Part shown: one piece after another, positions 1 to 64,000 of the stretch
How the letters are laid out: each line of letters opens with the position of its first letter
How positions within the stretch are numbered: position 1 is the stretch's first letter
IMG/VR virus record: IMGVR_UViG_3300032236_001850
Coordinates: 186,001 to 250,000 of that record
Reading direction: 5' to 3' (one strand)
Length of the DNA stretch: 64,000 nt
Notes under the pieces: model-generated
Told to the model about the DNA's origin: nothing
Database searches by the model: none
Seen by the model: the letters and a program-made list of their open reading frames with translations, nothing else
Translations under genes and position numbers: made by a program

Positions 1-117
1 ACCGCGGTTCATACTATGTTAGTAACATACTCTCCACGCGTATTGAATTTTAACGGTGGTTTGCATGGTAATTATGAAGTATTCATTATATTTGCTATGT
101 AATTAAAACAATTAAAC

Positions 118-312
118 ATGGAAGAACAAGTTAAAGAAGCCAGAGAACACTTCAGAAATCACAAATCACATATACACATTTATCAGATAGAAGATGATGT
201 CATAGCCGAACTCCTCGGGCGAGAGCATATTCAAAGATTATCTTTCGAGATGAAGATGGATTGCCTTTATGACCATTTGCTTTCCCAAGGTCTTTGTGAT
301 GTGACCGAATAA
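118..312 (+). CDS. hypothetical early protein
   Basis: ORF directly after a promoter repeat and A-rich leader. Confidence 0.7.
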   Translation: MEEQVKEAREHFRNHKSHIHIYQIEDDVIAELLGREHIQRLSFEMKMDCLYDHLLSQGLCDVTE

Positions 313-470
313 TTCACATGTAAACACATATTCACCGCCGGCCGAGGTGGTCTAGCGGGATCCCTGACAGGATAAAAAAATTCCGATGGATACTTGAAAT
401 TTTAACGTTTTATATCGTGGTTTATCAATAGGAATGCCTTATATTTGCCATGTAATTAAAACCAATCAAT

Positions 471-713
471 ATGAATCAAATCACACACGAACAATTAAGA
501 AATCGGCTTAGAGAAGGTTCAACCCGATTCTTTTTCAGAAAGACCAACGGTGAACTAAGACCTGCCTATGGCACAACAGATTTAACAAGAATTCCAAACC
601 ATTCCCATCCAAAGGGAGGTGACGCCCCGGTGGGTACCACTTGCTACTTTGACCTCGATAAGAATGCTTGGCGCTCAGTTTCACACACCCAAGAAATTTG
701 GTCCAATGAATAA
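471..713 (+). CDS. SH3-like beta-barrel protein (DUF2693/WYL_2-like)
   Basis: F.F.K.NGELR.A.GT...YFDLDK.AWRS pattern typical of this phage family. Confidence 0.7.
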   Translation: MNQITHEQLRNRLREGSTRFFFRKTNGELRPAYGTTDLTRIPNHSHPKGGDAPVGTTCYFDLDKNAWRSVSHTQEIWSNE

Positions 714-885
714 ACATGAAATCATAAGCAAGACCAGAAGACTGCTAAACTCCGCGGGCTTCGATGATATGGAATACACAATCAGCTTGCAAGGTCCAAC
801 GGTGATAATGGGAGAGGGCATGGAGGAAAAATTAACACCAGAATTACGAAAAGAAATCCTGGAAACAGGAATGAAGTTTCTATAA
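706..885 (+). CDS. hypothetical protein
   Basis: ATG at 706 overlaps the upstream stop; the ORF-track start at 619 is probably too long. Confidence 0.6.
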   Translation: MNKHEIISKTRRLLNSAGFDDMEYTISLQGPTVIMGEGMEEKLTPELRKEILETGMKFL

Positions 886-1153
886 CCAGGACTTCCTGCT
901 TTGGTCAGGTTATAGCTAAAGGGTGACATTTGAGAGTCACCCTTTTTTTTGTGGCATGAATTAGGCCTGGATACTTGCCCACCGAGGTCGACGGTGTGAC
1001 CGGATTCACATGCATTTTGATTCATGATGAAGCAAGCAATTGTTTTTCCGAATCGGATGATGCTTAACACCGAGGAAAAAACTTTAACGTTTAATATCGT
1101 TGTGAATTAACTATTATGTCTTATATTTGCTTTGCAATTAAAAAATCAAAATT

Positions 1154-1504
1154 ATGGGAACATTAAAAGCAGGAGACATGGTGATGGTAACCACACAGAA
1201 CGCAAACGGTGTGGGATTCATCTATAACACATATCCAGACAAACCAGAGGAAGGAGTCCTAAGAGCATCCATAGCCTGGAGCGACGGTGGATGTAGCGAC
1301 GGCCTTGTTATTTCGGAATTCAAAACCATAGAGAAAACCGGGGTGCTTACAGAAGAGAAAGGAAAAGAAATAATCAAGGAATTAGATGAATTTGCATCGG
1401 GTCTGGATAAGTATTCATTAGGCTTGCCTGGTGGAGTTGACCACACAGGAGAAATGGTTCATATAATCCGAATGGGTCTAATCAACGAGACCGTGGAAGC
1501 TTAG
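1154..1504 (+). CDS. hypothetical early protein
   Basis: ORF after promoter repeat. Confidence 0.7.
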   Translation: MGTLKAGDMVMVTTQNANGVGFIYNTYPDKPEEGVLRASIAWSDGGCSDGLVISEFKTIEKTGVLTEEKGKEIIKELDEFASGLDKYSLGLPGGVDHTGEMVHIIRMGLINETVEA

Positions 1505-1506
1505 TT

Positions 1507-1779
1507 ATGAGTGTTTCGATCAACGGTGAAGGCGCGAAGCTCTGGGGATTAGTCAGAGTTGATAGGGATCGCTACAGAGACACTTCACTGGAAATGTGGC
1601 TGGCCAACGATGAGGAACATCTTAAAGAGCAGATAAAGGAGGAATATCTACAGGATTACAATGACGGTGATTGGTTTAGAAAGGAGGTCGAGAAGGATTT
1701 TGAAGCGGATTGGGAATACACCATATTACCATTTGAAATAGACCTGAGCGGACTAGTAAAACCGTGGACCAAACTTTAA
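1507..1779 (+). CDS. acidic hypothetical protein
   Basis: Coupled to upstream ORF; D/E-rich. Confidence 0.7.
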   Translation: MSVSINGEGAKLWGLVRVDRDRYRDTSLEMWLANDEEHLKEQIKEEYLQDYNDGDWFRKEVEKDFEADWEYTILPFEIDLSGLVKPWTKL

Positions 1780-1844
1780 CGGTTTTTATCGTTGTGATTA
1801 CAAATAATTTCTTACTTTTACTCTGTAATTAAAATCAACCCATT

Positions 1845-2255
1845 ATGACAAAAGCAACATTAAGACAACAATTAGAAGCCTTCGATAGAGGCATTTACCT
1901 CGATTCCGACGGTAAGGAAAGTTGGTGCTACACTTTCTACGATTGGTTCTGTCAGGACTCATCACTGAAGAGAAAATCTGATAAATTATTCAAACAGGTT
2001 AAACGATTTGTAGCAGCAAACCCAAACATCAACCAGGATAAAACCTATGTGTTCTTCAAGAACAACTGTCCGATGAACGGACCTTTATACGATTCATTCT
2101 CAATCTGTGATATTGAAGGTGGTGGAGTTCTATACTGGGTTACAGGTAAGAGCGGACACACTTACCAAGCCGAGGTGTACTCCAGTGCTACTGGATTTGA
2201 AACTCCAGCAAGAACAGGTAAAAAATTCTCAGATTTAGTGAGGGATCCCCTATAA
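1845..2255 (+). CDS. hypothetical phage protein
   Basis: ORF after promoter repeat; FYDWFC and FKNNCP motifs. Confidence 0.75.
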   Translation: MTKATLRQQLEAFDRGIYLDSDGKESWCYTFYDWFCQDSSLKRKSDKLFKQVKRFVAANPNINQDKTYVFFKNNCPMNGPLYDSFSICDIEGGGVLYWVTGKSGHTYQAEVYSSATGFETPARTGKKFSDLVRDPL

Positions 2256-2509
2256 AATACATGCTCCATAATAATGGTGGTTTTAAAGGTGGGGGCCTCG
2301 TGAAAGCGAGGCTCTTTTTTTGTGACCAATCGCTAAGCAATTATCCACTGCTAGACACCGTTGACAACGGTGTGATGTAGATGATTCGATCGGGACCTCA
2401 AAAGATAGTATGTTACTAAGATACTCTCACGCGAGAAACTTTAACGGAATTTATCGTGGTTATATCAAATTGATTACTTACATTTACCATGTAATTTAAA
2501 CCAACCATT

Positions 2510-2767
2510 ATGAAAAAAGCAGCATTAATCTTTATCCGTTGGGGCATCTTCTACCCGATAACAATACCATTAATGTTTATATACGGTGTACCCACAGCGG
2601 CGGTGTTCTTCCTGTGGGAATGGATAGAAGATAAAAAGAAAACCAGTAACAAATTTGATAGCCGAGGTGCTAAGGCATTGAGAAAGTATGGTAGAATAAC
2701 ATCTATACCTTACTTCTTCTTGGCCCGGGTGGATGATAAGCTAAATCCAAATGGAAAGAGATTCTAA
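2510..2767 (+). CDS. membrane protein
   Basis: Hydrophobic N-terminal segment. Confidence 0.65.
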   Translation: MKKAALIFIRWGIFYPITIPLMFIYGVPTAAVFFLWEWIEDKKKTSNKFDSRGAKALRKYGRITSIPYFFLARVDDKLNPNGKRF

Positions 2768-3047
2768 TAAATTAATAAAGGCTAGGGAAGCAGCGTTAAA
2801 CTCCGTCGTCGGCGGTGTGATAGCGTGTCCATCCTGCGGAACACGCCACGCAAAATCCAGTTATCAATCAGTATTCTGTAAGTCAAAAGGCGGTACAAAA
2901 TGTAAAGATAATTACTGGAACAATGTCGACGGTGAGAAGCGGGACAACAAGACAAGAATTTCTCCAGCTAGAGAGAAATGGAATAAGCGAGTAAAGACAG
3001 AGAATAGTCTTAGAAAGGTTAAAAAAATGTTGGGTGTACTTAAATAA
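2751..3047 (+). CDS. zinc-finger protein
   Basis: CPSC...C...C motif. Confidence 0.65.
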   Translation: MERDSNKLIKAREAALNSVVGGVIACPSCGTRHAKSSYQSVFCKSKGGTKCKDNYWNNVDGEKRDNKTRISPAREKWNKRVKTENSLRKVKKMLGVLK

Positions 3048-3121
3048 AACTTTAACGTTTTTTATCGTTGATATCTCGAAAGGATCCCTTATATTTGCTT
3101 AGTAATTAAAACAAAAATAAA

Positions 3122-3358
3122 ATGGCTTCAGATTCTAAAAAAAATTCACATGATTCATTAAGAAACCCCAAGATTGGTGATAAAGTAGCTGTGCAGACTC
3201 ATTCCGACGGAAAAAAAATATGTGTTGTTGATAGTATTAATAATGAAAAAATTCATTTTAAAAATAGAAATTTTGGATTGGAGGTTAATCTTAATATGAT
3301 TTTTAATTTGGAAAAACCATATAGAGGTGCAAACTTTTTTTACCAATCCATTAATTAA
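3122..3358 (+). CDS. hypothetical protein
   Basis: ORF between two promoter repeats. Confidence 0.6.
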   Translation: MASDSKKNSHDSLRNPKIGDKVAVQTHSDGKKICVVDSINNEKIHFKNRNFGLEVNLNMIFNLEKPYRGANFFYQSIN

Positions 3359-3430
3359 AACCTTAACGGATTTTATCGTTATAACCACGAAAGGGTTTCT
3401 TATATTTGCTTAGTAATTAAAAATGAACAA

Positions 3431-3679
3431 ATGAACGAGATTAGAGACATTAACGATAGAGTACTTAAAAATCTGGATGTTATCGACCTTCACCAAACAG
3501 TCAACGGTGAAAACCTATTCATTGTGGCAGATTTGGAAGCCAAGGACATTCGATACTTTCATAATCCCTCATTGAAATACGAATACTCCGTTGATGACCT
3601 ATTCAGACCAGACAGGTACACAGGTGAGGTAGAATTTGAAATAATGGATAAGGAATGGGTAAATTGGGTAGAACTTTAA
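3431..3679 (+). CDS. hypothetical protein
   Basis: ORF between two promoter repeats. Confidence 0.7.
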   Translation: MNEIRDINDRVLKNLDVIDLHQTVNGENLFIVADLEAKDIRYFHNPSLKYEYSVDDLFRPDRYTGEVEFEIMDKEWVNWVEL

Positions 3680-3740
3680 CGTTTTATATCGTTGTTATCT
3701 CGAAAGGATCCCTTATATTTGCCCTGTAATTAAAACAAAA

Positions 3741-3941
3741 ATGACAAACACTATCATCTTCTTCCTTGCATTATGCTTCACCTTTTACTTCTTAGGTAAG
3801 CTAGCCACTTGGATGGTCTATAAAATAGCACCACAAAATTGTAAAAGAGAATTTGGAGGTAAAGATATTTTTATTACGAACACAGTGATGCTCATGGGTA
3901 TTATCCTTTGGACAATTTTATTTCACAATCTAACTCATTAA
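3741..3941 (+). CDS. two-helix membrane protein
   Basis: Two hydrophobic segments. Confidence 0.65.
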   Translation: MTNTIIFFLALCFTFYFLGKLATWMVYKIAPQNCKREFGGKDIFITNTVMLMGIILWTILFHNLTH

Positions 3942-3943
3942 AA

Positions 3944-4219
3944 ATGAAAAAATTCTCATATAAAATATTAATACTGGCGCTTATCCTAAGCCTAACCAGC
4001 TGCGCAGATGCAGAAACCGTGGACACTTGCTTGAAGGGACACACGTATGGATTTTGGGGTGGTCTCTGGCATGGACTTATAACACCATTCAGTTTTATAG
4101 GCTCATTAATCTGGGACGACATAACAGTCTATGCGGTTAACAACAACGGTGGATGGTACGATTTCGGCTTCTTGCTCGGCGTCGGCGGCTTGGGATTCGG
4201 TGGTGGTAGGAAAAGTTAA
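3944..4219 (+). CDS. lipoprotein-like membrane protein
   Basis: MKK signal with LTSC lipobox; GFWGGLWHG and WYDFGF motifs. Confidence 0.75.
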   Translation: MKKFSYKILILALILSLTSCADAETVDTCLKGHTYGFWGGLWHGLITPFSFIGSLIWDDITVYAVNNNGGWYDFGFLLGVGGLGFGGGRKS

Positions 4220-4717
4220 GGTTTCCATAATGCCTTAGAATTGGTTGGTTAATATGCTCGAAAAGGAAGACTTTGGTCTTCCTTTTTTTTGTGACCTTTT
4301 GACATGAAATCAGGGCGGCTCCCAATCCCACCGAGGACGACGGTATGATTGGATTATCCGATCGGGACCTCAAAAAATTGGAAAATAATTTTTTTTATTT
4401 GAAAGTTTTTCTTATATTTGTGGAGTAATTAAAATCAACACACATGTCAAAAACACACACAAGAGCTTCTCATAAGAGAACAATCTCAACAAGAACAGGT
4501 AACACCAATAGTAGAAAGACCATAACCGTTAGCAGTACCACGGTGAAAAGAAAGTAACCATGAGAAAGATTGGAAATTGGATACTTAAGGAATTATTATT
4601 GGAAATCAATCTAAACCCATCCCGAGGTGTTTACCACGTGAGAATGGGTTGGATTTGGATCATTTACTTCGGTGTTAAACTACTCGCAGGATTTCTTCAT
4701 CTATTAAAAGACCTATT

Positions 4718-5011
4718 ATGAAACTTTGGATGCTATTAATGGTTGGCTATGGTGTCTACCTTGCCTTCTTCAAGAAAGAGCCGGAGGTGCTAGAGGATCC
4801 GACCGAGCCCTCAAAAGATACTATGTTAGTAACATACTCTCCACGCGAGGGCCACGGTGAGAGACACGAGACGAGACATGAGCTAACCGAAGGAGCCAAG
4901 AGACTCATGGAATCTAATCTTAGTGATAAACAAAAGAATGATTATAAAGAAATATTTGGTAAAGATTTCTTAGACAAAAACGCTGAGGACACACCATTCA
5001 CCGATGTTTAA
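4718..5011 (+). CDS. membrane-anchored hypothetical protein
   Basis: N-terminal TM segment; contains an operator-like repeat in frame. Confidence 0.55.
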   Translation: MKLWMLLMVGYGVYLAFFKKEPEVLEDPTEPSKDTMLVTYSPREGHGERHETRHELTEGAKRLMESNLSDKQKNDYKEIFGKDFLDKNAEDTPFTDV

Positions 5012-5441
5012 CCCAACCCGAGGTATAAAGCATCAGACCGATTCGAAAGAGTCGGTTTTTTTGTGGGCTTTACCTTTTGATATGAATTAGGCCTGTCCTC
5101 TTTCTCACCGTCGACAACGGTGTATCTGAAGTTTATTTTAAGAGAATCTCCAATTGGAATCCTATGGAATCTCCAATGGGAAACACCGCGGAAAAACTTT
5201 AACGAAAAAATTCGTTGGGTATTAGTAAGTATTCATTATATTTGCTTAGTAATTAAAACAAACCAATCATGACAGAATCACAGGAAAAACAATTGGAATT
5301 AGAAATACTGATGTCATTAGAGAATGCAGCCTGTATAGGAAGAAGCCAACAAGACTACGGTGAATATTGTAAGAGACTAACTGCTGGTCTAATGACTAAA
5401 ATAAGAACATTTAACAAAAGTGAAACCACTAAAGAAAAATA

Positions 5442-5633
5442 ATGGCACGGATAATCAATAAAGTACACATCTCCACAATCCAACCAGGAGATGTTATATT
5501 TCACAACGGTGCTGACCGTACTCTCTCACAGAAAGATATTAAACATTGTCCTTTCATGGGCACAACGGTGTTTGGCGATTCTTACCATTTGGGGTACAAA
5601 CAAGTTAATAAAGTAACATTTAAAACTAATTAA
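5442..5633 (+). CDS. hypothetical protein
   Basis: ORF in early cassette. Confidence 0.65.
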   Translation: MARIINKVHISTIQPGDVIFHNGADRTLSQKDIKHCPFMGTTVFGDSYHLGYKQVNKVTFKTN

Positions 5634-5634
5634 G

Positions 5635-5820
5635 ATGGCAGAGTATAAAGTAACATTAACAATAGAACTCACGGTGCAAAGCTATTTAACAGAGGATGAA
5701 ATAGGCGATAACGTTGCAGAACAAATCAGCGTTAATTTCTTGGGCCAAGATATAACCGACGTTGAAATAGAGAGCGACCGTCTTGTTACTGTTGAGGTTT
5801 GGCAGGAAGGAAATGTATAA
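5635..5820 (+). CDS. acidic hypothetical protein
   Basis: Coupled to upstream ORF. Confidence 0.65.
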   Translation: MAEYKVTLTIELTVQSYLTEDEIGDNVAEQISVNFLGQDITDVEIESDRLVTVEVWQEGNV

Positions 5821-6094
5821 CGCACAACTAAACCGGCAACGGTGTAACCAAGAGGCTCAGCCTCTTTTTTTGTGGCCTTTTGACATGAAATCAGGGCGGC
5901 TCCCAATCCCACCGAGGACGGCGGTGGGAACAAGGGCAGGTCCTTAAACATAGTATGTTACTAAGATACTCCGCACGCGAGGGAGAAATCACCGAAGCCT
6001 TAGGTTACAGCTGAGCACAAGTGCTCCACACCGATGCCCGCGGAGGGTGCACGTCTTGCCCTTTTATTTTTTATGAGGTTTCCCACTGGGACCA

Positions 6095-6182
6095 CAAGAA
6101 AGGGCCTGGTAGATTACCTACCAGACCCTAACCAAACAAAACCAATTATTAAACCTATGGGATAACCAGTCCCTTATTATGA
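6095..6182 (-). ncRNA. putative small RNA
   Basis: Reverse-strand early promoter (6187-6237) and intrinsic terminator (hairpin 6101-6129) with no ORF between them. Confidence 0.55.
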
Positions 6183-6397
6183 TGGAGCAAATATAAGAAA
6201 TCCTTTTTGAATCCAAACGATACCAAACCGTTAAAGTTTCAACAACGGTGTGTTTCCAGAGGCTCCAAGAAAAATCCCCAGATGGAATTCAGATGGACCC
6301 GATGCTTTCCACCGTGAGAAAAACTTTAACGGATTTTATCGTTATTAATTAGTTTTTATACATTATATTTGCTTAGTAATTAAAACCAATTCACATT

Positions 6398-6871
6398 ATG
6401 AAAAAAATCACAATCTTATTAGCTTTGACCATCGGTGTATCAGCATGGTCTCAATGTCACAAATCTGAAATCCCTTCTTCAGTTACTGCAACCTTCAGCG
6501 GTGGATTCGCCAAGACCATGTGTGGGGAATTATCTTTTCGTCTCAGAACTTTCTATGTCGGCGCCGGTGTGGGAGTGATGGTCGATAATGAAATTAGAAA
6601 TGAAGGTGGTATCATTTATACTAGAAACGATCATGCTTACTTCGTAAACCTCGGGTTTCAAAAGGACAACATCCACTACGGTGTGAGAATCGGGAATCAA
6701 ACCCAAGTTCATGTTACTGGAACAGTCGGCGGTGTGAGACAGGAGCTACCTAATGAAAACAAACTCTTGGTAGGAGCGCTCATCGGCTACAGTGTTACAC
6801 CGCGAATCAGATTTAATCTCGGCTACGATACATTTAATAAAGTCAACCTAGGTGCTGCTTTCGGGCTCTAG
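6398..6871 (+). CDS. outer-membrane beta-barrel-like protein
   Basis: Signal peptide; alternating Gly/aromatic strands. Confidence 0.6.
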   Translation: MKKITILLALTIGVSAWSQCHKSEIPSSVTATFSGGFAKTMCGELSFRLRTFYVGAGVGVMVDNEIRNEGGIIYTRNDHAYFVNLGFQKDNIHYGVRIGNQTQVHVTGTVGGVRQELPNENKLLVGALIGYSVTPRIRFNLGYDTFNKVNLGAAFGL

Positions 6872-7292
6872 TTAAAACACCCAAACATAGTATGTTACTA
6901 AGATACTATGCACGCGAGGGCTCACGGTGAGGAACGTGAGCCTTTTTTTGTTTAAAGGTTAAGGAATTAGATTGAACAAACGTGTAAGCACCGTCGGCCG
7001 CGGAGAAATGCATGTGAAAGAAGAGAAAGCCATAAGAAAGGGAAGAGAAGAAAGAGAAAGAGATAAGAAGAAGATAAAGAAGAGACAGATGTAACACACC
7101 GTGGCCCTGGAGCACTTAGACCCCTATAGCTAAAATTAAAGTTAAGCTTAGGTAAAGCTAGGTAAAATAGTACTAAACCGTCGACGACGGTGGGACACGG
7201 ATTTGCTTATTTCAAAACGTTAAAGTTTGAAAGAAATTTTTTTTATTAAAAAGAAAGCCTTATATTTGCTCTGTAATTAAAACATAAACAAT

Positions 7293-7526
7293 ATGAAAAA
7301 TCTAATCATCTTAATTTTAATCGTCCTAGGTTTATCACTGCAATCTTGTGGTAGTGCTTGTGCAAGAACTCACAGATACTGGAACACTCATCGTTGCGTG
7401 CAAACAACGGTGAAGACAAGTAAGCAAGAAGAAAAATCATCTTCTCTATTTAACAACATAAACGCCGGTGCAGCACGGATGCTCTGTTTTGATCAGATGC
7501 AAACTGACCGAGGTGTAATCACATAA
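7293..7526 (+). CDS. putative lipoprotein
   Basis: LQSC lipobox. Confidence 0.6.
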   Translation: MKNLIILILIVLGLSLQSCGSACARTHRYWNTHRCVQTTVKTSKQEEKSSSLFNNINAGAARMLCFDQMQTDRGVIT

Positions 7527-7983
7527 GCATGTTTTAATTACACTCTAACTGCTCGAAAAGAGGCTCAGGGAAACCTGGGCCCTTTTTGTGGGGTGCCCCC
7601 AAATATCTATTATAAGCATGTAGCCCACCGATGCCGACGGTGAGCAAAGGGAAGACATCCTTAATTTAATGGCATGCTCTTGCCCGAGGTGAATTACCTT
7701 TTTACATTGCCTAATTTTAAAATGCAAATTTATGCATGTTAATCACCGTCAAAAACTAAGCCCCCCTCCAATATTATGAAGGGGGGTAAAATTAGGGTCC
7801 CCTATAGGGGCTATGAAGCCCCCTCGTATAAGGAGCATATTGGGGGCCTGAAAGAGCTTATTAGGGGACCCTTATTTTGGAGAAAGCCTTGTATACTATG
7901 TAAGGGACCCCGGTTTTGAAGGGCCAATTTGAGGGGGCCTCGTGCGTGGCATAGGGTGGGCACCGTGAGAACGCTTCGGCGGT

Positions 7984-8107
7984 TCTAACAAGAATGGGCA
8001 AGAGTTCCGACTTACTCTAACAAGAATGGACAAGAGTTTCTACTTACTCTAACAAGAATGGACAAGAGTTTCTACTTACTCTAACAAGAATGGGCAAGAG
8101 TTTCGAC
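7984..8107 (+). repeat. 4 x 32-bp tandem repeat
   Basis: TCTAACAAGAATGGRCAAGAGTT units at 7984, 8016, 8048, 8080, without spacers. Confidence 0.9.
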
Positions 8108-8286
8108 TCTCTACTCTCTCTACTCTAATAATGGATGGCAAGGGTCAATTCAGTTCCACTATAACTATGGCAGAGATCCCATTCTCTGATCCCATTCTCT
8201 ATATAGCAGCAAAGTACCCCTTCATTTGTTCCGTCTGGATAGGGACTTGGTTCACCTAGATATATAAGAGAAACAAATATCATTTT

Positions 8287-8607
8287 ATGAAACACCTTAA
8301 GCCAATCAACGAGTTCTTTTTCTTTGGAGGAACAACTAGATTCATCATCGTGGAAGGCACAGAGCCATTCCACACAGAGATCCAAGCCCGCATAGACGCC
8401 ATGGAGGAATCGGGAGAGTTGGCCATAGTTGATATGTCCACTTGTGATGTGGCAGAGATTGAAGCAGCTGTGGCATCTGATGCCATGAAGATCCTTTTCG
8501 TTAACGGAGACGAGTGTGATCGTGCCATTAGATACGCTGTCATGGATCTACATCCTGAGATCATCCCTGCCCCTGAGTTGTCTCAAGAAGATCTTGACGT
8601 GTCCTAA
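8287..8607 (+). CDS. acidic putative virion protein
   Basis: GATATATA upstream; MKHLKPINEF N-terminus. Confidence 0.7.
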   Translation: MKHLKPINEFFFFGGTTRFIIVEGTEPFHTEIQARIDAMEESGELAIVDMSTCDVAEIEAAVASDAMKILFVNGDECDRAIRYAVMDLHPEIIPAPELSQEDLDVS

Positions 8608-8723
8608 TCCCATCTTTAGAGTCAATAGCAATCCCTGGGTGTGGGCCCGGCCCCTAGAAAAATGAGGCGCAAAATGGCTCCACAGCGCCTTCGCCTTGGT
8701 TTTATTGGAAGATATATAGCAAC

Positions 8724-9116
8724 ATGAAAAGAATCAAAACATTTGAGGAACTCTTTGAGAGCATGCTAGACGGCTCGCTGAGAATTCAGAGGAACGAACT
8801 CGACAAGACATCCTGGGAATACAGCTGGTTGCTTGGTGGCAGAGAGGTTGGGGGGATGATGGTCTTTGTGGACGGAGGGAATGCTAGCATCGTGAGTTTC
8901 TTCAAACACAGAGGCAGGGAGACGCCGAGAGGTTGTGGGTATGTATTCATCAAGATGTGCATCGACGATCTGCTGGAATCTGGATTTGCTGTGCATCAGG
9001 CTGATCACACATCCAATGCAAACTCCCAAGTGATTTGGAGAAAGCTTGCAAATGAATACAAGGTGGAGACCACGACTTGGAGAGGAGATCCTGCCAAGGT
9101 TATTAGAAAAAAATGA
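8724..9116 (+). CDS. GNAT-like putative virion protein
   Basis: RGCG motif and N.NSQ.IW.KL resemble GNAT motifs; capsid-targeting-like N-terminus. Confidence 0.5.
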   Translation: MKRIKTFEELFESMLDGSLRIQRNELDKTSWEYSWLLGGREVGGMMVFVDGGNASIVSFFKHRGRETPRGCGYVFIKMCIDDLLESGFAVHQADHTSNANSQVIWRKLANEYKVETTTWRGDPAKVIRKK

Positions 9117-9330
9117 TACAAGATGTCAAAAGCAAAGAAGGTTGGCAAACAAAAAGCCAACAGAGGTAATCAAGTAAAAAGAGCTCGAGTGATTAAAGCC
9201 AACGAGACAATTCTTTCGAGATTAAAAGGTTAATTTAAAAGTTCATCACCACGATGGACTTTTTTGTGTGATTTCGAATTTTCACCGAGGGAATTGATTA
9301 TATTTGGGATTCAAATGAAGGATGTGAGAC

Positions 9331-10500
9331 ATGGCGAAAATTGTGGAGATTAAATTCATATACCTTGACACGATGGATCTGGGTCATATGGTGGGTAAAT
9401 ATCTTGTGGATGGCAATGAATATGAACTGAGGTACACCGAGGATAACCAAGTTACTGGATATCACAAAACCGGAATATATCGGATGATTGATGGAGAATT
9501 AAGGATGGACACAAAGATACAGATCACTGGCGATTCCTATATTGAGGTAAATAGATCCACTGGAGCAACTCATAGAGTCGATTCCAGATATGGCGCAGCG
9601 ATTGACAGGTATGATAAGAAGGGAAGGGATCTGGTGCAAATAATAAAAAATAGTATTGTTGAATGGAAGAGACTAAAATAGATTTCAGTTTCACTTGGTT
9701 TAAAGGAATGCCAGCGAGAAACTCAATGTATCTCTTCCATTATATGGATGGTGAAACTTATGATGTTGATGTATCAGGGTACATTAGTGGAAAATTTGTA
9801 TTAGGCGATGACATCCATGCTTGTTTCCCGTCACATCAAAGATTACATTTAACAGGAACCAATTTAGAGGAACTTCGAAATTTTTCAGTACAATGGGAAA
9901 AAATATTATAGACGTTGAAAGAGTCGAGTTTATCTATGATATTCGAATGAAGGAATCGGGTATCTCCGGGTATTTATTAGGAGAAGGATATAAGGATTCA
10001 TTGATAGAAAATATGAAATATGTAGCCAAGACCAGAAAATGGGGAGAACATAAAGACACAGGTAAACCCCTGATGGCAGTGGAGATTTTTGGTACATTTT
10101 TAATGAGTAGCGGAAATAAATTCACTACCAACGAAGGACAATGTAATAACGGATGGCTAATACCTGGATTAAGCTGGGATAAATTTAAGGTTCTAAATAT
10201 CGAATGGGTGAAAATTCAATAAAATCAGAATCCTGGGAATTTATCTATGATGTATCATTTGACCAATTTGATACATGGGAGATTCTGGGTAGTGGACCTG
10301 TTAGATTTGTTCATAATGAAAATTATAGGGTTCTGTTTGGGAGTGAAACATATTTCCTAGTTTATGGCAGATTCTTGGGTAAGGATAAATGGGCTACGGT
10401 AGACATGGTTTCCCAGGGATGGGCTTGTGATATAATGTACGCAGATAAAATGAAACTGTTTAATCCTCGTAAAAAGTGGATATCCCTTGGCGTCTTATAG
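9331..10500 (+). CDS. tandem array of four paralogous proteins (9331-9681, 9663-9911, 9893-10222, 10204-10500)
   Basis: Shared F.Y/W near the N-terminus and conserved Trp near the C-terminus; successive overlaps. Confidence 0.6.
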
Positions 10501-11245
10501 TTATCCATCTGATATTATCCAACACAAACATAGCAAATTCACTGAGCCCCTTAAATTCATCAGGAATTTCTCCAGTGGTTCCAATAAAAATTCTGGTTGA
10601 TATAAGACTGGACATTACTGGGACCCACGTTTGAAATATGGATTCTCTACTTTTTCTATCAAGATATTGAAAATCGTCAACGAATAAACAATCAACGTTT
10701 CTTCCCATTGGTCTACCAACAGGCCAAGCTGTTATTCTACCACCGTTTTCAAATCTCACACTAACATCCTCCATGCTTTCCACTCCAGGCTTCATATAGA
10801 ACGGTAACTCTGCGTACATTTCCATGATTCTTTTTATTGTTTCTGCAGACCTTTCCATTTTGGATGTAATTATAACAACGTCCCTGCCCTTAAATACTAG
10901 ATCATGAAGTGCCATAAATTTTATGGAAGAACTTAGTCCAGTTTGTCTTGGCAGGGCTACAGGATAGAATCTTTTTAATTCATGCTCCGTTAGGATCTTT
11001 TCCTGATTGTTATGCAATATAGGTTTACATTTATTACCACCAGGATAAACTATTCCATGATTATGTATGAAGCTAACTGGATTTCTATCATATTCATATA
11101 ACGTAATCATCTCCTGATCCGTTATTTTTATATTGACCCCACACCTTCTTATACCAGGAAGCTCCTTATACAATAAAGATTTCATCTTGGGATCATTAGT
11201 TGACTCCATCAGATCTATTTCTTTTTGTGTGTGTATTTGCTTCAT
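10460..11245 (-). CDS. terminase large subunit ATPase-like protein, truncated and degenerate
   Basis: LHNNQ, PRQTGLS (Walker A lacks Lys), LPFYMKPGV, FENGGRI, LFVDD; no nuclease domain. Confidence 0.75.
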   Translation of the reverse strand: MKQIHTQKEIDLMESTNDPKMKSLLYKELPGIRRCGVNIKITDQEMITLYEYDRNPVSFIHNHGIVYPGGNKCKPILHNNQEKILTEHELKRFYPVALPRQTGLSSSIKFMALHDLVFKGRDVVIITSKMERSAETIKRIMEMYAELPFYMKPGVESMEDVSVRFENGGRITAWPVGRPMGRNVDCLFVDDFQYLDRKSRESIFQTWVPVMSSLISTRIFIGTTGEIPDEFKGLSEFAMFVLDNIRWITIRRQGISTFYED

Positions 11246-11312
11246 TGTGTATTATATAGAATTATAACTTTATGTTTCCGATATATAGAGTATGAAAACT
11301 ATAAAATAAATC

Positions 11313-11876
11313 ATGAAAAATATAAAAACATTTAAGCAGCTTTTCGAGAATTCAATGATGGATAAACGACTTAAAATTGTTTCTTTTGGTGCTGACAAAT
11401 TTGACGAATTCATCTCTTATATTAATTCATTGGAAGGAAATTGGAGAATGCTAAGTAATGTATCTATCTTTAAAAGTTACACAGCGAGGAATGGTAATGT
11501 ATACATTATAAATGATGAATTTGTCATTCAGTACAAAGGTGAAACAATAGGTGATATAGAAGTGGTATCCGGCGCTGATGCTACTAATCGTACAGTAAGA
11601 GATCTTTCTCAAATTTCCGAAAAAATCGGATGTTCTGAAATAGTTTTAAAAATTGCTTTAATCATTACCAAAATGACAGGTGAATTTTCGATGGATCTCA
11701 ATAATAATATGGGATCAACAGAAATAATGGATTATCTATGTGATTATTTCAAAAAAAATCCACTTATGCTTTATACGCTTGATGGTTATCCTGAATTAAA
11801 AAAAGAGGTGATGGATAAAACAGGGATTAAAGATTATGGTTCTATTGGGAGAAAATTAAAATCTGGATTGATGTAA
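11313..11876 (+). CDS. putative virion protein, paralog family
   Basis: MKNIKTFKQLFE N-terminus; C-terminus shared with 12479. Confidence 0.75.
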   Translation: MKNIKTFKQLFENSMMDKRLKIVSFGADKFDEFISYINSLEGNWRMLSNVSIFKSYTARNGNVYIINDEFVIQYKGETIGDIEVVSGADATNRTVRDLSQISEKIGCSEIVLKIALIITKMTGEFSMDLNNNMGSTEIMDYLCDYFKKNPLMLYTLDGYPELKKEVMDKTGIKDYGSIGRKLKSGLM

Positions 11877-12469
11877 TGAAAAATATAAAAACATTTGCAC
11901 AACTATTCGAAAACACGATGGGTAATCAAAAATATCCAAACGTGGTTACCTTCGGAAGAGATGACTATGAAAAATTCTCAAAATACATCGATCATATAGA
12001 CAGATCAGGTGAAACCAATTTATCGAATTGGGACATCAAAAAGGATAAATCCAAATTTTATGAATTGATGGAAGATGTTTATATAAGCTTCGTTGATGAA
12101 AAGGATTTATTTGGGTGGTTCTATAACACTAGAAAGAAATCCTTATCTGCAGACAAAATTGAAACACCAGAAAATATAGAATTATTCTATACAGCAAAAA
12201 TAGAAAAATATTCACAACCATCCGAAGATTTTGTTGATTTTGTCACGATAGAGGATAGTGATGATCCTAAATGGGACGAATTAAAAACTATACTATGGTT
12301 ATCAACTCTAGACGATAATATAGATTTAATAGAAAGAGCAATAAAAAACTGCTCCAGAGGAGAGGAATTTAAAATGATGTCACGTATAAGAAAATACTCG
12401 CCAGACTTAGCAAATCAGCTGGGTATTGGTAGTAATGATATGGCTGATCTTGGAGACCTTGGATTTTAA
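11876..12469 (+). CDS. putative virion protein, paralog family
   Basis: MKNIKTFAQLFE N-terminus. Confidence 0.75.
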   Translation: MKNIKTFAQLFENTMGNQKYPNVVTFGRDDYEKFSKYIDHIDRSGETNLSNWDIKKDKSKFYELMEDVYISFVDEKDLFGWFYNTRKKSLSADKIETPENIELFYTAKIEKYSQPSEDFVDFVTIEDSDDPKWDELKTILWLSTLDDNIDLIERAIKNCSRGEEFKMMSRIRKYSPDLANQLGIGSNDMADLGDLGF

Positions 12470-12478
12470 TATTGAATT

Positions 12479-13237
12479 ATGAAAAATATAAAAACATTCA
12501 AACAACTATTCGAAAACCTTGTCCAGTTAACACCATCAAGTTATTGGTCTTTCGTTGTTTTCTTTCCTGATGAAAGGGTAGGTGCAACTAGGCTTTCAAG
12601 ATTTTTAGTTTCTGGTGATTCTACAAAAACGATAACAACCGAATTTTTGGAAAATTTACTACCTCAGTATCTAGGATTTGACTCATTGTATACTCTTTCT
12701 CCCGATGTTGCACCACCAGACATAAATGGATTTATGGAATTTGGTGAGTGGGTACACAATAACATAGACGAGATATCGGATAGAGCTGGAGTTGAAAAAA
12801 TATACATTAACGGTAGGGAAATTGCTAATGGACTAGACTTTCCTGAATTTTGGGATGCTTTTAATGATGAGCATGGTACGGACGAATACACTGAAATGTA
12901 TGGAGATCCAAATCACATAGCATGGTTAATAATGAACTTTTTCAGAAGCTTTTCGGAGGAGGACACACTGAAAGATATTTTCGAATTCTTTAACACACCA
13001 GTTGGTAATCCAGTAGGTAAGAACAATCACTTTCTGAAATTAGGTGAAAAATATCAGAATGTGCTCGAGAGGATTTTGGATTCAAAGGAGGGCGATTGGA
13101 TTTATGATTATTTTAAAAACAATCCACTAGAACTACATATTGTGGAATTACCAGAAATAAAGAAAAAAATACTTCTTAAAACAGGAATAAGGGATTTCAG
13201 CGAGATAGGCAGAAAACTAAAAAAAGGATTAATGTAA
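12479..13237 (+). CDS. putative virion protein, paralog family
   Basis: MKNIKTFKQLFE; YFKNNPL...GRKLKKGLM. Confidence 0.75.
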   Translation: MKNIKTFKQLFENLVQLTPSSYWSFVVFFPDERVGATRLSRFLVSGDSTKTITTEFLENLLPQYLGFDSLYTLSPDVAPPDINGFMEFGEWVHNNIDEISDRAGVEKIYINGREIANGLDFPEFWDAFNDEHGTDEYTEMYGDPNHIAWLIMNFFRSFSEEDTLKDIFEFFNTPVGNPVGKNNHFLKLGEKYQNVLERILDSKEGDWIYDYFKNNPLELHIVELPEIKKKILLKTGIRDFSEIGRKLKKGLM

Positions 13238-13309
13238 AAATAGACTCGGATGAGTCTATTTTTTTGTGTTATGTTTTTTTATTTCGAGATTATTTCATAA
13301 TTTTGCATT

Positions 13310-14207
13310 ATGAAAAAAATCAAATTTACTCATTACAATCACAATCCATACGGAGACAAATTAAACTCGTCGACTTACTCTTTAATTGACGGTGAGGAAT
13401 ATTTAGTGGAATTTGGTGAATGGGAAGGAGCTACAGGAGCATTGATCAAAGTTAGAGGATTCAGAATATCTGGAGTATTTATGGTTAATCCAAAATGGAG
13501 AATGATAAATGAAGATGGAACGGAGACAGAAATTCCAGGAATTAAAGCCCAAAATTCCATGTGGTTCAATAATAAACAGGGAGATAAAGATTACGAAAGA
13601 TTGCTAGAAGATATAAAAGAATCTATAATTGAATGGAGACCAGTAAGATAATTTATAAATTTACATATTACGAGCATCTCGGATTTGCTGATATAGCAAG
13701 CCGTGATTATTATCTTATAGATGGAGAAGAATATGTTATATTTAGAGCACCCAGCGATTATCATTCTATGTATAGAGGGACAAGAATTTTCTGCTACATT
13801 AGAGGTAATTTCTTTAGCCGATATAATAGTGAAATTGTAGATATGGGAATACAGCTGGATGAAATTAAAGAACTCACACCAATAATAGAAAAAACTGAAA
13901 TAAAATGGCAGAGCGTGGTGTATCCATAACGTATGCTGATATGGTTAAAAGAATATTAAACGATGAAACTATGAAATTATTAAGATTTACATTCTGGAGA
14001 CATTTATCGTTTGGTGATATTCTTGGTTATGCTGGTGTACAATTCATAGACGGCAATTCATATGAGATAGACAGAGTTTTTATAACTGGTGAATTCCTAA
14101 CAAAGGAGGGTAAAAAAATAATATCCACTTTTGCTTTGGGTATTGACGAGATAATAGTTATAATAGACGAAACATTGGAACTTAAATGGAAACTGATATC
14201 TCCGTGA
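13310..14207 (+). CDS. tandem array of three paralogs (13310-13651, 13633-13929, 13905-14207)
   Basis: (K/R)FT..H...D...IDG..Y and terminal (E/K)W; same family as 9.3-10.5 kb. Confidence 0.65.
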
Positions 14208-14217
14208 TATATAAGTT

Positions 14218-14532
14218 ATGAAAAATCTACTATTATTTGAAGCTTTCTCCAACGAGAAAAAGATTGTACTTACTTCCAGACAGAATCGTGAGATTACACT
14301 GACCGTATTAGGAGGCCGTATCAACACGATTGACAATCGATCAGGGGTAAACTTCCCTTACAAGATTGGAGAGCATTACACACGCTCTATTGAGACGTGG
14401 GCATGCAATAATGGATTCAAGATAGACGGAAAGGATCCTTGTCCGGAAGAAAAGATATTCGGAATAAGAAAAAAGGACATTCCGCAAGGACATGAATTAA
14501 GAATGCTATATCCAGGAAAATTTAGAAAATAA
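14218..14532 (+). CDS. putative virion protein
   Basis: GATATATA upstream; MKNLLLFEAF. Confidence 0.7.
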   Translation: MKNLLLFEAFSNEKKIVLTSRQNREITLTVLGGRINTIDNRSGVNFPYKIGEHYTRSIETWACNNGFKIDGKDPCPEEKIFGIRKKDIPQGHELRMLYPGKFRK

Positions 14533-14622
14533 AAATCCATCATTCGATGGATTTTTTTATGTTTTATTTTTTTATCCCGCAGGATTGTTATACATTTGCA
14601 ATCTAATTAAAAGGATATCAAA

Positions 14623-14985
14623 ATGGAAAATTTAAAAGACTCACAAAAACCGATTAAAAACAAATTCATTACGAATTTAAGTGCATCAGATTCTTCAATC
14701 AAAGAAACAAGGGCTACACTCTTATCTAAAGGTGCATCCATAGCAGCAAATGCTTTGGTTCAAAGAATTGAAACTGAAAAGCTTGCTTTAGAAATGGAGA
14801 TTTCTAAACTTACGGATCTTGCTCCAGACACAAGCTACTCATTAAAACCAGGGGGAGACAAATTTGATGCCGCTACTTGGGTTGAACAATTACATAAAAC
14901 AAAGCTTAAATTAAGCCTAAAGGAAATTGAGTTGAAATCAGCTCAGGAGATTGTTAACGAATGGTTCGAAACTGATGCTAAATAA
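14623..14985 (+). CDS. coiled-coil hypothetical protein
   Basis: Follows a TAnnTTTG promoter. Confidence 0.75.
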   Translation: MENLKDSQKPIKNKFITNLSASDSSIKETRATLLSKGASIAANALVQRIETEKLALEMEISKLTDLAPDTSYSLKPGGDKFDAATWVEQLHKTKLKLSLKEIELKSAQEIVNEWFETDAK

Positions 14986-15661
14986 TAAAGTATATTTTTC
15001 GAAGAGCAATTCTGTACCTAAGGAGACGGTTGATAAGATTCGGAGATATATTTTAAAGTTTGATTTGGAGCTAAAGGAATTCTCAGGGGGAACATACAGC
15101 AATTCTGCTATGGACGACTGCGAATTCCTTATTGTCCTTCCCCCGCCACTTCCAAAAAAAGGATCGGGGTCTTCAAATGTTGCAAATGTTGGTAGAGGTA
15201 TATTTCAACAAACACAATATTTCTACGATAAGAGAAGTAAGATAAACAACATCCTTATTATTACATCTTATGGTCTATGTTCAGATAAGGAAGTAGCTTA
15301 TGTCGAATTTTCAACACCGGATTATTGGCGGGTAACGAATCAGAATGACTATGTCAATTATGGGGATATACATCTACAAAGATTTAACTCACACATTTCT
15401 GATTATTTCTCACTAAAACATTTCCCGCTGGAAAAATCTATTGCAGTTCTCGATGATGTCTTCGACATAAGCGGATCCGTAAAAGAATGCGATTTATCAG
15501 ATCGGGATAAACCTATCATTTATACAGAATTTACAGCATGGGATGAAGTTTATGAGGAATGGTTTACTAAACCAGAAAAAAAGGAAGATAAACAATCTAC
15601 TAACGATCTTGTTATAAATCCGGATGATCCAGAAGATTATTCACTTCTGCTAACATTATAA
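14975..15661 (+). CDS. hypothetical protein
   Basis: Long ORF coupled to upstream gene; terminator follows. Confidence 0.7.
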   Translation: MLNNKVYFSKSNSVPKETVDKIRRYILKFDLELKEFSGGTYSNSAMDDCEFLIVLPPPLPKKGSGSSNVANVGRGIFQQTQYFYDKRSKINNILIITSYGLCSDKEVAYVEFSTPDYWRVTNQNDYVNYGDIHLQRFNSHISDYFSLKHFPLEKSIAVLDDVFDISGSVKECDLSDRDKPIIYTEFTAWDEVYEEWFTKPEKKEDKQSTNDLVINPDDPEDYSLLLTL

Positions 15662-15729
15662 AAAGAGCCATCGGCTCTTTTTTTATGATATTTTGTTTGG
15701 ATATATAACATAAATTAAATTCAAACAAA

Positions 15730-16878
15730 ATGAATAGAATAAAAGACTTTTTAACCTTCATAAATGAGGCTGAGATTGCTTCAACTAGTACAGGTAGTGC
15801 AGGAGCTAGATTTCAATTTCCTTTAGGTAAATATAAGATAGAGGATATCGCACCAGCTGATCTTTCAACTCTTAGAGAAAATATCGCAAAAGACATTATA
15901 GCTAAACTTAAGGATGGTAACGCATACACTGGTCCAACTGAGATAAATTTGGTAGCATCAACATCTACAATAAACGTAACACCAGCTCTTAGAAAACAAT
16001 TAGCAAGCGAAGGATTCCCAGAAAAACCTGGTGATAAAACTGGTAACTATGCTCTATGTCAAGCAAGATTAAAAACAATAACAGACCTTATGTTTGGTAT
16101 GTTACAAATAGATCCTACTAATCAAGACCAGATGGGTCAATTTGAAAAAATCTATACAGTTAAAAAGACACCAATCCCAGATCAGAGTCCAAGTGAAAAA
16201 TCCCAGTACATAGAATCAACAATTAAATACACTGGACAAAAAATTAAGGATCAGATAAATTGTGATACACCATTACAATTAAGTGGAAAACAAGCATCAG
16301 AATCTGAAAATTTCGTGGGATATTCCAATGATAATGTTGCGCTTGTTGCTTCACCAAACACAAAAGTTACATTCAAATTCAGACCTGGTAATATACCCGA
16401 TTGCTTATTCTGGTATCAAAATCCAACAAGTTATGGACTTACCCCATTTTTGGGTAATAAACAATCCAGAGAAAAAACAGGGAATGAAGAATACAGAGGT
16501 AAGGTTAATGCTTTAGGTAAATATGCAGAAAAAGGAAACTTCGAGAAGAGATTAAACGCACAAAAAGATGCACTTATTACTGCAATGAAAACTGAGATAT
16601 CTAAATTTATAGATGCAGGTTCAGCTGAAAAACTAATAAATTCTGTTGTGCTTGACAAGGATGGCAATATTTCGGTAAGAGAAGAGGATCAAAAAAATGC
16701 ACAGCTATACAATGTTGATGTGGTAAAAAGTCCATATTCAAAAGACGTTAAATTGAGAGCATTTTCACCTTTAAGTGACACCCAATTCGGTATAGCTACA
16801 TTATGCTCACTTCCACAGATAGACACAGCAACTGGTAAAATATCAGGATATACACCATATCAACCAACTCAAGCATAA
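15730..16878 (+). CDS. putative virion protein with OmpA-like region
   Basis: F..G.Y, ASTS, N..L..ARL pattern; paralog of 16880. Confidence 0.55.
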   Translation: MNRIKDFLTFINEAEIASTSTGSAGARFQFPLGKYKIEDIAPADLSTLRENIAKDIIAKLKDGNAYTGPTEINLVASTSTINVTPALRKQLASEGFPEKPGDKTGNYALCQARLKTITDLMFGMLQIDPTNQDQMGQFEKIYTVKKTPIPDQSPSEKSQYIESTIKYTGQKIKDQINCDTPLQLSGKQASESENFVGYSNDNVALVASPNTKVTFKFRPGNIPDCLFWYQNPTSYGLTPFLGNKQSREKTGNEEYRGKVNALGKYAEKGNFEKRLNAQKDALITAMKTEISKFIDAGSAEKLINSVVLDKDGNISVREEDQKNAQLYNVDVVKSPYSKDVKLRAFSPLSDTQFGIATLCSLPQIDTATGKISGYTPYQPTQA

Positions 16879-16879
16879 G

Positions 16880-17992
16880 ATGAGCAGGATAAAAGATTTT
16901 TCTTCATTTATAAAGGAGGCTGAAAACCCAGCAGTATCTGTTGAGATGGTTAATGGTGACGTTAACAAAACAAGATTCCAATTTCCACTTGGTGAATATA
17001 AGGAGGAGAATCTAAAACCGGAAGAGCTCATAAAACTTAAAAACGATATTGCAGAAACAATTGTATCTAAACTTAAGAATGGTAGTATCTACAAAGGTGT
17101 CACTACCATACTATTAACAGCTTCGACTTCAACCATTCCAGTAACACCGGAGTTAAAAAATCAACTGGCAAAGGACGGGTATAAAAGAATGCCTGGTGAC
17201 AAATCAGACAATGCACCGCTATGTAGAGCAAGACTTGATACAGTTAAAAAACTAGTAATGGAAATGCTAGGTATAGAAACGGACGAGCAAAGAGAGGGGT
17301 TTGCCAAACACTTTATTTTTAAGATGTCTTTATTACCTGACCAGGGTAAAGAGGAGAGTTTCCAATATATAGAAACTGAACTTAAATTTTCAGGTGAAAG
17401 ATACAAAGAAATAATAAATTGTTCGGATAAATTTAAGAAAAAGGGTAAACAAGGTACTGAGGAAAACGGTTACGTTGGATATTATTCAGAGGATGAAATA
17501 GGTTTATATGCTTCACCTAATACCATAATAAATCTTAATTTTGACCCTTTAATAATACCAGACTGTTTCGCAATATATCAGGGTGAGGATAACTTTTATG
17601 TTACACCATTTATAGGGACAAGAGTAGGTAAGGATGCTTATTATGATGCACCAATAAATTACACAAGCAAACTTAACACTATAAAGGGTAAAATTTTAAA
17701 AGGTCTTAGAAAAAAATTAGCAGAATTGGGAATACCTGCAGATAAGATTGAGGAAATAATAACAACTAAAATATTAGACGAGAATAGAAAAATTAGAATC
17801 GTACAAAAGGGTGACGTTAAAGGAGATCCTGATTTTAAGGCGTCAATAGTTAAAAAACCATACTATAACCAATCAATAAAGCTTATGGTTTTTGCACCCT
17901 TAGACACAACAGTTTTTGAAATAAATACTACGTGTACCATACCAACAATGGATAAATCAACGGGAAAAATAAATATACCAACCAAAAAATAA
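16880..17992 (+). CDS. putative virion protein with OmpA-like region
   Basis: RFQFPLG, ASPNT and IPDC shared with 15730. Confidence 0.55.
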   Translation: MSRIKDFSSFIKEAENPAVSVEMVNGDVNKTRFQFPLGEYKEENLKPEELIKLKNDIAETIVSKLKNGSIYKGVTTILLTASTSTIPVTPELKNQLAKDGYKRMPGDKSDNAPLCRARLDTVKKLVMEMLGIETDEQREGFAKHFIFKMSLLPDQGKEESFQYIETELKFSGERYKEIINCSDKFKKKGKQGTEENGYVGYYSEDEIGLYASPNTIINLNFDPLIIPDCFAIYQGEDNFYVTPFIGTRVGKDAYYDAPINYTSKLNTIKGKILKGLRKKLAELGIPADKIEEIITTKILDENRKIRIVQKGDVKGDPDFKASIVKKPYYNQSIKLMVFAPLDTTVFEINTTCTIPTMDKSTGKINIPTKK

Positions 17993-18026
17993 AAAAAAAG
18001 CAGATTCTTTAAAGAATCTGCTTTTT

Positions 18027-18386
18027 TTAGAAATATACCGTTCTGTCGTCTATTAGACCTGTATCAGTCTCATTCAATATTTTCTCAACTATCCATGAAC
18101 TCTCACACATGGAATAGACTCCTCCAGTTTTTATAAACCAATCTTGATATAAATCAGCAAGTGAATCGTCAAGGTCATCCAGCATTATATCATAAGAATC
18201 AAGTTTTTCCTTTGTTTCCTCATCAACTGGACAGGGATTATCAGCAAAGAATTTATCCAATGCTTCCTTATATTTTACCTTTCCCTCCTCGGCTAATTCC
18301 TGGGTAGAGTATATACCAAGTATATGTGTCATGTAATCATCATAAGCTCCTGATGATGTCATTAATATGTATATTTTACCTTCCAT
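18027..18386 (-). CDS. hypothetical phage protein
   Basis: IYIL...G.Y......GIYST.ELA motif; coupled to the sigma gene. Confidence 0.7.
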   Translation of the reverse strand: MEGKIYILMTSSGAYDDYMTHILGIYSTQELAEEGKVKYKEALDKFFADNPCPVDEETKEKLDSYDIMLDDLDDSLADLYQDWFIKTGGVYSMCESSWIVEKILNETDTGLIDDRTVYF

Positions 18387-19288
18387 TAGAAAATATCAGA
18401 CATTTTATAATTAAGTTTTTGTGCGTATTTGGCCATCTTTTTTATGCCTTTCATGTACCTGATTCTAACAGTCTCCCCGGTAAGACCCATGCCCATGTTT
18501 ATTGATATCTGAGTGTAATTTTCTTCACCATCATCGTATGGAAACACACCATGTTTTCTTAATATAATTTCGGTCTCATGTGAATCTAAAACCTCGGTCA
18601 ATTTAAGAAGTATCGAATTTTTATCCTTAACATCAGTTTCAATGTCACTGTAATAATCTCCGGAGTCCATTATGTCTATCAATGTTCCTGAACCCGCTTC
18701 GTCACCCAAAGGTGAATCAAAAGATGATGGTTTTATATCAGCACCTATTGCGTTATGAATAATGTTTGTTTTTATTCTTGAGAATTTTTCAAGCTTTTTT
18801 ATCTCCTCTACAGTTTCTTCGAATGTTGCATTTCTCCCTTCCTTCATGGAAATTTCGTTTGCTACGTCCTTCATTGCTTTAAGTGTATTAACTTGATTTA
18901 AAGGTATTCTAACAGTTCTACCGTTATCACTAAGATGTTTTAATATCTCTTTTCTTATGTGCCAAACTGCAAAGGATATAAATTTAAAACCCCTACTTGG
19001 ATCAAAAATAGAAGCAGCCTCGACTAGACCTATATTTCCAACTGCTACTATTTCTGCAAAATCCTCGGGGTCCTTTGCATAATTTTTTGCTACCGTAAGA
19101 ACGAATCTTAAATTTGCATTAATCAATTTCAATCTGGCTTCTTCGTCGCCATTAAAAGCAAGAAATGCAATTTCTGCTTCTTTCTGTGGATCTATGACTT
19201 TCGTTCTGTCAACTTCCTTTAAATATAACGCTGAAGCTTTTGTGGTCCTTGGGGTAAAAGCCTCTTTGTTAACTTTGATTTGTCTCAT
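18386..19288 (-). CDS. RNA polymerase sigma factor, sigma70 (RpoD/RpoS-like) family
   Basis: ANLRFV..VAK.Y, GNIGL..A...FDP.RGFKFISFAVW.IR, RTVRIP, region-4 ETVR. Confidence 0.92.
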   Translation of the reverse strand: MRQIKVNKEAFTPRTTKASALYLKEVDRTKVIDPQKEAEIAFLAFNGDEEARLKLINANLRFVLTVAKNYAKDPEDFAEIVAVGNIGLVEAASIFDPSRGFKFISFAVWHIRKEILKHLSDNGRTVRIPLNQVNTLKAMKDVANEISMKEGRNATFEETVEEIKKLEKFSRIKTNIIHNAIGADIKPSSFDSPLGDEAGSGTLIDIMDSGDYYSDIETDVKDKNSILLKLTEVLDSHETEIILRKHGVFPYDDGEENYTQISINMGMGLTGETVRIRYMKGIKKMAKYAQKLNYKMSDIF

Positions 19289-19395
19289 TTTTTTGTTTTA
19301 TAGTTCATATAATTTTACGCAAAGATATAATATACGTGCGGTATAAAAAAATAAAAATGAATTTTTTTGATATATAATAAAATTAATTTAAAGTA

Positions 19396-20031
19396 ATGAT
19401 TAATATAAAGGGTTTTGCTGATTACATTTTAGCAGTAAATGAGGCTGTAATTATGCCAATTGATTACAGTGATCTTATGAGAGAATTGGCAGAAGCTTGT
19501 GCTGCTAGACCAATATCAATAGACCAGGCAAATATGATTTCATGGAATCATGATGTGAAATTTAAAAGATATGATGATTTTTACAGGGAGTTACCTGATG
19601 ATTTTAAACATACAGCACCTCCTAGAAACACGCCATTATTTGGATTCATTGATAGTGACAATAATGTTAATATAGTTTTAAGTATACCAGCTATAGGATT
19701 TAGAGAGCTTGGGTTTATATCACATATGATGCAGCATGAGAGTGTACATAAAGGTCAATGGGAAAGAAGACCTGATGTTGAATACACACTTCCTGACGCC
19801 AATGATAGGGCATCATATTTTTCCAACAAGGATGAGATAATGGCATTTTCCCAATCGATCATAGAAATGATGTTATCCAGAGAAGGACTTAGAAACATCT
19901 CCCAACTTAGAGATCTATTAAGAAGAAATCCCCTTTATAACGATATAAAAAGGGTGGTGAGCGAGGATGTATTAAAAAAATACAATAAGTACATCTACCA
20001 ATATGCAGAACAATATTTAAACGAAGAGTAA
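19396..20031 (+). CDS. HExxH putative metallopeptidase
   Basis: HESVH followed by a distal E..A. Confidence 0.55.
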   Translation: MINIKGFADYILAVNEAVIMPIDYSDLMRELAEACAARPISIDQANMISWNHDVKFKRYDDFYRELPDDFKHTAPPRNTPLFGFIDSDNNVNIVLSIPAIGFRELGFISHMMQHESVHKGQWERRPDVEYTLPDANDRASYFSNKDEIMAFSQSIIEMMLSREGLRNISQLRDLLRRNPLYNDIKRVVSEDVLKKYNKYIYQYAEQYLNEE

Positions 20032-20609
20032 TGAAATATATAAAAACATTCGAATCCCAGACTAATGATTTTTCGGAAATAAGTGAGGGATTAAGTTACC
20101 ATTTGGAATTTGAAATTCCACTTATGGAAAGTGTTTATAGAATAGAATCTGATGCTTGGTTATCTCTTATCAACGAATCCAGAGTTTTATGGGAGTCAAA
20201 TAAAATAGATCTTTGTGATAACGATCTATTCTTAATAAGTACGGACGCGGGCACGTACGGGACGTACGAGGGCGAGAGAGTAATGCTTGACGTTCCTTTT
20301 ATGGTTTGGAATGAATTAGATGAAGCTGAATATCAAGGAAAAAAAGTACAATTGAATCACCCAAGAAGAACTCCAGGAGGACCTAGAAAATTTGCAGTTT
20401 ACACCAAAAATGGAAGCGGTAAGGTTGTCCAGGTTAGATTTGGTCAACCAGGAATGAAGGTTAGAAATAATAATAGAGCTGCAGCTAAATCTTTTAGAGC
20501 CAGAATGCAATGTGATAACCCAGGTCCAAGATGGAAGGCAAGATGGTGGGCTTGCAACGTGTCAAGATATAGAAAATTATTAGGAATTAAATCTAGTAAT
20601 CCATGGTAA
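20031..20609 (+). CDS. putative virion protein with basic C-terminal domain
   Basis: MKYIKTFES; KFAVY...VRFG...SFRAR..C...ARWWAC. Confidence 0.7.
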   Translation: MKYIKTFESQTNDFSEISEGLSYHLEFEIPLMESVYRIESDAWLSLINESRVLWESNKIDLCDNDLFLISTDAGTYGTYEGERVMLDVPFMVWNELDEAEYQGKKVQLNHPRRTPGGPRKFAVYTKNGSGKVVQVRFGQPGMKVRNNNRAAAKSFRARMQCDNPGPRWKARWWACNVSRYRKLLGIKSSNPW

Positions 20610-20869
20610 AACCCTACGATGAGGTGGAATTATCAGATACCGAATTTATCAGAACATTTAGTGAATCCCTGAATAACGAGGAACTTAAATGGCACTGGGA
20701 CGAAGAGGATAGAATAATAGAACCCCTACACGAAACGGATTGGATGTTTCAGTTTGATAATCAATTACCAATTAAAATTGAAGGCGTAATAGAGGTAAAG
20801 AAAGGAGTCTGGCATAGACTAATAAAGGGGACTTCGGAGATCAAATTAAAAATCAAAAAAATAAGCTAA
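20603..20869 (+). CDS. cupin-like protein
   Basis: WHWD.EDR and WHRLIKG. Confidence 0.6.
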   Translation: MVKPYDEVELSDTEFIRTFSESLNNEELKWHWDEEDRIIEPLHETDWMFQFDNQLPIKIEGVIEVKKGVWHRLIKGTSEIKLKIKKIS

Positions 20870-20880
20870 TGTAAATTAGC

Positions 20881-21573
20881 TTATTTTTTGTTTACTAGGT
20901 TTGTATATTCCTTAGTTATATTTCTTAGGTAAGCTCCACTATCCTTAGCAGCTTGAGTTATTTTGGCAGCAACCTGAGAAGCGTTTCCTTTTTTGAATGT
21001 TACTTTATAAACCATATATTCATAATCTCCACCATCAACTATAGGAGGAGCAACATTTTTAATCTTGTCCAACTTCGGTACAACAACTGCAGTATTATCT
21101 CTTTCAAGTTCAAATTTAACCGTGCTTCCGTGCTCTTTAATTTTAAAAGTAACATTTTGTTCAGCATTTGCAGCTGGACTATTTGGTACGGTTGCTTTAC
21201 CAACTACTGAATTAATTATATACCTGGATGTATTAACGCCAGCAGCTTTAAGAGCCTCCACAAAATTTTTAGCTCTATTAGCTGCAAGTTTTTTATTATC
21301 ATAACCTTTGTCGCTACCAACCGCTGATGCTGATCCGGTAACAACAATGGCAGAATCCCTCATAGGTTTAAGAATCTCAACAGCTCTTTTGAATTGATCA
21401 TTGTCAGTATCTATTTCATCCTTACCTAATTTGAATAAGGATCCATCAAGAACCACTATTTTGGAGTAATTAAAATTCTTTACTCCTCCCTCTTTTGTGT
21501 TATCTCTCCCGCCACCAAGTGATTCGTTTAGATCGTCGTGGTAGAAATTTGAAAATGGTATTATATTTTCCAT
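20881..21573 (-). CDS. OmpA-like domain protein
   Basis: F..G....I, V.GSAS..G....N..LA.NRA. Confidence 0.65.
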   Translation of the reverse strand: MENIIPFSNFYHDDLNESLGGGRDNTKEGGVKNFNYSKIVVLDGSLFKLGKDEIDTDNDQFKRAVEILKPMRDSAIVVTGSASAVGSDKGYDNKKLAANRAKNFVEALKAAGVNTSRYIINSVVGKATVPNSPAANAEQNVTFKIKEHGSTVKFELERDNTAVVVPKLDKIKNVAPPIVDGGDYEYMVYKVTFKKGNASQVAAKITQAAKDSGAYLRNITKEYTNLVNKK

Positions 21574-21628
21574 AGGTTATACGTTATCAATTAAATTTTG
21601 ATATATATCTAAAAAATAATTATCAATA

Positions 21629-21838
21629 ATGGAAAACATAAAAAACTACTCAGATTTCCTATTCGAGGCAAAGGGGATAAGTCCAGCAATATATTCGGAT
21701 TTACATAAATACTTTGAAACATCGGGGAAACATACTTACGAGGGTGCAAAAGAATTTCTTAGTAAGACTAAAAAGAAATGGCATTTAACAGAGGAGGATT
21801 TTGTTGAAGCTGCAATAGAATTTAAAAATAAAAAATAA
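21629..21838 (+). CDS. small putative virion protein
   Basis: MENIKNYSDFLFEA; palindromic GATATATATC upstream. Confidence 0.7.
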   Translation: MENIKNYSDFLFEAKGISPAIYSDLHKYFETSGKHTYEGAKEFLSKTKKKWHLTEEDFVEAAIEFKNKK

Positions 21839-21844
21839 GCATAG

Positions 21845-22090
21845 ATGTCTACGGTACTAACAGCAAGATACAATAAGGAGGCAAGACACGTAAGAGAATT
21901 TAGTGTTAAAGGGTATAACCACGAAATTGTTGAGCTATTCCAGGAAACTCATGACGAATATAAAAATAAATGTGAATGTGAGGTCGAATATGAAAAGGAC
22001 GTTGCAACCATAAGAATAAGTATAAATGAATACTCTGAAATAGACCCGGAGCTATTCATAAAAAAACTAGATTCAAAAATCAAACATTAA
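21845..22090 (+). CDS. hypothetical protein
   Basis: Coupled ORF followed by a terminator. Confidence 0.7.
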   Translation: MSTVLTARYNKEARHVREFSVKGYNHEIVELFQETHDEYKNKCECEVEYEKDVATIRISINEYSEIDPELFIKKLDSKIKH

Positions 22091-22158
22091 AAATAAGGGA
22101 TTTATTCCCTTATTTTTTTATTCCGGGAATTTTGTTTAATCTTGCAAAAAATAAAAAC

Positions 22159-22716
22159 ATGGATCAAATAAAATTCGCAATTCTCACAACGCTGAAACTA
22201 ACAGTAATTTGTTTAGCAGTAACCATACTCTATTTAGCAATAGGTATATTTCTTGGTGAGAACTACTCCTACTATTTTGCAATAAATCCTTTTACTAGCG
22301 GATTGATACATTCTGGATTCAGTCATTTAGAATGGAACATATTTGGTATCTTTATTTCGTTGAATATGGCATGTAATAGGCATTACACAACGGAGAAAAT
22401 ATTTTGGATAACATCACTAATAGCAATCATATATCTTCCATTAATAATAATAGATTCAGAGTTTGCTTCTGTAGGGATATCAGGAACATGTTATTTTCTA
22501 CTGATCAGAGGTCTTGGATCACAAAGCAGAAAAGCAATAAAAATATTTTGCTATTTTTTACTCTCCAATATAATAATTAAGGAAGCTTTAGAGATTGGAA
22601 ACACTGATAAAATAGCACACTCAGTCCATTTTATAGGTTCAATACTTGGTTTAATTTCTCTCTATCCATACAGATTGAAATTTTTACATGATAAAATATA
22701 TGAAATAATAAGCTAG
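22159..22716 (+). CDS. rhomboid-family intramembrane serine protease
   Basis: H....H...N, GISG, AH..H..G...G; multiple TM segments. Confidence 0.8.
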   Translation: MDQIKFAILTTLKLTVICLAVTILYLAIGIFLGENYSYYFAINPFTSGLIHSGFSHLEWNIFGIFISLNMACNRHYTTEKIFWITSLIAIIYLPLIIIDSEFASVGISGTCYFLLIRGLGSQSRKAIKIFCYFLLSNIIIKEALEIGNTDKIAHSVHFIGSILGLISLYPYRLKFLHDKIYEIIS

Positions 22717-22770
22717 AATTTTTTTATTCCGAAATTATTTATTAATCTTGCATTGTAAAAATAAAACAAT

Positions 22771-23505
22771 ATGAAAAAATTATTATTATTTATTTTATTA
22801 CTATCAGCTCCGTGTATTGCTCAAGATAGTAAAAAGACATATTCGATAATATACACATCGGAATCTATGAATAAGTCATTTAGCAAGGCTTATAAAAAAT
22901 ACGCTGCTGAATATTTTTATCAAACAACCGGTAAAAAAAGAATCATAGAGAGAGATCCTGTATTGGATACAGTTGCAGCAGGAAGAAGTGAGTATTCTGT
23001 TTTGGTGTTTAAGGAATCATCAAAAAATACTTCATTTAGAAATTTATTGGATTATGTTCCACCTGGAGCAAGAGGTCATAAAAGACTCTATGATACACCA
23101 TCGGTGTTTAAAGAACCAAAAGGATGCATTTTTCCAGATAAGGATAATTTACCAATATTAAAAAGAAATAATCTTGATTGGAGTTCCGAGTTATTTGTGG
23201 AGGATGCATATTCATATAAAACACAGAATGGAAATGTTGATAATGCTGAGGTGATTGAGAAATATGTAAGATTCATGAGAAAAACAACTGCATCTTCAAG
23301 CGGTGACAGTTTTCTTGATAGTTATTTAAGTTCCACCGATCACAAAAATGCCATACATAAGTATGGCAATTGGAAATTCGGATGTAGCACCATGCTAATA
23401 ATTTCTAAACAATATCTTGAATCTAGCGGAATGTGGAAATATGATGTTTTTGTTTGTCACACCATAATTATATTGAAGAATTATACAGATTCTAATGTTT
23501 ATTAA
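22771..23505 (+). CDS. exported protein, possibly CAP-like
   Basis: Signal peptide; L...A..R and YL.S..H..AI. Confidence 0.45.
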   Translation: MKKLLLFILLLSAPCIAQDSKKTYSIIYTSESMNKSFSKAYKKYAAEYFYQTTGKKRIIERDPVLDTVAAGRSEYSVLVFKESSKNTSFRNLLDYVPPGARGHKRLYDTPSVFKEPKGCIFPDKDNLPILKRNNLDWSSELFVEDAYSYKTQNGNVDNAEVIEKYVRFMRKTTASSSGDSFLDSYLSSTDHKNAIHKYGNWKFGCSTMLIISKQYLESSGMWKYDVFVCHTIIILKNYTDSNVY

Positions 23506-23507
23506 TA

Positions 23508-24101
23508 TTATCTAAGTGAAATTAGATATTTAGTTTGATCTATTGATCCAAGTATTTCATCAATTATATTAAGTATTTCTGAGTCTTTTTCCTCATCGAA
23601 TAATTCTCTACAATCAACTCTATACCATTGGTAAAGCTCATTCATAAATTTGGATAAATCTCCACTCTTAGGATCAGCAAAATTGTACAATTTTATATTG
23701 AGATCTTCACCCACAAGTGTTGGTCTACCGTATTTACCCATTACCGTTTCCACTAAGGTGTCACCGTTATCAATCATTCTATTAAAAAGCTTATCCAGTG
23801 CCTTATGTTGACCATATAGCAAGCATTGCCAATGTAACAATTTAGTCTGTGAGATGTTTCTTAAAACTGTACTAACCATCTTGCCATATTTTGTTTCACC
23901 GTCACCAGATTCCTTTCCTTTAGCTATCACCGTTCTGAAATCCATACCTTTGTCAGGAATTGGGAGTGGTCTTGGTTCAGGAAAATCCTCGGCAGGAGGT
24001 AATGCTCTTTGAGGTTCATCAGCAATCTCTATATCTTGTTTGCTTCTTGGATCTTTGATAACATCCCCGAATGCACTAAGATTTAATACTCTTGGGTCCA
24101 T
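23508..24101 (-). CDS. ferritin/Dps-like four-helix protein
   Basis: LHWQ......HKALD...D.LVE..MGKYGR, NIIDEI. Confidence 0.7.
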   Translation of the reverse strand: MDPRVLNLSAFGDVIKDPRSKQDIEIADEPQRALPPAEDFPEPRPLPIPDKGMDFRTVIAKGKESGDGETKYGKMVSTVLRNISQTKLLHWQCLLYGQHKALDKLFNRMIDNGDTLVETVMGKYGRPTLVGEDLNIKLYNFADPKSGDLSKFMNELYQWYRVDCRELFDEEKDSEILNIIDEILGSIDQTKYLISLR

Positions 24102-24209
24102 ATAATTAGATTATTTTTACATTATATATCCAATTAACAAAATTCTTTATTGAATACAGAAACAAAAGATCAATATATAGCTTAAATAAAACAATAAATA
24201 TTTTTAACC

Positions 24210-24662
24210 ATGGAATGGAAAAGTCTAACTACGAAAAAGTCCATCGACCTATCTAGCTACTTAGCTGATTGGATGGCAAACAACCCTGAAGACAAGATCT
24301 ACATAGGGTGTGATTCGCAAAATCACAACGGCACTACGACATTCGCTACGGTTATTGTATTACATCAACCGAACAGGGGAGGACACGTGCTTTACAGCAA
24401 GATGACAATACCTAGAATACAAGCTAGGTACGAAAGGCTGTGGAAGGAAATCGAATTAAGTGCAGAAACAGCACACGAAATTATGGAGAATGCTGGGCAA
24501 ACTCCTGACTTCATTGATATCGACCTTAATCCAGATCCTAGACATCAATCTAATACGCTGTTAAGATCCGCTGTAGGTTTAATAGAGGGTATGGGTCTAA
24601 AGGCTAGATACAAGAGTGCATCTAACTGGTCCATCTCTATTGCAGATTCTATATGTAAATAG
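24210..24662 (+). CDS. RNase H-like YkuK/DUF458 family protein
   Basis: IYIGCDSQ, RLW.E...S, DIDLN, AD. Confidence 0.85.
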   Translation: MEWKSLTTKKSIDLSSYLADWMANNPEDKIYIGCDSQNHNGTTTFATVIVLHQPNRGGHVLYSKMTIPRIQARYERLWKEIELSAETAHEIMENAGQTPDFIDIDLNPDPRHQSNTLLRSAVGLIEGMGLKARYKSASNWSISIADSICK

Positions 24663-24748
24663 AAAAAATTCTGATAATTGAAACAAATTTCAAAATTTCG
24701 GTACAATTATTGATATATAAAATCTCTAAACATTAAAAAATTACAAAA

Positions 24749-24928
24749 ATGAAAAGGACATTATTCTTACTTGCAGTACTCTTCTCGCTGAGTCTAACAT
24801 CATGCAAACACGTAGATGCTAAAGCTTCTACTGATGCAGCAGTTGACACCACAGCAGTTGATACGACTAAAGTTGATTCTACAGCAGTAGACACAACAGC
24901 AGTTAAAGTAGACACAACAAAGGCATAA
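24749..24928 (+). CDS. small lipoprotein with VDTT repeats (not in ORF track)
   Basis: MKRTLFLLAVLFSLSLTSC lipobox; GATATATA upstream; terminator downstream. Confidence 0.75.
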   Translation: MKRTLFLLAVLFSLSLTSCKHVDAKASTDAAVDTTAVDTTKVDSTAVDTTAVKVDTTKA

Positions 24929-25059
24929 ATCAGAATAAGGTTTATATCTAAAGGGTCTAGTTTACTAGACCCTTTTTAATTTAAAAAAGATTCAAAAATA
25001 TTTTTTTATCTCGAAAACATTTCATATATTTGCAATGTAATTAAAAATAAAATAAAACT

Positions 25060-25133
25060 GGCCCCGTAGCTCAGCTGGATAGAGCATCAGATTTCTAATC
25101 TGAGGGTCGAAGGTTCGAATCCTTCCGGGGTCA
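25060..25133 (+). tRNA. tRNA-Arg(TCT)
   Basis: Full cloverleaf; loop TTTCTAA. Confidence 0.95.
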
Positions 25134-25147
25134 CTAAATTAAAAATT

Positions 25148-25243
25148 GGGTATAATTACTACAATGTCTGACATAATCAATTGGTAATCCTAGGGAGGAG
25201 TAAGTCTGTACCAGTAGTTTGGGTTCGAGTCCCAATATATCCA
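25148..25243 (+). ncRNA. tRNA-like RNA (acceptor stem and T arm, non-canonical core)
   Basis: GGGTATA/TATATCC-A, TTGGG-TTCGAGT-CCCAA. Confidence 0.55.
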
Positions 25244-25305
25244 CAAATAAACTAAAATGAAAAAACGATACGATATGCATTAGGTTTAATATAACCAAAT
25301 GCAAA

Positions 25306-25554
25306 ATGTCAAAAAACAGAAACAGAGCAAAGCTCAACAAGTGTTTAACTCCAAGAGAGTACAAATTAACATATCTAAAGCATGAATATGATTATTGCTT
25401 TACATGTTGCAAAAGAGCTGGAAGCTTTTATTATGATTGTTCTCCCATGTCAATGAAAAAGAAAGGGAGACACGGAAACGGTAAAATAATTTCTACATTT
25501 GATGCTAGATCTTATAGAACCTGGAAGCATACTAGAAGAACACAGTATAAATAA
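25306..25554 (+). CDS. basic Cys-containing protein
   Basis: C..CC motif; R.YRTWK..R..QYK. Confidence 0.6.
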   Translation: MSKNRNRAKLNKCLTPREYKLTYLKHEYDYCFTCCKRAGSFYYDCSPMSMKKKGRHGNGKIISTFDARSYRTWKHTRRTQYK

Positions 25555-25561
25555 TAACCCT

Positions 25562-25634
25562 GCCCGGGTGGTGGAATGGAAGACACGCTAGTTTTAGGCA
25601 CTAGATTTTGAGGGTTCGAGTCCCTCCTCGGGTA
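25562..25634 (+). tRNA. tRNA-Leu(TAG), short variable region
   Basis: Cloverleaf; loop TTTAGGC. Confidence 0.85.
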
Positions 25635-25841
25635 CAAAATACAAAAAAATGAAAGTAGATATAAATTACGTAAGCACAAAGCATTTTCCGATTAACAAGT
25701 TGGGATGGTGGGCATTTTACTTTAAGAGGTATACCTACATTAGAGGTTTTAATTTAAGAATATTTGGGATTCATTTCAACATAAGAGAAGCCCATGCAAC
25801 TGAAAAACTTTTGAATTTCAGTAAATAGTAAATCATAAAAT

Positions 25842-25920
25842 GCGTTTGTGGTGGAATGGTAGACACGCTAGTTTAAGGAGCTAGTGCTTAGGCGTGGGAG
25901 TTCGAGTCTCCCCAGACGTA
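25842..25920 (+). tRNA. tRNA-Leu(AAG)
   Basis: Cloverleaf; loop TTAAGGA. Confidence 0.85.
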
Positions 25921-25933
25921 CAAAACTATAAAA

Positions 25934-26203
25934 ATGCCAGAAGTACATATAATTGATAGCATTCAGGGTATGGGATGGAATAATCCAAATGAATCTTTAC
26001 CATCATTTGGTAAATATGTTTTAGTATTTGGGATCGACAACTCTATGTACGGAATTGAAAATTTCCACGTTTGTAGTATGGACGACCTAGAGGATGGCAT
26101 GGAATTTTTAGAAACCGGAAATTTTTACTGGTTAACTGAATCTGGTAAAAAGATAGATAGTGTTAGAGCATGGACACATCTTCCTGACTCACCAAATATA
26201 TAA
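25934..26203 (+). CDS. DUF551-like phage protein
   Basis: W......LP...VLV ... V.AW..LP..P. Confidence 0.6.
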   Translation: MPEVHIIDSIQGMGWNNPNESLPSFGKYVLVFGIDNSMYGIENFHVCSMDDLEDGMEFLETGNFYWLTESGKKIDSVRAWTHLPDSPNI

Positions 26204-26211
26204 ACACATCA

Positions 26212-26637
26212 ATGATCTCAATCTACTTAGACGACACTAGAACGCCATTAGAACACCCTTTAGGTAAAGAATGGATCACAGTAAGAGATTATGATCAATT
26301 CGTTGATTTGGTCTCTAAAACAGGCTTAAACAACGTAGAATTAATATCATTGGACCACGATCTTGGTCCATTAGCAGTAGATCATTTCTTCGGACACACT
26401 AGAGAAAATTACGAGATAATATACAAATGGATTCCGGAGAAAACAGGAATGTGTGTTGTTAAGTGGTTAATCAAACACGCGAGAGAAAACAATTTGGATC
26501 TTCCACAGTGTTATGTTCATAGTGCTAATCCAATAGGATCTGGCAATATGATGGGTTACATCAACATGTATCTCAAAGAAAGAAGAAAGGCTCAGAACTG
26601 CATAAGAGCCAAATGGAAGCACAACTACATAAAATAA
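26212..26637 (+). CDS. cyclic-phosphate-processing receiver-like domain protein
   Basis: YLDD.R.P, ISLDHDLG, TG, HSANP.G. Confidence 0.8.
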   Translation: MISIYLDDTRTPLEHPLGKEWITVRDYDQFVDLVSKTGLNNVELISLDHDLGPLAVDHFFGHTRENYEIIYKWIPEKTGMCVVKWLIKHARENNLDLPQCYVHSANPIGSGNMMGYINMYLKERRKAQNCIRAKWKHNYIK

Positions 26638-26662
26638 GAATGCGAATCCGGATATATAACGG

Positions 26663-27349
26663 ATGAAACATTTACAACTATTCGAAGAATTTACATATTC
26701 ACAAGAATCACTAAACGAGGATCTTCTTGCTGATATAATTGATAAAGCAAAAAAAGGTGTGGCTGCTGGAGCTCTAGTTGCTGCCCTATTAGGTTCACCC
26801 GATGTTAGTGCACAGGATAAAACTGCAATCCAACAAGCAAACCAAAAAACAGAAGCTCCACAGGAAGCCAATGGTGTTGGAGTTGGTATATCGCCAGACC
26901 TTTCATTTTCAAAGGACATCTCACTGACAAGAGCTATAGCTGATCTTGCAAAAAATTTACCAGATGGCACAACACTATCGTATGAGATGGTTGATCAAAA
27001 AACAGTTATGGAAGGTAAAAATTATAAGACAACAACAATTCTAAAGATATCAGCGGATGGTACCAAAGTGAGTCCAGCTCAATTGACAATCAAGAAAAAA
27101 TTGGTCGTTAGAGATGATGCTAGACTTAAAAGAGAATCCCACATGGAGGATGTTAATGCTGAACTTCTTGCAAGAGCTAAAAGATTTGGATTTGATACAG
27201 TTGAGGAATATATGGCTTGGCAAGAGGAAAGAAATAAAGGTAAGGACCAGCCATTAGATGGCTTGGAAGGACCAAATTTCTCACATGGAAAATGTGGTAT
27301 CTCTAAAGCAGGAGCAAAGGATGCTAAAAAGGAGTGGAGTAAAAAATAA
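26663..27349 (+). CDS. putative virion protein
   Basis: MKHLQLFEEF...LNE; GATATATA upstream. Confidence 0.7.
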   Translation: MKHLQLFEEFTYSQESLNEDLLADIIDKAKKGVAAGALVAALLGSPDVSAQDKTAIQQANQKTEAPQEANGVGVGISPDLSFSKDISLTRAIADLAKNLPDGTTLSYEMVDQKTVMEGKNYKTTTILKISADGTKVSPAQLTIKKKLVVRDDARLKRESHMEDVNAELLARAKRFGFDTVEEYMAWQEERNKGKDQPLDGLEGPNFSHGKCGISKAGAKDAKKEWSKK

Positions 27350-27353
27350 AGAT

Positions 27354-27599
27354 ATGAAACATATACAGAAATTTAATTCTACATTGCTCGAGGATGCAAT
27401 GAATAAAAATACTAACACTTCACTAAGAACCGTTTTGGTAACATATGAAGGAAAAGAAATGAAAGCCCTTGCGATAGGATACGGATCCGGACCATATTTC
27501 GTGGAAAAATACTATATTCTTGAGGATACCCCCTACGACACAACAGATTTTGATGATGTGAAAGAGATCAACCCGGAGGAAATAATTAAAAATATTTAA
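27354..27599 (+). CDS. putative virion protein
   Basis: MKHIQKFNSTLLE. Confidence 0.6.
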   Translation: MKHIQKFNSTLLEDAMNKNTNTSLRTVLVTYEGKEMKALAIGYGSGPYFVEKYYILEDTPYDTTDFDDVKEINPEEIIKNI

Positions 27600-27698
27600 A
27601 AAAATCAAAAATAATTTTTTTTATTCGAAACTTTTTCCTAAATTTGCATAAAATATTAAAATCAACTAGATATATAAATCTATAATTTAAAAAACTCA

Positions 27699-27827
27699 AT
27701 GAAAACAACTTTCAGAAATATTGTAAAACCGTTTATGCCGCAGAGCGTTGCACCCTTTAATCAGGTGGGCATTGCCAAATGGTATAATGGGTACAGCAAG
27801 GGATCTGGAGGTCACAATATAATTTAA
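27699..27827 (+). CDS. leader peptide 1 (42 aa; not in ORF track)
   Basis: MKTTFRNIVKPFMPQSVAPFNQVGIAKWYNGYSKGSGGHNII between promoter and terminator. Confidence 0.75.
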   Translation: MKTTFRNIVKPFMPQSVAPFNQVGIAKWYNGYSKGSGGHNII

Positions 27828-27897
27828 TGTAAAGCACTAGTCAAATAAGCATTAAATATTTTTACTCCAGATCCTAAAAGATCTGGAGTTTTTTTTT
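27801..27897 (+). terminator. attenuator 1: terminator 27864-27897 with antiterminator strand 27801-27810
   Basis: ACTCCAGATC/GATCTGGAGT plus T run; GGATCTGGAG is a perfect complement of CTCCAGATCC. Confidence 0.8.
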
Positions 27898-27918
27898 GAA
27901 TTAGAAACAATAAAAAAA

Positions 27919-27991
27919 CTGGGTGTGGCGCAGTTGATAGCGCGGTTGCTTTGGGAGCAACAGGTCGTCGGTTTGAGTCCGGCCACCCAGA
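27919..27991 (+). tRNA. tRNA-Pro(TGG)
   Basis: Cloverleaf; atypical D loop and T loop (TTTGAGT). Confidence 0.8.
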
Positions 27992-28071
27992 AATGATCAA
28001 AAAGGAATGCTTCCACGTAGCGATCATTGGTAACATCCGAAAGGATGGCTAGATTCCTTATTAATAGAATT

Positions 28072-28911
28072 ATGAAAGAAATAGATATAATATTAAAATC
28101 CGGTTCAATGGGGGATGCAAGTCTATCCATATATGGTTATTGCAACACTGTGACAACTAGAAAAATCAGAAAGATATTAAATGACAATAATGTATCGGAA
28201 GAAATTTTTATAAAAAATGATAGTAAAAGAAATATAATAACCAAAAAATGCCCGTCATGCGGAAATGAATTTAAAACTAGAGCTGATAAAAAGGAAAGAA
28301 CTTGTTGCAGTATAGCATGTGCAAATTCACATAAACCAAAAAGAATTAAGGACCCATATTTAGTAGGAAAAAAGTCGGAGATAAAAACAGTAAGGAAACA
28401 AATAATTAAAAAAATAGATAGAAAATGTCAACTCTGCGATTCTGACTATATAGGTTCAAAAAAATCTAAATTTTGTTCAGCTATATGTAGAAACCAGCAT
28501 CAATCGGAAACAATGAAATTGAATATTAAAAATGGGATATGCAAGGGTTGGCAATCAAGGAACATAGAGAGCTATCCCGAGAAATTTTTTAAGACTGTAT
28601 TATCAAATAATAACATAGATTTTATATTAAATCATCCAGTTTCAAAAAAATCATTAGGAGTCGATAGCAATGCATATTATTTTATCGATTTTTATATAGT
28701 AAAGGACGGAAAAAATATAGACCTAGAGATTGATGGCAAACAACATAAACTTTTAGATCGTAGAGATAGTGACACTGAAAGAGATATGCTTTTGAATAAT
28801 AATGGATATTTAGTATATAGAATCGAATGGAATGACATAAATTCAAAAGCTGGCAAAATAAGAATAGAAGAAAAAATAAATAACTTCTTAATATTCTATA
28901 ATAAATTATAA
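28072..28911 (+). CDS. free-standing endonuclease, DUF559/Vsr-like, with zinc fingers
   Basis: CxxC...CSxxC repeats; YFIDF, LEIDGKQH, D..RD..L...GY.V.RI.W. Confidence 0.8.
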   Translation: MKEIDIILKSGSMGDASLSIYGYCNTVTTRKIRKILNDNNVSEEIFIKNDSKRNIITKKCPSCGNEFKTRADKKERTCCSIACANSHKPKRIKDPYLVGKKSEIKTVRKQIIKKIDRKCQLCDSDYIGSKKSKFCSAICRNQHQSETMKLNIKNGICKGWQSRNIESYPEKFFKTVLSNNNIDFILNHPVSKKSLGVDSNAYYFIDFYIVKDGKNIDLEIDGKQHKLLDRRDSDTERDMLLNNNGYLVYRIEWNDINSKAGKIRIEEKINNFLIFYNKL

Positions 28912-28916
28912 ATGAA

Positions 28917-29144
28917 ATGGCAACAATAAAAGAAATCGTAAAAGACAACAAAGTTAGATTCTCACATCTAAAGAATGACATCGCTTATTACAATGTTTTT
29001 ATTGAAGGAGCGGATCACACATTTCCAGTTAGACTGAATGATATAGGTGAAGCAACTTTGTTAGCTGAAGATAATGCCATCTTCTTTATGAGATACATTA
29101 GAAAGGCTTTAGAGAACAACGAGTTCCATAAGGCATCTAGGTAA
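28917..29144 (+). CDS. hypothetical phage protein
   Basis: FPV...DIG.AT......AIFFMRYIRK. Confidence 0.75.
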   Translation: MATIKEIVKDNKVRFSHLKNDIAYYNVFIEGADHTFPVRLNDIGEATLLAEDNAIFFMRYIRKALENNEFHKASR

Positions 29145-29148
29145 ACAT

Positions 29149-29219
29149 ACGGGCTTGGTGCAATGGTAGCATACCGGTCTCCAAAACCGACGATGAAGGT
29201 TCGAATCCTTCAGTCCGTG
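29149..29219 (+). tRNA. tRNA-Trp(CCA)
   Basis: Cloverleaf; loop CTCCAAA. Confidence 0.93.
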
Positions 29220-29228
29220 CAAATTTAA

Positions 29229-29299
29229 TGGGATATGGTGTAACGGTAACACAACTGGTTTTGGTCCAGTTATTCCAGGTTCGAATCCTGGTATCCCAA
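29229..29299 (+). tRNA. tRNA-Gln(TTG)
   Basis: Cloverleaf; loop TTTTGGT. Confidence 0.93.
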
Positions 29300-29475
29300 C
29301 AAATAAAATTAAAAAATTATCAAAAAATATTTTTTTAATTCGAAAGCATTTCATACATTTGCGATGCAGATAAAGAAGGATCTTTGACATAATGGAAACT
29401 AAATCAATACGATAAAGTGGAAAAGTTTTAATAAACCAGACAGGTTTATTAAACAAAATGAGCTTTATCATTACT

Positions 29476-29549
29476 GACCTCGTAGCTCAGCTGGCTAGAG
29501 CACCTCACTTTTAATGAGGGAGTCATGGGTTCGAGTCCCATCGGGGTCA
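29476..29549 (+). tRNA. tRNA-Lys(TTT)
   Basis: Cloverleaf; loop CTTTTAA. Confidence 0.95.
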
Positions 29550-29554
29550 CAATA

Positions 29555-29632
29555 GGGATATTGGCACAGCGGCGACTGCACCTGACTGTAAATCAGGCAT
29601 ACCACACGGAGGTTCGAGTCCTCCATATCCCA
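29555..29632 (+). tRNA. tRNA-Tyr(GTA)
   Basis: Cloverleaf; loop CTGTAAA. Confidence 0.9.
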
Positions 29633-29728
29633 CTAAAAATAACCAAACCAAAATGAAAAAGATATTAGACTTTTTATTTGGCTATCTTCCTAAGAATGAT
29701 AGCAACAACATTCTAATGTAAAACAAAC

Positions 29729-29839
29729 GGAGTAAAAGGGCTGGGAAATGCCTGATAGGGTCTGCTTCAGATTCTAGATAGCAAGAGTAAGACTATTAGT
29801 GCTTATCCCAGATAGCGTGGTTCAATTCCAGCTACTCCA
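29729..29839 (+). ncRNA. tRNA-like RNA with a long helix replacing the D and anticodon arms
   Basis: GGAGTA/TACTCC-A; T loop TTCAATT; CTGGGA/TCCCAG; CTGATAG/CTATTAG. Confidence 0.6.
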
Positions 29840-29845
29840 CAACAT

Positions 29846-29919
29846 TCTTCTGTAGCTCCAACGGTCAGAGCGAAGGTTTGTTAAACCTGGGGTTGCTGGT
29901 TCGAATCCAGCCAGAAGAG
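29846..29919 (+). tRNA. tRNA-Asn(GTT)
   Basis: Cloverleaf; loop TTGTTAA; G73. Confidence 0.9.
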
Positions 29920-29930
29920 CAAATTAAAAA

Positions 29931-30003
29931 GGTGCGGTAGCTCAGTTGGTAGAGCACTAGACTGAAAATCTAGGTGTCGCCGGTTCGATCCCGGCCCGTA
30001 CCA
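29931..30003 (+). tRNA. tRNA-Phe(GAA)
   Basis: Cloverleaf; loop CTGAAAA. Confidence 0.95.
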
Positions 30004-30181
30004 CAAACAAAATAGCTATGTACACAAAAAAAGTTAAAGTTGTTATTTACTTCGATACAACATATGAAAGAGCAGAGTATATCTATGTTGACGAAGGAAC
30101 TTCCAAGGAAGATATAACTAAAATGATAAATGAAAAATTCGAGGATTGGTTCTGTTGGGATTCCTTTCCTGGATTATAAAA

Positions 30182-30253
30182 GGGTGGATAGCTCAGCGGT
30201 AGAGCAGCGCACTGTTAATGCGCTGGTCGTGGGTTCGAATCCCACTCTGCCCT
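30182..30253 (+). tRNA. tRNA with GTT (Asn) anticodon and U73
   Basis: Cloverleaf; loop CTGTTAA. Confidence 0.88.
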
Positions 30254-30256
30254 CTA

Positions 30257-30340
30257 GGGTGCCTGGTCAAGCCTCTTACTTCATTGTAACGTAACCAGTG
30301 GGTATAGAGCTAACACGTAATAGTTAGCTCGACGCTACCC
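30257..30340 (+). ncRNA. unidentified structured RNA
   Basis: GGGTG/TACCC closing stem, CTGGT/ACCAG, GAGCTAAC/GTTAGCTC. Confidence 0.45.
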
Positions 30341-30360
30341 AAAAATTTAAAATTATATTG

Positions 30361-31062
30361 ATGGAGGAATCAATTTGCGAAAAATGTTTAAAAGAGCATA
30401 ACGGTAAATATGGAAGCGGAAGATTCTGCTCTTCCTCGTGTTCCAGATCTTTTTCTAGCGTGAAAAATAGGAATGAAACAAACAGAAAAATATCAGAAAA
30501 ACTTAAAATCAATGGTAATGGGGGTATGGTTACGATTGATTGTATATACTGTAACAAAAAATTTACCACCAGAAGACGAGGAAACAGGAATCAAAGATAT
30601 TGCTCAAATTCGTGTTCATCCAGAGATATTTCGGATCTGTCCAGATTGAAAATTTCTGAAAAAATGAAAGTAATAAATAAAGGTGAAAAAAATCCAATGT
30701 TTGGAATATCACCAAAAAATACAAGTAGTGTACAAGCTATCTCTGATAAACACAACGGAGATCCTATATTTAATGTAAGATCCACATATGAAAGAGAATA
30801 TGTGAGATTGCTTAATGATAAAGATTCCGTTCTGTATTTCGTGTATGAGCCAAAAAAATATAGATGTGAATATGAGTTGGAAGGGGTTAGAAGAACCTAT
30901 CAACCTGATTTTTATGTTAAGGAGATTGATATTGAATATGTAACTGAGGTAAAAGCATTATGGCAATTAGAAACAAACGAAACATTAGCAAAGAAGGATG
31001 GATTCATTAGAAAATTCACAATACCATATAAAATATGGACAAAAGAAAACAAGCGGAAGTAG
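30361..31062 (+). CDS. free-standing PD-(D/E)XK (TnsA-like) endonuclease
   Basis: HNG.YGSGRFCS..C, NUMOD3-like GEKNPMFG, YQPDF...EVK. Confidence 0.8.
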   Translation: MEESICEKCLKEHNGKYGSGRFCSSSCSRSFSSVKNRNETNRKISEKLKINGNGGMVTIDCIYCNKKFTTRRRGNRNQRYCSNSCSSRDISDLSRLKISEKMKVINKGEKNPMFGISPKNTSSVQAISDKHNGDPIFNVRSTYEREYVRLLNDKDSVLYFVYEPKKYRCEYELEGVRRTYQPDFYVKEIDIEYVTEVKALWQLETNETLAKKDGFIRKFTIPYKIWTKENKRK

Positions 31063-31125
31063 CTCAATTGGTAGAGCTCCTGCCTTCCAAGCAGGGGGTT
31101 GCCGGATCGTACCCGGTCTTCCGCT
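31053..31125 (+). tRNA. tRNA-Gly(TCC)
   Basis: Cloverleaf; T loop ATCGTAC; overlaps the endonuclease stop codon. Confidence 0.9.
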
Positions 31126-31139
31126 CAAAAATTAAACAG

Positions 31140-31427
31140 ATGTCTAAAGTAGTAAACGTCAAGACCGACCAATATGATGTTTATATAGGAAGACCATCAA
31201 AATGGGGTAATCCATATTCACATAAGGAAGGCACATTAGCAGAGTTTAAAGTTGCTTCGAGAAAAGAAGCAATTGATAAGTATGAGGAATATCTTCTTCA
31301 GAACAACGAGCTAATGGATTCGCTACACGAGATTAAAGGAAAAACTCTAGGATGTTGGTGTAAACCAAAAAGATGTCACGGAGAAATATTAGTAAAATAT
31401 GCTAATAAAGGAAACAAGTTATTTTAA
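31140..31427 (+). CDS. DUF4326 family protein
   Basis: YIGRPSKWGNPY, GKTLGCWCKP..CHG. Confidence 0.88.
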   Translation: MSKVVNVKTDQYDVYIGRPSKWGNPYSHKEGTLAEFKVASRKEAIDKYEEYLLQNNELMDSLHEIKGKTLGCWCKPKRCHGEILVKYANKGNKLF

Positions 31428-31494
31428 AAATATAATAGAACAAATGAAAGCAATCACAGACAGCTCGTAGACCATAATTGTTAGATAAGCAATT

Positions 31495-31728
31495 ATGACT
31501 CAGAAATTGAGAATTTGGAGAGTAGTTCCTACCAGTAAGACTGGTGTTCAGGCTCCCACTTTTTTCGTAGAGACTACGGAAGAAGGACGCGAGAAGGCAG
31601 AGCAATCTGCAACTAAACAAGCAAGACAAAGATCTGGCTTGGGTTCATTTGAAAACTGGAACTTTAACATCACTAAGATGGAAGTTAGAGTTGATAGATT
31701 TGGCAGATACGTCAAACATCACCAGTAA
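31495..31728 (+). CDS. hypothetical protein
   Basis: ORF inside tRNA array. Confidence 0.7.
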   Translation: MTQKLRIWRVVPTSKTGVQAPTFFVETTEEGREKAEQSATKQARQRSGLGSFENWNFNITKMEVRVDRFGRYVKHHQ

Positions 31729-31770
31729 CAGTGATTGTTTTCATAGGTTCAATTTAAAAACCTATGAATT

Positions 31771-31844
31771 GGCGGGGTAGCTCAGATGGTAGTAGCGTTG
31801 GAGTCATAACCCAAAGGTCAGCGGTTCGATCCCGCTCCCCGCTA
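31771..31844 (+). tRNA. tRNA-Met(CAT)
   Basis: Cloverleaf; loop GTCATAA. Confidence 0.88.
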
Positions 31845-31852
31845 CAAAATTT

Positions 31853-31925
31853 GGGGCTGTAGCTCAACTGGCTGAGCGCCTCCCTTGCACGGAGGAGGAT
31901 GTGGGTTCGAATCCCATCAGCTCCA
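31853..31925 (+). tRNA. tRNA-Ala(TGC)
   Basis: Cloverleaf; G3:U70. Confidence 0.95.
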
Positions 31926-31988
31926 CAAAATATTTTTAATAATGAAAAAGAAATTCGACATGTATTAGGTAAAATAACCTAATACAAC

Positions 31989-32219
31989 ATGAAAACAAAA
32001 AAGAGATGGTCTTGGACCGAAGCACAAAGAAGACGCCACACAAAAGGCAGATATCATTATTGGAATAACGTTCCTGCTGACTTCGTTAGACAATTTAACA
32101 AAGCAAACAGAACAAAAGAAAAAGTATCAATGCATGAATTCATCAGAGGTGGAGATCTAGATTTCATAGATTTCACACCAAAGTATTCTAAGAGATGCGC
32201 AGGGTGGATTTATTTTTAA
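31989..32219 (+). CDS. basic hypothetical protein
   Basis: ORF inside tRNA array. Confidence 0.65.
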   Translation: MKTKKRWSWTEAQRRRHTKGRYHYWNNVPADFVRQFNKANRTKEKVSMHEFIRGGDLDFIDFTPKYSKRCAGWIYF

Positions 32220-32229
32220 AATAAGAAAG

Positions 32230-32799
32230 ATGGCAAGAAAAAAAGAAGAAACAGGTTTAAAATTTTATGAGATATCACAAAACAATAGTGGAGGTTCGTT
32301 TATAACGAATGACAAACTATGTCACAGATTATTCATAGAAGCAAACAGCTCAAGCGAAGCAGATTCTATCGCTGAAGATCTTGGATGTTATTGGAACGGT
32401 GTTGATGAAGATATGGACTGTCCGTGTTGCGGAGATCGTTGGTACGGTTCACATTCTGTTGATATAACTTCTATGACAAAAGAAAAAGACAGCAGATATC
32501 CGGTTGAAAGATGGGTTAATGCAAAAGGTCTTAGTGCTGAAGATGAATTGAAAGTATTGCTTGAGCGATATTCAGGAATGGAATGGATTGAAGCTCCATC
32601 GATAAATGAAAAATACGGATCTCGAATAATTGAGGGATCTATTAAACTTAATAGCATAGAAGATTATGTACAGGTAGTTGCTGATCAGTATGGTTGGACC
32701 TATCCGGATGCTAGAATATTCTACTATGACGGAAGGGTAAAAGAGATATTCTCGTCCAATGTGGAAGCACCCAAGAAAAAGAAAAATAAAATAGTCTGA
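32230..32799 (+). CDS. conserved phage protein
   Basis: QNNSGG and DCPCCGDRW. Confidence 0.75.
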   Translation: MARKKEETGLKFYEISQNNSGGSFITNDKLCHRLFIEANSSSEADSIAEDLGCYWNGVDEDMDCPCCGDRWYGSHSVDITSMTKEKDSRYPVERWVNAKGLSAEDELKVLLERYSGMEWIEAPSINEKYGSRIIEGSIKLNSIEDYVQVVADQYGWTYPDARIFYYDGRVKEIFSSNVEAPKKKKNKIV

Positions 32800-32816
32800 T
32801 AGAGATATCAGCAACT

Positions 32817-32891
32817 GGTTCATTAACTCAGTTGGTTCAGAGTGCAACTCCTACAAAGTTGAAGTCATAGGTTCGAATCCTATATGAACTA
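32817..32891 (+). tRNA. tRNA-Val(TAC)
   Basis: Cloverleaf; loop CCTACAA (C33). Confidence 0.85.
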
Positions 32892-32942
32892 CAAGCACAC
32901 AGAAAAGAGAAGGTTCGAAGATATATAGAATAAAAATTAAAA

Positions 32943-33623
32943 ATGTATATTTGCGAAAAATGTAATTCCAATCACAATGGCGAATATGGCTCGGGAAGAT
33001 TTTGTTCACCGAAGTGCAGCAGATCATATAGCACATCATTAAATAGAATATCAATTAATGAAAAAATAGGCAAAGCTATAAAAGGGTCGGGTAATCCACC
33101 ATCCATAAAAAATTGCATATATTGTGGAAATGAATTCATAGCTTCGTGGAAAAGAAAAGATCAAAAAAGCTGTTCAATGTCTTGTTCTATGAAATCCAAT
33201 TGGGAGAATCCTGAATATAAAAAAAATATTACGGAAAAAAATAAAGCAAGATGCATTGATATAAACGAGAGGAACCGGATGAGGGATATTGGTAGAAAGG
33301 GGGGATTTGGGAAAAAAGGTACAACAGAGGGTGGTACCAGATATGATTCAAATCTAGAAAAAATTTGTTTTGAATATCTTGAATCAAAAAATATCAAATT
33401 CGAAGCTCATAAAAATATACCTAATTCATCTAAGATTAGCGATGTATATTTAATAGACCAGAATATCTGGATCGAATTGGATGGAATAAACAGAGAAAAA
33501 AGAAAAGACTGGCTAGGAAAGGATTACGAATACTGGTTAGAAAAAATAATCATATACAAAAGAGAATCCTTAGATATGCGAATAGCATACAATTTGGGTG
33601 ATTTAATTAGGATAATAGAATGA
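32943..33623 (+). CDS. free-standing PD-(D/E)XK endonuclease
   Basis: N-terminus paralogous to 30361; S.LE, SD.Y, WIELDG. Confidence 0.8.
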   Translation: MYICEKCNSNHNGEYGSGRFCSPKCSRSYSTSLNRISINEKIGKAIKGSGNPPSIKNCIYCGNEFIASWKRKDQKSCSMSCSMKSNWENPEYKKNITEKNKARCIDINERNRMRDIGRKGGFGKKGTTEGGTRYDSNLEKICFEYLESKNIKFEAHKNIPNSSKISDVYLIDQNIWIELDGINREKRKDWLGKDYEYWLEKIIIYKRESLDMRIAYNLGDLIRIIE

Positions 33624-33815
33624 GATCCAATTAGTTCGAAAGAGCAAAAAAGGAGGAATAAGATGAACAGACGAAAGTCATCACCAAAGGGTAGAAAATA
33701 GATGTTATTCTGAGTATGGAGCGACGGCTCTAGGAAGGTTCGATTCCTTCACATCACATTTCAAGAGTATGGATAAATGGTGTTAGTAGCGGTCTAAAGT
33801 CTGAATTGGATCTCA
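33621..33815 (+). ncRNA. unidentified ~195-nt structured RNA with T-arm-like hairpin
   Basis: 12-bp closing stem TGAGATCCAATT/AATTGGATCTCA; GAAA tetraloops; GAAGG-TTCGATT-CCTTC. Confidence 0.6.
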
Positions 33816-33905
33816 ATAGGAAATGAAGCTCACAAAGCCCCTCATTTGTAGATCAATTTCGAGCATTTTTGAGCTTAAAGTTGGGTCCACTGTGAGCTTC
33901 AAATT

Positions 33906-33995
33906 GATCGGGTAATATAATGGCAGTATAGGTCGGGGGTCTTACGTGAGTAAGTGGCCTCTGGTCGTGCACAGGTTCGACTCCTGTTCTGATCA
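33906..33995 (+). ncRNA. tRNA-like RNA with extended, GNRA-capped anticodon arm
   Basis: Acceptor, D and T arms present; anticodon loop replaced by TTAC-GTGA-GTAA. Confidence 0.7.
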
Positions 33996-34016
33996 CTAAT
34001 TTTTAAACATTTCGAA

Positions 34017-34406
34017 ATGGACAAGGAAAGATTGGAATCATTAGCTAATAGATTATTGGAGATTCCTGCAAAGGTTGTAGAAGCGCAGTTGGAGTTATTG
34101 ACATTAACTGAAACTTCACAATCCCAATCAGAGAGGATCACTCAGATTGAATCTGTAATTAAAACAGAAATAAGTGCTGCTGTTGACGGAGCTGGTAAAA
34201 AAGCTTATAGCAACGCAGAAGCAAGAGATGCTGCTTTTATTGAAAAGACTACAGATAATTACGAATTATCCGTTGCTAAAACAGATCTTGCTAAAACACA
34301 AAGATCTGTACAGGAGAAAAGAATCAAAATAGAAGCTCTCGGAAACGAACAAAGAAATATAAGAGCAGTTCTTTATTTCATAGGAGGCGGAGAAGGAGCA
34401 ATCTAA
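34017..34406 (+). CDS. coiled-coil hypothetical protein
   Basis: Heptad pattern; YSNAEARDA. Confidence 0.75.
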   Translation: MDKERLESLANRLLEIPAKVVEAQLELLTLTETSQSQSERITQIESVIKTEISAAVDGAGKKAYSNAEARDAAFIEKTTDNYELSVAKTDLAKTQRSVQEKRIKIEALGNEQRNIRAVLYFIGGGEGAI

Positions 34407-34469
34407 GAATTTGTCACCAAGGGTCGGCCCATTGGGGGTGATTAAGAAATACCCATAAACCCCGGCCAC

Positions 34470-34538
34470 GGGATAAAAGCACAAGCGGATGTGCAATCGC
34501 TAAACAGCGAGAGGCAGGGTTCGAGTCCCAATATTCCA
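34470..34538 (+). pseudogene. tRNA-like RNA with collapsed anticodon loop
   Basis: D arm GCAC/GTGC; TCGCT-AAAC-AGCGA; T loop TTCGAGT. Confidence 0.55.
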
Positions 34539-34553
34539 CTAAAAATTGAAAAC

Positions 34554-35027
34554 ATGACACTAAAGGATAAAATCAATGCTGATTATATTACAGCATTCAA
34601 GGCAAAAGACACTGTAGCAAAAAGTGCATTAAGTGGTTTAAAGTCAAAAATTCTAGAAGCTGAGAAATCTGGACCTGCTGGTACAGAGCTTAGTGATGCA
34701 GATGTTTTAAAGATTGTCATAAGCACAATTAAACAAAGAAAACAATCGGTTGAGGAATTTACAAAGGCAGGTAGAATGGATCTTGTTGAACAGGAAACAT
34801 TAGAGCTAGCACCAATTGAAGCTTATCTTCCTAAACAAATGGACGATTCTGAAATCACTTCAGCAGTGAAGGAACTTATAGCTGAGTTTGATGGAGCAAA
34901 CCTTAATATACAAGCTCTTACAGGTAAAGTTATTGGTGCTTTCAATAAAAAGTTTCCAGGTATGGCAAGTCCAGTTAAAGTGAAAGAAATTATTACAGAA
35001 AATATTGTTGAAAAAATTATAAATTAA
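34554..35027 (+). CDS. yqeY: GatB/YqeY domain protein
   Basis: LKDKI..D...A.KAKD, IKQRK.S.E.F.KAGR.DL...E..E...IE.YLPKQM. Confidence 0.9.
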   Translation: MTLKDKINADYITAFKAKDTVAKSALSGLKSKILEAEKSGPAGTELSDADVLKIVISTIKQRKQSVEEFTKAGRMDLVEQETLELAPIEAYLPKQMDDSEITSAVKELIAEFDGANLNIQALTGKVIGAFNKKFPGMASPVKVKEIITENIVEKIIN

Positions 35028-35086
35028 TTTTTTTATTCCGAAAGGATGCCATATATTTGCATCATAATAATTAAACACATTTAAAA

Positions 35087-35260
35087 ATGGCAACAACCCA
35101 AAGAAGATCTAGACAAGCAAGAGCATTGTCTATGTTGGAGGCACAATTGAAAAGCGGTGTTAAAACCGAAAAAGGTACAAGAGATACCAAAATTGCATTA
35201 ACAGACTCTGACGTCAAGAGATTGAATAAAGAGATCGCTATATTGCAATCTAGGTTATAA
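35087..35260 (+). CDS. small basic protein (not in ORF track)
   Basis: 57-aa ORF directly after a TATATTTG promoter. Confidence 0.65.
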   Translation: MATTQRRSRQARALSMLEAQLKSGVKTEKGTRDTKIALTDSDVKRLNKEIAILQSRL

Positions 35261-35264
35261 TAAG

Positions 35265-35431
35265 TTAATTCTCTGTGTGTCCGTAGAGGCGAATTTCCAA
35301 AGTGTAACCTAATACGTGAGAAAGGAAGGCGGTATCTAAGTGCTGATTAGCTGCAACTGAGTCTATAGGGCGATTCAGCGAAAGGGGAAACACATTTATT
35401 GCTACTTGTAGATGGAGGCACGGAGAATTAA
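35265..35431 (+). ncRNA. unidentified ~165-nt structured RNA
   Basis: Closing stem TTAATTCTCTGTGT/GCACGGAGAATTAA with G-U pairs; internal CTGAGTC/GATTCAG. Confidence 0.6.
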
Positions 35432-35435
35432 ATAA

Positions 35436-35509
35436 GGTCCCGTAGTTCAGCGGAAGAATTCCAGAATACGGATCTGGAGACGGGGGTTCGAATCCCTCCG
35501 GGATCTCCA
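35436..35509 (+). tRNA. tRNA-Arg(ACG)
   Basis: Cloverleaf; encoded CCA. Confidence 0.9.
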
Positions 35510-35516
35510 AAAAATA

Positions 35517-35590
35517 CGGTAGGTAGCTCAGTTGGTTAGAGCGTCTCGCTGATACCGAGAAGGCCGGAGGTTCAAGTCCTCCTCTACCGA
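35517..35590 (+). tRNA. tRNA-Ile(GAT)
   Basis: Cloverleaf; loop CTGATAC. Confidence 0.92.
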
Positions 35591-35594
35591 CAAA

Positions 35595-35759
35595 AACGTT
35601 CTTAGAAATATTGGTTAGTGGTAAATTGAAAGGTTACTTCGTTTTTTAGCCCAGTTGGTAGGGCGTAAATTTTTGGTATTTAAGGTCGTGGGTTCAACTC
35701 CCACAAAAACTATTAGCTCCCTTTCTAAATATTCCCTTCCCAATATCTCTAAGCACGTT
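35595..35759 (+). ncRNA. Y-RNA-like unit 1 (colinear tRNA module, TTG loop)
   Basis: AGTGGT..GTTACTTCG..ATTCCCT scaffold enclosing D, anticodon and T arms; near TROVE gene. Confidence 0.75.
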
Positions 35760-35849
35760 AAATTTTAAAAAAATATTGATTTTTTTATGAAACAAAGAGG
35801 ATTTCCTCACATATAAAGATCACAAAACGTTCATTGAAAAGATAATTTA

Positions 35850-35984
35850 TTGTAAGTGGTAACGGAATATGAGTTACTTCGTTTTTTAGCTCATTTGGTA
35901 GAGCAAGAGTCTCTTAAACTTTAGGTAGCTGGTTCAACTCCGGCAAAAACATCCATTGAAACTCACCCGGACATTCCCTTACAA
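35850..35984 (+). ncRNA. Y-RNA-like unit 2 (colinear tRNA module, CTT loop)
   Basis: Same scaffold; TTGTAAG/CTTACAA terminal stem. Confidence 0.8.
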
Positions 35985-35990
35985 AACATA

Positions 35991-36149
35991 TTATAAGTGG
36001 TCAGTAAAATAGTTACTTCGCATGCATTGAAAGCACGGTGTCGGTGGTTCGAATCCATCTTCCCCCACTAAACAAATTAAAAATTTGGGGGAATAGCTCA
36101 GTTGGTAGAGCACGTTAGAAAAAACGCTATTTACATCATTCCCTTATAA
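35991..36149 (+). ncRNA. Y-RNA-like unit 3 (circularly permuted, YrlA-like)
   Basis: T arm, then loop-closed acceptor TTCCCCC/GGGGGAA, then D arm. Confidence 0.8.
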
Positions 36150-36156
36150 AGCATAC

Positions 36157-36300
36157 GACAGTAGTAAGTATAGAAGTTACATCGCACATCGGTTCGACTC
36201 CGATAGTTTCCGCCAAAACTGGAAATTTAGACAAGTGGTTAAGTCATCTGACAGTAAATCAGACATTAAATTGTTCACACTTCTTACATCATTCTCTGTT
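36157..36300 (+). ncRNA. Y-RNA-like unit 4 (permuted, retains anticodon arm with GTA)
   Basis: T arm, AGTTTCC-GCCA/GGAAATT, D arm, TCTGA-CAGTAAA-TCAGA. Confidence 0.75.
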
Positions 36301-36308
36301 AGTTTTAT

Positions 36309-36346
36309 AAAGGGATTAGGACGCCAAGCGACTTAATCCCTTTTTT
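36309..36346 (+). terminator. intrinsic terminator after the Y-RNA array
   Basis: GGGATTAGG/CTTAATCCC plus T run. Confidence 0.75.
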
Positions 36347-36393
36347 ATTAGAGTAAATTTAAAAGTAAAATATAAAAACAAAAATTAGAAATT

Positions 36394-37317
36394 ATGAAAA
36401 GAAATTCATTAGCATCAAAAGGATTATCAATGTCTCAAGCTCAATCTGTATCAAATCTTTGCAACCAAAGATCTAAAGATATTACTGCAGCTTTAGCAGA
36501 CATCAACAACGCATCAAAAACGATAAGAATCTCCAAGGAGGATCATCAGTTAACTGCTGCAAAACCTTTGCCTGAGAATGTTGTTGAACTTCTTAAGAAT
36601 AAGGCAAGGTTGCATGCAACACAGGCTTTCCTAATGGAGAACATAAAAGCCAAGGACGAATTAATAAACTCGATCAAAAGAGAATATTTTGATTACGAGG
36701 ATCAAAATCCAGCTCCCACAAGAGAGCCTAATGTTCAACCTGAAGTTCTTGTTCAAGTTGGTGAGGATTGGGGTTGGGAACAACTCTCAATGGACGAGTA
36801 TAATGAATTCATTGAGGCTGAGGCTTATGCTTCACACATAGGTCAATTTATTCATAAAGGTGGAACATTAGATCGTCTGAGAGCTGAGCTACCAAAAATC
36901 CAGCTTCTTGAGTTCATGGAGGTTGAGATTGGAAAGAAAACTCCCGTTAAAGTCAACGTGCACCACAAGTCTGAGGAGCTGTTAAAAACTCATGAGGAGT
37001 TGGCAGCTCTTCATAGAGGTTACGAACAAAGAGTTAACTACTTCAAATCTAAGGTTAAGAATGCTGTAACCAAGGAGAACGCAAGGATTTCTAAAATTAA
37101 TGCTGACGCACAGGCAGAAGCTAACGAAAAGAATGCTCTTGTGATGAACGAGTATTCAAAAAAGAAAGAAACCTGGTTAGCAGATTACAAGAAAGCAAGT
37201 CTTGATTTTGAGACTGAGCGTCAAAATAGAATCAGCGAAGCTGTAAATCTTAAGATCCAGGTGGATGCTAGATTCCAACCAGTTGTTGATGAATTTTTGA
37301 AACAACTAGAAAAATAA
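36394..37317 (+). CDS. coiled-coil protein of unknown function
   Basis: 307 aa, helical; lies between the Y-like RNAs and the large ncRNA. Confidence 0.85.
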   Translation: MKRNSLASKGLSMSQAQSVSNLCNQRSKDITAALADINNASKTIRISKEDHQLTAAKPLPENVVELLKNKARLHATQAFLMENIKAKDELINSIKREYFDYEDQNPAPTREPNVQPEVLVQVGEDWGWEQLSMDEYNEFIEAEAYASHIGQFIHKGGTLDRLRAELPKIQLLEFMEVEIGKKTPVKVNVHHKSEELLKTHEELAALHRGYEQRVNYFKSKVKNAVTKENARISKINADAQAEANEKNALVMNEYSKKKETWLADYKKASLDFETERQNRISEAVNLKIQVDARFQPVVDEFLKQLEK

Positions 37318-37321
37318 AAAT

Positions 37322-37701
37322 AAATTGAGGTGCTGAAGGGGTAAGCACAAGCCGATTCCCCCGATGCTTTGATTCGGAGAGATAAGGTCCTTTAATTAAT
37401 GGCGTCAAGCCATTATCTTATAAGATAAATGACTATTAATCATATACAGCAATCAGAGGTTCCTTCGGGAGCCTCTATAACTCCGCTTCTTCTATAAAAT
37501 TAAACAAAACTGAGATAGAACTCAATTGTTAGACAAGTTACTGAAAGCCATAGAGAAAGAGAAATCTTTACCACTAGGCAGATAATTGGCTAACTACAGA
37601 GACTTAGTTTTTGTCCTTGCCTTTGCGATAGAGGAAGGTCTTTGACATTGATCTTGCATTTGACGTGGTCTATATGCTTTATCTTTCCGATAACTCAATT
37701 T
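37322..37701 (+). ncRNA. ~380-nt multi-branched structured RNA
   Basis: Nested long-range helices with G-U pairs; cUUCGg hairpin; no ORF of 60 aa or more. Confidence 0.7.
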
Positions 37702-37731
37702 TAAAATATTAACGAATAAACAATTATAATC

Positions 37732-39312
37732 ATGTCACGTTACAACCAAAAAGTAAAAAGAACTGTAGAGACAGTTACAAACCACCAAGGTGGTACAGGT
37801 GTGAAGTATGATCCAAAATTGGAATTAATTGCGATTCTTACTACTGGATTAGACAATTCATACTATGAAAAATTATCGGATAGAGAGAACAGATTTGTTC
37901 AACTTATTGACGAATTATCTAAGAAAGATATCGAATTCGTCGCGAAAGCGCTCGTATACGCGAGAACTGTTGTTGGTCAAAGATCAGTAACACACTTCGG
38001 TTCGGTGTCATTAGTTAAGCATTTATCAGGTTCTGCTATAGGTAGAAGATTCTTCTCTAAAAGAGATAAGAATGCTAAAACCGGAGGTATTGTATACCGT
38101 TTAGATGACGTATTAGAGATCATCGCAGCTTACCAACACTTCAATCCAGGTAAACCATTACCTAACTCGATGAAGAAAGGTTTCAAAGCAGCTTTGGAAT
38201 CAGCTGATGCGTACGAATTAGCTAAATATCAAGGTAAAGGTAAAGCAGTTTCGCTTGTAGATGTTGTTAACTTGGTTCGTCCAAAACCAACAACACCACA
38301 AATGGAAGGTGTTTTCAAAGATCTTATGACTGGTAAATTAAAACAGTTCAACACGGTTGAGGATAAAAACTCAAAAGCTGGACAAGATGTTGCTGCAAAA
38401 GTTAAATCTGGAGAAATCACTAAAGCACAAGCTGAGATTGAATTGACACAGTCTAAAGAAAGCAACTATGCTGAATTGATTAAAACAAGAAAAATTGGTT
38501 ACTTGGCATTGCTTCGTAACTTAAGAAACATCATCAACACGAGTTCAAACTCTGAATTGGTTAGCGGTGCATGTGAACTTTTAATCGATGAAAAATTGAT
38601 CAGAAAATCTTTGGTTTTCCCTCACCAAATCGATATTGCTTTGGAGATTCTTTTACAAGAAACTAGTGCTTCTGCATCCAGACCATTCGTTACAGCTTTA
38701 AATAAAGCCTACGAATTAGCAATACCAAACTTGGTTGAATTGTTCTCACACGGTAGAACAGCGGTTGTTATAGATACATCTGGATCTATGCACGGAATGG
38801 GTCACGGTGTTAAAATGAATGGTAAAGCTATCAATAAACACTGTATCGATAAGGCTGCTCTTATTGGAGCAACTTTAGCAAAAGGTATTGGTGCTGATTT
38901 ATATCAATTTGCAACAACAACTGAGAGTATTAGATACAACCCAGGTGATAGTATAAACACTATCAAAAACACATGTTTAAGCTTACAAGGTAGAGTTGGA
39001 CACGGTACGGACTTCGGTTCAATCTTCTCAACTTTACAGTCAAGTGGTAAATATGATCGTATCTTTATCATATCGGATTTACAAGGAGGTGATAGAATCG
39101 TTACAAACAGTTCTTTCCAATCCTATAAATCTAAGCATGGTGAACCGTTCATCTACACGGTAGATATTCAAGGATATGGTACAACCATGTTCAAACCAGG
39201 TAACAAATTAGTTCAACTTTTTGGTTACTCTGCTGATATCTACGAGATGATCAAAAAAGCTGAGATTGATCCAAAAGCAATTTTGAGAGAAATTGAAGCT
39301 ATCGTGATCTAA
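37732..39312 (+). CDS. Ro60/TROVE domain RNA-binding protein with vWA domain
   Basis: LAKYQG....VSL.DV..LV.PKP, ALLRNLRNI, DTSGSM MIDAS, GTD, IISD.Q. Confidence 0.93.
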   Translation: MSRYNQKVKRTVETVTNHQGGTGVKYDPKLELIAILTTGLDNSYYEKLSDRENRFVQLIDELSKKDIEFVAKALVYARTVVGQRSVTHFGSVSLVKHLSGSAIGRRFFSKRDKNAKTGGIVYRLDDVLEIIAAYQHFNPGKPLPNSMKKGFKAALESADAYELAKYQGKGKAVSLVDVVNLVRPKPTTPQMEGVFKDLMTGKLKQFNTVEDKNSKAGQDVAAKVKSGEITKAQAEIELTQSKESNYAELIKTRKIGYLALLRNLRNIINTSSNSELVSGACELLIDEKLIRKSLVFPHQIDIALEILLQETSASASRPFVTALNKAYELAIPNLVELFSHGRTAVVIDTSGSMHGMGHGVKMNGKAINKHCIDKAALIGATLAKGIGADLYQFATTTESIRYNPGDSINTIKNTCLSLQGRVGHGTDFGSIFSTLQSSGKYDRIFIISDLQGGDRIVTNSSFQSYKSKHGEPFIYTVDIQGYGTTMFKPGNKLVQLFGYSADIYEMIKKAEIDPKAILREIEAIVI

Positions 39313-39405
39313 TAAATCACCGTAAACAAAAAAGCCATTCGAAAGAATGGCTTTTTTTATTGTTATGGGAAATGATATATACAATAAAAAAATCAAATCA
39401 GTAAT

Positions 39406-39759
39406 ATGATACATCTATATGAATTCGAAAAATTCAATGAAAGTTTAAACATTGAAAATTACTGTCAAACATATCTTAAAGATTCGGGGTTTGATCATAG
39501 AATACTAAATAAAAATATTTTCATAACTCGTGGGGAAGGTAAACCTAAATTTACTTACGATGAAATTAAAAAACATCTTAGACCACTAGTTACATTTTTG
39601 GATAGAGATATGGGTGTAAAGGAAATAATTCTTAAGGAGAGTCCATCCAATAGAACCAGCAGAACAACAAGACACAGATGCACGGTTAAGGAATTCATGG
39701 GTGATACTAACACTGCAGCGAAATGCGAGCATTTAAGAGAAGTTGAAATAATTTTGTAA
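39406..39759 (+). CDS. putative virion protein
   Basis: MIHLYEFEKFNES; GATATATA upstream. Confidence 0.7.
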   Translation: MIHLYEFEKFNESLNIENYCQTYLKDSGFDHRILNKNIFITRGEGKPKFTYDEIKKHLRPLVTFLDRDMGVKEIILKESPSNRTSRTTRHRCTVKEFMGDTNTAAKCEHLREVEIIL

Positions 39760-39855
39760 TTTTTTCAAAAATATTTTTTTTATTCGAAACATTTCCTTAA
39801 ATTTGCATAAAATATTAAAATCAATTAGATATATAAATCTATAAAAATAAAAATC

Positions 39856-39948
39856 ATGTCACAAATACAGTACATATTAGATACATTACATTTAGATCAC
39901 ACAAGTTCAACTTGTGAATCGTCTATTGTGATGAGGAGAGAGTATTGA
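39856..39948 (+). CDS. leader peptide 2 (30 aa; not in ORF track)
   Basis: MSQIQYILDTLHLDHTSSTCESSIVMRREY between promoter and terminator. Confidence 0.75.
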   Translation: MSQIQYILDTLHLDHTSSTCESSIVMRREY

Positions 39949-40004
39949 TATTAAGTAACGTAATAAATATCAAAAAGGTCTCCTCGAAAAAGGAGGCCTT
40001 TTTT
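39933..40004 (+). terminator. attenuator 2: terminator 39972-40004 with antiterminator strand 39933-39939
   Basis: AGGTCTCCT/AGGAGGCCT plus T run; GAGGAGA is complementary to TCTCCTC. Confidence 0.78.
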
Positions 40005-40035
40005 ATTGTTCATTGAAATATTGTAAAAGTAAATT

Positions 40036-40123
40036 GGAGAGGTGCGCAAGTGGTCAAAAGCGCCTAGACTTGAAATCTAGTGTGAGCTAATTACTCCCGT
40101 GGGTTCGAATCCCACTCTCTCCG
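40036..40123 (+). tRNA. tRNA-Ser(TGA)
   Basis: Cloverleaf with long variable arm. Confidence 0.93.
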
Positions 40124-40237
40124 CTTAGGTTACCCTTCTTGTTCCGTATGGGGTTATAAAGACGAATCAGTCAACGGAGCCCATGATGGTACCTATACCG
40201 AAGAAAATAGGAAAGATTCTATATGTCAGCCCTCAAT

Positions 40238-40323
40238 GGAGAGGAATCCTAAACGGTGATAGGTCATGCCTGGAAAGCATCGGGTGCGGGCAACTGCATG
40301 GAGTTCGATCCTCCTTCTCTCCT
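40238..40323 (+). tRNA. tRNA-Ser(GGA)
   Basis: Cloverleaf with long variable arm. Confidence 0.82.
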
Positions 40324-40331
40324 CAAAAAAT

Positions 40332-40404
40332 GCCTAAGTAGCTCAGTTGGTAGAGCAGCTGATTTGTAATCAGCAGGTCGCAGGTTCGACCCCTGTCTTA
40401 GGCT
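40332..40404 (+). tRNA. tRNA-Thr(TGT)
   Basis: Cloverleaf. Confidence 0.95.
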
Positions 40405-40412
40405 CTAATTCC

Positions 40413-40495
40413 GGTGCCTTGCCTGAGTGGCTGAAAGGGGCGGTCTGCAAAACCGCTAGAGAAATCTCACGTCAGTTCGAATCTGACAGGCACCT
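40413..40495 (+). tRNA. tRNA-Cys(GCA) with long variable arm
   Basis: Loop CTGCAAA; U73; GAGA-AA-TCTC extra arm. Confidence 0.88.
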
Positions 40496-40514
40496 CTAAT
40501 AAAAATTAGTAATC

Positions 40515-40961
40515 ATGGAACAAGACAAAAAACAGAAAATCGAACAGATCAGAAAGTTCCTTGAGGAAAAAAGGGAAATTGATCGAAGAAATTTTGAGGA
40601 ACTTAGAAGAAAAAGATGGGACAATCTTAAACCCTTCAAAACACCTCAAGATGTACCGGAAATACCAAGAGTCGGAGAAAAGGAATATAAAGAATATTAT
40701 ATACCAAGACTCATCGAAGCTGGAGCAATTCCAAAAACAGAACTTGAAGATGGAGCATTCTATCTTGGAGATCACAGAAGAGCAAAAATTGGTAAATGGA
40801 ACGACGCTATGAATGTCTTCGAGTATTGGAGATTTAAAATGGGAAATTATTTCATGGATAAATGCAATCACTTCGAAGACGATGATGGATTCGCTTTATT
40901 TACACCAATTAAAAAAGTAACAGAAGAAGAATTTAATAAGACAGGAAAAAATGAAAATTAA
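40515..40961 (+). CDS. hypothetical phage protein
   Basis: L.DG..Y.G..RRA....W, H.EDDDG..LF.P. Confidence 0.75.
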   Translation: MEQDKKQKIEQIRKFLEEKREIDRRNFEELRRKRWDNLKPFKTPQDVPEIPRVGEKEYKEYYIPRLIEAGAIPKTELEDGAFYLGDHRRAKIGKWNDAMNVFEYWRFKMGNYFMDKCNHFEDDDGFALFTPIKKVTEEEFNKTGKNEN

Positions 40962-41229
40962 ATTAAGAAATGTGATGCTTGGTCTAAAGGATCAACTTCC
41001 ATTAAAAAGAGCATTTCGAAATTTTTTCATAACAGGTAACGCTTTAGGTTTATTCGATAAAAGAAGCCATTATAGAATGGACGGCAAGGAGAAACAAGGA
41101 TTTCCAACAAAGGAATCGGGTAGAAAAGCAGCAGACGCAATGCAAAGAAAACATGGTAAATATTTTAGTGTTTATAAATGCATCTTCTGTGATGGTTATC
41201 ATCTAGGAAAAAATAGAGACAATAAATAG
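40951..41229 (+). CDS. hypothetical protein with CxxC..H motif
   Basis: YKCIFCDGYHLG. Confidence 0.75.
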   Translation: MKIKLRNVMLGLKDQLPLKRAFRNFFITGNALGLFDKRSHYRMDGKEKQGFPTKESGRKAADAMQRKHGKYFSVYKCIFCDGYHLGKNRDNK

Positions 41230-41284
41230 CATCTCCCTAGGGAGAAGGCACTGGCTGACGATCTGGCCTTATAGATCGTAACAT

Positions 41285-41358
41285 GGTGGACGTAGCTCAA
41301 TCGGTAGAGCGCTGGTTTGTGGTACCAGAGGTAGCGGGATCGTAACCCGTCGTTCACC
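41285..41358 (+). tRNA. tRNA-His(GTG)
   Basis: Cloverleaf; G-1:C73. Confidence 0.92.
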
Positions 41359-41370
41359 CAATTTATAAAT

Positions 41371-41688
41371 ATGAGAAAATTATTGATTGCACTATTTCTA
41401 TTTACGTCAATCTCATATGCACAGATGACAACATCAAGCATATCAGGCAGCATAGAAATAGACGGAGTTCCAGCTGGAAAGGTAAAGCTTATAATAAAGC
41501 ATCTACCTACAAATTACGCAACGGAAGCAGAAACAAATAACAGAGGTGACTTCAGTATAGAGGATCTCGACGTTGGTGGTCCTTACGGATTAACAATAAC
41601 AATAAACGGAATCATATATTATAGAAAATATGAATATCTAAATCTTGGCGAAAATGATGTTAAGAAAATAGAGATATTCACAAAATAA
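41371..41688 (+). CDS. exported carboxypeptidase-regulatory-like domain protein
   Basis: AQ.TTSSISG, H.PT, TN..G.F....L.VGGPY, as in N-termini of Bacteroidota TonB-dependent receptors. Confidence 0.75.
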   Translation: MRKLLIALFLFTSISYAQMTTSSISGSIEIDGVPAGKVKLIIKHLPTNYATEAETNNRGDFSIEDLDVGGPYGLTITINGIIYYRKYEYLNLGENDVKKIEIFTK

Positions 41689-41691
41689 CAA

Positions 41692-41778
41692 GCCCCGATG
41701 GCGAAACAGGTTAGACGCCCCAGATTTAAACTCTGGTGTTCCGAAAGGAGCGTGCCGGTTCGACTCCGGCTCGGGGTA
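41692..41778 (+). tRNA. tRNA-Leu(TAA)
   Basis: Cloverleaf with long variable arm. Confidence 0.92.
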
Positions 41779-41833
41779 CAACAATTTCCAGAACGCCTCT
41801 GCTCAGCATGCGCAATTTTCTGGGCTTGTATTC

Positions 41834-41919
41834 GGAGATGTAAGCATAGTGGTACTGCAGCGGTTTGCTAAACCGTTCGGCGTTCATTCGCCGCGGAGGT
41901 TCGAATCCTCTCATCTCCG
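41834..41919 (+). tRNA. tRNA-Ser(GCT)
   Basis: Cloverleaf with long variable arm. Confidence 0.9.
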
Positions 41920-41927
41920 CTAATATT

Positions 41928-42001
41928 CGGAGCAAGGTCCACTGGCGAAGGATGCCGCCCTGTCACGGCGTGCGAACCGGGTTCGAATCCCGGTGTTCCG
42001 G
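41928..42001 (+). tRNA. tRNA-Asp(GTC)
   Basis: Cloverleaf. Confidence 0.88.
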
Positions 42002-42133
42002 CAGGGGTGACAAAAAATTATTTTTGAAAATTTTCAAAAAAATATCAAAAATAATTTTTTTATCCCGAAAGAATATCATACTTTTGCAATACAATAATAA
42101 ACAAAGAAACAACGTTCATTAACATAAAGAATT

Positions 42134-42290
42134 AAAAGAAATATTTTTGGAGAAGATCAAGTCTATTGGTTGCCATACCCTGACGCAATAGACCGTTCTA
42201 ATATCAGAAATGAGATTAGACCAGCACAGTCACGCAAGACTGGTAAACCAAAGAGTAAAGGGATGTGAAAGTGGTTTGGATATTTCTTTT
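42134..42290 (+). ncRNA. unidentified multi-hairpin RNA
   Basis: AAAAGAAATATTT/GGATATTTCTTTT closing stem with four internal hairpins. Confidence 0.6.
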
Positions 42291-42298
42291 TTTATAAC

Positions 42299-42373
42299 GG
42301 TCTCTTAGCTCAGTTGGTTAGTAGCACCTGACTCATAATCAGGGGGTCGCTGGTTCGAGCCCAGCAGGGACCA
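42299..42373 (+). tRNA. tRNA-Ile2(CAT), probably lysidine-modified
   Basis: CAT anticodon on an Ile2-like body. Confidence 0.8.
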
Positions 42374-42374
42374 C

Positions 42375-42519
42375 TAGGAAATAATGGTTTCCGCTGAAGA
42401 CAAGGTGTCGACGCCCTCTTCAGCTCTACAGGATTCACACACCCTCTGCCGGTGCACTGTAAAACTATTACTAAGCAGCAAAGATTGGAGCGATATTGGT
42501 ACTCCATCATTATTTCCTA
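42375..42519 (+). ncRNA. unidentified multi-branched RNA
   Basis: TAGGAAATAATGG/TCATTATTTCCTA; GCTGAAGA/TCTTCAGC; TACAG/CTGTA; TGGAG/CTCCA. Confidence 0.6.
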
Positions 42520-42524
42520 AATTT

Positions 42525-42596
42525 GCTCCCATCGTCTATCGGTTAGGACGTCAGGTTTTCATCCTGGAAAGTCGGGTTCGACTCCCGGTGGGAGTA
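42525..42596 (+). tRNA. tRNA-Glu(TTC)
   Basis: Cloverleaf. Confidence 0.93.
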
Positions 42597-42687
42597 CAAA
42601 AAATTGAGAGAGTGGAGAAATCCCTGCAAGTTTCAAATTAGCATGCGATGAAATTAAATTGCAATGAAGCATATCAGTTTTAAAGTA

Positions 42688-42814
42688 TAAATAAGTGGTA
42701 ATTAAGAGAGTTACTTCGTAGATCATTTGGTTAGATCAATTGTTTCACTCACAATGGGTAGCTGGTTCGAGTCCAGTCGGATATTAAATACTTTCTTTAG
42801 TATTCCCTTATTTA
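42688..42814 (+). ncRNA. Y-RNA-like unit 5 (D, anticodon and T arms, no acceptor stem; CAC loop)
   Basis: AAGTGGT..GTTACTTCG..ATTCCCTT scaffold as in units 1-4. Confidence 0.75.
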
Positions 42815-42817
42815 AAC

Positions 42818-42891
42818 GGTATCGCAGCATATTGGTGTATGGCGCCACCCTGTCACGGTGGAGATTGCGGGTTCGAGCCCCGTCGATACCG
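42818..42891 (+). tRNA. tRNA-Asp(GTC)
   Basis: Cloverleaf. Confidence 0.9.
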
Positions 42892-42906
42892 CTAAAAAAT
42901 ATAAAT

Positions 42907-42985
42907 CGCGAAATGGTGGAAGATGGCCTATCCCGCCGGGCTCATATCCCGGAGATCCCAAGTTCGAATCTTGGTTTCGCTACCA
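42907..42985 (+). tRNA. initiator tRNA-fMet(CAT)
   Basis: C1:U72 mismatch; three G-C pairs in the anticodon stem; encoded CCA. Confidence 0.88.
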
Positions 42986-43060
42986 AAAAACCCAATATTT
43001 GTTCAAATATTGGGTTTTTAATTTTTATGCGGATATATACTTTAAATCTAATATATATTT

Positions 43061-43609
43061 ATGAAAATCCCAAATAGACACTCCGCAGGTGGAGTTGCAA
43101 CCGCAATAAAATTCAGAGCTGAGGCTTTAATAAGATATTATAAAGATCCAGTTCTATGCAAATGTTGCAATATCATAATAGATGTAAAAGATAGTGAGAA
43201 AGTTTCATCGGTAAGACAAAGAGTATTCTGTAGTAAAAATTGTTCAGCTATTTATAACAATACCAGAAGAGAGAAAAAGAAAGTCCAAATTAAGGAATTG
43301 AGGGATCTGGAAAGAGCTGAGTCATCAATAAATAATTTAACAAAAATAGAATTATTAAATAGATGCAAAACATATGCTAGTTACAGATCATCGATTTGCA
43401 AGAATGCAAGAAAATCATTTTCGATATCAGAAAAGGAAAGGAAATGCTTAATATGCGGCTATGATAAGCACACTGATATAGCACATATAAAATCAGTATC
43501 ATCTTTTCCTGATGATGCAAAAATATCAGAAATAAACAGTTCAGAAAATTTAATGGCTCTGTGTCCTAACCATCACTGGGAATTTGATTCTGGACTTATA
43601 AAGTTATAA
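43061..43609 (+). CDS. HNH endonuclease
   Basis: CLICGY....IAHIK...N...NL..LCPNHHWEFD. Confidence 0.88.
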   Translation: MKIPNRHSAGGVATAIKFRAEALIRYYKDPVLCKCCNIIIDVKDSEKVSSVRQRVFCSKNCSAIYNNTRREKKKVQIKELRDLERAESSINNLTKIELLNRCKTYASYRSSICKNARKSFSISEKERKCLICGYDKHTDIAHIKSVSSFPDDAKISEINSSENLMALCPNHHWEFDSGLIKL

Positions 43610-43734
43610 TTCCAGAGCTTCGCTACTATCAGCCATGGCATCCTTGATGTCATGGCTTTTTTGTTTATTGTCCAAATAGCAATATCTTTTTCGAATATAT
43701 AGTTTGTCGTATTCAATTATAAACAAACGGATAA

Positions 43735-44541
43735 ATGCAAAAGATATTAAACTTTAAAGGATTCATAAACGAGGAAGCATCACAAAGTGAAGCCCATCTT
43801 CTATTCAATGGCAACACATTAGATTTCATTGAAAATGGTAGCGTTGTAAAATCCTGGAAAGCTTGTTCAGGCAGAACATATTATCAATGGTACGTTAAAC
43901 CAGAATCTTGGAAAAAAAGATACACCATGTCACCAGTGGAATGGTCCAAAGTAAAATCAGAAGGACCGATACCACAAGGTAAATACAAACTTGGGCCGAC
44001 GGAAGAAAGGGATCTCAATGCCAGATGGAGAAATGATGAAAATTTTGTAAAGCTAACACTTGCCAAGCAAACGGTTCTTCTTCTACCTGACAATGACGTC
44101 ACATTAAGCACAGATGATTTTAAGGAGATAACAGATCCGTCCAGAATAGCGTGGGGTAATTTTAGATTTGCAATAATACCACAGAAAGGAACAAACACAT
44201 TCGGCAGAGGTGGATTCTTTCTCCATGGAGGAAGTTTACCAGGATCGATTGGTTGTATAGATCTTGTTACTGGAATAAGGGAATTTGGCCAATTTTATAA
44301 AGATTGGTTACAAAAAACAGGTAACACCACAATTGATCTTATAGTTGATTATAGTACATTCGACAGAAATGAAACCATAGACGTGGATTCCCAACCGTAT
44401 AAGATGGATTATGATCCTCTTGGTTCAGATCCAGGATATGATAAGTGGTATAAAGAAAGTGATGCACAAATTCAAGATGTGTTATCTGCTAATAAAATCA
44501 GAATGGATTATAAGAAAGTTCTTGCTGCAAGAAGAAATTAA
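43735..44541 (+). CDS. Tlde1/DUF2778-like L,D-transpeptidase-fold protein
   Basis: GPIPQG.Y, GR.GF.LHGG...GS.GCI. Confidence 0.8.
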   Translation: MQKILNFKGFINEEASQSEAHLLFNGNTLDFIENGSVVKSWKACSGRTYYQWYVKPESWKKRYTMSPVEWSKVKSEGPIPQGKYKLGPTEERDLNARWRNDENFVKLTLAKQTVLLLPDNDVTLSTDDFKEITDPSRIAWGNFRFAIIPQKGTNTFGRGGFFLHGGSLPGSIGCIDLVTGIREFGQFYKDWLQKTGNTTIDLIVDYSTFDRNETIDVDSQPYKMDYDPLGSDPGYDKWYKESDAQIQDVLSANKIRMDYKKVLAARRN

Positions 44542-44588
44542 ATCCACAAGAATGAATATATACAAGGAAGTAAAAAAATCAAACCAAA

Positions 44589-45218
44589 ATGGCATACAGA
44601 ATATTATTAAGAAGAGACACATTAGGAAATTGGCAAGCAAACAATCCTGTCCTTTTATCGGGTGAACCTAGTTACGTAACAGATACAGGTAAACTTAAAG
44701 TTGGTGACGGGATAACCCCATGGAACCAACTTGATTATTATTATGGAGCTACAGGAGCTACGGGTTTAACCGGTCCGATTGGTGTGACTGGACCAACAGG
44801 AGCGATCGGTGTGACTGGACCAACTGGAGATATGGGTGTGACTGGACCAACAGGATCAGTGGGACCAACAGGACCGATTGGTGTGACTGGGCCAACAGGT
44901 ATTGATTTTTCTTTGATTCTACAGAATTCTAAAACAGGTAATTATGCTTTAGAAATAACGGATAAAAATAAAATAGTTACCGTAACTTCTTCCGGATCCT
45001 CAACAATTCTTGTGCCTGCTGACACATCAGTTGCATTTGAATATGGCACAATGATAAGGCTGAAAAGAGGAGGAACTGGAGCAGTCGGGGTAACTGGGGA
45101 AGGTGGAGTTGTTATTCAATCTGCTCAAGGTCTATCAAATTTGAAATATCAATATTCAATTGCAATGCTATTGAAAAATGGAGCTAATACTTGGTCACTA
45201 TATGGCGATCTTTCCTAA
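44589..45218 (+). CDS. collagen-repeat fibre protein
   Basis: RRD...W...NPVL.SGE....TDT...K.GDG.TPW domain plus GPT/GVT repeats. Confidence 0.8.
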
Positions 45219-45233
45219 AAAATTAAAAGAAAA

Positions 45234-46253
45234 ATGGCATTTAGAGTACAGATAAGAAGAGATCCATCAGGTAAATGGATAGTAAATAATCCCATTTTAT
45301 TAAGTGGTGAGTTTGGTTATGAAACTGACACCTCTTACATGAAAATAGGAGATGGTGCTACCCCGTGGAATTATCTTCCTTATTGGAACACCGGCCAGGG
45401 AGTCACTGGTCCAAGTGCTTCATTATATTCTTTACCCTCTCCCGCTATAAGTCTAGTTAGAATTCCTGTAAATGGAGCAACTGGAGCAACTTCTTGTTAT
45501 CTAGATAGTAGAATGACAGGTGGAGTAACAGGTGACAAATTTGTTCTGACTAATGGGCCTTCCGTATCCACAACAAATTTAACAACCGAACAAATAGATG
45601 CTGGTGTTTGGATTGAAATGGTTTATTATAGAACTGCTAGGGGAAAACAGAACAGCTCAGGTAAATATTTAAGAGACAAGGGGTTTAAAATATTAACACC
45701 ACAAATTAACGGGGTAAACACATTAACTAATGATATTATAAATCTTTACCCTGAACAAACACATAAATTTAATACAAGGGGAGGTATACATACTGAAATT
45801 CACATGAATGTTTACAATCATTTCAAGGTGACACAGCCTAATACAAGTATTGATATGACACCATATTTTAATGGTCTTTTTAGTTATAAGGATATAGGTT
45901 TCAGAGGTCAAAATCCGGAAAGAAATAACAATGAAGGATTATTAAACTGTCTTGTTCCAGCAATGAGATTTATGTCAAGTACCGATTATGGGAGAAGATT
46001 CTGCTACGACACCAATTATAGACCTCTTTATGTTAAATTTAGATATATAATGTGGGATCCAAAAGCAAATTCAAATAGAGGTGGATTCATAACTGGACCA
46101 TTATCAGAAACAGTAAAAATAGCATCACCAGTACCTCCCTTTTTAATTGATTTTAATAGAAGCTACACAACACAAAGTGCCTGCGGAATAATAAATCCAA
46201 ATTATAAACCGGAAGTTCTAAGATGCTGGATAGAATCAAATATACCATTATAG
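45234..46253 (+). CDS. fibre-like protein, paralog
   Basis: Same N-terminal domain as 44589. Confidence 0.75.
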   Translation: MAFRVQIRRDPSGKWIVNNPILLSGEFGYETDTSYMKIGDGATPWNYLPYWNTGQGVTGPSASLYSLPSPAISLVRIPVNGATGATSCYLDSRMTGGVTGDKFVLTNGPSVSTTNLTTEQIDAGVWIEMVYYRTARGKQNSSGKYLRDKGFKILTPQINGVNTLTNDIINLYPEQTHKFNTRGGIHTEIHMNVYNHFKVTQPNTSIDMTPYFNGLFSYKDIGFRGQNPERNNNEGLLNCLVPAMRFMSSTDYGRRFCYDTNYRPLYVKFRYIMWDPKANSNRGGFITGPLSETVKIASPVPPFLIDFNRSYTTQSACGIINPNYKPEVLRCWIESNIPL

Positions 46254-46256
46254 AAT

Positions 46257-46359
46257 GTAGCAGGTGGGCATTAGTTCAACGTTAAACCTCCGGGTTTGAT
46301 GCAGTTCAACGTTAAACCTTCGGGTTTGATGCAGTTCAATTATTCCACCTGCTACTTTT
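46257..46359 (+). repeat. 30-bp hairpin tandem repeat inside a closing stem
   Basis: AGTTCAA at 46273, 46303, 46333; GTAGCAGGTGG/CCACCTGCTAC. Confidence 0.8.
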
Positions 46360-46378
46360 ACCAAATAAAAATAAAAAA

Positions 46379-46966
46379 ATGGGTCATAATACATTATACA
46401 TTCCACCAAAAAACACATTAAGCTATGTTGCCTTGCTAACACAGAATGGCGGAACATACCCACAATCACAAACTAGCGGTTCTTTAGTTATTGGTAGAAC
46501 ATACTATGTATATTACAATGGTTTTGGTGATGATTTTTCAAATGTCGGTGGGCGATTGACTGCCTCCGGATATTATTTTATCGCAACGGGGACAACACCA
46601 ACAAATTGGACACATGGAAGTGTTCTTAATTATACTGACGGAGCACCTGTCGTGCTGAGCGTGGTTGAAAACACATTCTATGATTCATTCGAGAGTTGGA
46701 ATGGACTTTATTTTACTGCTGATGAGGACGGAACATATTATTTTAATAGCTCATTTCCATTATTCCCACAAAATAGAACAATAGTGGATGTAACAAATCC
46801 TACAGATGGGTCATATGTTATAAATGCATACCGAACTGGTGACACAGAAATTAGAATATCCACGTTAGTAAATCAATCTGCACAAGCTGATGTACTTAAT
46901 CCACAAAACGGAGCATTCGCGGAAGCAAGTTGGTTTAAAGTCACAGTTTATCCAACAACTCAATAA
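46379..46966 (+). CDS. virion structural protein
   Basis: Y.ALL and ENT motifs shared with the C-terminal domain of 46980. Confidence 0.65.
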   Translation: MGHNTLYIPPKNTLSYVALLTQNGGTYPQSQTSGSLVIGRTYYVYYNGFGDDFSNVGGRLTASGYYFIATGTTPTNWTHGSVLNYTDGAPVVLSVVENTFYDSFESWNGLYFTADEDGTYYFNSSFPLFPQNRTIVDVTNPTDGSYVINAYRTGDTEIRISTLVNQSAQADVLNPQNGAFAEASWFKVTVYPTTQ

Positions 46967-46979
46967 ATAAAGAAAAACT

Positions 46980-47804
46980 ATGCCATATAGAATACTACTC
47001 AGAAGGGACTTATCCCAAAATTGGAATTATAATGATCCAGTACTTATGTCAGGTGAACCTGGATATGAGATGGATACCAGAAAATTCAAGATGGGAGATG
47101 GTCAAACCCCATGGTCACAGCTTCCATATTCTTCCGGTGTAACAGGAGCTAAAGGTTCCACTGGGGATGCAGGTCACTCCGCAGAATTAATCGGAACATT
47201 TCCAAGCAGAACAGCTCTAACGAACGCATACCCTACTCCACCTCATCCTTATTATTGGGCTTTCGCAATAGGTGATCAGCCAGAAGATCTATGGGTATAC
47301 AGAGCTGATCCGACTGGTATATGGAATTATGAAATGATAACCCTACCAGCAGGACCCACTGGTGCAACAGGACCAATCGGAGTAACTGGGCCAATTGGGA
47401 TAACTGGTGTAACTGGAGCGACTGGACCAATTGGAGTGACTGGTGCAACTGGACCAATTGGAGTGACCGGACCCACAGGCTCATTTTCGTATAAAGTTTA
47501 TACAGCTCTATTGGGAAGAACTGGAGCCACTGCACCAAACCCAATAGTTTTACAGAATACGTTAGGAGCAGTCACATTTAATTATCTCTCACTTGGAAAC
47601 TATAGAGCAGCATCATCCAACTTATTTACAACAAATAAAACAACGGTATTTATCCAGCAACAAACTAGCGGACCTTTTGGTAATACTTTAAATGCTGTAA
47701 GAGTAGACCAATCTAACATATACATAGCACAAAATAGCTCCAGCGGACCAAATGATCAGGATTGGTATTTCCCAGTATCTTTTGAAATAAGAGTTTATCC
47801 TTAA
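46980..47804 (+). CDS. collagen-repeat fibre protein
   Basis: Same N-terminal domain; Gly-X-Y repeats. Confidence 0.8.
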
Positions 47805-47883
47805 AATAAATTAATCAATATTTATTTTTAAATTTCGAAATTTTATCCTATATTTGCATAAAATAAAGGATAAAATTTTTTTT

Positions 47884-49980
47884 ATGAGAAGAGGAGACGA
47901 CTACAAAAAGAAAATCTCACCATCGATGGACCAATACACTGGTGGTGACGAAGAAGATTACCAAAGCGATTACAAATCCAAAAAAGGAACTGGTAAAACG
48001 CCAGTTCTCGATTCACACTCCACAGATCTAACAGATCTTGCTTCTAGAGGTGAACTTGATCCCATTATAGGAAGGGATCCAGAGATAGAAAGAATTTCAC
48101 AAATCCTTTCCAGAAGAAAAAAGAACAACCCAGTACTTATCGGTGAACCAGGAGTTGGTAAATCTGCAATAGCAGAAGGACTTGCTTTAAAGATAGTTCA
48201 AAGAAAAGTTTCACAAACCTTGTTAAACAAAAGAATTCTGACATTGGATATGGGTTCTCTTGTGGCAGGAACCAAGTATAGAGGCCAATTCGAGGAAAGA
48301 ATTAAATCCATTATAGATGAGCTTAAAAAGAATCGTGATATCATTATATTCATCGACGAGCTACACACTATAATTGGAGCAGGTGGATCTTCGGGATCAC
48401 TTGATGCTTCCAATATGTTTAAGCCAGCATTAGCTAGAGGTGAAATTCAATGCATCGGAGCAACAACTCTGAATGAATATCGTCAACATATCGAGAAGGA
48501 CGGTGCACTGGAAAGAAGATTTCAAAAGGTTCTTGTAAATCCACCGGATATGGAAACCACTATAGATATTCTAAATAGTGTAAAATCCAAATATGAGGAT
48601 CATCACAACGTCAAATACACGGACGATGCCATAATCAACTGCGTAAAGCTCACAGAACGCTATATAACGGATCGAAACTTCCCGGACAAGGCTTTAGATG
48701 CCTTAGACGAAGCGGGCAGTAGAACGCAGCTAAGCGATGTTAAAGTGCCTGACACAATAACCAGATTGGAAAAGAATCTGTCACAGATCGCAATCGACAA
48801 ACAACTTGCAGTAAAAAGACAAGATTACGAGGGAGCAGCAAAATTCAGGGATCTACAAAGACACACAGAGGTTTCATTGGAATCAGAAATTAAACTCTGG
48901 GAGGCAAAGCTTAAGGGCAAAAAGAAAACAGTAGACGGTGAGAAGGTAGCTGAGGTTGTTGCTATGATGTCAGGAGTTCCTCTTAAGAAAGTTAACCAAG
49001 ACGAAAATTACAAGTTGGCTAATATGAGCTCTGAGCTTAAAGGTAAAGTGATTGGACAGGATCATGTTATAGAGAAAGTATCTAGAGCTGTTTTAAGAAA
49101 CCGAATGGGTATAAAAGATCCAAATAAACCAATTGGAACTTTTCTATTTCTTGGTCCTACCGGGGTAGGTAAAACTCAGTTGGCTAAGGAACTTGCTAAA
49201 TATATGTTTGGTGAGAGTGATTCCTTGATAAGAATCGACATGAGTGAATATGGCGAAAAGTTTGACGCAACAAAAATGTTTGGAGCACCTCCGGGATATG
49301 TTGGTCACGAAGATGGTGGACAACTCACAGAAAAAGTGAGAAGAAAACCATACTCGATTGTTCTATTCGACGAGATCGAAAAAGCACATCCTGAGATTTT
49401 CAATACACTTCTACAAATCCTGGACGAAGGTCATTTAACAGATGGACAAGGAAGAAAAATAAATTTCAAAAACACTCTAATCATTCTAACTTCGAATGTG
49501 GGTCAGAGAAAATTATCAGAGTTTGGGTCGAGTAGTGGATTTGCAATCTCAGCAAAAGCTAACAATAAGGAATTCGAAAACGAAGCTCTTCTTAAGAAGG
49601 AGTTGGAAAAGAAATTTTCACCAGAATTCATTAACAGACTAGACGATATTGTTTATTTCAAAGAATTAGCTAAAGAAAACATGTTGGATATTCTTGATGT
49701 TGAATTAAATAAAACATTACCAAGAATAGAATCACTAGGTTACAAAATCAAAATATCAGCAGATCTAAAAGAAAAGATATGTGATGAAGGATTCAATCCA
49801 AAATTTGGAGCAAGACCTTTAAAAAGAGTGGTTCAAAAATATATCGAGGACACCTTAGCGGATCTTATGGTACAAACCAAAGTAACGGAAGGAGACACAA
49901 TAACTCTTTCCTTCGATAAAGCAAAGGATGGAGGTATCCAACCACCAATAAAAGTCAAGGTAACAAAACCAAAAAAATAG
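47884..49980 (+). CDS. clpC: ClpC-type AAA+ ATPase lacking the N-terminal Clp domain
   Basis: GEPGVGKS, FIDELH, UVR-like middle domain, GPTGVGKT, FDEIEKAH, GARPL. Confidence 0.92.
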   Translation: MRRGDDYKKKISPSMDQYTGGDEEDYQSDYKSKKGTGKTPVLDSHSTDLTDLASRGELDPIIGRDPEIERISQILSRRKKNNPVLIGEPGVGKSAIAEGLALKIVQRKVSQTLLNKRILTLDMGSLVAGTKYRGQFEERIKSIIDELKKNRDIIIFIDELHTIIGAGGSSGSLDASNMFKPALARGEIQCIGATTLNEYRQHIEKDGALERRFQKVLVNPPDMETTIDILNSVKSKYEDHHNVKYTDDAIINCVKLTERYITDRNFPDKALDALDEAGSRTQLSDVKVPDTITRLEKNLSQIAIDKQLAVKRQDYEGAAKFRDLQRHTEVSLESEIKLWEAKLKGKKKTVDGEKVAEVVAMMSGVPLKKVNQDENYKLANMSSELKGKVIGQDHVIEKVSRAVLRNRMGIKDPNKPIGTFLFLGPTGVGKTQLAKELAKYMFGESDSLIRIDMSEYGEKFDATKMFGAPPGYVGHEDGGQLTEKVRRKPYSIVLFDEIEKAHPEIFNTLLQILDEGHLTDGQGRKINFKNTLIILTSNVGQRKLSEFGSSSGFAISAKANNKEFENEALLKKELEKKFSPEFINRLDDIVYFKELAKENMLDILDVELNKTLPRIESLGYKIKISADLKEKICDEGFNPKFGARPLKRVVQKYIEDTLADLMVQTKVTEGDTITLSFDKAKDGGIQPPIKVKVTKPKK

Positions 49981-50017
49981 TCAATAAAAAAGCCTAGATA
50001 TTATCTAGGCTTTTTTA

Positions 50018-50344
50018 TTATTTTTCTTCTCCCGATAGAGGTACACCAGGAATATCCATGGTCTTTATAGCTTTTAATGCTTTTCTAAAAACTGATTTTC
50101 CACCTTTACCTGGCCAGTTAGCTGCAAAAGCAAGCATGGATGTTGCTTTTCTTCTAACATCCTTAGCTGGTACTATTTTAGATTTTTTTACTCCACGAAG
50201 CATAGCTTTAGCTAGTTCCTCTCCGCTTTTATAAGCATCAGTTATTTCCTCCTCAGGTTTAATTTTAAGAATTTTGTGCATAAGACCTTTTTCTGCTTCA
50301 TTGATTGAATCGACAAAAGATTCGAATAGCATTAAGTTTTTCAT
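50018..50344 (-). CDS. putative virion protein
   Basis: MKNLMLFESFVDSINEAE; GATATATA upstream on the minus strand. Confidence 0.7.
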   Translation of the reverse strand: MKNLMLFESFVDSINEAEKGLMHKILKIKPEEEITDAYKSGEELAKAMLRGVKKSKIVPAKDVRRKATSMLAFAANWPGKGGKSVFRKALKAIKTMDIPGVPLSGEEK

Positions 50345-50395
50345 TTTTGTACTTTTTTTTTTGATATGATTATATATCATAAAAAAGAAAGAAAA

Positions 50396-50605
50396 ATGGG
50401 AATGTTACCTGAGGAAGATATGGAATCGAGGGATCTTCTAAAAGAAAATTATGTACTTAAAAGTAAAATAGCATATTCACTAGGATCATTGGAAGCAATA
50501 AGTTATCTTCTGAATAACGATGATCCTGAAATGCTAAGTAAAAATATGGATCACCTCAAAAACACAGTTGAGAGAGTTCTTTGTGATCTTAAAAAGAATT
50601 ACTAG
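50396..50605 (+). CDS. hypothetical protein
   Basis: Short helical ORF. Confidence 0.55.
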   Translation: MGMLPEEDMESRDLLKENYVLKSKIAYSLGSLEAISYLLNNDDPEMLSKNMDHLKNTVERVLCDLKKNY

Positions 50606-51258
50606 ATTTTTACTGTTATAAATCTAGTGTGATTTGTTAACATCTTATCTTCTATTTTTGTGTATTTTAAGGTTGATAGTCCATCTTTCATGATAGACTC
50701 AGGAGTGGCATTACCTATGAATCTGTTTAGTCGGTCTATATTTTTCATATATGGTGCATGTTCTATATGTCTCTCATGATCTAGAGATCTATATCTACAT
50801 TGTTTTCTATATATTGGTATATTCATGATCGAGCATCTATAAAGAACATCATCGTCCTCCGCACCCCAACCCCAATAATCATTTGAATAACCATTTATCT
50901 TAAGAAAGCTTGGTTTATCAAAGATAGTAACGCCACCAAAGTAACCATCATATGGCAATTTATAATCAAACTGCTCAGCTTGAGAAGCAAGGTGCGTTGG
51001 CCCATCGGTGTAATCATAATCGGAATCCTCAGGAAGCATATCAACATCATGGAAAACGTGATAATCACAGTTCACAGTTTCCTTGAAACCAATGTTTAAA
51101 AGTTTAGCTCTATTGAATCCCTTATCGCTTGTTTGGTTTACTATTATTATTTCAAATGGAATTTCTTCATCAGTCAACCATTTCTCCATATGTGGTATAA
51201 ACTGTTTAAGATGCTCATCTCTGTCTCTAAAAGGAACCACAACCGATAATTTTTTCAT
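50602..51258 (-). CDS. GT7 (beta-1,4-galactosyltransferase-like) glycosyltransferase
   Basis: VPFRDR..HL, FNRAKLLNIG, FHDVD, WGWGAEDDD. Confidence 0.9.
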   Translation of the reverse strand: MKKLSVVVPFRDRDEHLKQFIPHMEKWLTDEEIPFEIIIVNQTSDKGFNRAKLLNIGFKETVNCDYHVFHDVDMLPEDSDYDYTDGPTHLASQAEQFDYKLPYDGYFGGVTIFDKPSFLKINGYSNDYWGWGAEDDDVLYRCSIMNIPIYRKQCRYRSLDHERHIEHAPYMKNIDRLNRFIGNATPESIMKDGLSTLKYTKIEDKMLTNHTRFITVKI

Positions 51259-51361
51259 AAGATCACTTTTATATTTTTTAGCTTATTAATGTCTTTTTGT
51301 TCCTATAAAAGAGGAACTAAAAAGAAAAAAAGCAGTAAAATTATAAACAAGTAGAAAAAAT

Positions 51362-52156
51362 ATGATAACTTTCAATAATATCGGATATATGGGAAGGCTT
51401 GGAAATCAAATGTTTCAGCTGGCCTCGACTATTGGAATAGCAAGAAGACTGGGTTTGGATCCAGTTTTTCCTCTAGAAAACTTTGGAAGTCAATCTCCAT
51501 ATTCACATGAAGGATGCGATCTATTGCAATGTTTTAATATTCCAGAGGCATTTATAAAACCGATTTCTGATATTCAAATAAATTACATATATTCAGAATC
51601 TGGATTTAATTATAATCGGGAAATATCTGATATACCAGATTACACAGCACTTTCCGGATATTTCCAAACTGAAAAATATTTTGAGCATATAGAATCTGAA
51701 ATAAGGGAGATATTCACATTCAGAGATTCAATAGAAAATATTACAGAATCTATGGATATTAATACAAATAATTCGGTTTCAATCCATATACGTAGAGGAG
51801 ATTATTTATCATCTCCAGATCATCACCCAACACAAGATGCTGAATATTATAAAAAGAGTATATCTGAATTTGGATCTGATAAAATATTTTACATATTTTC
51901 TGATGATATTGAGTGGTGCAGACAAATATTTACGGGAAGCAATTTCAGATTTATAGATAGCGGAAATCCATATGTAGATTTATGCATCATGTCGAAATTA
52001 AAGAATCACATCATAGCAAATAGTTCATTTAGTTGGTGGGGTGCATGGCTATCTGGCAAGGATTCAAAAGTGGTGGCACCCATAAGATGGTTTGGACCAG
52101 CTCTAGCAAACAAGGATACGTCGGACATCTATTGTAAAAATTGGATAAAAATATGA
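51362..52156 (+). CDS. GT11 alpha-1,2-fucosyltransferase
   Basis: GRLGNQMFQ, HIRRGDY, FSDD..WC, NSSFSWWGAWL. Confidence 0.92.
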   Translation: MITFNNIGYMGRLGNQMFQLASTIGIARRLGLDPVFPLENFGSQSPYSHEGCDLLQCFNIPEAFIKPISDIQINYIYSESGFNYNREISDIPDYTALSGYFQTEKYFEHIESEIREIFTFRDSIENITESMDINTNNSVSIHIRRGDYLSSPDHHPTQDAEYYKKSISEFGSDKIFYIFSDDIEWCRQIFTGSNFRFIDSGNPYVDLCIMSKLKNHIIANSSFSWWGAWLSGKDSKVVAPIRWFGPALANKDTSDIYCKNWIKI

Positions 52157-52824
52157 AAAATAACATAACATACATTACGTATGCAACTGGTGAAAAATAT
52201 ATAGAGGCTTCATCTAGAATTTTTGAAGAAACCAGAGGATTATTTGATTCCTCTATAATATACGGAAGAGAAGACCTCGATATGGATTTTTATAAAAAAA
52301 ATTCAAAAGTATTAGACTCTAAAAAAGGTGCTGGATATTGGTTATGGAAACCATATCTAATACTAAAGACAATGGAGAAAATTAGTAATGATGATATAGT
52401 ATTTTATCTTGATCTTGGAGATCAACTATATAATAGCATTAGTAATTTTATCAGAGAAACAATAGCTGAAAATTCTGGATTTTTTCTCGTTAGCGGAAAT
52501 TTCATTAATAAGGATTGGACAAAACAGGAATGCTTCAACCTGATGGAAAGCTATGGTGAAAATTATAAGGAAACAAATCAATTAGAAGCAGGATGTTGCG
52601 CTTTTCAAAAAAGTGATAATGTTATATCATTTCTGAAAGAATGGCTATTTTTTTGTAGTGATTATCGGGTAGTATCTGATGACACATCAATAGCAAACGA
52701 TCGACATTTTATCGAGCATAGATACGATCAAAGCATATTAACAAACCTTGCTATTAAACATAATGTAAAAACTGTACCAATTTCAACAGTTTCAAATTAT
52801 ATCACATATAACAAATACTTCTAA
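52153..52824 (+). CDS. putative glycosyltransferase, paralog of 58374
   Basis: GAGYWLWK, FYLD, HRYDQSIL. Confidence 0.7.
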   Translation: MKNNITYITYATGEKYIEASSRIFEETRGLFDSSIIYGREDLDMDFYKKNSKVLDSKKGAGYWLWKPYLILKTMEKISNDDIVFYLDLGDQLYNSISNFIRETIAENSGFFLVSGNFINKDWTKQECFNLMESYGENYKETNQLEAGCCAFQKSDNVISFLKEWLFFCSDYRVVSDDTSIANDRHFIEHRYDQSILTNLAIKHNVKTVPISTVSNYITYNKYF

Positions 52825-53501
52825 TGATAGTGGGCAATGGTTTAATAGGAAGAAGTTTAAGAGAAATTGACAGAGATGATGTTATATTTTTTGCATCCGG
52901 TGTTTCTAATTCAAAATGTAGAGACGACAAAGAATTTAAGAGAGAAATAGATCTACTATCAAAATATACTGGAACAGATAATATATTTATATATTTTAGT
53001 TCAGTTCATTCCTATATAACAAATGAATTCTATCTGGAGCATAAAAGAAAAATGGAGAAATTAATATCATCAAGTATTAAGAATCATATCATAATAAGGC
53101 TCCCACAAATAATAGGGGACGAAGGTAATCAGAGCAATCTCATAAATTTTCTGCTTGAAAAAATAAAAAATGGTGAGGAATTTGATATGTACCAAACAAA
53201 AAGAAGTTTGCTTGACATCAGCGATTTAGTTAAAATAGTTAAATTCCTAATAGAATCTAAATATGTTGGATTTTTTGATATAAATTACACCGAGACGATT
53301 AAAGTGGACGATATTATAAAAATAATAAGCGATTTTACTAAAAATAAACCATTAATTAGATCCGTAATTAATATGGATATAGAGATACCAGAAAATACTG
53401 AATTTGTTAACATGGTTCTAGGGATATACATAAAAGAAATAAACTACAATAAAAAAATAATAACAAAGTATCTAAATAAAAAATACAAACAGAATGAATG
53501 A
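52824..53501 (+). CDS. NAD-dependent epimerase/dehydratase-like protein
   Basis: IVGNGLIG, FASGVSNS, Y..HK. Confidence 0.8.
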   Translation: MIVGNGLIGRSLREIDRDDVIFFASGVSNSKCRDDKEFKREIDLLSKYTGTDNIFIYFSSVHSYITNEFYLEHKRKMEKLISSSIKNHIIIRLPQIIGDEGNQSNLINFLLEKIKNGEEFDMYQTKRSLLDISDLVKIVKFLIESKYVGFFDINYTETIKVDDIIKIISDFTKNKPLIRSVINMDIEIPENTEFVNMVLGIYIKEINYNKKIITKYLNKKYKQNE

Positions 53502-54243
53502 ATTTAATAAAGATTTTGAAAAATTTTCAAATGAATGGACAAATACCGAGGATTATAATGATTTAGTTTATAACTATTTCGACAATAAGGTGACAGAAAT
53601 ACCATATCTATCAAAGCATTTTGATATTGTATCGAAACATCAACTTGGATATGGAGAAAAACCATTTAGATACCTTTGGCTACTTATATTTAATGAATTA
53701 CCAGATAATGCAAAATTTTTAGAGATCGGGGTATTTAAAGGGTCCATATTGGCACTCTCACAAATTTGCGCAAGCAACCTACAAAAAGAAATAAAATGTT
53801 ATGGGGTTACTCCATTAAGTCCCGTTGGCGATAAATACTCCATTTATGATAACGATAATTATGACGATAGCATATCATTTCTTTTCTCCCAGCTAGAAAT
53901 AGACAGAAAGAATACAACCATAATAAACGGATTATCGACAGACGATGTAATAAAGGAGAAAGTAATAACAACCGGAAAATTCGACGCGATTTATATTGAT
54001 GGGGGTCACGATTATGAAACTGTCATTAACGATATAGATCTAGCAGATTTAGCACTGAAGGATAATGGATTACTAATAATGGACGATGCATCATCGCTAT
54101 TAAATTTATCTGATAACTACCCAGGAAGATTCAAAGGACATATGGACGTGGCTAAAGCAATAGTGGATGATCTAGATAAAAGGAAAAATTATAAACATCT
54201 ATTTGCATGCGGTCATAACAGGGTATGGAAAAAAATATCATAG
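53494..54243 (+). CDS. class I SAM-dependent methyltransferase
   Basis: LEIGVFKG, IYIDGGHDYE, GLLIMDD. Confidence 0.85.
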   Translation: MNEFNKDFEKFSNEWTNTEDYNDLVYNYFDNKVTEIPYLSKHFDIVSKHQLGYGEKPFRYLWLLIFNELPDNAKFLEIGVFKGSILALSQICASNLQKEIKCYGVTPLSPVGDKYSIYDNDNYDDSISFLFSQLEIDRKNTTIINGLSTDDVIKEKVITTGKFDAIYIDGGHDYETVINDIDLADLALKDNGLLIMDDASSLLNLSDNYPGRFKGHMDVAKAIVDDLDKRKNYKHLFACGHNRVWKKIS

Positions 54244-54248
54244 ATAAT

Positions 54249-55037
54249 ATGAATCCAAAAATAGCAATGTGTATATCTGGAGAAATGAGAAATTTTACAG
54301 ATCCACTAATAATAGATAATTTAAAAAAGGTAATAAAGGATCTTGGTTGCGACTTGTTTATATCCACATGGTCACATGGAGGTGTATCTTATAATAAAAT
54401 AAATAGCAACATACTAGATAGAAAAAATGACATCATAGAAAATCTTCAGGATAATATACATGACGTATTCTCAGAAAATTTAAAATTGCTAGAGATTGAA
54501 AGCTATAATAATTGGATAGATAACCTTGATCCGGCAATCATAGAGATGATGTCATCAAAACTAATCGGAGGTGAGGCTGTAACCTCACCTCCTCAATTGT
54601 ATAAAATATACAAATGTAACCAATTAAAAACAACATACGAGAAATTAAATTCATTTGAATATGATATAGCTATAAGAGTCAGACCAGATCTTATATTTAT
54701 GGAAACACCAGAAATGACCAATCTTGATAAGATAAATCACATAAATTTTGGAATAAAAGGAGCATATTGGCCAATGAGAATCTTTGATATATTTTTCTAC
54801 TCAAATAATGATTCTATGAATAAGATATCAAATTCATGGCTATCAATTTTAGAGGATTCGAATAACCCAATCAATAATGAATTAGATCCAAGAGATGCAT
54901 GTAGCTTACTATACATAAACGCAATTAAGAATAATATAGGTGTTAACGATCTACAAAAAAGAATATGTGGGGTTTATAGGGGTGAGGGTTATGAACAATT
55001 TGTCAGAAGCATAGAATGGATGAACAATGGAAAATAG
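54249..55037 (+). CDS. glycan-modification-associated hypothetical protein
   Basis: IA.CISG..R, D.FISTW, YD..IR.RPD. Confidence 0.6.
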   Translation: MNPKIAMCISGEMRNFTDPLIIDNLKKVIKDLGCDLFISTWSHGGVSYNKINSNILDRKNDIIENLQDNIHDVFSENLKLLEIESYNNWIDNLDPAIIEMMSSKLIGGEAVTSPPQLYKIYKCNQLKTTYEKLNSFEYDIAIRVRPDLIFMETPEMTNLDKINHINFGIKGAYWPMRIFDIFFYSNNDSMNKISNSWLSILEDSNNPINNELDPRDACSLLYINAIKNNIGVNDLQKRICGVYRGEGYEQFVRSIEWMNNGK

Positions 55038-56922
55038 CATGAATATAATAATACCAGTTTGCGGGGAAGGAAAGAGATTCTCTGAAGAGAATTATGACCA
55101 CCCAAAACCACTAGTTAGAGCTCTAGGAAAACAAATTATATTCTGGAATCTCCAGAATATAATAACAGATGTCAATGACACAATATTTATAATATACAGA
55201 AAAGAATTTGAGATTTATAATTTTGAATCGTTGCTTAATAACGAGTTTCCAAAATATAACTTTAAATATGTAAAAGTAGCAAATAATACTAGGGGAGCTG
55301 CAGAAACAGTATTGTGCGCAATTGATATTATGGATGACGATGAGCTAGAAAGGCAAACTTTAATCCTTGATTCGGATAACATATACCAAAAAGATATAGT
55401 GGATGTAACTAGAAGATTGGGTGGAAATATAATTTTTTTTACTGTTGATAAAAACGAGCTACCTATATTTTCATATATAAAAACATCCAATGATTCATCC
55501 GTTATCGATATAAGGGAGAAAGAAAAAATATCGGACAATGCCTGTACTGGTGCATACGCATTCACAAATTCTAAGATATTGAGAGAATATTCAATAGATC
55601 TAATAAAAAGTGGGGAAACCCAGAAAAAAGAATATTATATATCAAGCGTATATAAAAGCATGCTGGAGAATGGTGAGAATATAAAGTCAATAGAATCTAC
55701 CGATTTTGACTGTTTAGGTACACCAAATCAACTTAAAACATTTTCCTCAAGTTTCAATGACAAAATGCAGAAATGTAGATTTTGTTTCGATCTTGATAAC
55801 ACTTTGGTAACATATCCGGAGAAAAGTGGTGATTATTCAACGGTCAAGCCGATTAAAAAAACAATAGATTTTCTAAATTTTTTACATTCACTTGGACACA
55901 CTATCATAATCCACACTGCTAGAAGAATGAAAACACATAAGGGAAATGTAGGAGCTGTACAAGCAGATATAGCGTCAATCACTCTTAAAACATTGGAAGA
56001 CTTTGGAATAAATTATGATGAAATATATTTCGGTAAACCCTATGCAAATTTCTATATAGATGATCTTTCATTAAATCCATCCAGAGATCTAGAAAAAGGT
56101 ACAGGATTCTATAACATACATCCAGAAACCAGAAGTCACAATAAAATAGAAATTCTTGAAAATTCAATAAAAAAATATTCCTCAAATATATCAGGAGAAA
56201 AATACTTCTATCAAAATATACCCTCAGATGTAAAGAATTTTTTTCCATCAATATTAGACAGCGGTGAAAATTACATAACGATAGAAAAAATAAAGGGTAT
56301 ACCATTATCTTTTATAAATTCTAATAAAACGTTAACTAAAGATATAATATTTTCAATATTGAATCACATAGAAGTCTTACATTCAGCAAAAAAATGTGAG
56401 GAAGAAATTGACATCTATGAAAACTATTCAAAAAAACTTAGAGAAAGAATTTTAAATTATGATACAAAAAAATTTAATAATTCAGAAAAGATCATAAATC
56501 ATAACTTAGAATATCTTGAAAATTACGAGAAAGAAAAAAGGGGAAGATTAAGTGTTATACACGGGGATCCAGTTTTTAGTAATATATTAATAGACAATAA
56601 TAATCAAATAAAATTCATAGATATGAGGGGTAAAATAGGTGATACACTAACAATATTTGGTGATTCATTATACGATTATTCCAAAATATATCAATCTATC
56701 ATAGGATATGATTTTATTCTCATGGATAAAGAAATAGATTCACCTTATATAGAAAGGAATAAAGAAATATTTTGCAGCTGGATACTGGAAAAATATAATG
56801 ATGAGTGTATAACCATATTATCAGATATAAAAGAAATAACAAAAAGTCTAATATTATCACTGTTACCAATCCACGATAATGAAAAATGTATCCATTATTA
56901 TAAACTTATAGAAATGCTATGA
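55027..56922 (+). CDS. nucleotidyltransferase - HAD phosphatase - kinase fusion
   Basis: G.GKRF....PKPL; FDLDNTL...GKP....YIDD; HGDP..SN, IDMRG. Confidence 0.85.
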   Translation: MENSMNIIIPVCGEGKRFSEENYDHPKPLVRALGKQIIFWNLQNIITDVNDTIFIIYRKEFEIYNFESLLNNEFPKYNFKYVKVANNTRGAAETVLCAIDIMDDDELERQTLILDSDNIYQKDIVDVTRRLGGNIIFFTVDKNELPIFSYIKTSNDSSVIDIREKEKISDNACTGAYAFTNSKILREYSIDLIKSGETQKKEYYISSVYKSMLENGENIKSIESTDFDCLGTPNQLKTFSSSFNDKMQKCRFCFDLDNTLVTYPEKSGDYSTVKPIKKTIDFLNFLHSLGHTIIIHTARRMKTHKGNVGAVQADIASITLKTLEDFGINYDEIYFGKPYANFYIDDLSLNPSRDLEKGTGFYNIHPETRSHNKIEILENSIKKYSSNISGEKYFYQNIPSDVKNFFPSILDSGENYITIEKIKGIPLSFINSNKTLTKDIIFSILNHIEVLHSAKKCEEEIDIYENYSKKLRERILNYDTKKFNNSEKIINHNLEYLENYEKEKRGRLSVIHGDPVFSNILIDNNNQIKFIDMRGKIGDTLTIFGDSLYDYSKIYQSIIGYDFILMDKEIDSPYIERNKEIFCSWILEKYNDECITILSDIKEITKSLILSLLPIHDNEKCIHYYKLIEML

Positions 56923-57566
56923 TAAACAAAATATTCGAAAAAATATACTGCATTAATCTCGATAAAAGAACAGATCGATGGGAGAGATGTAAAAAAATAT
57001 TTCAGGATAATAAAATAGAGGTTGAAAGAATATCAGCAATGGAAGGTGAATCCATACAACTTGATGTACCAAATGATTTAAAACCAGGGGAACTTGGTTG
57101 TATGTTTTCACATCTTAATATTATCAAAAATGCAAAGGATAATGGAATAGAATCTGTGCTTATATTCGAGGATGATGTGGAATTTGCTGAAGATTTCAAT
57201 AATCTATTCGAAGCATATATGAAACAAGTACCAGAAGATTGGCAACTTTTATATCTCGGAGGAAATCATTCTTTATGTAATATACATATGAGAACCGATG
57301 ATATTCCACCAGTTCAGATTTCCGAAAATGTATATAAAATAAACAGAGCATTCTCATGTCATGCATATGCAGTTAGAAATAATATGTACGAGAGGTTAAT
57401 AGAAAAAGCAAACCACGCATCATACAATCTTCCAATAGATGTATTATACTCCCAATTGCAGTATGATTCGAGATCCTATCTAATCAGACCGCATTTATGT
57501 TGGCAAAGAGAAGACTATTCAGATATACAAAAAGAAAATGTAAATTACGAATTTTTAAGATATTAA
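56919..57566 (+). CDS. GT25 glycosyltransferase
   Basis: INL..R.DR, GE.GC..SH, IFEDD. Confidence 0.88.
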   Translation: MINKIFEKIYCINLDKRTDRWERCKKIFQDNKIEVERISAMEGESIQLDVPNDLKPGELGCMFSHLNIIKNAKDNGIESVLIFEDDVEFAEDFNNLFEAYMKQVPEDWQLLYLGGNHSLCNIHMRTDDIPPVQISENVYKINRAFSCHAYAVRNNMYERLIEKANHASYNLPIDVLYSQLQYDSRSYLIRPHLCWQREDYSDIQKENVNYEFLRY

Positions 57567-57567
57567 A

Positions 57568-58377
57568 ATGTTTAGATTAAATATGAAATCGAGCGAATTC
57601 TCTACTGGTACATGTTCAACCGGGAACAGAGAACTGAATAAATTCACATGGGATTTCTTCTCGTCGGAAAACAACATCTCAGTATACCTAGATTCCGATG
57701 CAAGAATGGGTATAGAGAATAAAAATGACGGAAAGATAAAATTTCTATGGACCATAGAATCGAGATGTTTTAATAATGGAACATTCGATTTCATCAAAAA
57801 TAATATGAATGAGATATTAGAAACATATGAAATGATATTTACATATAATGATGAACTTCTAAAATATAGTGATAAATTCAAATGGATATTTGCTATGGGT
57901 TCATGGATAAAAAATCCAGAGATTCATAAAAAAACAAAGTTATTGTCCATGATAACATCAAACAAAATAGGAACCGAACAACAAATATACAGGTACAATT
58001 TTGCAATAAATAATATTGGGAAGTTTGATATTTATGGTAGAGGATTTAGAGAAATAGTAGACAAGGAAGAGGGACTAAACGATTATATGTTTTCCGTATG
58101 CATAGAAAATGATACCCTTGACACATATTTCACCGAAAAGATATTAGATTGCTTTGCAACTGGAACAATACCAGTATATAAGGGTACAAGAAATATAGTT
58201 AATCATTTCAATTCTGATGGAATTATATTTCTTGATGATATCGAATTATCAGAACTTACTCCAGATCTGTATAATTCGAAATTATCAGCAATTGCGGACA
58301 ACTTTGAAAGGGTTAAAAATTATATGTTACCAGAGAATTATATGTATGACGAATATCTAAAATTTTTTAACAAGTGA
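57568..58377 (+). CDS. GT10-like fucosyltransferase
   Basis: Y.FS.CIEN.....YFTEKI.D.F..GTIPVY.G. Confidence 0.8.
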   Translation: MFRLNMKSSEFSTGTCSTGNRELNKFTWDFFSSENNISVYLDSDARMGIENKNDGKIKFLWTIESRCFNNGTFDFIKNNMNEILETYEMIFTYNDELLKYSDKFKWIFAMGSWIKNPEIHKKTKLLSMITSNKIGTEQQIYRYNFAINNIGKFDIYGRGFREIVDKEEGLNDYMFSVCIENDTLDTYFTEKILDCFATGTIPVYKGTRNIVNHFNSDGIIFLDDIELSELTPDLYNSKLSAIADNFERVKNYMLPENYMYDEYLKFFNK

Positions 58378-59084
58378 AAAAATATCTTATAAATTATGCT
58401 GATCTTTCGCATACATTGGCACAAAAAAGAAATACAACATCCGGGTATGATGTGGGTGGATTTGATGAAATAATCGAATACAATAGAAACAGCATAGATC
58501 CAGTATTTTTAGAATCAAATAAAACAATATTCGACAGCTCAAGAGGTGCTGGATATTGGTTATGGAAATCCTATATAATAAATAAAACACTTGAATCGAT
58601 GAGCGAGGAAGACGTATTGTTTTATTCGGATTCGGGTATAACATTCATAAATAATATAGATCCACTCATTGAGAAATTAAATAGATCAGAGAATGGAATA
58701 TTGTTATTCGAACTGGAGGATTACCACACAAATAAAAAATGGACAAAGCGGGATACTTTTTACTACATGGGATGTGACTCAGCAGAATACTCAGACAGGA
58801 CACAAATACTTGCAAGCTATATTATATTAAGAAAAAACAACTTCACAGTATCATTTATAAAAGAGTGGCTTAATTTCTCACAGGATTCTAGAATCATAAC
58901 AGATTCACCGAATGAATGTGGACTACCAAACTACGAAGAATTCATAGATCATAGACACGATCAAAGTATATTAAGTCTACTCGGAAGAAAATACCAAATA
59001 GATACACTTCCCGATATATCTCAATACGGAGAAGGAAGAAACACAATGAAGCAAATAATAGATCATAATAGAAATAGAGATTAA
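58374..59084 (+). CDS. putative glycosyltransferase, paralog of 52153
   Basis: GAGYWLWK, YSDSG, HRHDQSIL. Confidence 0.7.
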   Translation: MKKYLINYADLSHTLAQKRNTTSGYDVGGFDEIIEYNRNSIDPVFLESNKTIFDSSRGAGYWLWKSYIINKTLESMSEEDVLFYSDSGITFINNIDPLIEKLNRSENGILLFELEDYHTNKKWTKRDTFYYMGCDSAEYSDRTQILASYIILRKNNFTVSFIKEWLNFSQDSRIITDSPNECGLPNYEEFIDHRHDQSILSLLGRKYQIDTLPDISQYGEGRNTMKQIIDHNRNRD

Positions 59085-59086
59085 TC

Positions 59087-59788
59087 ATGAAAAAAATATC
59101 AATAGCTATACCAACATCAGGGTATAAGGGTAATGGTGATAAATATCTTGGAGATCTTCTGGAATCAATAAGAAAGCAAACATACAGGAATTTCAACATA
59201 GTCATATCAGATCACTGTCAGGACTCATTAATAGAGAATAAGATTGCAGAGTTTAGTGACATGGAAATAATATATCATAAAAATCCAAATGATATAGGAA
59301 ATAGTCCATTAAATCTAAACAAAGCAATAGAACTCTGTGATGGTGAGATAATAAAAATAATGTTCCAGGATGATGTTTTTTTCTCAGAAAATTCACTTGC
59401 TATCATATCGGAAAATCTAGGAAATTCTGAAAAAATGTGGCTTCTCAACGGGTGCAATCATATGGACGATGGTACAAATGTAACCTACGGTACAATGGTA
59501 CCCCGACATAACCCAAATTTATTAATGGGTGCAAATACAATAAGCTCACCGTCTGTATTATCAATTAGAAAAGAATGTGAAGTTAGATTCGATGGAAACT
59601 TGACTTATTTTATGGATGTTGAATATTACTATGCAATGTGGGAAAAATACGGGGATCCTGTAATAATAGACGAAACACTTATAACAAATAGAAATAGTAA
59701 CAACTCGATATCCGGATCGGTAAATGATTGGAGCGAAATATCAAACATTGAAAGAGAATATTGTCGTAAAAAATATAATAAACAATGA
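59087..59788 (+). CDS. GT2 glycosyltransferase
   Basis: SIAIP, L.SI.KQTY, QDD. Confidence 0.85.
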   Translation: MKKISIAIPTSGYKGNGDKYLGDLLESIRKQTYRNFNIVISDHCQDSLIENKIAEFSDMEIIYHKNPNDIGNSPLNLNKAIELCDGEIIKIMFQDDVFFSENSLAIISENLGNSEKMWLLNGCNHMDDGTNVTYGTMVPRHNPNLLMGANTISSPSVLSIRKECEVRFDGNLTYFMDVEYYYAMWEKYGDPVIIDETLITNRNSNNSISGSVNDWSEISNIEREYCRKKYNKQ

Positions 59789-60369
59789 TAACTTTTGTAA
59801 TTCCTAGTATAGGAAGGCCAACATTAAAAAGATCACTAGAATCTCTAATAAATCAGAAGAATAAAAACTGGAAGTGTATTGTTGGATTTGATGGCATAGG
59901 AGAAGAATCTGTAGACAATAATTTATTAGTCGATGATCCAAGAATAAGTTATCTCTATTTCAATGAAAAGATTGGACAATCAGCAGAGCATGGAAACGGT
60001 GGTATGGTTAGGAATAGAATAATGAGCCATGTTGATACTGAATGGATAGGGTTTCTTGACGATGATGATTGCTTATACGAAAACTATACAGAGGAGCTAG
60101 AGCTATGCAATCCTGATGATCTTGATTGTGTAGTTTTTAGAATGAGATATGAAAATAATCCATCAGTCGTATTACCACCTCCTGGAATGAATATATTAGC
60201 ACAAAATCTTGTTGGTATATCTTTTGCTGTTAGAAACGATTTCATAAAAAATAAAAACATCGAATTTATAAATTCCAACTCGGAGGATTTTAACTTTCTT
60301 TCCTCTGTATTAGCAAACGATGCAAGATTGAAAATATCTGAAAGTATAACATATTTAGTTTGTAGTTAA
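59785..60369 (+). CDS. GT2 glycosyltransferase
   Basis: VIP..GR, RN, FLDDDD, ED. Confidence 0.85.
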   Translation: MITFVIPSIGRPTLKRSLESLINQKNKNWKCIVGFDGIGEESVDNNLLVDDPRISYLYFNEKIGQSAEHGNGGMVRNRIMSHVDTEWIGFLDDDDCLYENYTEELELCNPDDLDCVVFRMRYENNPSVVLPPPGMNILAQNLVGISFAVRNDFIKNKNIEFINSNSEDFNFLSSVLANDARLKISESITYLVCS

Positions 60370-61295
60370 TGAAAAAAATATTGGTAACAGGAGCTTATGG
60401 CTTAGTTGGATCACAGTTTACTGGGAACGAATACGAAAGAATTGGTTCGGGTGATCTGAATCTACTTAATCAAAAGTATATAGATGAACATTTCAAACGG
60501 TCGGAAAAATTGGATGAATTACCGGAAGGTATAATTCACTGCGCAGCTAAAGTTGGCGGGATACAAGGTAATATGGAGGGACAGGGTAAATTCTTTTATG
60601 AAAATATTTCAATGAATACTTCAATAATAGAATCAGCAAGGAAATTCGGCATAAAAAAATTCATTGCTTTCCTATCAACTTGCGTTTTTCCAGATGCGAT
60701 TGAATATCCATTAACACCGGATAAAATACATCTTGGACCACCACATCCTTCTAACTACGCATATGCATATGCTAAAAGAATGGCAGAGGTACAAATAAGA
60801 GCATATAGAGAACAATATGGTGTGAATTATTTTAGCGTAATTCCGTGTAACATATACGGACCTTCAGATAATTATAATCTTGAATCAGGTCATGTTATAC
60901 CAATGCTAATACACAAGATGTATCTTGCAAAAAAGAATAACACCGAATTTAAAGTTTGGGGATCAGGAACACCGCTAAGAGAATTCATATTCTCTGAGGA
61001 TGTTGCAAGATTGACACGGTTGTTGTATGACAATTACGAAGGATCAGATCCAGTAATACTTTCAACATCAGAGGAAATATCAATAGGATCCGTTGTTGAA
61101 ATCATTGCAGAGATAATGGAATATGATGGTGAGATTATATTTGATAAAACCAAACCAGATGGGCAATACAGAAAGCCAAGTGATAATTCAGTGATAAAGG
61201 AATTATTTCCAAATTTTGAATTTACTCCAATCAGGAAGGGATTGAAAAAATCGATCGATTGGTTTAATGAAAACTATCCAAAAGTTAGACTATAA
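60369..61295 (+). CDS. fcl: GDP-L-fucose synthase
   Basis: AAKVGGI, STC, YAYAK, NIYGP.DN, VWGSG.P.REF. Confidence 0.95.
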   Translation: MKKILVTGAYGLVGSQFTGNEYERIGSGDLNLLNQKYIDEHFKRSEKLDELPEGIIHCAAKVGGIQGNMEGQGKFFYENISMNTSIIESARKFGIKKFIAFLSTCVFPDAIEYPLTPDKIHLGPPHPSNYAYAYAKRMAEVQIRAYREQYGVNYFSVIPCNIYGPSDNYNLESGHVIPMLIHKMYLAKKNNTEFKVWGSGTPLREFIFSEDVARLTRLLYDNYEGSDPVILSTSEEISIGSVVEIIAEIMEYDGEIIFDKTKPDGQYRKPSDNSVIKELFPNFEFTPIRKGLKKSIDWFNENYPKVRL

Positions 61296-61300
61296 TAAAG

Positions 61301-62293
61301 ATGGAAAATAAAAAAAGAGCACTTATAACGGGAATCAATGGCCAGGATGGAAGTTATCTTGCCGAATTCCTAATTTCAAGGGGATATGAGGTATTTGGAA
61401 CAATAAAAAGAAACTCAGTTGCGGAGAATCAAACTGTAAGATTGGATTCAATATATGACAAAATAAAAGATAATCTAATATACGCAGATCTTCTTGACGT
61501 GCCGTCATTATTACATGCACTAAAAATATCAGATCCACAGGAAGTCTATAACCTAGCTGCACAGTCACACGTAAGAATATCCTTCGATCAACCAGTCTAT
61601 ACAGCACAAGCAACAGGTATAGGTACATTAAATCTACTGGAGGCAATAAGATTACACAATCCAAAAATAAAGGTGTATCAGGCATCATCTTCGGAAATGT
61701 TTGGAAATTCTATAGATGATGACGGCTATCAAAGGGAGACAACCCCAATGAATCCAGTTTCTCCGTACGGATGCGCGAAGGTCTTCTCGTATAATATTTG
61801 TAGGAACTACAGGAATTCTTACGACATGTTCATAAGTAACGGTATCCTGTTCAATCACGAATCACCTCGTAGAGGCACAAATTTTGTCACTAACAAGGTT
61901 GTAAAGACCGCGGTGAGGATTTATATGGGATTGGAAAAAAAGCTTGTCTTAGGCAATCTAAATGCGACGAGAGATTGGGGACATGCAAAAGATTATGTGG
62001 AAGCAATGTGGATGATGTTACAGCAGGAAAAATCTGGAGATTATGTTTGTTCAACTGGCGTCTCGCATTCAGTGCAAGATCTTGTTGAGTATGTTTTTGG
62101 AAAGCTTGGTCTAGATTGGAAACAATTCACTGAAACAGATCCCAAGTTTTTAAGACCAGAAGAACTGGAGGATCTTAAAGGTGATTCTACTAAACTTATA
62201 AAAGAAACTGGATGGCAACCTAGATACACATTCGAATCAATGTTGGATGAAATGATAGAATATTGGTTAGATTATTATATGATTCCACAGTAA
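61301..62293 (+). CDS. gmd: GDP-mannose 4,6-dehydratase
   Basis: GINGQDGSYL, NLAAQSHV, QASSSE, FNHESPRRG, RDWGHA. Confidence 0.97.
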   Translation: MENKKRALITGINGQDGSYLAEFLISRGYEVFGTIKRNSVAENQTVRLDSIYDKIKDNLIYADLLDVPSLLHALKISDPQEVYNLAAQSHVRISFDQPVYTAQATGIGTLNLLEAIRLHNPKIKVYQASSSEMFGNSIDDDGYQRETTPMNPVSPYGCAKVFSYNICRNYRNSYDMFISNGILFNHESPRRGTNFVTNKVVKTAVRIYMGLEKKLVLGNLNATRDWGHAKDYVEAMWMMLQQEKSGDYVCSTGVSHSVQDLVEYVFGKLGLDWKQFTETDPKFLRPEELEDLKGDSTKLIKETGWQPRYTFESMLDEMIEYWLDYYMIPQ

Positions 62294-62385
62294 AGGTAAA
62301 AATATCAGAAGCTAACAAAAACCATAACATATTACGTTATGGTTTTTTTTGTTGATATATACATTAAAAATTATACGTCATAAAT

Positions 62386-63882
62386 ATGAAAAGAGTATTA
62401 GATTTTAGTGGATATAGCAAAATATTCGAAGCAGATACACCACCTGCACCTGCACCAGCGGGAGGAGCAACACCAGCTCCAACAACAGGAACAACACCTG
62501 CACCAGCGGGAGGAGCAACACAAGCTCCAGCAACGGGAACAACACCTGCACCAGCGGGAGGAGCAACACCTGCACCAGCAGGCGATAAAAAAGAAGCTGC
62601 TCCTGATAAAAAAGATGCCACTCCAGATAAAGCAAAATCATCCAATGCGCCAACAGCTGCCACATCAGTTGGGGATCAGCTATATAATGCTTTTATTGAC
62701 ATATATTTCATATTAGTTTCAGGTATAGATGGGGGATATCCAGACGTGGTTGCTGATCTTCAAAGTGTTTCACAACAAACAGATGCAACTAAAAAAGGTG
62801 ATGCAATGGCAGATGCTCTTAATAAGGTTTCGCAAAAATTAAATGCTGATTATAAATCACAAATAGGTGGAGATGTTAAAGGATTTAGCGACGATCTTAA
62901 AAAAGCATACACTACACTTGTTACTTCTGACGAGGGTAAAAAATCATTGGATGGTATTAACAAGAGAATAGACGATTCGATTAATAAATATGTAACTGAA
63001 CTTGCTGCTGAGCTTAAAAAAGCAAAAGCACCTATTAAGGAATCATTCCAAGCTTGGAGAGAATCTGAACAATTAAACGAGGGATTATTTGATAAAAATC
63101 TATTTCCAGAAAGAAGACAAGAATTACTTAGCACCATAATAACTCCTAAAATGTCGCAATTTAAAACGATTGCTGACACCACGATGGATAGCGCTTACAA
63201 GCAAGCTGCTCAAACAGCATATGATGCAATGAGTAAGTTATCTGATGAATTATCCAAGGATGACACTTGGGACAAAATGAAGAGAAGAGAAAGAAAGGAT
63301 AGATTAGAAGCTATTCCTGGTGATGTTGATAAGATACAATCTGCAATGAATGATGCTACAACTAAATTTACTGCTCAACTTAAGATAGACAAGGATGTGA
63401 CTGATAGTCTTAAATCAGTTGATGATAAAGCTAAAGACATCAAATCAAAAGCAACGGAACTTGTTAATAAACAAGCTGCTGCTGAAGCTAAGAAAAAAGA
63501 AGAGGAAGAAAAGAAAAAAGGTGGTGATAAAAAAGAGGAAGATAAAAACGCTCCTAAAGAAATAAAATCGGGTAATATAGATAAAGATAATCTTAAGAAA
63601 ACTGGATCTAATTATCAAGCAATTAAAGACTTCCAAGGAAAACTTAATACAATTCTACCAGATAATCAGCAGATAAAAGCTGACGGTGGTTACGGTAAAA
63701 ATACAGAAGAAGCAATTAGAAGGGTTGCTAGACTTATAGGCGGTTCAACTGGTGAAGATCTAGTTAAGAGCACGGACGATGGTAAAAAACTAACACCAGA
63801 ATTCCAAACAATGGTTGCTAATTGGATAGATCCAAAGGTGCAGGCAAAAATGAAAGATCTAGTAAGCGGAAAGACATCATAA
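62386..63882 (+). CDS. putative virion protein with Pro/Ala/Thr repeats and C-terminal peptidoglycan-binding-like motif
   Basis: PAPAGGAT repeats; IKDFQ..L.....ADG.YG.NT..AI. Confidence 0.7.
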   Translation: MKRVLDFSGYSKIFEADTPPAPAPAGGATPAPTTGTTPAPAGGATQAPATGTTPAPAGGATPAPAGDKKEAAPDKKDATPDKAKSSNAPTAATSVGDQLYNAFIDIYFILVSGIDGGYPDVVADLQSVSQQTDATKKGDAMADALNKVSQKLNADYKSQIGGDVKGFSDDLKKAYTTLVTSDEGKKSLDGINKRIDDSINKYVTELAAELKKAKAPIKESFQAWRESEQLNEGLFDKNLFPERRQELLSTIITPKMSQFKTIADTTMDSAYKQAAQTAYDAMSKLSDELSKDDTWDKMKRRERKDRLEAIPGDVDKIQSAMNDATTKFTAQLKIDKDVTDSLKSVDDKAKDIKSKATELVNKQAAAEAKKKEEEEKKKGGDKKEEDKNAPKEIKSGNIDKDNLKKTGSNYQAIKDFQGKLNTILPDNQQIKADGGYGKNTEEAIRRVARLIGGSTGEDLVKSTDDGKKLTPEFQTMVANWIDPKVQAKMKDLVSGKTS

Positions 63883-64000
63883 TGGAAATTAAAAAATTCA
63901 GTGAATTTTCTGTTCTTCAAAGGGTATACGAAAAAAACGGAGACCCGGTTGAGCAGAACACACCAACAAAGACTGGCATAAAATATAGGGATAATATAAA

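Follow-up and report, generated by a model that had tools for sequence, protein, structure and literature searches.

A 434-kb freshwater phage carries, in front of each of its two large tRNA gene clusters, a very short open reading frame (ORF) whose peptide is spelled almost only with amino acids served by the tRNAs located downstream. Each of these leaders is followed by an intrinsic transcription terminator, for which an overriding antiterminator is predicted. The arrangement looks like a ribosome-mediated transcription attenuator that turns phage tRNA production on when ribosomes run short of the corresponding tRNAs, and we consider this reading likely (probability of about 0.75). Unrelated leaders in distant phage contigs follow the same rule (for instance, SSSSSHVSV precedes Ser-Ser-Val-His). 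The mechanism itself is classical, whereas its target, the tRNA arrays, and the many-amino-acid leader appear undescribed.

The window analysed here is a stretch of 64,000 nucleotides (bases 186001-250000) of a complete virus genome of 434,509 bp with direct terminal repeats and 35% G+C, which comes from freshwater or pond metagenomes. All 31 tRNAs called by ARAGORN in the genome lie in this window and form three groups. A small group (Arg-TCT, Leu-TAG and Leu-AAG) is located at 25060-25921. Array 1 (27919-35955) holds 16 tRNAs (Pro, Trp, Gln, Lys, Tyr, Asn, Phe, Asn, Gly, Met, Ala, Val, Arg-ACG, Ile-GAT, Gln and Lys-CTT), with no strong terminator on the + strand before 39328-39357. Array 2 (40036-42985) holds 11 tRNAs (Ser, Thr, Cys, His, Leu-TAA, Ser, Asp, an Ile2-like CAT tRNA, Glu, Asp and an initiator-like CAT tRNA) and is closed by a terminator at 42986-43019. 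The arrays are interspersed with endonuclease-like and other ORFs, and all elements described below are on the + strand.

Leader 1 lies behind promoter 1 (27615-27655), a conserved block, TTTTTTTTATTCGAAAC..., with the -7 box TAAATTTG at 27639-27646 that corresponds to the Bacteroidota consensus TAnnTTTG. The transcription start is predicted at about 27653-27660, and the 5'UTR (27656-27698) contains a small conserved hairpin (27667-27671/27678-27682) that appears in all folds. The leader ORF (27699-27827, 42 codons) starts about 43 nt after the predicted transcription start and encodes MKTTFRNIVKPFMPQSVAPFNQVGIAKWYNGYSKGSGGHNII. The intrinsic terminator (27864-27898), 21 nt before tRNA-Pro, consists of a GC-rich 10-bp stem with a 6-nt loop (27864-27889) followed by T9. 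The preliminary description of this region had pointed to complementarity between the ORF and the terminator, to the amino acid content of the leader and to the identity of the first downstream tRNAs, and all of its sequence statements proved correct. Indeed, GGATCTGGAG (27801-27810, within codons 35-38) is the exact reverse complement of CTCCAGATCC (27865-27874) in the 5' arm of the terminator, and copies the 3' arm, whereas ATTTAATG (27822-27829) and CATTAAAT (27850-27857) are exact complements of each other. The duplex between the ORF site and the arm has an energy of -15.4 kcal/mol, as strong as the terminator hairpin itself (-15.2), while shuffles of the upstream sequence give -6.7 +/- 1.8 and none of 300 does as well. 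The first three tRNAs downstream are Pro-TGG, Trp-CCA and Gln-TTG. Of the 28 sensor codons (positions 5-32, 27711-27794), 27 specify one of the 13 amino acids served by array 1, the only exception being Ser16. Among 1419 small ORFs of at least 28 codons in the genome, only two reach 27 of 28, and only this one also contains all 13 amino acids. The peptide lacks Leu, Asp, Glu and Cys, the tRNAs for which are found in the other arrays.

The accompanying interpretation, a leader switching between antiterminator and terminator and tuned by GC-ending codons to be sensitive to stalling, is partly supported. The evidence for the switch is strong, but the proposal that GC-ending codons tune the leader for stalling is not supported as stated. 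A comparison of codon usage, suggested beforehand as a way to check this point, showed that such codons are rare in the genome, with CCG, CCC, GGC, GCC, GGG, GTG and AGC accounting for 0.10, 0.07, 0.06, 0.08, 0.07, 0.12 and 0.10 of their synonymous sets, respectively. However, the overall codon rarity of the leader is only at the 3.6th percentile of gene windows, and its GC3 of 0.43, against a mean of 0.28, is at the 7.5th percentile. Divergent homologues keep the amino acids but use CCA, CCT, CAA and GCA at several positions where the window has CCG, CAG and GCC, so the GC-ending codons are not a conserved feature, and leader 2 has ordinary codon usage. In addition, the GC-rich codons lie in a conserved hairpin inside the ORF, which explains their composition equally well. 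The correspondence between leader and array is also less complete for codons than for amino acids. Arg6 is AGA, for which the tRNA (Arg-TCT) is in the small upstream group rather than in array 1, which has Arg-ACG. Other codons not cognate to array tRNAs are Thr3, Thr4 and Ser16, as well as GGC, CCC and GCC, which are not read by standard wobble by the U34 tRNAs present here, although relatives do carry Gly-GCC.

The second leader precedes array 2. About 95 nt of promoter and 5'UTR of leader 1 recur almost letter for letter at 39774-39849 (promoter 2 and its 5'UTR, 39774-39855, with the -7 box at 39798-39805), and the 26-nt core of this block occurs exactly twice in the genome. Behind the second copy is a 30-codon ORF (39856-39948) encoding MSQIQYILDTLHLDHTSSTCESSIVMRREY, with a hairpin inside the ORF at 39900-39916, followed by a strong intrinsic terminator (39973-40002, or 39973-40004 for the whole element) and array 2. 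Residues 8-23 form the core, LDTLHLDHTSSTCESS, which uses only Leu, Asp, Thr, His, Ser, Cys and Glu, that is, the amino acid set of array 2. It is the only one of 2396 small ORFs in the genome with a run of 16 array-2 residues. The two leaders differ in composition in the direction of their own arrays (Fisher's exact test, p = 6.7e-5). The match extends to codon boxes. Leader 2 writes Leu as TTA three times, and Leu-TAA is in array 2, whereas the CTN-reading Leu tRNAs are in the small upstream group. Its two early Ile codons (Ile4 and Ile7) are ATA, and array 2 holds a CAT tRNA (42299) that looks like the lysidine-type Ile tRNA. This assignment rests on its near-identity to a CAT tRNA of contig L029 (see below) and on the identity elements C4-G69 and C5-G68, and was not tested separately. 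By contrast, Ile codons in the leader-1 sensor are ATT, and array 1 holds Ile-GAT.

A search with the promoter core retrieved 13 viral and 9 metagenomic loci, each followed by a leader-1-type or leader-2-type ORF, a terminator and the corresponding tRNAs. Many of these loci are close kin, so their agreement is not independent evidence. The frame of leader 1 is open in all 10 sequence variants. Two divergent variants, from loci L002 (with its identical copies) and L034, keep the frame and the amino acid rule while changing many residues. The 14 variable sensor positions carry residues of the array-1 set, however unlike they are chemically (K/I/N, P/N, V/N/I), the only exceptions being Thr and Ser in the window's own clade, and L034 reaches 31 of 31.

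To find more distant leaders, we used as a marker the Ro60-like (TROVE) gene located between the two arrays, which brought in contigs with 28-98% protein identity to it. In these contigs the tRNAs are partitioned differently, and the arrays are preceded by non-homologous short ORFs, each behind a TAnnTTTG box and ahead of a terminator; for the non-homologous leaders, TROVE identity is 31-76%. In contigs L020/L021, the leader KRYTYITLLGTTDKKWADEG (MKRYTYITLLGTTDKKWADEG...) precedes Trp, Glu, Asp, Lys, Lys, Arg, Gly, Thr, Gly, Leu, Tyr and Tyr (across the two contigs: Trp, Glu, Asp, (Ala), Lys, Arg-ACG, Gly, Thr, Gly, Leu-TAG, Tyr, Tyr). Here Leu is written CTT and Arg CGA (L020_A), matching Leu-TAG and Arg-ACG in the array. 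In L019/L020/L021, NIMNISQSFSIMNPFSHNGININVQSP (MKNIMNISQSFSIMNPFSHNGININVQSP...) precedes Ser, Gln, Pro, Phe, Asn, Val, Ile, Ser and His. Contig L029 has three such leaders: one containing VHMSSSSSHVSV precedes Ser, Ser, Val and His, one containing FSFPFP precedes Pro and Phe, and TITIITTIKKAIK (MRTITIITTIKKAIK...), with all five sensor Ile codons being ATA, precedes Ala, Lys, a CAT tRNA with an Ile2-like sequence and Thr. Finally, in L017/L018, peptides of 46-51 residues containing all 20 amino acids (chance 1-2%) precede a single array serving nearly all amino acids. In a 7 x 7 matrix of leaders against arrays, each leader scores highest with its own array, the true pairing is the best of all 5040 permutations, and the Fisher-combined binomial probability is 4e-14. 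This is the strongest evidence that the peptides are read-outs of the tRNA sets. The 634-kb uncultured phage LR745206, the best TROVE match among named records, has no tRNAs within 20 kb of that gene and could not be used.

The position of the predicted antiterminator recurs across leader types. In leader 1, its upstream strand (27801-27811) ends 14 nt before the stop codon and lies partly inside the footprint of a terminating ribosome, its inner helix pairs 27822-27829, which contains the stop codon, with 27850-27857, and its downstream strand is the 5' arm of the terminator (27864-27874). A position-blind duplex search places the best partner of the terminator's 5' arm in the last codons of the ORF, ending 3-15 nt before the stop codon, in 10 of 12 leaders, although several of these pairings are not significant on their own. 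Folds truncated before the 3' arm, which mimic the nascent RNA, show this pairing in 10 of 10 leader-1 variants and 11 of 12 other leaders, usually with an inner helix that includes the stop codon. One variant (L002) and one leader (L029_a) lack a convincing antiterminator, but the divergent variants keep an inner helix with different letters (UUAAG/CUUAA in L002). Because the MAFFT alignment shifts the terminator arms between clades, alignment-based pair counts were not used for the antiterminator, and per-sequence folds and a cross-matrix were used instead. In this matrix, none of 100,000 permutations does as well as pairing of each arm with its own leader's site, a figure inflated by homologous pairs. 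Between clades of leader 1, the site, the 5' arm and the 3' arm have changed together while keeping their places (GGAUCUGGAG/CUCCAGAUCC versus GAGAAUUCGGA/UCCGAUUCUC).

Folding of leader 1 with a ribosome mask behaves as attenuation predicts. The terminator and antiterminator conformers of the whole transcript are isoenergetic (-58.4 and -58.3 kcal/mol), a ribosome at the stop codon gives the terminator 10 of 10 pairs, and a ribosome stalled at codon 5, 11, 19 or 28 gives the antiterminator 10 of 10. Leader 2 is less clear. Its candidate antiterminator (39933-39985), in which 39933-39939 pairs with 39979-39985 and 39945-39952, including the stop codon, with 39966-39973, is weaker than the terminator, forms only in the truncated fold and is not significant against shuffles on its own. 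Equilibrium folding gives the terminator even with a stalled ribosome, so for this leader the argument is kinetic only. As to a structure synchronising polymerase and ribosome, the ORF of leader 1 contains a conserved three-tier hairpin (27721-27799, core 27733-27787), predicted in all 10 variants, which is a candidate RNA polymerase pause or synchronising structure, a role that is inferred. In the alignment, 92.5% of its cells are paired, but covariation is too weak to count, with one pair showing a double change and the rest invariant. A trp-like 1:2 anti-antiterminator (27708-27716 with 27804-27812) is seen in the full-length fold and predicted in the window's clade, but not in L002 or L034, and is not part of our claim; these observations do not settle whether such a synchronising element exists. 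The last conserved element is the motif GTTCATTGA..ATTGTAA between terminator 2 and the first tRNA, the extended form of which occurs only there and before tRNA-Lys-CTT. It has no assigned role but could be a second entry point for transcription.

Contigs assembled from four RNA libraries of rivers and lakes contain a ~97% relative of leader 1. They are short stand-alone pieces of 167-218 nt, two of which start at 27656 and 27660, one at 27639 and one at 27706, and they end at 27832-27878. Such contigs carry no strand information and may include DNA, so they are supporting evidence only. Depth is zero over the neighbouring genes at 27000-27538 and 28001-28847, consistent with an abundant short RNA running from the predicted start site to the terminator. 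The genome encodes three sigma-70-family proteins, but no RNA polymerase of its own was detectable with Pfam PF00562 or PF00940, which fits transcription by the host core enzyme, coupled to translation.

In the model that we favour, region 27615-27898 is an attenuator placed between a host-type promoter and the first large tRNA array, with a sister copy at 39774-40004 guarding the second one. Transcription would start near 27656, and the leader would be translated while RNA polymerase is still on it. If every aminoacyl-tRNA needed for codons 5-32 is plentiful, the ribosome would reach the stop codon and cover the antiterminator strand and the inner helix, so that the terminator forms and a short RNA of about 240 nt is released. 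If any of these tRNAs is scarce or uncharged, the ribosome would stall upstream, 27801-27811 would pair with the 5' arm of the terminator, and polymerase would read into the tRNA genes. Because the sensor codons list the amino acids of the tRNAs behind the switch, the array would be made on demand and shut itself off once supply is restored. The sequence anatomy, its recurrence, the statistics, the folding behaviour and the short RNA-library contigs are what our analysis demonstrates directly; that the ORF is translated, that ribosomes stall, that termination responds to stalling and what triggers the switch are inferred, since nothing has been tested experimentally and the response of termination to aminoacyl-tRNA supply was not measured. 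Sensitivity is also uncertain, because most amino acids appear only 1-4 times in the sensor, whereas classical leaders use runs. Candidate triggers are loss of host tRNAs during infection or through tRNA-cleaving defences. A broader reading, somewhat more likely than not, is that large phages of (probably) Bacteroidota carry a general, modular class of attenuator that takes a census of tRNAs, with every array guarded by a leader listing, codon by codon, the tRNAs behind it and co-evolving with the content of the array. Phage tRNA synthesis would then be driven by demand, responding to loss of host tRNAs during infection or to tRNA-cleaving host defences. This would be the first known attenuation control of tRNA genes and direct, sequence-encoded evidence of what phage tRNAs are for.

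Alternative explanations are all unlikely. The small ORFs could encode ordinary micro-proteins, each with its own terminator, with the tRNA arrays transcribed from separate downstream signals and the peptide and arm matches being coincidences or by-products. Conservation of the central part of leader 1 (FMPQ..PF.QVGIAKWYNG) as protein across clades, the motif behind terminator 2 and the weakness of several individual antiterminators are compatible with this view. However, the composition match recurs in at least seven unrelated leaders and is specific to each leader's own array, substitutions stay within the amino acid set of the array rather than being chemically conservative, the site-to-arm pairing is leader-specific, and no promoter-like box lies between terminator 1 and tRNA-Pro. 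Slightly less likely still, translation of the leader could act with a different logic, through protection of the transcript from Rho or nucleases or through a nascent peptide arresting the ribosome, so that good tRNA supply would increase array expression. Geometry alone does not fix the sign of the response for leaders with a weak antiterminator, such as leader 2, but the masked folds of leader 1 give termination with a ribosome at the stop codon and read-through with an upstream stall, the antiterminator strand is within reach of the terminating ribosome in 10 of 12 leaders, and no arrest motif is shared between leader types. The least likely alternative is a translation-independent RNA switch binding uncharged tRNA, like a T-box, or a phage protein at the 5'UTR, with an incidental ORF: although the promoter and 5'UTR are better conserved than the ORFs and the two conformers of leader 1 are isoenergetic without a ribosome, no Rfam family matches even at E = 10 apart from chance hits driven by the terminator, a single RNA cannot plausibly read 11-16 different tRNAs, and the model does not explain why the frame spells the amino acids of the array or is kept open in all variants.

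Why phages carry tRNAs has been debated for decades, with proposals including codon compensation, replacement of degraded host tRNAs and escape from anticodon nucleases (for example PMC10264068), whereas the regulation of their expression is barely known. A leader reading out the availability of exactly the tRNAs it controls would mean that the phage measures translational shortage and answers it, which favours supply-and-demand explanations and makes them testable. It would also extend leader-peptide attenuation to RNA genes as targets, to sensors of up to 20 amino acids and to hosts that lack Shine-Dalgarno-led initiation. Full-text literature searches found no description of leader-peptide control of tRNA genes, although most subscription journals were outside their reach and absence is not proof. 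Older E. coli work on tRNA-Phe genes (pheU/pheV) might mention attenuator-like leaders, but no support for this was retrieved. In practical terms, the peptide-to-array rule can delimit tRNA transcription units in uncultured phage genomes, and the leaders could serve as compact sensors of tRNA availability. The element appears modular and widespread in one group of large uncultured phages.

The closest known systems are the attenuators of amino acid biosynthesis operons of Enterobacteria (trpL, hisL, leuL, thrL, ilvL, pheL). They likewise have a promoter-proximal short ORF with regulatory codons, an intrinsic terminator and an antiterminator that shares the terminator's 5' arm and has its upstream strand where a terminating ribosome masks it, and thrL and ilvL already sense more than one amino acid. 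The mechanism proposed here matches classical leader-peptide attenuation in four of its structural features, with the pause or anti-antiterminator structure, a fifth, left undecided. Here, however, the regulated genes are tRNAs rather than biosynthetic enzymes, the sensor lists up to 13-20 different amino acids once or a few times each instead of a run of one, and the element is in a phage with a Bacteroidota-type promoter and no Shine-Dalgarno sequence. There is no sequence similarity to these attenuators. There was no Rfam hit at gathering score in the window, and none of the Trp_leader, His_leader, Leu_leader, Thr_leader and Phe_leader families appeared at E <= 10 in 27600-27930. The pheM leader of pheST in E. 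coli applies attenuation to a component of the translation apparatus, sensed through the level of charged tRNA, but controls phenylalanyl-tRNA synthetase through Phe codons only, whereas here the tRNA genes themselves are controlled through many codon types. T-box riboswitches also couple read-through of translation-related genes to tRNA status through competing terminator and antiterminator structures, but bind one uncharged tRNA directly, without a ribosome, and have a stem I with a specifier loop and a conserved T-box antiterminator bulge (RF00230). No T-box hit was found at E <= 10, and the conserved feature here is the open frame. The mgtCBR leader ORFs (PMC3641672) and the polycysteine leaderless ORFs of mycobacteria (bioRxiv 10.1101/834739) show that codon-specific ribosome pausing in tiny ORFs is reused to control diverse operons, but each senses a single amino acid and controls protein-coding targets. 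Among cultured phages, neither leader has a blastn match in 50,697 GenBank phage records, and a megablast search with 26000-30000 found only a tRNA-Tyr match. In the annotated tRNA region of T5, examined as a control, promoters abut the tRNAs and no terminator with a leader ORF precedes an array. The tRNA clusters of T5 (and T4) nevertheless resemble those of this window in that the tRNA genes are interspersed with small ORFs and homing endonuclease genes.

The gene located between the two tRNA arrays, at 37732-39312 (+), encodes a 526-aa TROVE/Ro60-like protein (Pfam PF05731, E = 2e-10) and is apparently part of the same transcription unit as array 1. Homologues of this protein sit next to tRNA arrays in many large phage contigs. 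A search of the window against Rfam found no Y RNA. Genes linked to RNA repair and translation surround the arrays. These are a cyclic-phosphate-processing receiver domain (PF20274; 26212-26637, +), an RNaseH-like protein (PF04308; 24210-24662, +) and a YqeY/GatB-like protein (PF09424; 34491-35027, +). A T4 Rnl1-type RNA ligase (PF09511, E = 2e-18) is encoded elsewhere in the genome (genome positions 23854-24390, G000:C1), but no RtcB was found. This gene content suggests that the phage is equipped against tRNA damage. Endonuclease-like ORFs rich in Cys motifs, one of them with DUF559, are inserted between the tRNA genes at 28027-28911, 30358-31062, 32943-33623 and 43061-43609 (all +). They are present or absent at different places in close relatives, similar to homing endonuclease genes in the T5 tRNA region. 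In addition, one of the three sigma-70 region-2 matches of the genome (18914-19126, -; E = 1e-16, open frame of 303 aa) lies in the window, upstream of the tRNA region.

The small upstream tRNA group (Arg-TCT, Leu-TAG, Leu-AAG) has a related promoter, TCTCGAAAAC..TATATTTGCA, directly before its first tRNA (24990-25059, +). This group has no leader ORF and no attenuator; not all of the phage's tRNAs are under this control. A small AT-rich hairpin (TAGAT-ATATAA-ATCTA) in the 5'UTR, at 27667-27682 and 39826-39841 (both +), is conserved in both leaders and in nearly all relatives. It is better conserved than the ORFs and could be a stability element or a protein-binding site. Another conserved motif, GTTCATTGA(N5-14)ATTGTAA, lies 25-50 nt before tRNA-Lys-CTT (35829-35880, +) and before the first tRNA of array 2 (40008-40036, +). 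These are the only two extended copies in the 434-kb genome, and the motif is conserved at the same places in relatives (related loci L007, L014, L016-L018, L024 and L037). The function of this motif is unknown; it could be a processing signal or a second promoter. In phage T5 (NC_005859), gene T5.072 (15618-15893, -) contains the stretch SWEGWEGEIEWLYFY and lies just upstream of the tRNA cluster Tyr-Glu-Trp-Phe, and T5.070 (14628-14756, -) has five Cys in 42 residues and lies just before tRNA-Cys. However, no terminator or antiterminator of the kind described here is present, and T5.070 looks like a zinc ribbon. This may be coincidence.

The three CAT-anticodon tRNAs look like three different species. 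The first (31771-31845, +) is elongator-Met-like. The second (42299-42374, +) is Ile2-like, since its anticodon arm is identical to that of the CAT tRNA of L029, a distant phage contig, and it has C4-G69; this assignment rests on general tRNA identity rules. The third (42907-42985, +) is initiator-like, with a mismatched first pair and GGG/CCC in the anticodon stem. ARAGORN and Rfam disagree on two further elements. ARAGORN calls a minus-strand tRNA-Ala (24278-24356, -) inside the RNaseH-like ORF 24210-24662, which Rfam does not call, so it is probably false. Conversely, a weak tRNA-like element (36 bits) inside array 2 (42715-42781, +) is called by Rfam alone.

What the first reader, a model, noticed from the sequence alone, without database searches (positions are those of the whole stretch)
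35595..42814. Ro60/TROVE with five Y-RNA-like units carrying tRNA modules in different topologies
Seen: five units share a scaffold (5' AGTGGT, central GTTACTTCG, 3' ATTCCCT, terminal stem; unit 4 is a variant) but have different inserts. Units 1-2 hold colinear cloverleaves with a GTTTTT/AAAAAC pseudo-acceptor (loops TTG, CTT). Unit 3 is circularly permuted (T arm, loop-closed acceptor, D arm) with a GAA loop remnant. Unit 4 is permuted at the variable loop and keeps an internal CCA and a GTA loop. Unit 5, about 3.4 kb past the gene, has D, anticodon and T arms but no acceptor (CAC). Established: bacterial Ro60 (Rsr) binds tRNA-mimicking YrlA RNAs, which normally have the permuted form. Inference: a modular panel of unchargeable tRNA mimics presenting different anticodon loops, possibly decoys for anticodon nucleases or adaptors for RNA repair or decay.
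Basis: partly seen in the sequence, partly recalled or inferred. Interest (0 to 1): 0.85.

Follow-up and report, generated by a model that had tools for sequence, protein, structure and literature searches.

The report
Phage Ro60 RNAs displaying whole tRNA mimics
A giant phage encodes a Ro60 (TROVE) protein plus five small RNAs that share one conserved stem scaffold, each displaying a complete tRNA look-alike with an anticodon loop attached in a different way. The same undescribed RNA family sits beside Ro60 genes in many phages, including crAss-like gut phages.

Summary
A covariance model built only from 12 short, tRNA-less units of other phages finds exactly the five units in the 64-kb window (E 5e-11 to 2e-3; next hit E 1.7). 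Across 54 units from 23 sources, all 17 scaffold base pairs show compensatory changes. The units lie on the TROVE strand, next to or within a few kb of a TROVE gene, in nearly every locus tested, including csAssE-Sib and crAss001.

The scaffold is a terminal stem, an invariant bulged U, a 2-bp clamp, an internal loop, a second stem and the near-invariant motif UACNUCG. It carries nothing, a colinear tRNA, an acceptor-less tRNA, or a permuted tRNA.

Unit 3 is not a remnant. Rotated, it gives a perfect cloverleaf whose 5-bp anticodon stem is nicked between positions 28 and 29. Unit 4 uses the scaffold as its variable arm and keeps a 7-bp acceptor followed by GCCA.

This is a Y-RNA family that works like YrlA but fails the YrlA membership tests: 31.9 against 69 bits, no GNCGAA motif, and anticodon loops present. 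"Modular panel of anticodon-presenting tRNA mimics" is supported. "Unchargeable" and "decoy" are untested, and the conserved CCA argues against the first for unit 4. Verdict: new variant of a known kind, of high interest.

The parts
35597..35758 (+). Unit 1. Scaffold with a 19-bp terminal stem (35597-35615 with 35740-35758). It carries a colinear tRNA mimic at 35640-35712 with anticodon loop UUUUGGU (UUG), a 6-bp GUUUUU/AAAAAC acceptor and a C1xU72 mismatch.
   Evidence: R1 hit 35611-35744, E 5e-7. Rfam tRNA 62.4 bits and ARAGORN Gln-TTG. Sequence. RNA-library contigs cover 35585-35736 and 35511-35749.
35842..35994 (+). Unit 2. Scaffold carrying a colinear tRNA mimic at 35880-35952 with loop CUCUUAA (CUU). 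The acceptor is the same as in unit 1, with a C1xA72 mismatch.
   Evidence: R1 hit 35849-35986, E 4e-7. Rfam tRNA 57.1 bits and ARAGORN Lys-CTT. 69% identical to the unit 1 module.
35990..36151 (+). Unit 3. Scaffold carrying a permuted tRNA mimic. The order is a hairpin UGC-AUUGAAA-GCA (loop 36026-36032), then CG, the V loop, the T arm, the acceptor GGGGGAA/UUCCCCC closed by a 20-nt loop (no CCA), the D arm, A26 and CG. Rotated, it is a perfect cloverleaf whose anticodon stem is nicked between positions 28 and 29.
   Evidence: R1 hit, E 1e-9. Rfam YrlA model positions 23-87, 31.9 bits, at 36035-36117. The rotation gives tRNA(UGA) calls. Sequence.
36154..36304 (+). Unit 4. Variant scaffold with AG/CU in place of GG/CC and UACAUCG in place of UACUUCG. 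It carries a tRNA mimic permuted at the variable loop. The order is T arm 36188-36204, acceptor 3' strand 36205-36211, G, CCA 36213-36215, loop, acceptor 5' strand 36221-36227, D arm, then an anticodon arm with loop CAGUAAA at 36252-36258 (GUA, with A33).
   Evidence: R1 hit, E 2e-3. Partial Rfam tRNA hit at 36221-36277. All 146 rotated solutions call tRNA-Tyr GTA. RNA-library contig covers 35847-36298.
36311..36348 (+). Intrinsic-terminator-like hairpin (GGGAUUAGGACGC/GCGACUUAAUCCC followed by a U run) that ends the unit 1-4 cluster.
   Evidence: Read from the sequence. An equivalent hairpin follows the last unit in L005 and L070. The simple scanner did not list it, because the stem has one mismatch.
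37732..39312 (+). Ro60/TROVE protein gene (526 aa) with a vWA MIDAS motif DTSGS.
   Evidence: Pfam TROVE 2.1e-10. PHROG 850 'RNA-binding protein' 2.5e-32. Full-length alignment to phiLo Ro60, PDB 9KOP/9L5Y, at 1.5e-19. 21 related viral loci.
39328..39357 (+). Terminator-like hairpin after the TROVE gene.
42688..42815 (+). Unit 5. Scaffold carrying an acceptor-less colinear tRNA mimic at 42715-42781 (D arm, anticodon arm with loop UUCACUC = CAC, T arm). The acceptor is reduced to UUCG/CGGA. The unit lies between tRNA-Glu and tRNA-Asp in the tRNA array.
   Evidence: Best R1 hit in the window, E 5e-11. Rfam tRNA model positions 4-67, 36 bits. Sequence.

Best explanation
The five units are members of a previously uncatalogued family of phage Y RNAs, the RNA partners of the phage Ro60/TROVE protein.

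Shown:
- Each RNA folds into a rod. From the ends inward it has terminal stem P1, an invariant bulged U, a 2-bp clamp (GG/CC, AG/CU or GU/AC), an internal loop, stem P2, and the near-invariant single-stranded motif UACNUCG.
- The distal end carries an exchangeable module. This is nothing, or a complete tRNA mimic joined to the rod at the acceptor end (u1, u2, u5), at a nick in the anticodon stem (u3), or at the variable loop (u4).

Inferred:
- Ro60 binds the conserved rod and internal-loop motif, as it binds the bulged stem or CGAA loop of other Y RNAs.
- The L-shaped tRNA module, with an authentic-looking anticodon loop, recruits or occupies host proteins that read tRNA bodies and anticodons. 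Candidates are anticodon nucleases, modification enzymes and synthetases. Ro60, and any exonuclease it tethers, is thereby brought to them or they are titrated.
- The units are cut out of the tRNA-array transcripts by the same processing that frees the neighbouring tRNAs.
- u4-type units are probably nicked by RNase P in the acceptor loop and expose a CCA end.
For: The family is real:
- Model R1 was built from foreign short units and finds exactly the five window units.
- It finds 40 units in 16 TROVE loci, all on the TROVE strand, and 25 more in loci found by DNA pattern alone.
- Every pattern-found locus with a significant unit and enough stored sequence also encodes TROVE next door.

The structure is real:
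- On 54 units, 86.9% of cells are paired against 61.5% in shuffles (0 of 500 shuffles reach the observed value).
- All 17 pairs show double changes. The covariation score is 0.669, against 0.209 for shuffles and 0.10-0.15 for slid controls.
- The clamp pair is GC 28 / AU 24 / GU 2 with none unpaired.

The protein is a Ro60. TROVE is the only protein conserved across these loci.

The modules are tRNA mimics:
- Rfam tRNA and YrlA hits.
- Unambiguous tRNA calls after rotating u4-type units.
- Composite 5-bp all-Watson-Crick anticodon stems with 7-nt loops in W, L005, L006, L070, L052 and L013. The 27-28:42-43 pairs covary between CG/CG and AG/CU (sequences).
- The Gln-type loop UUUUGGU is invariant from the window to L021 (31% TROVE identity) while its stem covaries. 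It equals the loop of the canonical phage tRNA-Gln.

Expression:
- Contigs from RNA libraries end at unit borders: 35847-36298 is units 2-4, and 35585-36736 region contig 35585-35736 is unit 1.
- About 20 RNA libraries hold parts of the cluster.

Precedent: Y RNAs and Ro60 are known in phages, YrlA mimics tRNA, and M. smegmatis YrlA is cut by RNase P and gains CCA (PMC4201824, PMC12135203).
Against: - No binding data exist for any member.
- The scaffold lacks the GNCGAAN0-1G motif proposed to contact bacterial Ro60 (1 of 66 units).
- It does not reach the Rfam YrlA threshold.
- In distant phages the units lie 2-8 kb from TROVE rather than adjacent. L017 and L020 have TROVE but no detected unit.
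- The alignment used for the pair counts was fitted to the model, which biases it towards the structure.
- The RNA-library evidence comes from assembled contigs of related strains. DNA carry-over cannot be excluded. In run X16 the TROVE gene itself is deeper (151) than the units (83).
- The effector step is inference only.
Confidence: 0.68

Rival explanations
1. The units are specifically decoys, or sentinels coupled to repair, against host anticodon nucleases. The displayed anticodon loops soak up or report tRNA-cleaving defence enzymes early in infection, and Ro60 protects or disposes of the cut RNA.
For: - The loops copy real anticodon loops. The u1 loop equals the canonical Gln loop, the u3 loop differs from the canonical Ser-UGA loop at one position, and the u4 loop differs from the canonical Tyr loop only at position 33.
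- Lys, Gln, Tyr and Asn loops recur across phages. From my own knowledge, these are classic anticodon-nuclease targets.
- The anticodon differs between orthologous units of related phages: CAC, CAA, GAA and UAA in u5-type units. That pattern fits an arms race.
- TROVE is an early gene in crAss001 (PMC8375218).
- A Ro60-like protein of phage Bas63 counters the Ppl defence system (PMC11482910).
- The bacterial rsr-yrlA-rtcBA operon responds to damaged tRNAs (PMC7790460).
Against: - There is no experimental link.
- The same anticodons are those most used by an AT-rich genome, so the apparent enrichment is not diagnostic.
- Many units carry no tRNA module at all.
- No RNA ligase or kinase genes were seen near the units.
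Confidence: 0.25
2. Units 1 and 2 (and unit 4 after processing) are genuine tRNA precursors. On this reading the scaffold is a leader-trailer cassette for processing, stability or Ro60-assisted folding, and the end product is a free, chargeable tRNA used in translation.
For: - The tRNA model scores (62 and 57 bits) lie within the range of the phage's canonical tRNAs.
- L008 and L009 colinear units have perfect 7-bp acceptors that start at the conserved G.
- u4-type units encode NCCA after a 7-bp acceptor.
- Lys-CUU and Val-CAC are not otherwise present in the window's tRNA set.
- In csAssE-Sib two such modules are annotated as tRNA-Tyr and tRNA-Lys.
Against: - The Gln and Lys modules share one identical all-A/U 6-bp acceptor with a mismatched first pair, unlike the G+C-rich, identity-specific acceptors of the canonical tRNAs.
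- Each phage already has a canonical Gln-UUG.
- Acceptor-less units, anticodon-stem-nicked units and tRNA-less units share the same scaffold, and no known bacterial pathway could mature them.
- The scaffold is conserved with TROVE, not with tRNA genes in general: only 2 of the 31 tRNA calls in the window lie inside scaffold units.
Confidence: 0.15
3. The units are decaying duplicates of tRNA genes, or a repeat or mobile cassette, with no RNA-level function.
For: They sit in a tRNA array interspersed with homing-endonuclease genes. Such arrays are prone to duplication and rearrangement.
Against: - There is strong strand-specific compensatory covariation in both stems.
- Motifs stay invariant across phages whose TROVE proteins are only 28-38% identical.
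- The units track TROVE.
- The fragments appear in RNA libraries.
Confidence: 0.02

Closest known systems
YrlA (Rfam RF02553), the tRNA-mimicking Y RNA of bacterial Ro60/Rsr (Chen et al. 2014, PMC4201824; Wang et al. 2018, bioRxiv 10.1101/312249)
   Same: It is encoded beside a Ro60 gene, often several per locus, together with shorter YrlB-like RNAs. It has a Ro60-binding stem formed by the 5' and 3' ends plus a tRNA-like effector module. Unit 3 has the same T arm / closed acceptor / D arm order and matches model positions 23-87.
   Different: - Below the family threshold (31.9 against 69 bits).
- Different conserved motif: a bulged U plus UACNUCG instead of GNCGAAN0-1G.
- Canonical YrlA has no anticodon loop, whereas most permuted units of this family (including u3 and u4) and all colinear ones have one.
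- Three further topologies (colinear, acceptor-less, variable-loop-permuted) are not described for YrlA.
M. smegmatis YrlA (7-bp acceptor, cut by RNase P, CCA added; PMC4201824)
   Same: u4-type units have a 7-bp acceptor closed by a short loop. They could be nicked in the same way, with both halves held together by the scaffold.
   Different: Here the CCA is encoded in the DNA (G/U-CCA in 4 of 6 lineages), an anticodon arm is present, and the scaffold leaves from the variable loop rather than from the anticodon stem.
Thermus phage phiLo Ro60 with Yrl1/Yrl2 (PMC12135203), and the Y RNAs reported for mycobacteriophages, CcrColossus and phage G
   Same: A phage-encoded Ro60 has small RNAs encoded upstream. 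Each has a 5'-3' stem flanking an internal loop that holds a conserved motif. The window protein aligns to phiLo Ro60 over its full length (1.5e-19).
   Different: phiLo Yrl RNAs were identified by the CGAA motif and are described as stem-bulge-stem RNAs without a complete tRNA module.
Circularly permuted tRNA genes of Cyanidioschyzon merolae and some archaea
   Same: The 3' half precedes the 5' half, and the acceptor is closed by a loop that contains the future ends.
   Different: Those genes are matured through a bulge-helix-bulge splice and a circular intermediate into ordinary tRNAs. No such motif is seen here, the flanks form the conserved Y scaffold, and the host group (bacteria and phages) lacks that pathway.
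Ordinary phage tRNA arrays
   Same: The units lie in the same array, on the same strand and apparently in the same transcripts. u1 and u2 score as tRNAs.
   Different: Their ends are sequestered in a conserved 15-plus-bp rod. They share an A/U acceptor regardless of anticodon.

Membership tests
Y RNA (Ro60-associated small RNA, functional class) | Encoded close to a Ro60/TROVE gene on the same strand. | tested here: met
   Four window units lie 1.4-2.1 kb upstream of TROVE and one lies 3.4 kb downstream. The same holds in 12 of 16 other TROVE loci and in csAssE-Sib, crAss001 and LR745206. Loci found from the RNA alone encode TROVE.
Y RNA (Ro60-associated small RNA, functional class) | The 5' and 3' ends pair into a stem that carries a conserved bulge or internal-loop motif. 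| tested here: met
   All 17 pairs covary. The bulged U is invariant in 54 of 54 units and the UACNUCG motif is near-invariant.
Y RNA (Ro60-associated small RNA, functional class) | Bound by Ro60 in vivo or in vitro. | not testable with these tools
   Needs RIP/CLIP or EMSA.
YrlA (Rfam RF02553) | Reaches the curated gathering score of the family model (69 bits). | tested here: not met
   The best hit is unit 3 at 31.9 bits, a partial match to model positions 23-87. Units 1, 2, 4 and 5 give no YrlA hit.
YrlA (Rfam RF02553) | GNCGAAN0-1G motif near the 5' end (PMC4201824). | tested here: not met
   Present in 1 of 66 units. A bare CGAA occurs in 18 of 66 as part of UUCGAA.
YrlA (Rfam RF02553) | tRNA-like domain in the order T arm, loop-closed acceptor-like stem, D arm. 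| tested here: met
   Met for unit 3 and unit 4. Not met for units 1, 2 and 5, which are colinear.
YrlA (Rfam RF02553) | No anticodon loop. The anticodon stem continues into the Ro60-binding stem (10.1101/312249). | tested here: not met
   Units 3 and 4 and their relatives carry 7-nt anticodon-type loops on 5-bp stems.
Canonical tRNA gene (units 1 and 2) | Cloverleaf above the Rfam tRNA threshold with the conserved tertiary-contact nucleotides. | tested here: met
   62.4 and 57.1 bits. U8, A14, G18G19, U54U55C56, A58 and G15-C48 can be read in the sequence.
Canonical tRNA gene (units 1 and 2) | A 7-bp acceptor stem with free ends that can be matured and charged. | tested here: inconclusive
   There are 6 bp plus a C1xU72 or C1xA72 mismatch. 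The flanks are locked in P2 and P1, and the acceptor is identical for two different anticodons. Processing and charging cannot be tested here.
Permuted tRNA gene (C. merolae type) | A bulge-helix-bulge motif at the junction that directs splicing to a circular intermediate. | tested here: not met
   The flanks form P1 (7 bp), a 1-nt bulge, 2 bp, an asymmetric internal loop and P2. No 3-4-3 bulge-helix-bulge is present (read from the alignments).

The most novel reading that the evidence does not exclude
The scaffold is a general 'tRNA display platform'. By swapping anticodon arms, and the point where the module joins the scaffold, phages of Bacteroidota, including abundant crAss-like gut phages, evolve Ro60-tethered tRNA mimics that neutralise or sense anticodon-specific host defences. 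The u4 type goes further: after RNase P nicking it is a chargeable, CCA-ended tRNA that stays physically tied to Ro60 through its 'variable arm'.
Probability: 0.25. Interest if true: 0.92.

Novelty: new variant of a known kind. Interest (0 to 1): 0.8.

Why it matters
- The function of the tRNA-like domain of bacterial Y RNAs is still unknown. A family that adds authentic anticodon loops, and varies where the tRNA is attached, narrows the question of which face of the tRNA the effector reads. It also makes that question testable.
- The family is widespread in phages with large tRNA arrays. It reaches crAss-like phages, including the cultivable crAss001 and a complete gut-phage genome, so experiments are feasible.
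- It exposes an annotation error. Some 'tRNA genes' next to phage Ro60 genes are modules of Y RNAs (window units 1 and 2; tRNA-Tyr and tRNA-Lys of csAssE-Sib).
- Having colinear, nicked and permuted forms on one scaffold gives living intermediates for the proposal that Y RNAs arose from tRNA transcripts.

Tried and rejected
- Megablast of the locus against deposited phages: no match.
- Rfam at gathering thresholds: only tRNA hits. At permissive thresholds: only the partial YrlA hit on unit 3, plus a chance full-length YrlA alignment to the tandem tRNA-Arg/tRNA-Ile.
- MAFFT alignment of short units: the 3' strand of P2 came out in inconsistent registers. I therefore did not count pairs on A1 and used the model-based alignment A2, with its stated bias.
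- DNA-pattern scans: most of the 114 viral and 120 genomic pattern matches are chance. None of the candidates from bacterial or archaeal genomes passed the model.
- Exhaustive rotation plus ARAGORN on u3-type units: ambiguous, because sequences 3' of the D arm give alternative false 'anticodon arms'. I relied instead on the position-fixed composite stems read from the sequences.
- Search for conserved protein partners (RtcB, ligases, nucleases) in the window and in 21 related loci: none besides TROVE.
- The sigma-70 promoter scan was no better than shuffles.
- Two reviews on bacterial Y RNAs were not held in the library.
- Reading the scaffold on the opposite strand, to recover a CGAA motif, was rejected. 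The T and D arms, the covariation and the TROVE gene are all on the + strand.

Full report
**Setting.** The window is 35% G+C and comes from a 434.5-kb viral contig (IMGVR_UViG_3300032236_001850). It carries 31 tRNA calls, 30 on the + strand; the one minus-strand call has no Rfam support. These are interspersed with homing-endonuclease-like genes and a YqeY/GatB-like gene. The ORF at 37732-39312 is a true Ro60 homologue. It hits Pfam TROVE at 2e-10 and PHROG 850 at 2.5e-32. Residues 17-517 align to the solved Ro60 of Thermus phage phiLo (9KOP/9L5Y, E 1.5e-19), including a DTSGS MIDAS motif in the vWA part.

**Observation.**
- GTTACTTCG occurs four times in 128 kb of both strands, each time in a unit. 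The fifth unit has GTTACATCG.
- The 5' 'AAGTGGT' and 3' 'ATTCCCTT' are two strands of one helix: AAG/CUU, a bulged U, then GG/CC. In unit 4 the clamp is AG/CU and the stem is CAG/CUG, so both changes are compensated.
- Between the clamp and UACUUCG, the 5' strand pairs with the sequence just upstream of AUUC. The sequence differs in every unit: GAAAGG/CCUUUC, UGAGUU/AACUCA, GUAAA-UAG/CUAUUUAC, GUAAG..AAGU/ACUU-CUUAC, and UAAGAGAGU/ACUUUCUUUA.

**Independent test.** I aligned 12 short units (58-94 nt, no tRNA insert) taken only from other phages and built covariance model R1 with the structure P1, bulge, clamp, P2.
- In the window R1 finds exactly five hits: unit 5 at 5e-11, unit 3 at 1e-9, unit 2 at 4e-7, unit 1 at 5e-7 and unit 4 at 2e-3. 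The next hit has E = 1.7.
- In 16 other TROVE loci it finds 40 units, all on the TROVE strand. These include phages whose TROVE is only 28-38% identical.
- In 100 loci fetched by a bare DNA pattern it finds 25 units. Every one of those loci with enough stored sequence turns out to encode a TROVE protein next to the units. The exceptions are L052 and L074, which are too short to judge, and L116, a weak hit.
- The family also occurs in the complete gut-phage genome csAssE-Sib. Three units lie directly upstream of its 'Ro sixty-related protein', and two of them are annotated as tRNA-Tyr and tRNA-Lys.
- It occurs as well in a 635-kb uncultured phage and, in divergent short form, just downstream of TROVE gp96 of crAss001.
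- Pattern matches in bacterial and archaeal genomes did not pass the model. That scan was limited.

**Structure.** I counted pairs on 54 units aligned to the model.
- 86.9% of cells are paired, against 61.5% in shuffles (0 of 500 shuffles reach the observed value).
- All 17 pairs have changes on both sides.
- The covariation score is 0.669, against 0.209 for shuffles and 0.10-0.15 when partners are slid.
- The first clamp pair is GC 28, AU 24 and GU 2, with none unpaired.
- The alignment is fitted to the model, which favours the structure. The by-eye compensations in unaligned sequence point the same way.
- The bulged U and the U, C, U and C of UACNUCG are invariant (54 of 54). The motif's A (52 of 54) and G (51 of 54) are nearly so.
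- This motif lies in the internal loop between P2 and the module. That is the same kind of place as the CGAA-bearing loop of other bacterial and phage Y RNAs (PMC4201824, PMC12135203). I infer that it is the Ro60 contact.

**Modules.** The sequences fall into five classes:
- short units with no tRNA;
- colinear units with an A/U-rich acceptor that starts at the G (or C) of UUCG (units 1 and 2; L005, L006, L008, L009, L013, L021, csAssE);
- acceptor-less colinear units, with only CG...CG (unit 5; L007, L008, L009, L018);
- YrlA-like permuted units (unit 3; L005, L006, L013, L052, L070, L117);
- variable-loop-permuted units (unit 4; L005, L008, L009, L013, L018).

*Unit 3 type.* In most of these units, two nucleotides after A26 pair with the two nucleotides before the V loop. 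A 3-bp hairpin with a 7-nt loop abuts them.
- Together they make a 5-bp all-Watson-Crick anticodon stem, nicked between positions 28 and 29. In the window it reads CG|UGC-AUUGAAA-GCACG.
- The long-range pairs switch between CG/CG and AG/CU in different phages.
- The loops read like real anticodon loops: AUUGAAA, CUGUUAA, CUUUUAA, CUUGUAA, CUGCUAA.
- A few relatives depart from this. The csAssE/L086-type units have no such hairpin, and in L070_1941 and L052_2264 it is weak or unclear.
- Canonical YrlA has no anticodon loop (10.1101/312249).

*Unit 4 type.* Every rotated solution gives one tRNA call (Tyr GTA in the window). The 7-bp acceptor is followed by NCCA in 4 of 6 lineages, and never in the unit 3 type. 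This recalls M. smegmatis YrlA, which RNase P cuts and which gains CCA (PMC4201824).

*Units 1 and 2.* They share one chassis: 69% identity to each other against 49-56% to the canonical Gln and Lys tRNAs. The unit 1 loop UUUUGGU equals that of the canonical tRNA-Gln. It is unchanged in L021 although the stem beneath it has covaried.

**Expression.**
- Metatranscriptome contigs of related strains cover 35847-36298 (exactly units 2-4), 35511-35749 (tRNA-Ile plus unit 1) and 35585-35736 (no differences).
- In two runs, depth over the units exceeds that of the flanking ORF.
- Some 20 RNA libraries hold parts of the cluster.
- This is supportive, not decisive. These are contigs, DNA carry-over is possible, and in one run the TROVE gene is deeper than the units.

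**Interpretation.** What is shown is an RNA family with a covarying rod, tied to phage Ro60 genes, that carries exchangeable complete tRNA mimics. Two things are inferred: that Ro60 binds the rod, and that the module engages host proteins which read tRNA shape and anticodon.

No conserved protein partner other than TROVE is encoded nearby, and no RNA-repair gene was seen. Any effector is therefore probably host-encoded.

An anti-defence role is attractive, for two reasons:
- TROVE is an early gene in crAss001 (PMC8375218).
- A Ro60-like protein of phage Bas63 counters a defence system, and its authors guessed that neighbouring 'tRNAs' may be Y RNAs (PMC11482910).

It remains untested.

The main rival is that units 1, 2 and 4 are real tRNA precursors. 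Three points weaken it: the shared A/U acceptor, the redundancy with canonical tRNAs, and the acceptor-less, nicked and empty units on the same scaffold.

**Comparison and novelty.** The family works like YrlA but fails three of its tested membership features: the family score, the GNCGAA motif and the absence of an anticodon loop. My literature searches found no description of Y RNAs with complete tRNAs or anticodon loops, or of this scaffold. I rate it a new variant of a known kind.

Noticed in passing
window 37318-37705 (+), with ORF 36394-37317: The 390-nt non-coding stretch between an unknown coiled-coil ORF and TROVE folds well (z = -3.3) and its ends pair. In two RNA libraries it forms a discrete contig deeper than its flanks. 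One contig runs from 37702 back to 37322 with 3 extra letters, as a circle or tandem copy would. The ORF and this stretch occur only in the closest relatives (L001-L004, L012). There is no Rfam match.
   Followed up: partly
window 40238-40322 (+): A match to the tRNA-Sec model at 35.4 bits, below its threshold of 47. ARAGORN does not call it. By eye it is a class II tRNA-like sequence with acceptor GGAGAGG/CCTCTCC-like ends, loop CTGGAAA and a long variable arm. It may be an unannotated tRNA.
   Followed up: no
window 35455-35577 (+): The tandem tRNA-Arg/tRNA-Ile pair aligns end to end with the Rfam YrlA model (23 bits), taking the T arm from the first tRNA and the D arm from the second. This illustrates the published idea that YrlA arose from a dimeric tRNA transcript.
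   Followed up: partly
L137 7637-7915 (phage csAssE-Sib OR575929.1, 72726-73005): The annotated tRNA-Tyr and tRNA-Lys directly upstream of the 'Ro sixty-related protein' lie inside scaffold units, and a third, permuted unit precedes them. The same three-unit block recurs in about a dozen IMG/VR gut contigs (the L038 and L125 families).
   Followed up: yes
L139 8601-8775, minus strand (Bacteroides phage crAss001 MH675552, about 96600-96775): Two divergent short scaffold units (E about 1e-4) lie in the unannotated gap just downstream of TROVE gp96. This is a cultivable system in which the family could be tested.
   Followed up: partly
window 42375-42521 (+): A 145-nt spacer between tRNA-Met and tRNA-Glu is closed by a long inverted repeat (AGGAAATAATGG ... 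CCATCATTATTTCCT). It could be another structured RNA. It is not a scaffold unit and has no Rfam match.
   Followed up: no
window 34491-35027 (+): A YqeY/GatB-C-terminal-like protein (Pfam 4e-32; PHROG 'tRNA amidotransferase') is encoded just upstream of the tRNA-Arg / tRNA-Ile / unit 1 (Gln-type) block. HNH and DUF559 endonuclease-like genes are scattered through the tRNA array.
   Followed up: no
window 24278-24356 (-): ARAGORN calls a minus-strand tRNA-Ala that Rfam does not support. It is probably a false call.
   Followed up: no

What the first reader, a model, noticed from the sequence alone, without database searches (positions are those of the whole stretch)
36394..37701. Large structured ncRNA next to an unknown coiled-coil protein, upstream of Ro60
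Seen: the 414-bp gap has nested long-range helices: AAATTGAG/CTCAATTT (37322/37694), TCGGAGAGATAAGG/CTTTATCTTTCCGA (37374/37677, two G-U), CATATA/TATATG, CTTCTTCTAT/ATAGAGGAAG (37486/37628) and ACAAAACTGAG/CTTAGTTTTTGT, plus a cUUCGg hairpin. The 3' part has 6-nt periodic TTG repeats (TTTGTC CTTGCC TTTGCG ... TTTGAC ATTGAT CTTGCA TTTGAC). G-U pairs favour a plus-strand RNA. Inference: an uncharacterised protein-RNA pair, with the periodic tract as a multimer binding site or template.
Basis: partly seen in the sequence, partly recalled or inferred. Interest (0 to 1): 0.75.

Follow-up and report, generated by a model that had tools for sequence, protein, structure and literature searches.

The report
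New phage RNA with partner protein
The gap holds a real, expressed, roughly 370-base folded RNA of a kind not yet catalogued, which large T4-like phages always encode right behind one unknown 300-residue protein at the end of their tRNA gene clusters; its link to the neighbouring Ro60 gene is a coincidence of this one phage lineage.

Summary
Window 37327-37696 (+) is a structured RNA. It is conserved downstream of every testable homolog of the 307-aa ORF, in more than 150 viral contigs.

- **Structure:** on 78 non-redundant sequences, 92.9% of cells pair. 45 of 59 pairs show double changes. The covariation score is 0.53, against 0.15 or less in slid controls.
- **Periodic repeats:** the UUG repeats with a 6-nt period (3 + 4 copies) are conserved across the family, while the spacer bases vary.
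- **Expression:** four freshwater metatranscriptomes hold 348-383-nt contigs that match just this RNA.
- **Known families:** no Rfam, Pfam, PHROG, PDB or literature match was found for the RNA or the protein.
- **Linkage:** the protein-RNA pair is the only conserved linkage in the neighbourhood. It sits at the 3' end of tRNA arrays in T4-like phages of 160-434 kb, and distant versions occur in gut phages.
- **Ro60:** Ro60 is adjacent only in the window's own clade. Five complete carrier genomes lack Ro60 altogether. A separate YrlA-like RNA at 36035-36117 is the likelier Ro60 partner.
- **Function:** unproven. The best guess is a ribonucleoprotein in which the UUG tracts dock an oligomeric protein.

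I rate it categorically new and of high interest.

The parts
36394..37317 (+). p307: 307-aa orphan protein gene, the obligate upstream partner of the RNA
   Evidence: ORF. No Pfam, PHROG or NCBIfam match. AF2 mean pLDDT 84: two repeats of helix, beta-hairpin, long helix. No informative fold match. The family has 811 clusters at 50% identity, all about 300 aa.
37327..37696 (+). The structured ncRNA, from P0 5' strand to P0 3' strand; 370 nt here, 294-376 nt across the family
   Evidence: nhmmer conservation, covariation, RNA contigs 37334-37688, 37339-37719 and 37354-37689, length range.
37322..37329 (+). P0 5' strand, pairing with 37694-37701
   Evidence: The inner 3 bp, 37327-29 with 37694-96, are 83-100% paired with AU/UA swaps. 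The outer pairs are weak.
37332..37367 (+). P1 hairpin. Its nearly invariant 15-nt apical region (37342-37356) holds a 2-bp mini-stem with an ANAA loop.
   Evidence: Helices 2-4: 10 of 11 pairs with double changes (the remaining mini-stem pair is invariant). Loop conservation.
37372..37387 (+). P2 5' strand, a long-range closing helix that pairs with 37677-37692
   Evidence: Helices 5 and 6: all 14 pairs covary.
37388..37485 (+). Variable domain. It includes a clade-specific hairpin at 37398-37414 and the UUCG hairpin at 37455-37476.
   Evidence: Poorly alignable, but most homologs carry a hairpin before P3.
37486..37495 (+). P3 5' strand, pairing with 37628-37637
   Evidence: Helix 7: 8 of 8 pairs with double changes, 96% paired.
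37510..37523 (+). Nearly invariant CUGAG-AUAGAA-CUC element (P4)
   Evidence: Invariant in 68 of 78 sequences. Variants such as L033 and the subgroup with a longer hairpin favour a local hairpin. The long-range pairing to 37602-37608 is also compatible.
37528..37594 (+). P5 stem (37528-37536 with 37586-37594) with a variable apical insert
   Evidence: Helix 12: 7 of 8 pairs with double changes, 97% paired.
37608..37625 (+). Tract A: three UUG motifs at a 6-nt period
   Evidence: Information-content profile. The third repeat may pair with a conserved CAA after P3 (helix 8).
37628..37637 (+). P3 3' strand, which separates the two tracts
37638..37664 (+). Tract B: GUC followed by four UUG motifs at a 6-nt period
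   Evidence: The repeats are also present in distant homologs L221, L224 and L231.
37670..37675 (+). Invariant CUAUAU, unpaired in the consensus structure
37677..37692 (+). P2 3' strand
37694..37701 (+). P0 3' strand

Best explanation
SHOWN:
- Window 37327-37696 (+) encodes a member of an uncatalogued family of structured RNAs about 300-380 nt long.
- Its architecture is a three-way core (P0, P1, P2) with invariant junction bases, then an inner domain closed by P3. The inner domain holds an invariant 14-nt hairpin element and stem P5. Two single-stranded tracts carry 3 + 4 UUG motifs spaced exactly 6 nt apart.
- The RNA gene always lies just downstream of, and on the same strand as, one orphan gene of about 300 aa (p307).
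- The pair usually sits directly after the last tRNA of the tRNA array in T4-like (Gp23-capsid) phages of 160-434 kb. In about 30% of loci an intrinsic terminator follows.
- The RNA accumulates in nature as a discrete species of about 350-385 nt, more abundant than the p307 coding part.

INFERRED:
- The module is transcribed as the tail of the tRNA operon, and the RNA survives as a stable 3' product.
- The RNA and p307 act together as a ribonucleoprotein.
- The two UUG tracts, held apart by helix P3, serve as a two-part docking platform for an oligomeric protein. That protein is most likely p307 itself, otherwise a host factor. This would resemble the way TRAP or HutP read regularly spaced triplets.
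- The constant placement beside tRNA genes suggests the particle acts on tRNA or translation during infection.
- Ro60 is not part of the system.
For: Conservation and linkage:
- The RNA is found downstream of the p307 homolog in about 75 of 80 loci.
- In the reverse test, starting from an RNA-only pattern, 84 of 87 copies have p307 upstream and 3 are at contig edges.
- Neighbour clustering finds p307 in 75 of 77 loci. The next most common family is in 20.
- Remote p307 homologs (profile E about 1e-30 to 1e-40) and a gut-phage homolog still carry the RNA core or the repeats downstream.

Structure:
- 92.9% paired against 76.8% in shuffles. 45 of 59 pairs show double changes. Covariation is 0.534 against 0.15 or less when slid.
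- The strongest covarying column pairs all lie inside the model.
- G-U makes up 8.3% of paired cells and A-C 1.6%.

Repeats and expression:
- Repeat profile.
- Expression: contigs of 357, 368 and 383 nt coincide with the RNA in 3 samples. Depth is 4-28 over the RNA and 0 over 36596-37291.
- Terminators follow the RNA in 23 of 77 loci, against 2 of 77 in the control.

Context:
- tRNA genes lie nearby in 43 of 60 loci, usually immediately upstream. Where a phage has a single tRNA-Arg, it lies just downstream.
- Phage identity: a Gp23 capsid gene, direct terminal repeats, 100% completeness.
Against: - No binding evidence of any kind exists. Complex prediction returned no fold.
- p307 is mildly acidic (pI 6.0-6.7) and has no recognisable RNA-binding domain or fold relative.
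- Small ORFs are sometimes inserted between p307 and the RNA, so strict adjacency is not essential.
- The metatranscriptome data are assembled contigs, not reads. They carry no strand and give only rough depth. p307 mRNA of relatives may partly fall below the identity cut-off.
- The function 'acts on tRNA or translation' rests on gene neighbourhood alone.
Confidence: 0.5

Rival explanations
1. An RNA-only machine of the GOLLD/ROOL type. The RNA self-assembles into a homo-oligomer and needs no dedicated protein. p307 is merely the last protein gene of the same operon.
For: Same ecological and genomic niche: phage tRNA islands (Kretsch et al. 2025, PMC12286853, read). Related phages carry GOLLD at an equivalent spot beside Ro60. 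The RNA has many invariant unpaired bases that could make tertiary or quaternary contacts.
Against: GOLLD and ROOL have no obligate protein gene partner. Here the pairing is 100% where testable and survives down to very low protein identity. At about 320 nt the RNA is much smaller than the cage-forming RNAs.
Confidence: 0.15
2. A sponge or decoy for a host single-strand RNA-binding protein that likes U-rich sites, such as Hfq, a cold-shock-domain protein, S1 or RNase E. Seven UUG sites would titrate it during infection.
For: Seven regularly spaced U-rich sites lie in single-stranded tracts. The nearly invariant GUCUUUG at 37638-37644 equals, from my memory of Morgan et al. 2007, the preferred heptamer of B. 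subtilis CspB. The RNA is abundant relative to nearby mRNA.
Against: It does not explain the obligate p307 linkage or the elaborate conserved fold. No further UUG arrays exist in the phage genome that would mark competing targets. The host is unknown. The CspB motif is recalled from memory and was not tested.
Confidence: 0.15
3. A cis-acting 3' UTR element of the p307 mRNA, acting either as an autoregulatory operator bound by p307 or as a stabiliser against 3' exonucleases.
For: It starts about 10 nt after the p307 stop codon, on the same strand, and is often followed by a terminator.
Against: The RNA contigs cover the RNA without the coding region. Other ORFs can lie between the two. About 320 nt with invariant loops is far more than a stabiliser needs.
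Confidence: 0.1
4. The Y RNA partner of the downstream Ro60 protein.
For: It is adjacent to Ro60 in the window, and its 5' and 3' ends form a long terminal stem, as in Y RNAs.
Against: There is no Y_RNA or YrlA hit in the gap even at E = 10 and no tRNA-like module. Ro60 is adjacent only in near-identical relatives. Five complete carrier genomes lack TROVE. A YrlA-like element with T-arm, acceptor stem and D-arm lies at 36035-36117.
Confidence: 0.02
5. Not an RNA at all, but a conserved DNA element (promoter cluster, origin, packaging site) or a chance fold.
For: The TTG-rich tracts resemble -35 hexamers. A sigma-70-like site was scored at 37297-37326.
Against: Compensatory changes preserve pairing, and the G-U excess is strand-specific. 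RNA contigs exist. Promoter-like sites are not enriched over shuffles.
Confidence: 0.01

Closest known systems
GOLLD (RF02032) and ROOL (RF03087), large ornate phage RNAs
   Same: Both are large, heavily structured, of unknown function, and encoded by phages next to or after tRNA arrays. GOLLD env-38 lies downstream of a tRNA-Met (PMC12286853). Here the module very often follows a tRNA-Met. GOLLD occupies a similar place near Ro60 in related phages.
   Different: There is no sequence or structure match to either model, although the same search finds GOLLD in L086-L088. This RNA is about half the size or less. It is strictly coupled to a protein gene. It has UUG hexamer tracts.
Bacterial and phage Y RNAs (YrlA, RF02553) with Ro60/Rsr
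   Same: Both are a protein-RNA gene pair in phages with a terminal stem formed by the two RNA ends. In this window the RNA lies beside Ro60.
   Different: It has no tRNA-like domain and no covariance-model match. The partner protein is p307, not Ro60. The window holds a separate YrlA-like element.
TRAP (11 G/UAG triplets) and HutP (3 + 3 UAG triplets) RNA targets; recalled from memory
   Same: Both have regularly spaced triplets with variable spacers in single-stranded RNA. As in the hut leader, the triplets are split into two clusters. That pattern is typical of RNA wrapping a symmetric oligomer.
   Different: The triplet is UUG with a 6-nt period. The tracts sit inside a large folded RNA, not an attenuator leader. 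p307 has no MtrB or HutP domain. Binding was not tested.
CsrB/RsmZ-type protein-sponge RNAs
   Same: Both carry multiple copies of a short motif on one abundant RNA.
   Different: The motifs here are not GGA in hairpin loops. The RNA has a complex covarying fold and a linked protein gene.
T4 stable RNAs C and D (species 1 and 2) in the T4 tRNA cluster; recalled from memory
   Same: Both are stable RNAs of unknown function, co-encoded with the tRNA operon of a T4-type phage.
   Different: The T4 RNAs are about 120-140 nt and tRNA-like at their ends, with no partner ORF. No similarity was tested or seen.

Membership tests
Y RNA / YrlA (RF00019, RF02553) | Match to the family covariance model | tested here: not met
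   No hit in 37200-37800 even at E = 10. The same library gives YrlA at 31.9 bits for 36035-36117.
Y RNA / YrlA (RF00019, RF02553) | Genomic and functional coupling to a Ro60/TROVE gene | tested here: not met
   Ro60 is adjacent only in the window's clade. 0 of 5 complete carrier genomes have TROVE.
Y RNA / YrlA (RF00019, RF02553) | tRNA-like module (T-arm, acceptor stem, D-arm) | tested here: not met
   Neither ARAGORN nor the Rfam tRNA model finds anything in the gap.
Y RNA / YrlA (RF00019, RF02553) | Long stem formed by the 5' and 3' ends | tested here: met
   P0 and P2. This is a generic feature.
GOLLD / ROOL | Match to RF02032 or RF03087 | tested here: not met
   Positive control: GOLLD scores 277-288 bits in L086-L088.
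GOLLD / ROOL | Encoded by phages near tRNA islands | tested here: met
   tRNA genes lie within the held flanks of 43 of 60 loci, mostly directly upstream.
GOLLD / ROOL | RNA-only homo-oligomeric cage | not testable with these tools
   Needs cryo-EM or SEC-MALS.
TRAP / HutP-type triplet-repeat operators | Several identical triplets at regular spacing in single-stranded RNA | tested here: met
   Seven UUG motifs at a 6-nt period in two tracts, conserved in 78 sequences.
TRAP / HutP-type triplet-repeat operators | Cognate ring protein of the MtrB or HutP family | tested here: not met
   No Pfam family for p307 or any of the 29 homologs. No fold match.
TRAP / HutP-type triplet-repeat operators | Protein binds the triplets | not testable with these tools
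   Complex prediction returned no fold for protein plus RNA.
tmRNA, RNase P RNA, 6S RNA and other housekeeping RNAs | Match to the Rfam model or to ARAGORN | tested here: not met
   The GAGGAAGGUC resemblance to RNase P CR-I is a 10-nt coincidence in a different structural context.
Guide-RNA partners of mobile-element nucleases or recombinases (TnpB/IscB omega RNA, IS110/IS1111 bridge RNA) | Protein with a RuvC/HNH or DEDD recombinase domain beside the RNA | tested here: not met
   p307 has no such Pfam domain. It is a helical protein with two beta-hairpins. It is single-copy in the genome.

The most novel reading that the evidence does not exclude
A new class of phage ribonucleoprotein. An oligomer of the orphan protein p307 would wrap the 3 + 4 UUG repeats of its own RNA of about 320 nt. 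The particle, made from the tail of the tRNA operon, would intervene in tRNA supply or translation. It might, for example, capture a host factor or tRNA, or protect phage tRNAs from host anticodon nucleases. This would be the first large ornate phage RNA with an identified protein partner.
Probability: 0.3. Interest if true: 0.9.

Novelty: categorically new. Interest (0 to 1): 0.8.

Why it matters
Large, highly structured bacterial and phage RNAs of unknown function are rare. OLE, GOLLD, ROOL and raiA are the known examples, and each discovery has opened new biology. Most of them lack any clue to a partner.

This family has features that make it unusually tractable:
- It is widespread. There are hundreds of viral contigs from lakes, ponds and wastewater, with distant versions in gut phages. 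The protein family has 811 clusters at 50% identity.
- Its fold is supported by strong covariation.
- It is visibly expressed in nature.
- It comes with a built-in candidate partner, p307, and a built-in candidate binding code, the UUG repeats every 6 nt.

That makes a long-standing question directly testable: what do the big RNAs in phage tRNA islands do? Testing needs only two synthetic genes. The result also corrects an attractive but wrong reading, namely that this RNA is the Y RNA of the phage Ro60.

Tried and rejected
RNA identity:
- Rfam at gathering and at permissive thresholds, on the window and on five diverse homolog loci, gave no match for the RNA.
- The RNase P idea was dropped. 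The GAGGAAGGUC similarity lies in a paired strand of P3, and no covariance-model hit exists.
- A covariance model of the full RNA could not be built, because calibration was forecast to be too long. I used nhmmer profiles and MAFFT alignments instead.
- A scan for covarying column pairs outside the model found no convincing pseudoknot.
- Coding potential of the tracts (Phe-X dipeptide repeats) was rejected. The two tracts are out of phase (19 nt apart), P3 carries indels, and there is no conserved start.

p307 identity:
- Pfam, PHROG and NCBIfam scans gave nothing.
- The PDB sequence profile gave nothing.
- Foldseek against PDB, AFDB and BFVD, VIA-align wide, and both ESM Atlas searches (by shape and by features) gave only generic helical look-alikes or its own family.
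- Complex prediction of p307 with RNA 37484-37676 was accepted and counted but not folded. It is no evidence either way.

Distribution and host:
- Cultured phages (INPHARED) gave no match for the RNA or for p307 with three different queries. A remote homolog (P0261) hit only two gut metagenome phage records.
- Host inference from MAG labels was uninformative, as the bins look misassigned.

Genome and literature:
- A search for other UUG hexamer arrays in the genome, as possible competing targets, found only the antisense strand of a Thr-rich coding repeat.
- Three literature searches found no description of this RNA or protein.
Full report
**What is there.** The window is part of a complete 434,509-bp virus record with direct terminal repeats and a T4-type Gp23 capsid gene. 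It has no rRNA. The finding lies inside a 31-gene tRNA island. The order on the + strand is:
- tRNA-Lys (35880-35955)
- a YrlA-like element (about 36010-36175)
- tRNA remnants, then a terminator (36310-36346)
- the 307-aa ORF, here called p307 (36394-37317)
- the 414-bp gap
- a TROVE/Ro60 gene (37732-39312; Pfam TROVE 2e-10, phrog_850 2.5e-32)
- a terminator (39328-39357)

**Checking the observation.**
- The + strand of the gap folds to -102 kcal/mol (z = -3.3, 0 of 100 shuffles as good). The - strand gives z = -1.4.
- A single-sequence fold is weak evidence, so I collected relatives. The search for related loci with p307 returned 80 IMG/VR loci at 47-91% protein identity.
- nhmmer with the gap sequence found homologous DNA directly downstream of the protein gene, always on the same strand, in about 75 of them.
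- The Ro60 query returned 20 loci. Only those nearly identical to the window also contain the RNA. Even L001, whose p307 is 84% identical, has the RNA followed by a terminator and no Ro60.

**Is the linkage real?** I ran the reverse test with an RNA-only 15-nt pattern. It gave 120 loci.
- 87 of them have full RNA homology.
- 84 of those 87 have a p307 homolog (43-89% identity) immediately upstream on the same strand.
- The remaining three have the RNA within 230 nt of a contig end.
- The 33 chance matches have neither feature.

I then clustered all ORFs in 77 non-redundant loci. p307 is present in 75, while the next most common neighbour family is in only 20. The pair is therefore the only conserved linkage, not a by-product of general synteny.

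A profile search of 1.84 billion representatives found 811 clusters with E below 1e-3. All are about 300 aa with no added domains. Remote members still carry the RNA downstream:
- P0261 is followed by a gene-free stretch of 325-419 nt with a CUGAG-ACAGAA-CUC hairpin (the family's hairpin with one loop base changed), P5 and the UUUG repeats (nhmmer 4e-20).
- P0234 is followed by a 520-nt gene-free stretch (nhmmer 2e-6). In that locus the RNA runs straight into a tRNA-Arg gene.
- A still more distant homolog lies in a 98.6-kb phage from rodent faeces. It sits 31 nt after a tRNA and is followed by about 290 nt with UUG repeats at a 6-nt period and a terminator.

Both genes are single-copy in the window's genome.

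**Structure.** On 78 sequences less than 93% identical (alignment A5), a 59-pair consensus is 92.9% paired, against 76.8% after shuffling. 45 pairs show changes on both sides. The covariation score is 0.534, against 0.09-0.15 when the 3' partners are slid by 1-3 columns. An earlier 38-sequence alignment gave 30 of 43 pairs with compensatory changes. The strongest covarying column pairs in an all-against-all scan all lie inside the model. G-U pairs (8.3% of cells) far exceed A-C (1.6%), which fixes the + strand.

In window coordinates the supported helices are:
- P0: 37327-29 with 37694-96.
- P1: hairpin 37332-37367, with a nearly invariant 15-nt apical region that contains a covarying 2-bp mini-stem.
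- P2: 37372-87 with 37677-92.
- P3: 37486-95 with 37628-37.
- P5: 37528-36 with 37586-94.

- The junction bases GGU, UUU and AAC around P0, P1 and P2 are invariant.
- The 14-nt element at 37510-37523 is identical in 68 of 78 sequences. However, variants such as L033 (UAGG/CCUA) and a subgroup that replaces the element with a longer hairpin favour a local hairpin.

**The repeats.** The information-content profile shows sharp UUG peaks every six nucleotides. There are three in tract A (G at 37613, 37619, 37625) and four in tract B (G at 37644, 37650, 37656, 37662). The bases between them vary freely. The tracts are separated by the 3' strand of P3 and are 19 nt out of phase. Given that offset and the indels in P3, a coding or templating reading is unlikely. 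Four consecutive repeats occur nowhere else in the 434-kb genome. The only other TTG-rich cluster is the antisense strand of a Thr-rich coding repeat.

**Expression.** A search of public runs with p307 plus the gap (1338 nt, of which 69% is coding) found six freshwater metatranscriptomes. Each holds only 13-20% of the sampled words. I laid four of them.
- Assembled RNA contigs of 383, 368 and 357 nt coincide with 37339-37719, 37354-37689 and 37334-37688. They are 97-98% identical to the window.
- Depth is 4-28 over the RNA, zero over 36596-37291, and 0-4 over the first 200 nt of p307 and over Ro60.

Caveats apply. These are contigs without strand, depth is approximate, and DNA carry-over cannot be formally excluded. 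Even so, uniform DNA would not give RNA-sized contigs at the same place in three samples.

A + strand intrinsic terminator follows the RNA within about 25 nt in 23 of 77 loci, against 2 of 77 control windows. In some loci one or two small ORFs lie between p307 and the RNA, in the same orientation.

**Context.** tRNA genes lie in the held flanks of 43 of 60 loci examined.
- Typically the whole array is upstream on the same strand, and its last tRNA (often Met) ends 30-100 nt before the p307 start.
- Phages with a single tRNA (Arg-UCU) have it 1-2 kb downstream.
- The five complete carrier genomes checked (162-365 kb) all have Gp23, and none has a TROVE gene.

The module is therefore the tail of the tRNA operon of T4-like phages, and Ro60 is dispensable.

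The likely Ro60 partner in the window is a different RNA. Rfam YrlA scores 31.9 bits (E = 3e-5, below the gathering score) at 36035-36117. There a T-arm, a closed acceptor stem and a D-arm sit on a long stem. In other Ro60 phages a truncated tRNA-like hit lies about 270 nt upstream of Ro60, and a bona fide GOLLD RNA lies about 1 kb upstream.

**What p307 is.** It remains unknown.
- There is no Pfam, PHROG or NCBIfam family and no PDB sequence relative.
- The AF2 model is confident (pLDDT 84). It shows two repeats of helix, beta-hairpin, long helix, followed by C-terminal helices.
- Foldseek, VIA-align and Atlas searches return only its own family or generic helical proteins.
- Conserved polar and histidine-rich helix faces exist, and the pI is 6.0-6.7.
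- The protein-RNA complex prediction was not executed by the tool.

**Interpretation.**
- Shown: a new, widespread, expressed, structured RNA family that is obligately paired with an orphan protein gene at the end of phage tRNA operons.
- Inferred, at about one chance in three: the two act as an RNP, and the 3 + 4 UUG tracts dock an oligomeric protein in the manner of the TRAP or HutP triplet operators. Those two systems are recalled from memory.
- Rivals: an RNA-only assembly like GOLLD or ROOL; a sponge for a host U-rich-binding protein; a cis-acting 3' UTR element.
- Effectively excluded: the Y-RNA reading and a non-RNA reading.

**Novelty.** No Rfam 15 family matches, although the same searches detect tRNA, YrlA and GOLLD nearby. 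No protein family, solved structure, cultured phage or paper matches either. GOLLD and ROOL are the closest by niche (PMC12286853), but they share neither sequence, structure nor the protein coupling.

Noticed in passing
window 36010-36175 (core hit 36035-36117, +): A YrlA-like (RF02553) element scoring 31.9 bits, E = 3e-5, below the gathering score. It has a permuted tRNA-like module (T-arm, closed acceptor stem, D-arm) on top of a long stem. It is the probable Y RNA of the phage Ro60, yet it is separated from the Ro60 gene by the p307-RNA module.
   Followed up: partly
window 36185-36277 and 36310-36346: tRNA remnants: a T-arm plus a CCA-like end at 36185-36215, and a weak tRNA hit of 21.7 bits at 36221-36277. 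A strong terminator hairpin follows. A 162-nt metatranscriptome contig matches 36097-36251 exactly.
   Followed up: no
L086 2720-3134, L087 2489-2905, L088 1913-2328: Bona fide GOLLD RNAs (277-288 bits) lie inside tRNA arrays, roughly 0.9-1.7 kb upstream of Ro60 genes of related phages. A truncated tRNA-like hit lies about 270 nt before Ro60 in L086 and L088; L087 has a full-length tRNA hit at the same distance. A GOLLD-Ro60 neighbourhood may deserve its own look.
   Followed up: no
L059 3849-3926; L112 1745-1822: A suppressor tRNA (anticodon UUA, reading UAA) lies directly upstream of the p307 homolog. This hints at stop-codon recoding in some carrier phages.
   Followed up: no
L231 (PQ006092.1, a 98.6-kb phage from rodent faeces) 2691-4177: Two tRNAs are followed by a very distant p307 homolog. 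Then comes about 290 nt annotated as a 58-aa hypothetical CDS, which instead carries UUG repeats at a 6-nt period and a terminator. The module seems to exist in gut phages, and that small CDS is probably spurious.
   Followed up: partly
window 24278-42985: A 31-gene tRNA island in a 434.5-kb T4-like jumbo phage. It is interspersed with a YqeY-like protein (34491-35027), an HNH-endonuclease-like ORF (32943-33623) and Ro60.
   Followed up: partly
genome C1:332183-332318 (outside the window): A dense TTG/GTT repeat on the - strand. It is the antisense strand of a Thr-rich coding repeat and is unrelated to the RNA's hexamer tracts.
   Followed up: yes
L225-L229 (genome contigs): Contigs that carry p307 are filed in GenBank MAGs labelled Omnitrophota, Paceibacterota (a 363-kb scaffold) and Gammaproteobacteria. 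These are probably jumbo-phage contigs binned as bacteria.
   Followed up: no

Follow-up and report, generated by a model that had tools for sequence, protein, structure and literature searches.

Leader-peptide attenuators of enterobacterial biosynthetic operons couple translation of a short upstream open reading frame to transcription of the genes that follow, with the position of the ribosome deciding whether an intrinsic terminator or a mutually exclusive antiterminator forms. The trpL, hisL and pheL leaders each sense a single amino acid, whereas the leaders of other operons carry regulatory codons for more than one, as in ilvL of ilvGMEDA (Leu, Ile and Val) and thrL (Thr and Ile), and the pheM leader of pheST controls an aminoacyl-tRNA synthetase operon, a component of the translation machinery rather than a biosynthetic pathway. 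T-box riboswitches also couple terminator read-through to the state of specific tRNAs, but bind uncharged tRNA directly through a specifier codon and need no translation. Why phages carry tRNA genes has been debated for decades, the main proposals being codon compensation, replacement of degraded host tRNAs, and evasion of anticodon nucleases (e.g. PMC10264068), and this literature gives a reason why a phage would want its tRNA supply to respond to tRNA shortage. However, it discusses the content and anticodon-loop sequences of phage tRNAs, and none of the papers we found – including a genome-wide attenuator survey – describes leader-peptide attenuation of tRNA genes in phages or cells, although absence from the literature searched is not proof of absence.

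Here, we describe a locus in a 64-kb stretch of DNA (hereafter, the window) corresponding to about positions 186001-250000 of the 434.5-kb contig IMGVR_UViG_3300032236_001850. The window is therefore part of a very large phage genome and carries 31 tRNA calls and 16 copies, against 2.3 expected, of a promoter motif ending in the Bacteroidota -7 box TAnnTTTG. One exact copy (TCGAAA-N-TAAATTTGCA) lies at 39784-39807 (+), with its -7 box TAAATTTG at 39798-39805, 50 nt upstream of the ATG of a 30-codon ORF (leader 2; 39856-39948, +) that ends in TGA and encodes MSQIQYILDTLHLDHTSSTCESSIVMRREY; the transcript would start about 45-50 nt before this ATG. A strong intrinsic terminator follows at 39972-40005 (+), in which a 13-bp stem with a 6-nt loop (AAAAAGGTCTCCTC-GAAAAA-GGAGGCCTTTTT; 39972-40003) precedes a T tract, and the first tRNA gene of an 11-13 gene array begins 31 nt after it, with no other gene between. 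We considered whether recoding could alter the ORF, but all three stops are used in the window's long ORFs, no suppressor tRNA is present, and reading through the TGA would add only two codons before a TAA.

The downstream array (array 2; 40036-42985, +) contains Ser-TGA (40036-40124), a Ser-GGA-like tRNA (40238-40324), Thr-TGT (40332-40405), Cys-GCA (40413-40496), His-GTG (41286-41359), Leu-TAA (41692-41779), Ser-GCT (41834-41920), Asp-GTC (41928-42002), an Ile2-type CAT tRNA (42299-42374), Glu-TTC (42525-42597), a weak tRNA (42715-42781), a second Asp-GTC (42818-42892) and an initiator-like CAT tRNA (42907-42985), together with three small interspersed protein ORFs without matches to amino-acid biosynthesis, transport or synthetase families, and is closed by a terminator at 42986-43019 (+). 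The Ser-GGA tRNA is found in the window only with relaxed ARAGORN and scores 35 bits on Rfam tRNA-Sec, below threshold, although its orthologue at the same offset is called by standard ARAGORN in relatives and the anticodon loop is invariant. The CAT tRNA at 42299 is assigned as Ile2-type because its best E. coli match – 83% over the full length, with shared acceptor stem and T arm – is annotated tRNA-Ile and has a CAT anticodon, whereas the CAT tRNA at 42907 has a 1:72 mismatch and a GGG/CCC anticodon stem, like an initiator. An internal promoter-like motif with two mismatches (42065-42088, +) lies ahead of the Ile2, Glu, Asp and initiator tRNAs, and no leader ORF or terminator was found between it and the upstream part of the array.

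The original prediction was that codons 7-23 of leader 2 all correspond to tRNA types of this array, and that the leader RNA can form an antiterminator of two helices; the codons, coordinates and helices it gave are all correct. With the tRNA assignments above, every codon of this 17-codon run (39874-39924, +) is readable by an array-2 tRNA, with ATA requiring the Ile2-type tRNA and ACT requiring extended wobble, and every tRNA type of the array is sampled at least once. Under the window's own codon usage the probability of a match is 0.39 per codon, and a run of 17 or more in 29 codons occurred in 0 of 200,000 simulations (analytic estimate about 8e-7, or P about 1e-6). The run is unique in all six frames of the window, where the next longest is 10, and is thus not what genome-wide AT-rich codon usage would give.

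A second unit in the window provides a built-in control. An almost identical promoter (27625-27648, +) and 5′ UTR precede a 42-codon ORF (leader 1; 27699-27827, +; MKTTFRNIVKPFMPQSVAPFNQVGIAKWYNGYSKGSGGHNII) and a terminator (27864-27889), followed by array 1 (27919-35955, +), with Pro, Trp, Gln, Lys, Tyr, Asn, Phe, Asn, Gly, Met, Ala, Val, Arg-ACG, Ile-GAT, Gln and Lys-CTT tRNAs in that order. Both leaders cover every amino-acid type of their own array (13/13 for leader 1 and 9/9 for leader 2); leader 1 contains no Leu, Asp, Glu or Cys, and leader 2 contains none of Lys, Asn, Phe, Gly, Ala, Pro or Trp. Under superwobble, leader 1 matches array 1 at 33/41 codons and array 2 at 8/41, whereas leader 2 matches array 2 at 21/29 and array 1 at 7/29, a reciprocal specificity that general AT-rich usage cannot explain. 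However, AGA in leader 1 is not read by the Arg-ACG of array 1. Moreover, promoter-like motifs within the arrays (29340, 35038 and 42065) could express parts of them independently of the leaders, and a pre-array (Arg-TCT, Leu-TAG and Leu-AAG at 25060-25921) has a promoter but no leader. An ORF at 24749-24928, lipoprotein-like and followed by a terminator at 24950-24975, was rejected as a leader, as a separate promoter follows the terminator and its Asp/Thr-rich content does not match the next tRNAs.

The full leader 2 RNA folds far better than shuffled sequence (z = -4.7), and the fold contains the terminator. When the terminator's 3′ arm is left out of the fold, its 5′ arm (TCTCCTC, 39979-39985) pairs with GAGGAGA (39933-39939), which lies within codons 26-28 of the leader, 7-13 nt before the stop; this helix encloses a hairpin formed by TTGATATT (39945-39952) and AATATCAA (39966-39973), whose 5′ strand contains the stop codon (39946-39948). 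A ribosome at the last codons or at the stop would cover both elements, whereas one stalled with codon 22 or earlier in its A site would not, and the matching run ends at codon 23, where the leading edge of a stalled ribosome would begin to cover the antiterminator arm. In leader 1 the corresponding arm AGGGATCTGGAGG (27799-27811) pairs with the terminator's 5′ arm at -20.3 kcal/mol, and in the untranslated fold it is held by codons 4-6, like the trp 1:2 pairing. Leader 2 also contains a perfect 7-bp hairpin within the sensor (CACAAGT-TCA-ACTTGTG, 39900-39916), which appears in both folds and explains the choice of ACT, which pairs with AGT. It is kept in relatives, with A-U becoming G-U at the L006 and L009 loci, a changed loop at L001, and 6 bp retained at L039, and it may be a pause, 1:2 or anti-antiterminator element, although this role is inferred.

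A 23-nt piece of the shared UTR identified 15 loci in large viral contigs. The leader 2 peptide is identical in five near-identical relatives, which differ only by four kinds of synonymous A/G third-position change (TCA>TCG, ACA>ACG, GTG>GTA and CAG>CAA), each staying with the same tRNA, while the non-coding spacer after the stop varies much more. In the diverged homologue L039, whose neighbouring protein is 91% identical to that of the window, eight residues change at the two ends of the peptide, whereas the three changes inside the sensor (T>S, H>S and an added T) all stay within the array's amino-acid set. Covariation within the leader 2 lineage alone is thin, with three antiterminator pairs and two terminator pairs showing changes on both sides. 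A search with the UTR variant of leader 1′ found only leader 1′ copies, and no leader 2 equivalent was recovered for the 343-373 kb clade.

The gene between the arrays (37732-39312) encodes a TROVE/Ro60-like protein, and we used it to collect more distant phage loci from viral and metagenome collections. Many of these have tRNA arrays of different composition and order, each preceded by its own promoter, short ORF and terminator. For example, a leader containing VHMSSSSSHVSV precedes Ser, Ser, Val and His tRNAs; one containing FSFPFPQEW precedes Pro, Phe and Glu; one beginning MKRYTYITLLGTTDKKWADEGK precedes Trp, Glu, Asp, Ala, Lys, Arg, Gly, Thr, Leu and Tyr; one beginning MKNIMNISQSFSIMNPFSHNGININVQSP precedes Ser, Gln, Pro, Phe, Asn, Val, Ile, Ser and His; and one beginning MIRNYTYNFSQLPEQCEQLPLFYF precedes Cys, Gln, Phe, Leu, Pro, Tyr and Glu. 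Two leaders of 46-51 aa contain all 20 amino acids and precede single, nearly complete arrays (loci L020 and L021); random peptides of that length would contain all 20 with P of about 0.007 and 0.014. The unit is lineage-restricted, as more distant TROVE-linked arrays (L028, L033-L036) have promoters running straight into tRNAs. No cultured phage with the unit was found: a megablast of 36000-44000 against GenBank phages gave only short hits to single tRNAs, crAss001 – which also has a TROVE gene and a 23-gene tRNA array – has a promoter directly before tRNA-Gln with no leader, and the 634-kb LR745206 has no tRNAs within 20 kb of its TROVE gene.

To test the association formally, leader ORFs were defined without reference to array content, as the first ATG after a -7 box whose stop lies just before a terminator preceding a tRNA, and were clustered into 16 families. 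Whole peptides are enriched for the amino acids of their own array (Fisher combined P 7e-21), with a summed own-array z-score of 42.1 against a maximum of 29.9 in 200,000 permutations; the own array ranks first for 9 of 16 leaders and in the top two for 12. The result holds for 11 clearly unrelated families, and for nine families with the window excluded, where only the identity permutation reaches the observed value. The terminator's 5′ arm pairs best with the last codons of its own leader in 12 of 16 families, with a mean energy of about -12 against -6 kcal/mol and 0 of 100,000 permutations reaching the observed total; for leader 2 the own-arm duplex energy is -12.4 kcal/mol against -5.5 for the arms of other families, and both window leaders rank first. 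In-set residues make up 66% of the zone where a stalled ribosome leaves the arm free, against 49% of the tail (P = 4e-4). Two of the 16 units (L098 and L102 6994) show no signal in any test and are probably not leaders.

The amino-acid-level match is the strong signal, and the isoacceptor-level correspondence proposed in the original prediction is not significant for leader 2 alone (9 of 11 informative codons against 6.6 expected). It becomes significant only when families are pooled, with 103 of 156 codons that could have been non-cognate being strictly readable by the array's anticodons against 78 expected (P<1e-5), or 65/100 against 51 under superwobble (P = 0.0014), and even then about a third of informative codons are not strictly cognate. 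With this qualification, the inference that selection acts on the leader's codon content and not on its peptide product is supported by the reciprocal specificity of the two leaders, the co-variation of leader and array content across families, and the family-specific antiterminator arms.

The most economical reading is that leader 2 is a trp-type ribosome-mediated transcription attenuator controlling a phage tRNA array, to which we assign a probability of about 0.78 in the absence of experimental or transcriptomic evidence. Transcription would start at the promoter at about 39800, and a ribosome would translate the leader while RNA polymerase moves on. If every codon is decoded promptly, the ribosome would reach the last codons and the stop and cover GAGGAGA and the inner hairpin, so that the terminator forms and transcription ends before the tRNA genes; if it stalls anywhere in codons 7 to about 22 because the matching aminoacyl-tRNA is scarce, GAGGAGA stays free to pair with TCTCCTC and the polymerase reads into the array. 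Because the sensor contains at least one codon for every tRNA type of the array, it would act as an OR-gate in which shortage of any one of them induces the whole array, and abundant array tRNAs would shut it off again, giving product feedback; leader 1 would do the same for array 1. Translation of the ORF and stall-dependent read-through are inferred, and the trigger could be loss of host tRNAs during infection (for example through host anticodon nucleases or host shut-off) or simply high demand. Each codon type occurs only 1-4 times rather than in long tandem runs as in hisL or pheL, so sensitivity to a mild shortage could be low.

Other explanations appear unlikely, although the leader could be a translation-coupled attenuator that reports general translational capacity or amino-acid charging, with the codon mirror a by-product, for example of early phage genes being tuned to the phage's tRNAs. 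The structure alone does not say what causes stalling, and classical attenuators sense charging rather than tRNA abundance; however, the two leaders of one genome use nearly disjoint codon sets that follow the partition of tRNAs between the arrays, as is also seen in other phages with other partitions, and a general-capacity sensor has no need for array-specific content or full coverage of the array's tRNA types. It is less likely still that the ORFs encode real small proteins followed by ordinary, perhaps leaky, terminators, with the resemblance to the array due to chance or shared composition. The conservation of the leader 2 peptide in close relatives, with only synonymous changes, would also fit a selected peptide, but the uniqueness of the run, the permutation tests across 16, 11 and 9 families, the family-specific arms placed in the last codons, and the residues changed outside the sensor in L039 all count against it. 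Moreover, the leader families share no recognisable sequence similarity yet match their own arrays, and no terminator is needed here for an upstream gene, because a promoter lies between the gene at 39406-39759 and the leader. A role in trans for the terminated transcript or the peptide, as reported for rnTrpL and peTrpL (PMC6614838, PMC7298713), with control in cis being secondary, is similarly improbable: the terminated RNA of about 190 nt is strongly structured, but nothing here points to a target and a trans role would not explain why codon content follows the downstream array across families.

It is probable, though unproven, that these leaders represent a previously undescribed and apparently widespread class of phage regulatory element, in which multiplexed attenuators carry a codon 'barcode' mirroring the tRNA genes downstream and an array is controlled by the decoding activity of its own products. 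As far as our literature searches show, this would be the first case of tRNA genes governed by ribosome-mediated attenuation, and would place the mechanism in a self-referential feedback loop on non-coding genes in a phylum (Bacteroidota) where leader-peptide attenuation is poorly documented. If the leaders work as proposed, the phage itself would be reporting which shortage it responds to, turning the question of what phage tRNAs are for into a testable one, and the partition of tRNAs into separately sensed arrays would become meaningful. The design suggests a compact natural sensor of the supply of up to 20 tRNA species, and its signature – promoter, short ORF, antiterminator in the last codons, terminator, tRNA – can be used to annotate many short 'hypothetical proteins' in large phages.

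The unit is not a T-box, as no T-box hit was obtained at gathering thresholds or in a permissive search of 39700-43200, and a translatable ORF carries the specificity. It shares the logic of regions 1 to 4 with trpL, hisL and pheL but is not a sequence or covariance-model member of the Rfam leader families, with sub-threshold scores of 29.0 bits for Phe_leader (RF01859) and 24.2 bits for Thr_leader (RF00506) against gathering scores of 55; these and sub-threshold sRNA hits are caused by the terminator. The pheM leader differs in being chromosomal, in sensing one amino acid, and in having a protein-coding operon as its target. The ilvL and thrL leaders have similar anatomy, with a short ORF carrying codons for more than one amino acid and alternative terminator and antiterminator structures, but here the regulated genes are tRNAs and not enzymes, so that the product being sensed is the decoder itself. 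There are 8-13 amino-acid types per sensor (up to 20 in L020 and L021) instead of 2-3, the codons are mostly single rather than in tandem runs, and the element is phage-encoded and uses Bacteroidota-type promoters without a Shine-Dalgarno sequence.

Not all of the phage's tRNAs are under leader control, because a pre-array (Arg-TCT, Leu-TAG, Leu-AAG) at window positions 25011-25921 is driven by an exact copy of the promoter motif with no leader ORF or terminator. The stretch after tRNA-Arg (25134-25250) also looks tRNA-like. The tRNA-Ala called by ARAGORN on the minus strand at 24278-24356 is probably a false positive, as it lies inside a well-supported RNaseH-like ORF (24210-24662, Pfam E 1.5e-22) and has no Rfam tRNA hit.

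A repeated element of about 30 nt (AAGTGGTAA..GAGTTACTTCG) lies directly 5′ of several tRNAs and tRNA-like pieces, at about 35610-35640, 35850-35880, 35995-36025, 36160-36185, and 42690-42718, and could be a processing signal or a mobile or intron-related element. The region 35960-36230 contains tRNA-like fragments – a 5′ half, GGGGGAATAGCTCAGTTGGTAGAGCAC, at about 36088, and a T-arm with acceptor end and CCA at about 36190, separated by about 70 nt – and a similar piece lies at about 36025-36065. These may be interrupted or intron-containing tRNA genes that were missed by both tRNA finders.

Some related phage loci carry suppressor-type tRNAs with anticodons that match stop codons, including CTA (loci L026, L028, and L031), TTA (L019 and L103), and TCA (L096), which hints at stop-codon reassignment in some relatives, although the window itself uses all three stops and has no such tRNA. 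With relaxed thresholds ARAGORN also calls a tRNA-Asp-like fold inside the leader ORF of the MKNIMNISQSF.. family (9366-9439 in locus L022 and 15486-15559 in locus L024); this is probably spurious, but it recurs in both homologues.

Among the protein-coding genes, those at 45234-46253 and 47884-49980 encode one protein with an Mtd_N domain (major tropism determinant of diversity-generating retroelements) and another that is a ClpB/ClpA-like double AAA+ ATPase, the latter behind a further copy of the promoter motif (47835). Endonuclease-like genes (DUF559/Vsr-like, TnsA-like N-terminal domain, HNH) at 28027-28911, 30361-31062, and 43061-43609 are interspersed among or next to the tRNA genes, as expected for homing endonucleases, and the array of crAss001 also holds an HNH gene.

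A 526-aa TROVE/Ro60-like RNA-binding protein is encoded between the two tRNA arrays (37732-39312, plus strand). It keeps that position next to tRNA arrays across this phage group, and more distant homologues occur in crAss-like, Vibrio, Caulobacter, and Streptomyces phages. Two G+C-richer stretches without convincing ORFs (42100-42298 and 35265-35430) lie between a promoter-like motif (or a small gene) and the next tRNA, and could be structured non-coding RNAs, for example a Y-RNA-like partner for the TROVE protein. Cellular Ro60 proteins work with Y RNAs that have tRNA-like modules, so a partner RNA may be nearby.
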